This document shows, piece by piece, positions 1 through 17,555 of a DNA stretch of 17,555 nucleotides. The position numbers and the translations under genes are program-made. This DNA comes from Gemmatimonadales bacterium. GTDB taxonomy: Bacteria > Gemmatimonadota > Gemmatimonadetes > Gemmatimonadales > GWC2-71-9. The stretch is from NCBI GenBank assembly GCA_038321865.1, contig JBBQFH010000042.1:1-17555 (forward strand), given 5' to 3'. Below the pieces are notes generated by a model. It was not told where the DNA came from. It was given only the letters and a program-made list of their open reading frames with translations, and made no database searches. The first letter of the stretch is position 1; the number at the start of each line of letters is the position of its first letter.

Positions 1-2423
1 ACGTTGAAATCGCGAGGTGCAAGGGAGAATGTTTGCCCATCCGCCGTCACCGTGCGCGATCCGTCCGCTTGCGGATCGATCGTGGTCCCGTCCGTGCCGT
101 AGAACCTGATCTCGTGGCTCCGCGCGGCGGCGAGTTCGCCAAAGTCGTAATACTCGCCGCTCGCCGCGAACGGCTCGGCGTAGAGCTCGAGGCTCAGCTC
201 GGGCGTGAATGCGTAGTTGACGCGGGCCCGGGCAGAGAGGGTGTTCCGGCGTATGTAGGAGAAGACGTATCGCGTGCCGAAGGTTTCCGACCGCCCGCCG
301 TTCACGGCGGTCACGTACTGCCGGGAGCCGACGGCGCGGGTCCAGGTGGGATTGAGACTCACTCGCCACTGCGATGCCGGACGGGCTGAGACTCCGCCGA
401 ACAACGTCGTGCTCCAGCCGCCGATCGCGTCATTGAAATAGCTGAGGCCCCCCTGCCAGGTGACCGGCAACCCCTGATTGCCCGACAGCTGGGCGTCGAA
501 CCCATAGGCCGCCGGCACGCCCATGATCGGTCCGCCGCGGGTGAGATCGTCGCTGTAGGCGCTGGTATTCCCGTACGTGCCGAGAAAGATGGACCAGAAG
601 TTCCGGAGCGTCAGGTTGTTCCCCAGCGACCACCGGGTGCCGGTGTGGACCCCTCCGAAGTTCCAGCTGCGTCCCAGAAAGAGGCTGGAGGACCACTGTC
701 GGAAGACCGGGCCGGGCTGGGTCTCCCGATACCGAAGCTGGCCGGTTGCGTCGATGTCGTTGGCGCTCGCGATGCGTCCCACGTCATTGAGCTCGAGGGT
801 GGGAGATTCGAAGCCCAGCGCGGCGTTCCACAGCCAGTGCCGGCCCGCGTTCCGGGCCGCGCGGAGCGACGCCGACCACCCGGCGAGTGCCGAACGGGTG
901 GAGTCGAGCGTGAACTCAGTCGCGTCCGGACGCTGCATGAAGTGGGCGGAGGCCCGCTGCACCCGCAGGATGGCCGCCGGGTCGCCGCGGACGTAGCTGA
1001 AACCAGCCGCCGCGCCGAACTCATACGCGCCGTTGGTCGTCCGCAGGTTGATGTCGCCGCCGCCGGTGATGGCCGTACTCGGGAGGAGGGACCGCAGCGG
1101 CGATCCGGCGCCGAGGTCCCGCTCGACGCCGGTGAGCGACACGCCGGCGACCGATGCGTTCGGCCCGAACTGCCCCTGGACGCGCCCGACACCGTACGCC
1201 GTGAATGGCTCGATCTCCGTCCGGCCGAACGACCCGGTGGCCGCATCGAACGTCCGCGCCTCTTCCCGCCCAGTGAACGCGCTCAGCGCGCCGATGGAGA
1301 TGCCGTTCCGGAGCTGCCCGGTCACCTTGCCCGCGGCGAGGATGGTGGCGCTGGCCGGCCGATCCACGAACGAGCCGTCGGCGACACCCCGGGGCGACTG
1401 ACCGATGCGCCGCGAGTAGAAGAAGTTCTGCCCCCCACCGCGGAGCAGCTGGGCGCCTTCGGTGAAGAAGGGCCGCCGCTCGTCGAAGAACGTCTCGAAC
1501 GCCGAGAGGTTCACCTCGGCCGGATCCGCTTCCACCTGACCGAAATCGGGGTTGACGGTGGCGTCGAGCGTCAGGTTCGGACCAAGTCCCATCTTGAGGT
1601 CCGCGCCCGCGCGCGCCGAGATGTCGCTTCCGTCGTGGAACGGATCGCCGGGCGCGGCCGGCGAAAAGGTCGCGTTGCTCGCGACGTACGGCACGAGCTC
1701 GAGCCGGCGCGACGGCTGTACTCCTTCGATGCCGACAAGCTCGCCGAAGCGCGAGGACCAGCCGCTCTCCTTGGCCGGGACCACGATCCAGTAGATGTCT
1801 TCGTTCGTGGCGGGAATCCATCGGTTGATCTGGACGCCCCACTGTTGCGCACCCGCCCTGGAGAAGCGGAGCTGTGAGAGCGGAATGCGCGCCTCGGCGA
1901 TCCAGCCGGTGGAATCGACCGACGCCTTCGCCTCCCAGACCGGGTCCCAGGTCATGTCGCGCGAGTATTCGTTATCCACCGCGTGGTAGTAATCAATGCG
2001 CACGCCGCCGGACGAGATGACGAAGCTGTAGCTGGTACGGCGGTCGTGGTACGTGTCGAGCGCGATCACCAGGTGCTCCGCGTTGGTCATCTGGTCCCGG
2101 CGCGCCACCGCGGTTGGAATCTTTCCGGGCGCGTTGCTGTGGAGCCGGGCCCCGACGTAGAGCGCCTTGTCATCGTAGAGGAACGCGACTTCGGTGCGGA
2201 CGGTAGGCTCTGCGCCCTCGACCGGAAGCTTTTGATGAAAGTCGGACCGCCACCGGGCATCCCCCCACGCACTCTCGTCGAGATGACCGTCGATCCGGAG
2301 GCTCGCGCCGACGGGAAGCCGCACGGCAGAAAACTGCTTGGCCGCGTTCGGCACCGCCTGGCCCTGGACCAGCACCGGACCAGCGCATACGATCGCGATC
2401 AGCGTCGCGGCGGTACAGCGCAT
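1..2423 (-). CDS. DUF5916-family exported protein with N-terminal CBM9-like domain, partial (3' end beyond window start)
   Basis: Absent from the ORF track; translated by hand at both ends and through the N-terminal part. ATG at 2423 with AGGAG upstream. Signal-like N-terminus MRCTAATLIAIVCAGPVLVQGQ, then IDGHLDESAW, TEVAFLYDDKALYVGARL, WDPVWEAKA..GWIAEARIPLSQLRF and TLDATVNPDFGQVEADPAEVNLSAFETFFDERRPFFTEG. The same frame reads ...SLAPRDFN at the window edge. Confidence 0.85.
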   Translation of the reverse strand, partial: MRCTAATLIAIVCAGPVLVQGQAVPNAAKQFSAVRLPVGASLRIDGHLDESAWGDARWRSDFHQKLPVEGAEPTVRTEVAFLYDDKALYVGARLHSNAPGKIPTAVARRDQMTNAEHLVIALDTYHDRRTSYSFVISSGGVRIDYYHAVDNEYSRDMTWDPVWEAKASVDSTGWIAEARIPLSQLRFSRAGAQQWGVQINRWIPATNEDIYWIVVPAKESGWSSRFGELVGIEGVQPSRRLELVPYVASNATFSPAAPGDPFHDGSDISARAGADLKMGLGPNLTLDATVNPDFGQVEADPAEVNLSAFETFFDERRPFFTEGAQLLRGGGQNFFYSRRIGQSPRGVADGSFVDRPASATILAAGKVTGQLRNGISIGALSAFTGREEARTFDAATGSFGRTEIEPFTAYGVGRVQGQFGPNASVAGVSLTGVERDLGAGSPLRSLLPSTAITGGGDINLRTTNGAYEFGAAAGFSYVRGDPAAILRVQRASAHFMQRPDATEFTLDSTRSALAGWSASLRAARNAGRHWLWNAALGFESPTLELNDVGRIASANDIDATGQLRYRETQPGPVFRQWSSSLFLGRSWNFGGVHTGTRWSLGNNLTLRNFWSIFLGTYGNTSAYSDDLTRGGPIMGVPAAYGFDAQLSGNQGLPVTWQGGLSYFNDAIGGWSTTLFGGVSARPASQWRVSLNPTWTRAVGSRQYVTAVNGGRSETFGTRYVFSYIRRNTLSARARVNYAFTPELSLELYAEPFAASGEYYDFGELAAARSHEIRFYGTDGTTIDPQADGSRTVTADGQTFSLAPRDFN

Positions 2424-2542
2424 CTGCAAGCGAACTCCTGGATTGGTCAGGGTGATTGGATACCGGACCGGGACAGAACGTTGACTCTACTCTGTGAGTT
2501 TCAGCCTCCCCGGCATCGACTCTAGCCGCCGACCGCTGGTCA

Positions 2543-2557
2543 TGACATACTGAGCCC
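2543..2557 (+). promoter_or_regulatory. Putative extended -10 promoter (TGaCATACT) giving a leaderless transcript of the FHA gene
   Basis: TG-a-CATACT at 2543-2551 ends 6 nt before ATG 2558, and there is no Shine-Dalgarno sequence upstream. Confidence 0.4.
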
Positions 2558-3769
2558 ATGGCCGAGTCTTCGCTCATCCCCGTTGCCCCGACGTCCGGCG
2601 CCAAGGTACCACTGGGTGTCGCCTCCCCGGTATGGATCGGGAGCGCGGCCGGCTGCGCGGTCCGGCTTTCGATCCCGGGTATCGCGGATCACCACGTGGG
2701 ACTGGTCGAGCGGGAGGACGGATGGTGGGCCAGTGCCGGACGCGGCGCGACGCTGCTGAACGGTATGCCGCTGTCCGGCATGGCCCGCCTCGGCGACGGG
2801 GACGTGCTCGAGGTATCGCCCGGCTATCGCTACAGATTTGAAACGGGGGCCTCGGACTCAGGCACGGCGCCTCAGCCACCGACGCGCCCAGCCGCCCCGG
2901 TCAGGAAGCGGAAAAAGTCCGGCGGGCTTCCCGGTGCGGCGCGCGGCCGGCCGCCGGTTTTCCTGATTTTGACGGTGGTGCTCGCCCTGGCCCTCGTCGC
3001 CGCGGCCGCGGGAGCGATCTGGTTCGCCGCATTTCGCAGCGAGAAGTCACCGGACATGCTCTCCGACGAGCAGGCGATCGAGTTCGACAGCCTGCTCGTC
3101 GTGGCGTACGACCACGTCGAGCGGGGAAACACGTTGCTGGAGCTGGGGCTTTCGGAGGTTGCGGCCCAGGAGTTCGCCCAGGCGGTCAACACGCTGGCCT
3201 TGAGCGGTCTCCGCAATCACCCCGCGGTGAAGCCGCGCATCGAAGCGCTTCAGGCATCGGTGGCCGCAATCTACCGCGACCGCAAGCTCGTCGTCCCGCC
3301 CAGCTATGCCGGCGCCCGCGCGACCCTGCCGCCCGATCGGCTGCGGCAGGCGTCGCTCAGTGCAGCGCAGTTTGCGAGCGCATTCGCGCAGGTCGCCGGA
3401 GGGTTCCAGACGCGGTTCGGCTCGGCGATCGGCGTCACAGGGCGGGATCACGCGGAGCATTTGTCGCTGTACGGAGCGGGTGGAGCGCTGGATCTCAGGA
3501 GCCGCACGATGACGCCGGCGCAGGTGCAGTTCGTGGTCACGGAGTGCCGGAACCGCGGCATTCGAGTGAAGGATTTTTCCCAGGACTCGATCCTGCAGCG
3601 ACAGATCGCGGCAGCCACCCAGGCTGGGCTCCTCGACCGGGCCGGCACCGGACTTCACCTGCACATCGACCGCTTTGCCAATCGGCGCGATCGCTGGACG
3701 GTGTCGAGCTACATCATCAAAAACTTGAGGCGGGACGCGCTCGCGAGAGTAAATTCGTCCCCATCGTGA
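2558..3769 (+). CDS. Membrane protein: degenerate N-terminal FHA domain, Pro-rich/basic linker, TM helix, TPR-like helices, C-terminal M15/LAS (Hedgehog/DD-peptidase fold)-like domain
   Basis: FHA-like segment VWIGSAAGCAVRL..GIADHHVGL...TLLNG...LGDGDVLEV. RKRKK precedes the hydrophobic stretch VFLILTVVLALALVAAAAGAIWFAAF. TPR-like YDHVERGNTLLELGLSEVAAQEFAQAV. Peptidase-like motifs HAEHLSLYGAGGALDLR and GLHLHID. Confidence 0.75.
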   Translation: MAESSLIPVAPTSGAKVPLGVASPVWIGSAAGCAVRLSIPGIADHHVGLVEREDGWWASAGRGATLLNGMPLSGMARLGDGDVLEVSPGYRYRFETGASDSGTAPQPPTRPAAPVRKRKKSGGLPGAARGRPPVFLILTVVLALALVAAAAGAIWFAAFRSEKSPDMLSDEQAIEFDSLLVVAYDHVERGNTLLELGLSEVAAQEFAQAVNTLALSGLRNHPAVKPRIEALQASVAAIYRDRKLVVPPSYAGARATLPPDRLRQASLSAAQFASAFAQVAGGFQTRFGSAIGVTGRDHAEHLSLYGAGGALDLRSRTMTPAQVQFVVTECRNRGIRVKDFSQDSILQRQIAAATQAGLLDRAGTGLHLHIDRFANRRDRWTVSSYIIKNLRRDALARVNSSPS

Positions 3770-4662
3770 ATCACGTGATGCTCACCGCGCTCCAGCGGCT
3801 CGTCGTTGAGCTGCGTGCCGTTAAGGCTGGCGTCGATCAGGTAGAACCGGCCGTCCTTCCGCAGGATCGAGCAATGGTAGCGTGAGATGGAGGAGGCCGA
3901 GTCGCTCAGGACGATGTCGTTCTTCTCCTCCGGCTTGTCGGAGCTGGCCGCGCCGATCCGGAAGAGCGGCGCGTCGATCGTATAGAGTTTGCCCCGCCCG
4001 ACGCCATCCACGATCTTGACGACCGCTTTCCGCTGGGCCGCCTCGACCTTGCGGACCGCCACCTGTTCGCCGTGCTTCTTCCCCAGCTTCTTGGCCAGGA
4101 CCCCCAGCCCGGCAGCGACCACCAGCACTGCGCCGCCGACGGCGAACAACGTGATCTTGAGCTGCCGCGCCCGCTTGAGCGCGACGATCCGGTCCCGAAG
4201 GACGAGCGCGCGCTGATTGTTGGGGTCGATGGCCAGGACGTCGCCGACCGCCCCATCCGCATCGTCCAGATTGCGGGTCTGGATCGCCCGCTGCGCGGCG
4301 AGCATCCGATTGTTCATGGCGGTCGCGCTGGAATCGCTGGCCTTCCGGAGCGAATCCTTCGCCGTGGCCTGGTCGAAATCTGCCACCGCGGCCTGATAGC
4401 GGGCTTCCACCAGCGCATCGCCCATCCCCTGGATCTCCATCAGCTTCCAGCAGTCGGCGCGATCCTTGGCGCCGGTTACGTTTGCCGGCGCGCCGGCGTC
4501 CTTCTGCTGACAGATGAGGAGCATGGACGCCCGCTCCTGACTCCGCTGTGCCGCGGCGGCGGAGCTTGCGGCCGCGGCCGGCGTGGAGTCCTGGGCGGCG
4601 GCGGGGACAGCGAATGCCGCCAGGATCAGCCCGCCGAGAGCGAGCGGCCGGGCCAGACTCAC
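3709..4662 (-). CDS. Type I membrane protein: signal peptide, periplasmic helical/TPR-like region, TM helix, cytoplasmic C-terminal FHA domain
   Basis: GTG start overlaps the clpV stop (GTGA). Signal peptide [27 protein letters not shown]-like [41 protein letters not shown] followed by KKLGKK. FHA motifs [40 protein letters not shown]. Confidence 0.85.
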
Positions 4663-7343
4663 GCGATCGCTCCGACCGGCGGCTCAGGTGCGACGTCGGA
4701 CTTCGGCTTGGCCGCCTGCTCGGCACGGATCTTCCCGGCTTCTTCGCGCACTTCGGCCGGCGTGCCGACCAGGATCGCGATCTCCTCGCCCTCAGGTGTC
4801 AGGAGGACGAGCGAACCGGGCTGCACCTCGCCACCGATGATCAGCCGGGAGAGGTCGGAGAGCACCATCCGGTCGATCGTGCGCTCGACGGGCCGGGCGC
4901 CGTACGCGGGGTCGTAGGCCAGCCGGGCGAGCAGTGCCACGGCCTCGTCGTCCCCCTCGAGCGTGGCGCCGTGCTGCTCCTGGACCTGCGCCGCGATGCC
5001 CTTCAGGTGGATGCGAACGATGGTACGCAGCGTCTCCACCGCGAGCGCGTTGAACGGGATCACACCGCTCAGGCGGTTGAACAGCTCCGGCCTCAGCGTA
5101 TTCTGCACCACCTTGAGGATGATGTCGCGGCGCATCTCGAGATCGTCGGTGGCGGCGACGGCCTCCTTCACGCCGAGGTTGGACGTGAGCAGGATGATCG
5201 TATTGGTGAAGTCGGTGAAGCGGCCCTTGGCGTCGGTCAGCCGCCCCTCGTCCAGCACGCCGAGCAGGATGTCGATGACTTCGGGATGGGCTTTCTCGAT
5301 CTCGTCGAACAGCACGACCGAGTTGGGATTCCGCCGCACCTGCTCGGTCAGGAAGCCTCCCTGCTCCGAGCCGACGAGACCGGGCCGCGATCCGATGAGA
5401 CCCGACACGGAGCCGGCATCCTTGTACTCCGCCATATCGATGCGGATCAGCGCCGCCTCGTCGTCGAAGAGCGCCCCGGCCAGCGCCTTGGCCAGCTCGG
5501 TCTTGCCGACTCCAGTTGGTCCGACGAACAGGAACGAGGCGGGTTTCCGCTTCTTGCGGAGGTCTGCCCGCATGCGCCTGGCGGCCTCCGCGAGCGTGTC
5601 CACCGCCTCCTGCTGCCCGATGACGCGTTCGGCCAGCCGCTCCTCCAGCTTGAGCAGGCGCTCGCGCTCGCTCTCCATCATGCGTGACACCGGGACCCGG
5701 GCGCGCCGAGCCACCACTTCGGCGATGTCGGCCGGGCCGACCTCCTGCGGAATCAGCAGCCCGTCCTTCTTCAGCGCCTCGAGACGGGTGACGAGTCCGG
5801 CTTCCTGCCGTGTGAGCCCTTCGATCTCCACATGCCTCAGCCCGGCCACCCGGGCGACGTCACCGGCGGCTTCGGCGGCGGCGAGCTCGGTGGTCTTGGC
5901 GGCCAGCGCGGCGCGGGTCTGCTGCAAACCATCCGACACTTCCTTTTCGGCCCGCCAGCGTGCCTGCAGCTTGTCGAACTCCGCGCGCTTGGCGGCGATG
6001 TCCCGTTCGGCGCCGGCCACCTCCTCGCCCTTCTTGCCGGCGGCCTCGAGGGCCTGGCGGCGCCCTTCGAGCCGGATGAGCTCGCGCTCGAGCATATCGA
6101 CGGCGTCGGGCTTCGACTCATGCTGCATCCGGAGCCGCGCCGCGGCCTCGTCCAGTACGTCGAACGCCTTGTCCGGAAAGAAGCGGTCCCGCAGATGCCG
6201 CCGAGCGAGCTTCACGGTCGCCTGGAGCGCGTCATCGATGATCCGGACGCCGTGGTGGGTCTCGAACTTCGATTTGAGGCCGCGAAGCATCATGAGGACC
6301 GTTTCATCGTCGGGCTCGTCGACGATGACCTTCTCGAAGCGGCGCGCCAGCGCCCCGTCCTTCTCGATGTATTCGCGGTACTCGTCGTGCGTCGTCGCGC
6401 CCACGCACCTCAGCTCTCCGCGAGCCAGCGGCGGCTTGAGAATGTTGGCCGCATCCATGCCGCCGGCACTGCCACCGGCGCCGACCAACGTGTGCAGCTC
6501 GTCGAGAAAGAGGATCACGTCGTCGGTCGCCCGCACTTCGTCGACCACGGCCTTGATCCGCTCCTCAAATTCACCGCGATACTTGGCACCGGCCACGAGC
6601 CCGGTGAGGTCGAGGGCGAGCACCCGGCATTTCTTCAACGATTCCGGCACGTCGCCGGCGACGATGCGCTGCGCCAGCGCCTCGACGACCGCCGTCTTCC
6701 CGGTGCCCGGATCGCCGACGAGAACCGGGTTGTTCTTCGATTTGCGGAGCAGGGTCTGCAGGACGCTCCTGAGCTCCACATCGCGGCCGATCACCGGCGC
6801 GAGCTTGCCTTCCCGCGCGGCCTGCGTGAGATCGCGGCAGAACCGCTCGAGCTGGCTTCCCTGCCCCTCGGCTCCCTGTGCCGCCTTCTCCTCGGCCGGC
6901 TGATTCACCGCCGGACTCTCGACCGCCTTGCCCAGGCGCTCGGGCGACCAGCCGGCGTCGAGCAGCGCACCGCCCACCGCCAGACCGGGCGACTCGGTTG
7001 CGGCCAGCGCGACGTCGAGCGGTCCCACGGTGCTTGCGCCGCGCTTGTCCACGAGCGCGATCGCGCGATCCAGCAGGTCGCGCAGGGCCCGGCTGGCGAT
7101 CGGCTGCTGCCCCGGCGTGAGCCTTCCCTCGTTGTCGGCATCGGTCACCCCGTCCACGAACCGCCGGGCCATCTCGGCGTCCAGGCCGAGCGGCCCCGCG
7201 AGGCGCGCGAGCGCGCCGTTGGTATCGAGCATCGCGCCGAGCAGGTGCCGCGGTCGTATGTATGCCGCGCCGCCGCGCGACGCGAGTCGCCGGGATTCCT
7301 CGAGCGCGGCCGTGAGGTCCATCGATAGGCGATTCAGGTCCAT
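4659..7343 (-). CDS. clpV: T6SS ClpV/TssH AAA+ ATPase (ClpB-like, 894 aa)
   Basis: Start re-called to ATG 7343 (GGGGA RBS). Clp_N repeats; NBD1 [26 protein letters not shown]; coiled-coil middle domain; NBD2 [20 protein letters not shown]. No IGF ClpP-docking loop seen. Embedded in the T6SS operon. Confidence 0.88.
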
Positions 7344-7368
7344 GGGAATATCCCCGTCGCCATGGGCG

Positions 7369-8979
7369 TCAGGAGGTTGGCTTCCGGATCGTGATCGTGG
7401 GGACCCCGACCGGTGCCGGCGACGGTGGCTCCGACGCACGCGGCGGCTGGCCGGCAGGAACGGCGGCGGGAGCCGCATCGGCGACCAGGCCCAGGCGGCG
7501 CTGAAACAGGATCGCGCCGCGGACCCGGTGCGCCGGCTGAACCTGGGCGCTCAATCCGGCGATCGTGGCCACATCCGGCGGCGTCTCGAAGTTCACGCCG
7601 AAGTTCCGCTGCCCCGGAATCTCGCACGTGATGGCGCGCGATACCGGGCGGCCGGGCGCGCCATCGGCATTGATCCGGAGATCGACCTGCAGCTCGTCGC
7701 CCACCTGCCAGCCCGACGTACCCTGAGGATCTCCCAGCAGCACCAGCCGGTACTCGTGACGGCCGGTGAGGCTGAGCTGGGAGAACACGAACGTCAGCAG
7801 ATCGCCTTCCCGCTGAGGATGACCCGGTGTCGCGACCGCGACGTAGAACTGTTCGCCCTGCCGGTCGAGCAGGAACTTGACGGCGTCCACCGCGCGATTG
7901 ATGCGGTAGTCGACATACTTGCCTTCGAGAGCCTCGAGCAGTTTGCGCACCCGCTTGAGCGTATCACCGGCGCGCTCGAGCGACGTCCGGAGATTCTCCC
8001 GCGTCTGCCCCTCACGCCGTGCCGCGAGAACGCCCCGCTCTTCTTCCAGCAGGTCCGAATACGTCGCGTCGGCGCCCGACAGCGTCTGAAAATAGGATTG
8101 CGTCGCGCTGCTGAGATCGAGTGCGAGCGCCACGCGCCGGCCCAGCCGGTCGACCTGCTCGAAGAAACGCCCGGGCTCGAGGGTGGGATCACCCGTCTCC
8201 GCGGAGCAATGGTCGAGGGCGAGCACGGCGCGCTCGGTGAACGCCAGCACGTCGAGATCCGGACGGCTGTCGACGCCCCGCCGGGCGACCTGCTCGGCGT
8301 AGCGGCCCACGGCCCGGTGCAGCTCGCCGAACTCACCCGTGAGCAGTGCGAGCTCCGACTGTACGCGCGACCAGCCGGCGAACAGCTCGCTGTGCGCCAT
8401 CATGGAGGCACAGGCTGGAATGAACTGCCCGTCGCGCTCGAAGCTCAGTGACTCGCTCGCCCGCCGGATGCGACCGACCACCAGCGCCTGACCCAGCTGA
8501 TCGGCCGGCACGCCGAGACGCACGTCATAGCGGGCACGGCGGAATGCGGCCATCGTCGGATTGGCGGCATCCGCCCCGACCGATGCCGGATCGTCTTCCC
8601 GTTCGCCGGTGCGGACCACGTAGACGTACAACTCCTTGGCGCCCGCCAGCTCAGCCTTCGCGCTCTGCCCCCGAACGCTCGCCGCCGGGGTGATCTCGAC
8701 CGGCTCGCCGGCGGCCGTGATGCCCCGCGCCTGCAGCACCGTGACGGTGACGATACGGCCGTCGTCGCTGACCTCGATCTTTGGGTCGTAGGCGCCGAGT
8801 CCGCGCTCGGTGGATGCCAGCCGGAGCCCACCTCCCAGCAGCCCGGTGCCGGTGACGCAGTGCCGCAGCAGCCAGCCGAACGCGTTGTCGATGTACCGGT
8901 CCTGGGCGACGAAATGCTCCGGGGTCAGCAGCATCCCCGAGATCCAGTTGACCGACTGCAGGCCTTCGTCTGTCGTCAC
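7369..8979 (-). CDS. tssK: T6SS baseplate subunit TssK-like protein with extended C-terminus (536 aa)
   Basis: N-terminal [18 protein letters not shown] matches the TssK W.eGM.l.p.HF..qd motif. Also [13 protein letters not shown] and FIPAC, followed by a helical neck. GTG start overlaps the tssG stop. Confidence 0.8.
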
Positions 8980-9893
8980 GCAGCTCTCCTCAACGGAATG
9001 GCACCAAGATATGCATTGACGCCGAGCAGCGCGGGCTGGTCGGCAAGTCCGGGCCGCGTCCCCTCACCGGCACCGGTCACGGTCCACCGCTCCGTCACCG
9101 CCCCGGACAGGTGCGCCGGCAGGATCAGCGGGAACAGGGCCTGGCGCTGGCGCCCATTGTCGCGGGTCGAATGCCGGCGCCAATCATCGAGCGAGAGCGG
9201 GCCGTATGTGATCTCGACCCGGGCGTCGCCGCGCATCCCTCCACCCAGCACCGCGTCGAAGCCCAGTCTGCCGTTCCGCGCGCCGAGGCGTGTAATGGCC
9301 TCTGGAGAAACAGGCACGAGGTCGGTCCGTACTCGCACGTCGGCCACGGGAAGGCCGAACACCGCCTGCATCGCCACCCGCAACGCCGCGCCGGTTCCGC
9401 CCAACGCGTGCAGCCGGGGAACCAGCCGGGCGAGCGGATGCCAGCGCTCCTCGGGCCATGGGTCAGCGGAAATCGCGAACAGATCTTCCAGCCAGCGGCG
9501 GGCGGTCATCGGCTCGTCGGCGTGCAGCGCGAGGTACGCCCCGCCCTGCCGCAGGAAGAAGCCGAGCTTGAGGGCCGGGTTGTCGAAAATGGCGAAGAGC
9601 CGGTCGGCGCGGAACTCGGTCTCGCTCTCGTCACGCAGGGGGAACGGGAGCAGGTCCATCGCACCGCTGCCCCCGACCCGGAGCACGATCCGCGACACCC
9701 GCGTGAGCGCGACTCCGGGCGCGGGGTCCTGCGACACCACGCTGCCCTGGGATTCACCGGGGCCGGCGCTCTCCAGCACCACGCGCCCGAAATCCACGCC
9801 GAGGCGGAGCAGCGTCAGCAGCGCCGAATCGATGCGGTGCCGGGCGGTTCGTCGCACACCGGCCAGGTCGGGCATCACGATGGGATCAGCCAT
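8976..9893 (-). CDS. tssG: T6SS baseplate subunit TssG-like protein with N-terminal PASTA-like domain (305 aa)
   Basis: Lies between tssF and tssK. TssG-like GAMDLLPFPL, LVPRLHALGGTGAALRVAMQAVFGLPV, RLG...LGFDAVLG and VEITYGPLS. Residues ~5-74 match the PASTA pattern. 8-nt overlap with tssF. Confidence 0.75.
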   Translation of the reverse strand: MADPIVMPDLAGVRRTARHRIDSALLTLLRLGVDFGRVVLESAGPGESQGSVVSQDPAPGVALTRVSRIVLRVGGSGAMDLLPFPLRDESETEFRADRLFAIFDNPALKLGFFLRQGGAYLALHADEPMTARRWLEDLFAISADPWPEERWHPLARLVPRLHALGGTGAALRVAMQAVFGLPVADVRVRTDLVPVSPEAITRLGARNGRLGFDAVLGGGMRGDARVEITYGPLSLDDWRRHSTRDNGRQRQALFPLILPAHLSGAVTERWTVTGAGEGTRPGLADQPALLGVNAYLGAIPLRRAA

Positions 9894-11598
9894 CGGCGGT
9901 CACGCTCACCTGGACATCGTACCCGAGCACGGCACGGTCCTGGAGGTGACGGGTGAGCTGCGCGCTGAGCCGCGGCAGCTCGGCTTCCGCATCCGCAAAA
10001 TCGGCGGCCGCCACCGTGGCGCGGACCCGTTGGCCGTGCCGGGCACTCCCCCCTTCGAGCGCCGTGACCGGCTCGACGCGCACGTCGCGGATTCTCGGCT
10101 CGAACGCCCGGACGGCGACCTCCGCATCCGCCGCCGTCACTACCCGCTCGCGCGTACGGACCAGCTCCGCGAAGCGGAGCTTGGCCGGCGCGTATTCCGG
10201 CGGGGCGGATCCGCCGCGCGAGGGCACGAGGTTGGCCACCTTCGCCGTGACGTTGGTCAGCGGGCTGCCGATCCGCTGGATCGCGCCGGGATCGATGCCG
10301 TTGGCGTTCTCGCCGTCGCAGTATAGCAGGCGGACCATGGCGTAGGTGTCGAGGCGGCCGGCCGCGTCCTGCGCGGGTCGCATGTCGAGCCGGCGATCGC
10401 GGTATCGCCACCGGCCGGAGCCGAGGGGCACGTCGAGCGCGGCGTCGGACGCGTAGGTCGCCCCGCGCTCGCCCGAAACGCTCAGCACTCCCATAAGGAA
10501 GCGGCCGCGCCGCCCCTCCGGCTCCAGCGTCACGACACTGCCCATGCGATCGAACGGCACCTGTTCGGAGATGACTTCCATGTTGGAGGCGGTCACCGCG
10601 TTCGGCGCGATGCGCTGGAGCGAGGCGGCGACGCCGGTCGTGCCCGGTGACAGCGGGATCTGCAGCCACACGAGCGGCTGCCCCAGCCCCTTCGCCTGCT
10701 CGGCCGGCAGCAGTGATGGAATGGCCGCCGAGATCAGGACGGGCACCCCCGTTCGCCAACGGCGGTCCTCGGGCACGGGCGGAAACACGAAGACCTGCTG
10801 GCCGAACGGTCCGCCGGCAAGATCGACCACGTCCGCCAGCCCGCCGGCCGCTTCGGGTGCGGTCGAGTCCGCGAGCCACGCCAGCTGGAGCACTCCACCC
10901 CGTCCGGCCCGGGCCCGAAGCGTGCCGCGTTCGGTCGCCGCCCCGGCCTCATCGAGCAGATGCCAGGGGCTTCGCTCCAGCGCGACCGCAACCGGCCCGC
11001 CGAGCGGAAGGGTGTCGAGCAGGAGGCCGAGGCCGCCGAGGTGCGGACCGTCCGCATCGAACGCGAGGAAGAGTGTTGGTGGCGCGCCGGCAAGGGGAAG
11101 CGCCGCGGTCGACGGCATGGTGAACGCGCCGCCCTTGACCGGCCGCGCCCCGGAGATGGTCGTGAGCCTCCCCGCCTCATACACCGCGGCGAATCGAAGC
11201 TCGGTCGGTGCGAGCTCGATCGATTCGTCGGGCACGAAGGCGAAGCGCTCGCCGGAGCGCGCGGCGCCGAGCAGCTCGGCATCGAGCGGCAGGCGCTCCC
11301 GCTGGGTGATGCCCGAAAAGGCGACGACCGTCTGGGACGGCTGGGCCAGCCGCGGCGGCATGCCGAGGCCGGCGAGCAGGTCGTCGATCACGCCGAGCGG
11401 AAACGCGTACTCGGCTTCCTGGTAGAGCCGCCCGATCTGGGTGGCGAAGGCGTGGAAGAGCGTGGCGAGCACGGGGTCGGGCTGCGCCTGCGTGCCGTAG
11501 CGCTGCTGCAGGGCGACGTCGAATTCCCGCCGGAGCTCAGCGGCGATTTCGCCGGCGTCGCGCGCCGCAGCGCCGAGAACGGAGGGCGTCGCGGCCAT
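9886..11598 (-). CDS. tssF: T6SS baseplate wedge TssF / baseplate-J (gp6)-like protein (570 aa)
   Basis: Start re-called to ATG 11598, 1 nt after the vgrG stop. N-terminal DPVLATLFHAFATQI and LGMPPRLAQPSQTVVAF. C-terminal YCDGENANGI..VANLVPSRGG..E..AKLRF..VRTRERVVTAADAE. Confidence 0.8.
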   Translation of the reverse strand: MAATPSVLGAAARDAGEIAAELRREFDVALQQRYGTQAQPDPVLATLFHAFATQIGRLYQEAEYAFPLGVIDDLLAGLGMPPRLAQPSQTVVAFSGITQRERLPLDAELLGAARSGERFAFVPDESIELAPTELRFAAVYEAGRLTTISGARPVKGGAFTMPSTAALPLAGAPPTLFLAFDADGPHLGGLGLLLDTLPLGGPVAVALERSPWHLLDEAGAATERGTLRARAGRGGVLQLAWLADSTAPEAAGGLADVVDLAGGPFGQQVFVFPPVPEDRRWRTGVPVLISAAIPSLLPAEQAKGLGQPLVWLQIPLSPGTTGVAASLQRIAPNAVTASNMEVISEQVPFDRMGSVVTLEPEGRRGRFLMGVLSVSGERGATYASDAALDVPLGSGRWRYRDRRLDMRPAQDAAGRLDTYAMVRLLYCDGENANGIDPGAIQRIGSPLTNVTAKVANLVPSRGGSAPPEYAPAKLRFAELVRTRERVVTAADAEVAVRAFEPRIRDVRVEPVTALEGGSARHGQRVRATVAAADFADAEAELPRLSAQLTRHLQDRAVLGYDVQVSVTADG

Positions 11599-11599
11599 G

Positions 11600-13516
11600 C
11601 TACTTCGCGGGCTCGGGGTCGCCGTCGCTCTCGAACCGGGGGGTCGGCGGCGGCACCTTGCGCTTGCCCCAGCTGCTGCCGAGCTCACCCGGGAGGATGG
11701 GCGGCGGCGACACCTTGGGCGGCTCAGGCGGGACGACCGGCGGGTTGAGCTGGACCGTGCCGCCGGACACGACGGCCATCGCGGCTCCCTGGATGATGCT
11801 GATGGGGGCGGCCATCCGTGCCTGGCCGGGTATGAGCGAGACCGTGGCCCCGCCGCCGGTGTAGAAGCCGCCCAGATCAGAGGAGAGCTGCATGAAGCCC
11901 TTGGACTCATGCGTCATCTGGCCCTTCACGGTGACCGTCTCGTCGCCCGCGATGACGCGCTTCACCCCGCCGCCGATATCCTCGCGCAGCGACGCGGCCC
12001 GCAGCTGAATTTGGCCCCTGGCCTCGAGGATCAGGTCGCCCTCCGAGTGGAGCGTCACCCGGGGATGCCCGTCCTTGTTGGACATCTGCAGCATGCACTT
12101 CCCTTCCGGGGTGAACAGCTCGATGAAGCCGTCGTCGTGAAAGAGCAGCGTGTTGCCGCTCTTGGTCACGATCTGCTTGGGCTCCTGCCCCGGGCACCCG
12201 TCCTTGCCGTTCCAGAGAGAGCCCATGACCAGCACGTGCTCCGGGTCACCCTGGGCGAAGTAGATCAGCACCTCATCGCCCGGCTCGGGCAGGAACACGA
12301 GTCCGCGCTGGTTGCCGGCGAACGGCGTCACCACACGCGCCAGAATCTTGGTCGCGGTATCCGGCGGCACATGCGCCATGCGCACGAACATGAATCCGGT
12401 GGCGAGCGTCTCCGGTGGTGTTTCCAGCGCCTCGCCGACGAACGGACCGGGTGCGCCCTGCAGCGGCGGCCGCCGGAAATTGCTGAAATTCTTCCACGGG
12501 CTCGCGACGAAGGTGTTGCGATACTCGGCCGAATCCCAGAGGTGCGTCAGCTCGACGACGCCGAATACGCCGGTGGACCCGCTCAGCGAAAACCCCGGCG
12601 CGTCCACGATCTGCACCGTCTCGCCAAGCCGCACGAGGAAATCGCGGCACTGGCCTTCCACCGTCACTGCGCCGCCGAGCGCGCGCTCGCTCTCGCGGTG
12701 GAGCACGTCGCGGAACTGGTCGCGAAGGCCCGCCCGCGAATCGGACATGATGAGGTTGGGATCCTGGCCCCCGGCGAACGCGGGCGCCGCCGACTTCACG
12801 GCCTCGGCCAGCTTCAGGGCGCCGGTCACGACCGGCTCCTTGTGCTGGTCGCGAAAGCGGAAGTCGGCCTTGGTCCGCTGCTCGTAGACGGCGCCGCGGA
12901 AGCGGTGATTGACCAGCCCGCTCCGCGCGCGAAGTCCCAGAAGCTCCCGGCCGAAGGTCAGCACCCGCCGCCGGGCATCGTCGAACTCGGAGCGGAGCTG
13001 CGCCTGCCCGTCACGCTCGATCAGGTAGAACCCGGCGTCGTCGGCGAGCCGGCGGGAGAACTCGAGCCGGGTCTCGCCGAACATCCGGTAGCCGTTGCTC
13101 GGCACCTTGAAGCGCGGCGTGCCCTTCACCTCGAGCTTGAGGCCCTTCACGGCATCTTCGAATGACGTTCCGAATGCCGTCGCCCGGCGGTTCCGCTCCA
13201 TGTTGAACAGGAGCGGGCTGGAGGCCTGAAGCTCGAAGCGCGAGCCGCCGCGGAGCTGATGATCCTGCGTACCGCCGGTCATCACCCCTTCGAACAGCAC
13301 GGCTTTCGCATTGGCCAGGATGCTGTCGTCGGCGATCTCGATCGTGAGCGGGCCGTGCAGATCCTGGAGGTCCAGCGGCGTGCTGGTGTCCCGGTCGAAC
13401 CGCATGACGCACCGGTGCGGCTCGCCAAGCCTGGAGGTGATCTCCAGATGCTCGATCTCCCGGTTCTTGAGGACCGTCCGGCCGCCGCCGAGCGTGGCCG
13501 TGATCAACACACCCAT
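11600..13516 (-). CDS. vgrG: VgrG/TssI spike protein (gp27-like hub + gp5 OB-fold + beta-helix, Pro-rich tail; 638 aa)
   Basis: Start re-called to ATG 13516 (GGGAGA RBS). LFEGVMT and ETRLEFSRRLA in the hub region. OB-fold ARVVTPFAGNQRGLVFLPEPGDEVLIYFAQGDPEHVLVMGSLWNG. TKSGNTLLFHDD, then beta-repeats ending GGTVQLN. Confidence 0.9.
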   Translation of the reverse strand: MGVLITATLGGGRTVLKNREIEHLEITSRLGEPHRCVMRFDRDTSTPLDLQDLHGPLTIEIADDSILANAKAVLFEGVMTGGTQDHQLRGGSRFELQASSPLLFNMERNRRATAFGTSFEDAVKGLKLEVKGTPRFKVPSNGYRMFGETRLEFSRRLADDAGFYLIERDGQAQLRSEFDDARRRVLTFGRELLGLRARSGLVNHRFRGAVYEQRTKADFRFRDQHKEPVVTGALKLAEAVKSAAPAFAGGQDPNLIMSDSRAGLRDQFRDVLHRESERALGGAVTVEGQCRDFLVRLGETVQIVDAPGFSLSGSTGVFGVVELTHLWDSAEYRNTFVASPWKNFSNFRRPPLQGAPGPFVGEALETPPETLATGFMFVRMAHVPPDTATKILARVVTPFAGNQRGLVFLPEPGDEVLIYFAQGDPEHVLVMGSLWNGKDGCPGQEPKQIVTKSGNTLLFHDDGFIELFTPEGKCMLQMSNKDGHPRVTLHSEGDLILEARGQIQLRAASLREDIGGGVKRVIAGDETVTVKGQMTHESKGFMQLSSDLGGFYTGGGATVSLIPGQARMAAPISIIQGAAMAVVSGGTVQLNPPVVPPEPPKVSPPPILPGELGSSWGKRKVPPPTPRFESDGDPEPAK

Positions 13517-13544
13517 GCGGATCTCCCGGGCACGGCGGGCACGG

Positions 13545-13913
13545 TCAGGTCGTGACCGCGGCGGATACGGGCTGAGGATCGTCGCCGACGAGCAGCGAGA
13601 TATCGAACCGGCGCTCCCCGTAGGCGGCGCCGCCGCGCAGGCTGCGGACGTGCTGCACCCGCGCCCAGGTGACACCGAGCCGGGCGAGGGACTCGTTCAG
13701 CGCGTCGCTCAGCGACGCCTGGTCCTCGACATCGGGATTGACGCCGAGGAACTGCTCGTGCAGCCCGAACCAGCGCGCGTGTGGCCAGCTGTTGGCGGTG
13801 GTCGCCACCATGGCCTGAATGAGGCGGAGCACCGCCTCGGCCCCGTCGCTGCGCGCCAGCTGGCCGTCGGGCGTGATGCGGAACGGCAGGGCCAGCGTGC
13901 GTACGTCCGTCAC
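13545..13913 (-). CDS. tssE: TssE / gp25-like baseplate protein (122 aa)
   Basis: Size and position between hcp and vgrG fit. LALPF..GQLAR..EAVLRLIQAMVATTANSWPHARWFG aligns with the gp25 pattern L.T..Ge.p..p.fG. Confidence 0.72.
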   Translation of the reverse strand: MTDVRTLALPFRITPDGQLARSDGAEAVLRLIQAMVATTANSWPHARWFGLHEQFLGVNPDVEDQASLSDALNESLARLGVTWARVQHVRSLRGGAAYGERRFDISLLVGDDPQPVSAAVTT

Positions 13914-13919
13914 AACGAC

Positions 13920-14399
13920 CTACTTCGTGAACTTGTGCTTGGTCACGTTCGCCTCGTCCAGCACGACCGCCAGCTCGAGATAGAGCAGATTGGTGAAGCT
14001 GACCGACGCCGTGGTCGTCGCGTCGCCGCTGCCGATGTTGCCACCGGCCCCCGGAATGTTCGACACCTTCGGATTGGTGTACTGAAAGACCGAGATCCAG
14101 CCCATGAACTCGATGTTGCTCAGCACCTTGTCGCTGTCGTCGAGATAGTAGGTGATCGAGATCTTGTGGAGCGGATCCTTGCTCTCGGTCGCCATTTTCC
14201 ACAGCTCGACCTGATTGTTCTGCGAGATGTTGTCGATGTGGGCGGCGTCCACCCAGACGTAGGCGCGTCCCGCCAGCGATTCCCCGACCCGGCGGCCAAC
14301 GTTGTTGGCCTGCCGTGTCAGGCTGTACTTCGCCTCCAGCGGAAAGAACTTCACGCTGTCCACTTCGCACATGACGCGCTTGTATGTCGCACCTGCCAT
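13920..14399 (-). CDS. tssD: Tube protein Hcp/TssD, Bacteroidota (T6SSiii)-like (159 aa)
   Basis: Strong RBS GAGGAGG. LEAKYSLTRQANNVGR resembles the TssD pattern l.c.Ysl.r..d..Gr; KISITYYLDDSDKVLSNIEFMGWISVF follows. Located after the sheath genes. Confidence 0.75.
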   Translation of the reverse strand: MAGATYKRVMCEVDSVKFFPLEAKYSLTRQANNVGRRVGESLAGRAYVWVDAAHIDNISQNNQVELWKMATESKDPLHKISITYYLDDSDKVLSNIEFMGWISVFQYTNPKVSNIPGAGGNIGSGDATTTASVSFTNLLYLELAVVLDEANVTKHKFTK

Positions 14400-14447
14400 G
14401 GAGCCTCCTCGAACCGTGTGGGGTCGTCGCGCGCAGTAGGGTGTGAG

Positions 14448-14792
14448 TTACAGGCCGAGCAGCCGGGTCACGCGTGCGAGCAGACCGGGGTCGTCGGCGG
14501 GCCCCGGCGGTGCCTGGGCTGCCGCAGTCGGCTCGGCCGGCTCGGCCGGCTCGGCGGCGTCAGATTCGGGCGCGGGAGCCCGTCCGCCGAAGGCCGATAC
14601 ATCCCGCTCGCCGGGGTCCGCCGGACGGGCGCGGGCCGAGAAATTGAGCCGGGACATCCGGGTGTGGTCTCCCCGCGCCAGGTGACCGCCGCCGGAGAGA
14701 TCGCGGGAGACCTTGACCTGGCGGCCTTCATGCTCGCTGAAGCGCAGGTCGGGCTTGCCGTCGGGCCCGATCGGCGGGCCGTCTTCGCTCAC
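14448..14792 (-). CDS. Hypothetical 114-aa, largely disordered protein with C-terminal amphipathic helix
   Basis: GTG start overlaps the tssC stop (GTGA), with AAGGAAG upstream. Fills the tssC-hcp gap. Rich in Pro/Ala/Glu and ends GLLARVTRLLGL. Confidence 0.6.
   Translation of the reverse strand: MSEDGPPIGPDGKPDLRFSEHEGRQVKVSRDLSGGGHLARGDHTRMSRLNFSARARPADPGERDVSAFGGRAPAPESDAAEPAEPAEPTAAAQAPPGPADDPGLLARVTRLLGL
14530..14555. repeat. 9-bp tandem repeat (GGCTCGGCC, ~3 copies) encoding AEP-AEP-AEP
   Basis: ggctcggcc ggctcggcc ggctcggc read directly from the sequence. Confidence 0.7.
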
Positions 14793-16138
14793 TTCGCTTC
14801 CTTCGCCGTGTTGAACTTGGGCGTATCGATCTTGAGATTGAACGTTTCGGCCGGTCCGACGGGCAGCACCTCGAGCCCGATATCGAGGATCCCCTGGGCG
14901 AACTTGTCCTCGTCCATATCGATGTCGAGGGTGTAGTTGTAGATGGTGCCCTTCTTCTTCTCGTCCTCGAGGAACTCCTCGATCGGGTTCCGGACCTGAT
15001 CCTTGACCAGATCACGGGTGAGCCGCTGCTCGGCGACGCGGCGGAGGTACACGGCCATCCGGCGCTCGAGATACCGGAGCACCCGGTAGGACGTGAAGAA
15101 CTTGAGCACGCCCTTGGGATCCTCGGCCTGGGAGCGGCTGCCGACGAAGCAGAGGTCGTTGTCCTCGTTCCGGATGATCGTGACGATCTGCCGCTCCATG
15201 GACAGGTGCTCCATCTGCGAAATGCGCGGCTCGATGCGCGACTTGTCGACCCCGCGGATCTTGCCGAAAATCATGCCGACCGGCCCCTGGGCGATTCCGC
15301 CACCGGTGGAGCGGTCGGTGCGCGCCAGCGAGCCGGCGAAGAGCATCGATGCCGGCGCGAACAGATCGGCATCATCGGAGTCGCCATCGGGCCGCTCGAA
15401 CCAGTGCTTGTCGCGGAGCTTCACGTAGCCGGCGACCACGACGTCGGCCGCGGCCTTGTCCTCGGGACGCTTGAGGAATTCGTAGGCACCGCCATCGGTG
15501 CGAAACTGATCGCTGAGCGTGCGGAAGCTCTTCTCGTCCTTGAGATCGCCGATGAGCAGCATGCCCCACTGGTTCGCGATGTCTTCCAGCCGCTTGCGGA
15601 CGTTATCGGGCACATAGCCCGGCACCACCAGGTTGCAGATGAACTGCCGGAAGTTGAAGCTGTCGTTCCGGCTCTGGATGAACTCATCGAGCGCGACGAT
15701 CGTCGAGCTGTCGGCGTCCTTCGTGATGGCCTTGGTGTCGGCGTTGAAGATGAAGAACTCGACCGGCGGGCGCTGCACGCCGTCGCGCACGTCGGCGTTC
15801 TCGAAGAAGAGGTGCAGCTGCCGGTAGCTCCGTTCCATCGGCCGGATCTTCTCGTACAGCTGCGCCAGCACCTCGTCGCGCATCTTCTCGGCCTTGGCGA
15901 TCGCCTCGTCCAGCTTCTTGAGCGCCTGGGCGTAGCTGTCGGTGTCGGAGAGCAGCGCGGCGAAGTTGGCGATCCGGTCCTGGAACTGCGAGGCCGACTC
16001 GGCGGTGAAGATGTCCTTCAGCGCGGTCTTGGTCGGCGCCGGGTGGATGACGTTGAAGATTTCCTCGATCGCCTTGGCTGCCGACCGGGTGCCGATGATG
16101 TCCTGGGCCGACTTGACCATCACGTTGTCCGCGCTCAT
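14789..16138 (-). CDS. tssC: Contractile sheath large subunit TssC, Bacteroidota-type (DUF5458-like; 449 aa)
   Basis: RPMERSYRQLHLFFEN, FFIFNA, NLVVPGYV...IANQWGMLLIGDL and LFAPASMLFAG. Sheath C-terminal fold YRVLRYLERRM...IEEFLE..KKKGTIYNY....ILDIGLEVLPVGPAETFNLKI. ATGA overlap with tssB. Confidence 0.88.
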   Translation of the reverse strand: MSADNVMVKSAQDIIGTRSAAKAIEEIFNVIHPAPTKTALKDIFTAESASQFQDRIANFAALLSDTDSYAQALKKLDEAIAKAEKMRDEVLAQLYEKIRPMERSYRQLHLFFENADVRDGVQRPPVEFFIFNADTKAITKDADSSTIVALDEFIQSRNDSFNFRQFICNLVVPGYVPDNVRKRLEDIANQWGMLLIGDLKDEKSFRTLSDQFRTDGGAYEFLKRPEDKAAADVVVAGYVKLRDKHWFERPDGDSDDADLFAPASMLFAGSLARTDRSTGGGIAQGPVGMIFGKIRGVDKSRIEPRISQMEHLSMERQIVTIIRNEDNDLCFVGSRSQAEDPKGVLKFFTSYRVLRYLERRMAVYLRRVAEQRLTRDLVKDQVRNPIEEFLEDEKKKGTIYNYTLDIDMDEDKFAQGILDIGLEVLPVGPAETFNLKIDTPKFNTAKEAK

Positions 16139-16605
16139 CCCTCGCCTCCCGCGATCCGCTTGAGCTGGGCCTGCAGGTCGCCGAGGGCGCCGATGATCTC
16201 CTTGCGCTGGGCCTCGTTGTCCCAGGCCTTCTTGACCGCGAGGAGCGTAAAGCGCTCCCGCATGCGGTGCAGCAGGTCGATCTGGCTCTGCAGGTCGGCG
16301 ATGTCGTTGCGCTTGCCCGGCTCGCGCGCCCGGATCTGCTTGGGATCGAAGTCCTTCAGGCTCCGGAAATCGAGTTCGGCGACAAACTCGGTCCCCTCGT
16401 CGCCGACGTTGGTCTTGAAGTCGAGCTTGGGGGCGAACTTCTCGAACGCCTCGGCGACGCTCGAGACCTTGGTCGGGCCCTCATCCTCCGGGCACTCTTC
16501 ACCGATGCGGTCGAGCGTCATCGGCATCACGGTGGCCGTGGTCTCGGTCGGGACCTCGCGCGGCGCCGAGCGCACCCCGGCGCGGGTGACCTTTACGACT
16601 GGCAT
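16135..16605 (-). CDS. tssB: Contractile sheath small subunit TssB (156 aa)
   Basis: Start re-called to ATG 16605 (GAGGAG 8 nt upstream). SVAEAFEKFAPKLDF...ELDFRSLKDFDPKQI matches the TssB L.F.sl.DF.P..i motif, followed by a helical C-terminus. Confidence 0.85.
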   Translation of the reverse strand: MPVVKVTRAGVRSAPREVPTETTATVMPMTLDRIGEECPEDEGPTKVSSVAEAFEKFAPKLDFKTNVGDEGTEFVAELDFRSLKDFDPKQIRAREPGKRNDIADLQSQIDLLHRMRERFTLLAVKKAWDNEAQRKEIIGALGDLQAQLKRIAGGEG

Positions 16606-16793
16606 GTCGGACTCTCCTCGGATGTCGAACGGGCGGGGCCGGAACGCCCCCGGGGCGTCGGGGCCGGCATCGGGCGCGCGCATGCCGGCCGCAGGCTGTT
16701 GGCGACGGATGGCGAGGCGATCGGAAGGCGCATCGGACGTCCTGGTGTCGGGGACGAGCGGAACTGCCGGCGGTGGTGTGTCGGGACGCGTTG

Positions 16794-16822
16794 AGTCTAC
16801 GCCCGAACTCGCGGGCGGTCAA
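16794..16822 (-). promoter_or_regulatory. Putative sigma70-type promoter of the T6SS operon (TTGACC-N17-TAGACT)
   Basis: Minus-strand -35 TTGACC at 16822-16817 and -10 TAGACT at 16799-16794, with a 17-nt spacer. Confidence 0.6.
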
Positions 16823-16838
16823 CAGATTGGACCGGCCG

Positions 16839-16866
16839 TTGACCGCGGCGACGGCCGGCGTACCTT
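16839..16866 (+). promoter_or_regulatory. Putative sigma70-type promoter of the LysM gene (TTGACC-N16-TACCTT)
   Basis: Plus-strand -35 TTGACC at 16839-16844 and -10 TACCTT at 16861-16866. Confidence 0.45.
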
Positions 16867-16929
16867 GGAGCAGCCCTCTGAACTTCCACCGGGCGCCCTC
16901 GCGGGCGGCCAATCCCCGACCTTTGGATC

Positions 16930-17555
16930 ATGGATACAACGCATGTCGTGGTGCAGGGCGAGTACCTGTCGCTCATCGCGGCCCGCTCCGGGTTCCGCGA
17001 CCACCTGGTGATCTGGGATCACCCCGCCAACGCGGCGCTCAAGCAATTGCGCAAAAACCCCAACGTGCTGCTGCCGGGAGATCGGGTGGTCATCCCCGAA
17101 CGAAGCCCGGGGCTCGTTGCCGCGGCGACGGGTCAGGTCAATGCGTTCGTGGCAAACCCGGGCGACGTGCTCGTGAATATCGCTTTTGAGGATCCGAGCC
17201 GGCAGCCGATGGCCACCCGCGCGGGGAACCTCACGGTCGGGGTGACGTCGCGGCGCGGCAACGGTTTTCTGGTCCGCGGACCGACACCGGCGACGACCGA
17301 CGACAAGGGCAAGTTTCCCCTCATCTTCCGGAATGCCCTCACCGTCGGTGCGCTCCCGACCGACGGCGCGTTCGTGATGGATCCGGCCGTACCGCTCCCC
17401 CGCGCCCCGTTCCGGTTCCTCGTCGGCAGCCTCGACCCACTCGATACCCGTTCGGGCCAGCGCGCGCGCCTCAACAACCTGGGCTACTTCTCCGGCTTCG
17501 GCGAGCAGGATGACGACCAGCTCCTCTGGGCCATCGAGGAGTTCCAGGCCGACGA
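16930..17555 (+). CDS. LysM-like domain + C-terminal peptidoglycan-binding (PG_binding_1-like) protein, partial (runs off window end)
   Basis: Absent from the ORF track; hand translation from ATG 16930 is open to the window end. LysM-like MDTTHVVVQGEYLSLIAARSGF....IWDHPANAALKQLRKNPNVLLPGDRVVIP. PGBD-like LDPLDTRSGQRARLNNLGYF...DDQLLWAIEEFQAD. Confidence 0.8.
   Translation, partial: MDTTHVVVQGEYLSLIAARSGFRDHLVIWDHPANAALKQLRKNPNVLLPGDRVVIPERSPGLVAAATGQVNAFVANPGDVLVNIAFEDPSRQPMATRAGNLTVGVTSRRGNGFLVRGPTPATTDDKGKFPLIFRNALTVGALPTDGAFVMDPAVPLPRAPFRFLVGSLDPLDTRSGQRARLNNLGYFSGFGEQDDDQLLWAIEEFQAD

Follow-up and report, generated by a model that had tools for sequence, protein, structure and literature searches.

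Type VI secretion system (T6SS) subtypes are defined largely by how a phage-like tail is fixed to the cell envelope, and for the common subtypes only two membrane complexes, unrelated to each other, have been described: TssJLM in T6SSi and TssNOPQR in T6SSiii, each of which includes an outer-membrane protein. TssN is nearly ubiquitous in T6SSiii, resembles EccD and binds TssK, and TssO, TssQ and TssR are often unidentifiable by sequence; no T6SSiii was found outside Bacteroidota, and where T6SS membrane complexes came from is an open question (PMC10781749). Here we analysed a window of 17,555 nt that makes up the whole of one contig (C42) of a Gemmatimonadales genome (G000; 89.85% complete, 139 contigs), in which an earlier note had proposed a new T6SSiii-like subtype. 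Judged by sequence, the best reading is a cell-bound T6SS lineage related to, yet distinct from, Bacteroidota T6SSiii, and we give a probability of about 0.65 to a T6SSiii-related new subtype that would secrete from a tail held by its own inner-membrane anchor. If true, two abundant phyla of soil bacteria would possess a third membrane complex, co-opted independently once more, and this would account for the failure of standard models to detect these systems.

A split-sheath tail in Gemmatimonadota and Acidobacteriota

The operon consists of 11 minus-strand ORFs in the order tssB-tssC-orf-hcp-tssE-vgrG-tssF-tssG-tssK-clpV-FHA/TM (GC3 0.83-0.92), which overlap or are separated by short gaps (-8 to 48 nt) just as the earlier note had listed them, and a convergent FHA-TM gene (FHA2; 2558..3769, plus strand) faces its clpV-FHA/TM end. 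The promoter that had been placed at the other end is better called a candidate: a single sigma70-like site (16794..16822, minus strand; 9/12 matches) was found in the window, about 190 nt upstream of tssB, and 0.8 such sites are expected by chance. The locus, previously described as apparently complete and without PAAR, goes on at the end of contig C32, where genes for a kinase, a Sel1-TM protein, the candidate anchor proteins Ubl-6TM-FHA and vWA-TM, DUF4123 and a PAAR protein for the VgrG-PAAR spike are arranged as they are ahead of tssB in G005 and G068, each time on one contig. The start of this upstream cassette is visible in the window as a LysM/peptidoglycan-binding cargo-cassette gene cut by the contig end (16930..17553, plus strand), with 41% identity to LysM-PG_binding genes upstream of tssB in relatives. 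At the opposite edge, a DUF5916/CBM9 gene (3..2429, minus strand; PF19313) is a neighbour outside the system, found beside the operon in none of the relatives annotated.

The operon is native to a Gemmatimonadota genome, as had been guessed: the GC content of the window (68.6%) equals that of the genome (68.7%), and the top TssC relatives are named Gemmatimonadales or Longimicrobium. The same system occurs in Acidobacteriota, and its hosts make up a few percent of each phylum. The cultured strains Granulicella mallensis X5P3, Granulicella sp. S156 and Terriglobus sp. 2YAB30_2 carry it, which makes it testable; G. mallensis X5P3 has a separate T6SSi as well.

General T6SS parts are present as a TssB/TssC sheath, an Hcp tube, a VgrG/PAAR spike and a TssE/F/G/K baseplate, and the profiles of TssB, Hcp, TssE, TssF, TssK and VgrG scored higher with T6SSiii than with T6SSi proteins. 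TssB (16135..16605; 156 aa) gave a weak PF05591 match (E 6e-4), its family profile scoring T6SSiii TssB at 19-28 bits and T6SSi at 18. TssC (14789..16138; 449 aa) falls in the PF17541 superfamily (75 bits, cut-off 25), where close T6SSiii members score far higher (P0225, 757 bits). No match to PF05943 or TIGR03355, which we take to be the VipB-type TssC families, appeared in Pfam/TIGRFAM-type searches of the window proteins, and TssC searches, including those of plasmids, found no T6SSi protein. Hcp, TssE and TssF, window proteins with no Pfam match, were named from position and from own-family profiles run against T6SSiii references: Hcp (13920..14399; 159 aa) matched T6SSiii TssD (26 bits) and not T6SSi Hcp, its Acidobacteriota homologue giving a weak PF17642 match; the TssE-like wedge protein (13545..13913; 122 aa) matched T6SSiii TssE weakly (E 0.03); and TssF (9886..11598; about 570 aa, from an ATG 9 nt upstream of 11589) matched T6SSiii TssF at 55 bits. 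VgrG (11600..13516; 638 aa; PF04717, 49 bits; TIGR01646) scored 220 bits by profile to T6SSiii VgrG and 119 to T6SSi VgrG. TssK, the putative baseplate-to-membrane connector (7369..8979; 536 aa), matched TIGR03353 weakly (E 1e-10) and T6SSiii TssK in a profile-profile comparison (97.7%) over its first ~313 residues only, the C-terminal part being lineage-specific. TssG (8976..9893; 305 aa; PF06996, 27.4 bits) scored best with a T6SSi reference, and its layout with an N-terminal PASTA-like domain (PF03793, 21.6 bits, under cut-off) is also found in Granulicella.

A conserved small ORF (14448..14792; 114 aa) follows tssC in 29/43 Gemmatimonadota loci, and its alignment revealed a short conserved core, a Pro-rich linker and a basic-hydrophobic C-terminal helix. 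This tail is only modestly amphipathic (median moment 0.58 vs 0.38 background; 8/34 above the background 95th percentile), a faint hint that it may be a membrane-targeting helix. The Clp ATPase (4659..7343; 894 aa) is ClpB-like in sequence (TIGR03346 905 bits, TIGR03345 709 bits, both under cut-off) and forms its own clade of 40 rows apart from T6SSi/iii TssH and from the separate ClpB of the same genome, which marks it as a dedicated enzyme in the ClpV role. No ATPase of this type was found in G416.

Known membrane complexes and the relation to T6SSiii

The absence of TssJLM and TssA, which had been read from the window, extends to the genome: TssJ, TssL, TssM and TssA profiles found no match in G000, G416 or G417, and the positive controls rang. 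TssN, TssO and TssR profiles were likewise empty in G000, G416 (one 5.8-Mb contig) and G417 with a positive plasmid control, so that this part of the reported TssNOPQR absence stands on profiles, while for TssP and TssQ it stands on tblastn of G000 with one protein each, which gave no match. The empty TssL and TssM profiles, which include G604 and G684, rule out a borrowed T6SSi membrane complex for these five genomes; G414 lies outside that exclusion, as it also carries a full T6SSi, to which its TssA match belongs. PMC9113992 notes a T6SSi4b in these phyla; that is another system, and G414 carries both. With T6SSi the locus shares TssB/C/E/F/G/K, VgrG, PAAR, DUF4123, Rhs and FHA, kinase and PP2C genes, but it differs in its missing TssJ, L, M and A, in a TssC that finds no T6SSi protein and in the separate clade of its ATPase. 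No Igl/Pdp family of T6SSii (Francisella) rang in family searches of the system's genes.

TssJLM and TssA are equally missing from T6SSiii, with which the system here shares a PF17541-type TssC. In a quick, unrooted TssC tree without outgroup, containing four named references and no T6SSi (T6SSi TssC is not alignable with the family profile), the family formed a clade separate (starred clades) from the named Bacteroidota T6SSiii proteins instead of nesting among them. On tree and GC together we reject horizontal transfer from Bacteroidota. Distant, unlabelled TssC proteins formed further clades, for one of which three short metagenome contigs show clp-tssB-tssC-hcp-hcp-vgrG and carry no membrane genes.

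An ordinary divergent T6SSiii of Bacteroidota origin, its membrane-complex genes lying on missing contigs, could be argued from the TssC score above the PF17541 cut-off and from the incomplete, fragmented assembly. We regard this as very improbable and largely refuted, given a TssC only 20-24% identical to Bacteroidota TssC and outside their clade, a GC content equal to that of the genome, no TssN, TssO or TssR even in the single-contig G416 or in G417, and no T6SSiii outside Bacteroidota in the published survey (PMC10781749). The distinct lineage proposed in the earlier note is set apart from Bacteroidota, shows no known membrane complex even in single-contig genomes and co-occurs with a conserved membrane module in two phyla; it is wider than Gemmatimonadota, being common to Acidobacteriota, and ClpV, not found in G416, is not universal in it.

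A candidate membrane module beside the tail

The hub of this module has a cytoplasmic ubiquitin-like (Ubl) domain, six TM helices and a cytoplasmic C-terminal FHA-fold domain, which its model (pLDDT 89.7) rendered as a beta-grasp, six helices and an FHA. The best fold match was EccD5 7b9f (Z 11.4, rmsd 2.3 over 88 residues), covering the Ubl domain only, and eukaryotic ubiquitin folds scored almost as high (Z 9.9); Foldseek with the model also placed ESX-5/ESX-3 EccD first. No TssN chain was among the fold matches listed, and hub and TssN both resemble EccD 7b9f (for TssN, PMC10781749). The second component, a vWA protein, is a TM protein with a MIDAS motif in 42/43 rows. The envelope set of T6SSiii is similar in that its membrane hub carries a ubiquitin-like domain on the cytoplasmic side and a vWA domain is present in the periplasm (PMC10781749). 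Nevertheless, TssN has five TM helices and then its Ubl-like domain whereas the Ubl comes first here, neither hub and TssN nor vWA protein and TssR matched by profile, the vWA protein is not a lipoprotein, and the hosts are not Bacteroidota.

FHA1 (3709..4662, minus strand) combines a signal-like N-terminus, a helical/TPR part, one TM helix and a cytoplasmic FHA domain (PF00498, 59 bits); its C-terminal part has a homologue after clpV in Acidobacteriota, and it is a candidate module subunit. FHA2 is modelled as FHA, TM, helical part and a putative Zn peptidase domain (M15/Hedgehog-like) in which H301, D312, H367 and H369 are invariant in 12/12 rows. A feature search pointed to a Peptidase_M15_3 cluster (0.90), which we treat as no more than a lead; sequence searches of Pfam and the PDB returned no M15 match, and fold searches with the model were filled by the FHA domain and do not speak to the peptidase-like one.

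Of 401 Gemmatimonadota genomes, 10 have tssC, and a Ubl-TM-FHA protein was found in all 10 of these and in 2 of the remaining 391, with only 4 candidates scored per genome, and tssC, TM-FHA and Ubl all fell in the same 8/301 Acidobacteriota; in G461 the Ubl still co-occurs with tssC from another contig. These are kin and linked genes and hence not independent evidence. Where the locus extends 3.3 kb or more upstream, both TM-FHA and vWA were found close to tssB in 24/29 loci of the Gemmatimonadota clade and 28/30 of the Acidobacteriota clade, in which L082 and L085 have neither nearby. In G128 the two are fused, and in four Longimicrobium-like loci they are part of a single operon, placed between tssK and tssB.

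We infer from this that the module anchors the tail at the inner membrane: hub (EccD-like in its order), periplasmic vWA protein (its TM helix at the C-terminus) and FHA1, joined in Gemmatimonadota by FHA2 and the Sel1-TM protein, would hold the baseplate there in place of TssJLM or TssNOPQR. Against this reading, no conserved outer-membrane protein was recognised, although each of the known complexes contains one. A way through the cell wall may be cut by the periplasmic peptidase-like domain of FHA2, and assembly is probably controlled by the Ser/Thr kinases and PP2C encoded nearby. The sheath would then contract and drive tube and spike into neighbouring cells, after which the ATPase would recycle it.

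The module also occurs without any tail, in G317, G242 and a second contig of G372, and as second copies in G068 and G417; FHA1 belongs to these tail-less copies, and the Ubl is missing from all five that were checked. Since it exists without a tail, the module can have a role of its own, which bears on the origin of membrane complexes, the question raised in PMC10781749. The same copies, together with three FHA-fold domains, kinases and PP2C that are typical regulators, would suit a sensing or signalling unit of FHA, vWA, Sel1 and kinase proteins, the real anchor being other unrecognised genes or a very divergent T6SSiii membrane complex whose TssO, TssQ and TssR may escape sequence searches, as they often do (PMC10781749), and whose TssP and TssQ eluded single-protein queries. 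We hold this to be unlikely, though the strongest competitor: the annotated loci showed no further conserved membrane gene, the near-ubiquitous TssN (PMC10781749) was not found, and the Ubl tracks the tail rather than the module.

Some cytoplasmic or membrane-bound contractile injection systems (CIS) have been described as firing without crossing the outer membrane of a living cell. An inner-membrane-tethered system of this kind, firing inside the cell or after lysis, would account for the lack of a TssA and of any conserved outer-membrane protein recognised in the loci, for the one sub-lineage without ATPase, and for a TssC profile that weakly retrieves eCIS, pyocin and phage sheaths from the PDB. 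It seems to us rather less probable still. A split sheath, TssK and a Clp ATPase are characteristic of T6SS, the components give their highest scores with T6SSiii, none of the genes recognised in the loci is of tail-fibre, cap, tape-measure or Afp15 type, the cargo (Rhs, PAAR, DUF4123, extended VgrG) is of T6SS type, and a peptidase-like domain in the periplasm would suit a machine that crosses the wall. eCIS and T6SSiv, by comparison, have a single-chain sheath, cap, tail fibres and an Afp15-type ATPase and no TssK.

Fused and free ubiquitin-like domains

Within an anchor of this kind, the Ubl domain is likely a tail-specific docking or assembly part, as the ubiquitin-like domains of TssN, EccD and YukD are in their own machines; YukD binds FHA domains to assemble T7SSb (PMC12637312). 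A complex prediction that combined the Ubl domain with three copies of the TssK neck and head scored 0.00 and 0.19 against a mark of 0.32, which speaks neither for nor against such docking. The T7SS membrane core offers a close likeness, its Ubl either preceding a TM bundle in the same chain (EccD) or standing alone (YukD) and working alongside FHA domains and kinase-like membrane proteins (PMC12637312), but neither an FtsK-type ATPase nor a WXG100 gene was recognised in the loci here, and the module goes with a contractile tail.

Terriglobia encode the Ubl separately, as an 86-residue protein homologous to the domain that is fused into the hub. This free form ends in Gly (26/26), and its gene lies beside those for E1, E2 and TM-RING proteins; YukD, in contrast, is not conjugated (PMC1779556). 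All four genes were present in 19/23 Acidobacteriota loci with at least 8 kb upstream. The E1 is of the ThiF family, the E2 is a UQ_con protein with an HPN..C motif (catalytic Cys), and the TM-RING protein matches PF14446 weakly; the cassette may conjugate the Ubl to a target. No JAB gene was seen beside it, and single-protein queries found no E1, E2 or TM-RING homologue in G000. It is conceivable, if doubtful, that this T6SS subtype built its anchor from a T7SS-like kit of Ubl, FHA and kinase-like membrane proteins, with the docking Ubl fused to the hub in Gemmatimonadota and attached post-translationally by E1-E2-RING in Terriglobia, the machine being switched on by ubiquitylation of membrane complex or baseplate. 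The fused and free forms with a full E1-E2-RING cassette would provide bacterial ubiquitin cascades with a natural target in a context other than phage defence. Prokaryotic E1-E2-RING-Ubl operons and the Prok-RING_1 family were reportedly described by Burroughs, Iyer and Aravind in 2011. These operons share the ThiF E1, UQ_con E2, TM-RING and Gly-ending Ubl; the cassette here differs in being bound to a secretion locus and in a Ubl whose homologue is fused into the membrane hub.

Layout of the locus and its cargo

The window is contig C42 in its entirety. On its minus strand lie eleven genes, the first being tssB (16605) and the last an FHA-TM gene, FHA1 (3709), in the order tssB-tssC-orf-hcp-tssE-vgrG-tssF-tssG-tssK-clpV-FHA1. 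Neighbouring genes are spaced by -8 to 48 nt, in keeping with the tightly coupled operon described in the earlier note; a second FHA-TM gene, FHA2 (2558..3769, plus strand), converges on this run. That note also took the operon to be apparently complete and to lack PAAR, neither of which holds. In the related genomes G005 and G068, the contig bearing tssB continues upstream with genes for a kinase, three membrane proteins (Sel1-TM, multi-TM and vWA-TM) and PAAR, along with OmpA/LysM/peptidoglycan-binding cassettes and variable genes. A second contig (C32) of the host genome (G000; 3.4 Mb in 139 contigs, 89.85% complete) ends in the same kinase-to-PAAR block; PAAR is therefore present, and the window holds only part of a locus whose remainder lies on C32. 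GC content is 68.6% in the window and 68.7% in the genome.

DUF4123 was called in G068, G004 and G001, and relatives encode Rhs proteins and extended VgrGs. At L008:9609-19278 and L017:15893-19968, cargo cassettes encode proteins of the LysM/PG-binding and OmpA/PG-binding kinds that lack signal peptides, and a variable gene follows each cassette (metallopeptidase-, metallophosphoesterase- or hydrolase-like, or encoding a protein of about 800 residues without a Pfam match).

The T6SSiii-type sheath model PF17541 matches the window TssC above its cut-off. Family searches gave clear matches for TssG, VgrG, FHA and the Clp ATPase, weak ones for TssB and TssK, and none for Hcp, TssE or TssF. Own-family profiles of TssB, TssC, Hcp, TssE, TssF, TssK and VgrG favoured Bacteroidota T6SSiii references over the single T6SSi reference used, while TssG scored highest with T6SSi and the Clp ATPase tied. 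In both phyla carrying the system (Gemmatimonadota and Acidobacteriota), TssG (8976-9893) begins with a PASTA-like domain, which is odd for a cytoplasmic baseplate protein. The small ORF between tssC and hcp (14448-14792) ends in a conserved basic-hydrophobic helix; ORFs in that position of Acidobacteriota loci have tails like it. The protein is possibly a sheath-end factor.

Known anchors and the membrane module

In line with the proposed lack of TssJLM, TssA, TssN, TssO and TssR, profiles of TssN, TssR, TssM (IcmF N-terminal), TssL, TssO, TssA and TssJ gave 0 matches in G000; one protein each of TssP and TssQ, used as query, also had no match there. TssN, TssR, TssM and TssL profiles found nothing over cut-off in four relatives, nor did all seven in G416 (one 5.8-Mb contig) and G417. 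Positive controls gave matches: a Bacteroides plasmid for TssN, TssO and TssR, an Escherichia plasmid for TssA and TssJ, and G414, a genome with a separate T6SSi, for TssL and TssM. G414, Granulicella mallensis X5P3 (L132-L133, G414:C9), has a complete T6SSi locus with TssA, TssL, TssM and two TssK.

The upstream multi-TM protein, which we call the hub, was modelled with high confidence (pLDDT 89.7) as a beta-grasp ubiquitin-like domain (Ubl), six helices and an FHA-fold domain. Its best fold matches are FHA domains and EccD5 of the mycobacterial T7SS (7b9f, Z 11.4, rmsd 2.3 over 88 residues), with ubiquitin-like folds next after EccD5, from Z 9.9; the comparison barely covered the TM bundle. 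PMC10781749 describes TssN as resembling EccD (7B9F) and binding TssK, and a vWA-like domain in TssR; the hub gave no profile match to three TssN sequences, nor the vWA protein to one TssR sequence. YukD is described as binding FHA domains and assembling T7SSb without conjugation (PMC12637312).

With four candidates scored per genome, the hub occurs in 10/10 tssC-positive Gemmatimonadota and 2/391 others; in Acidobacteriota, the 8/301 genomes that have tssC are the very ones that have its TM-FHA part, and likewise the ones that have the Ubl. After 21 loci with less than 3.3 kb upstream were set aside, the TM-FHA and vWA genes were both found close to tssB in 24/29 loci of the Gemmatimonadota clade and 28/30 of the Acidobacteriota clade. 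All five Gemmatimonadota misses have flanks filled by cargo genes, and such an insert separates the pair from tssB in G005, G068 and G001; L082 and L085 are true misses within their loci. Hub and vWA genes are fused in G128, and four loci carry FHA1, kinase, FHA2, hub and vWA in one run between tssK and tssB.

G068 and G417 hold a second copy of the Sel1, TM-FHA, vWA, FHA1 and FHA2 set, and copies without a nearby tail gene occur at L154:6735-10786 (G317), L155:8710-13133 (G242) and L156 (G372, another contig). None of these five extra copies has a Ubl. Together they show that the module genes form a unit, that the Ubl belongs with the tail, and that the unit can exist alone; the tail-less copies are possibly a stand-alone envelope complex or a remnant. 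We regard a module that serves only as a regulator as unlikely.

Invariant His, Asp and His-x-His residues lie in the part of FHA2 beyond the membrane, and its feature match to M15/Hedgehog-type peptidases serves only as a lead; no FHA2 was seen in the annotated Acidobacteriota loci. Acidobacteriota FHA1 (L130:767-2944) has periplasmic 3-keto-disaccharide-hydrolase-like domains ahead of its helical-TM-FHA part, possibly for sugar or wall sensing.

Ubiquitin-like cassette and proposed mechanism

Most Acidobacteriota loci have a hub without the Ubl, and most carry a divergent operon with genes for E1 (ThiF), a RING protein with four TM helices, an unfused Ubl of 86 residues and E2, often joined by a kinase gene. 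E1, RING, Ubl and E2 are all present in 19/23 loci with at least 8 kb upstream; the other four comprise one with three genes, L083 (Blastocatellia) with a fused hub, one with the Ubl elsewhere in the genome and one with none. All 26 distinct free Ubl sequences (26/26) have a terminal Gly, the cassette E2s keep HPN..C, and the free Ubl shares 32% identity (E 4e-9) with its homologue, the Ubl domain fused to the hub. Single-protein queries found no E1, E2 or RING of this kind in G000. That one lineage has a fused Ubl and the other a conjugation cassette suggests post-translational attachment of the Ubl to the hub or a neighbour. In Granulicella mallensis the cassette (L108:4228-6869; E1 - TM-RING - Ubl - E2) diverges from the secretion operon, and its Ubl is found only in tssC-positive genomes among the 301 searched. 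A 2011 paper on prokaryotic RING-ubiquitin operons reportedly includes an acidobacterium and may mention the cassette.

The system would work like a T6SS. From the genes, folds, co-occurrence and profile absence of known anchors, we infer, at a probability of roughly two in three, a cell-bound T6SS anchored by the hub-vWA-FHA module. The baseplate would dock on this module, perhaps through the Ubl, FHA2 where present would open the wall, the sheath would fire and be recycled, and neighbouring cells would receive the cargo. No conserved outer-membrane protein was recognised. We consider it quite improbable that the machine is tethered at the inner membrane without firing across the outer one.

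Spread, phylogeny and classification

The closest named relatives of the window TssC are Gemmatimonadota, confirming the host guessed in the earlier note. TssC is present in 6/41 close genomes (4/5 in the genus), 10/401 Gemmatimonadota and 8/301 Acidobacteriota. A species-genome scan found 99 relatives, of which 80 were kept: a Gemmatimonadota clade of 43 (74-95% identity) and a second clade of 37 (50-55%), nearly all titled Acidobacteriota, with Granulicella mallensis X5P3, Granulicella sp. S156 and Terriglobus sp. 2YAB30_2 among them. Four titles give other phyla. Against 72,556 plasmids, the window TssC matched only eight Bacteroidota proteins (20-24% identity).

A quick TssC tree of 89 rows (window, 31/80 loci, 4 named Bacteroidota proteins, 53/149 hits; SH-aLRT support, no bootstrap or outgroup) groups Gemmatimonadota (99) with Acidobacteriota (100) at 90, or 97 with three unlabelled rows. 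In this outgroup-free tree, the four Bacteroidota references fall far away in a 40-row clade (99). The system's ATPases likewise form their own clade in 40 rows, on long branches, apart from the ClpB of G000 and from T6SSi/T6SSiii TssH. No Clp ATPase of this type was found in G416, where the genes of the locus (L073) have been reordered into one operon (tssF-G-K, module, tssB-C, hcp, tssE, extended vgrG).

Published surveys restrict T6SSiii to Bacteroidetes (PMC4793230), find none in >20,000 genomes outside Bacteroidota (PMC10781749) and assign plasmid T6SS of Gemmatimonadota and Acidobacteriota to T6SSi4b (PMC9113992). The available portions of PMC1779556, PMC3482391, PMC11354881 and 10.64898/2026.06.16.732483 hold no description of this system, nor was one found among the titles and abstract beginnings of a mostly open-access library. 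An ordinary T6SSiii is very unlikely given the TssC tree and the anchor searches. Judged by the defining membrane genes tested, the system falls outside both T6SSi and T6SSiii, and a candidate T6SS subtype is the most fitting class for it.

Apparent TssB-TssC fusions among the distant hits (P0121, P0124, P0131, P0135, P0144), several of which look degenerate, may be assembly artefacts. More unlabelled deep TssC lineages are visible in the 89-row tree, and L178, L179 and L180 (proteins P0160-P0192) represent one more GC-rich lineage (61-65%) with PF17541-type systems, carrying clp, tssB, tssC, hcp, hcp and vgrG, apart from both Bacteroidota and the window clade.
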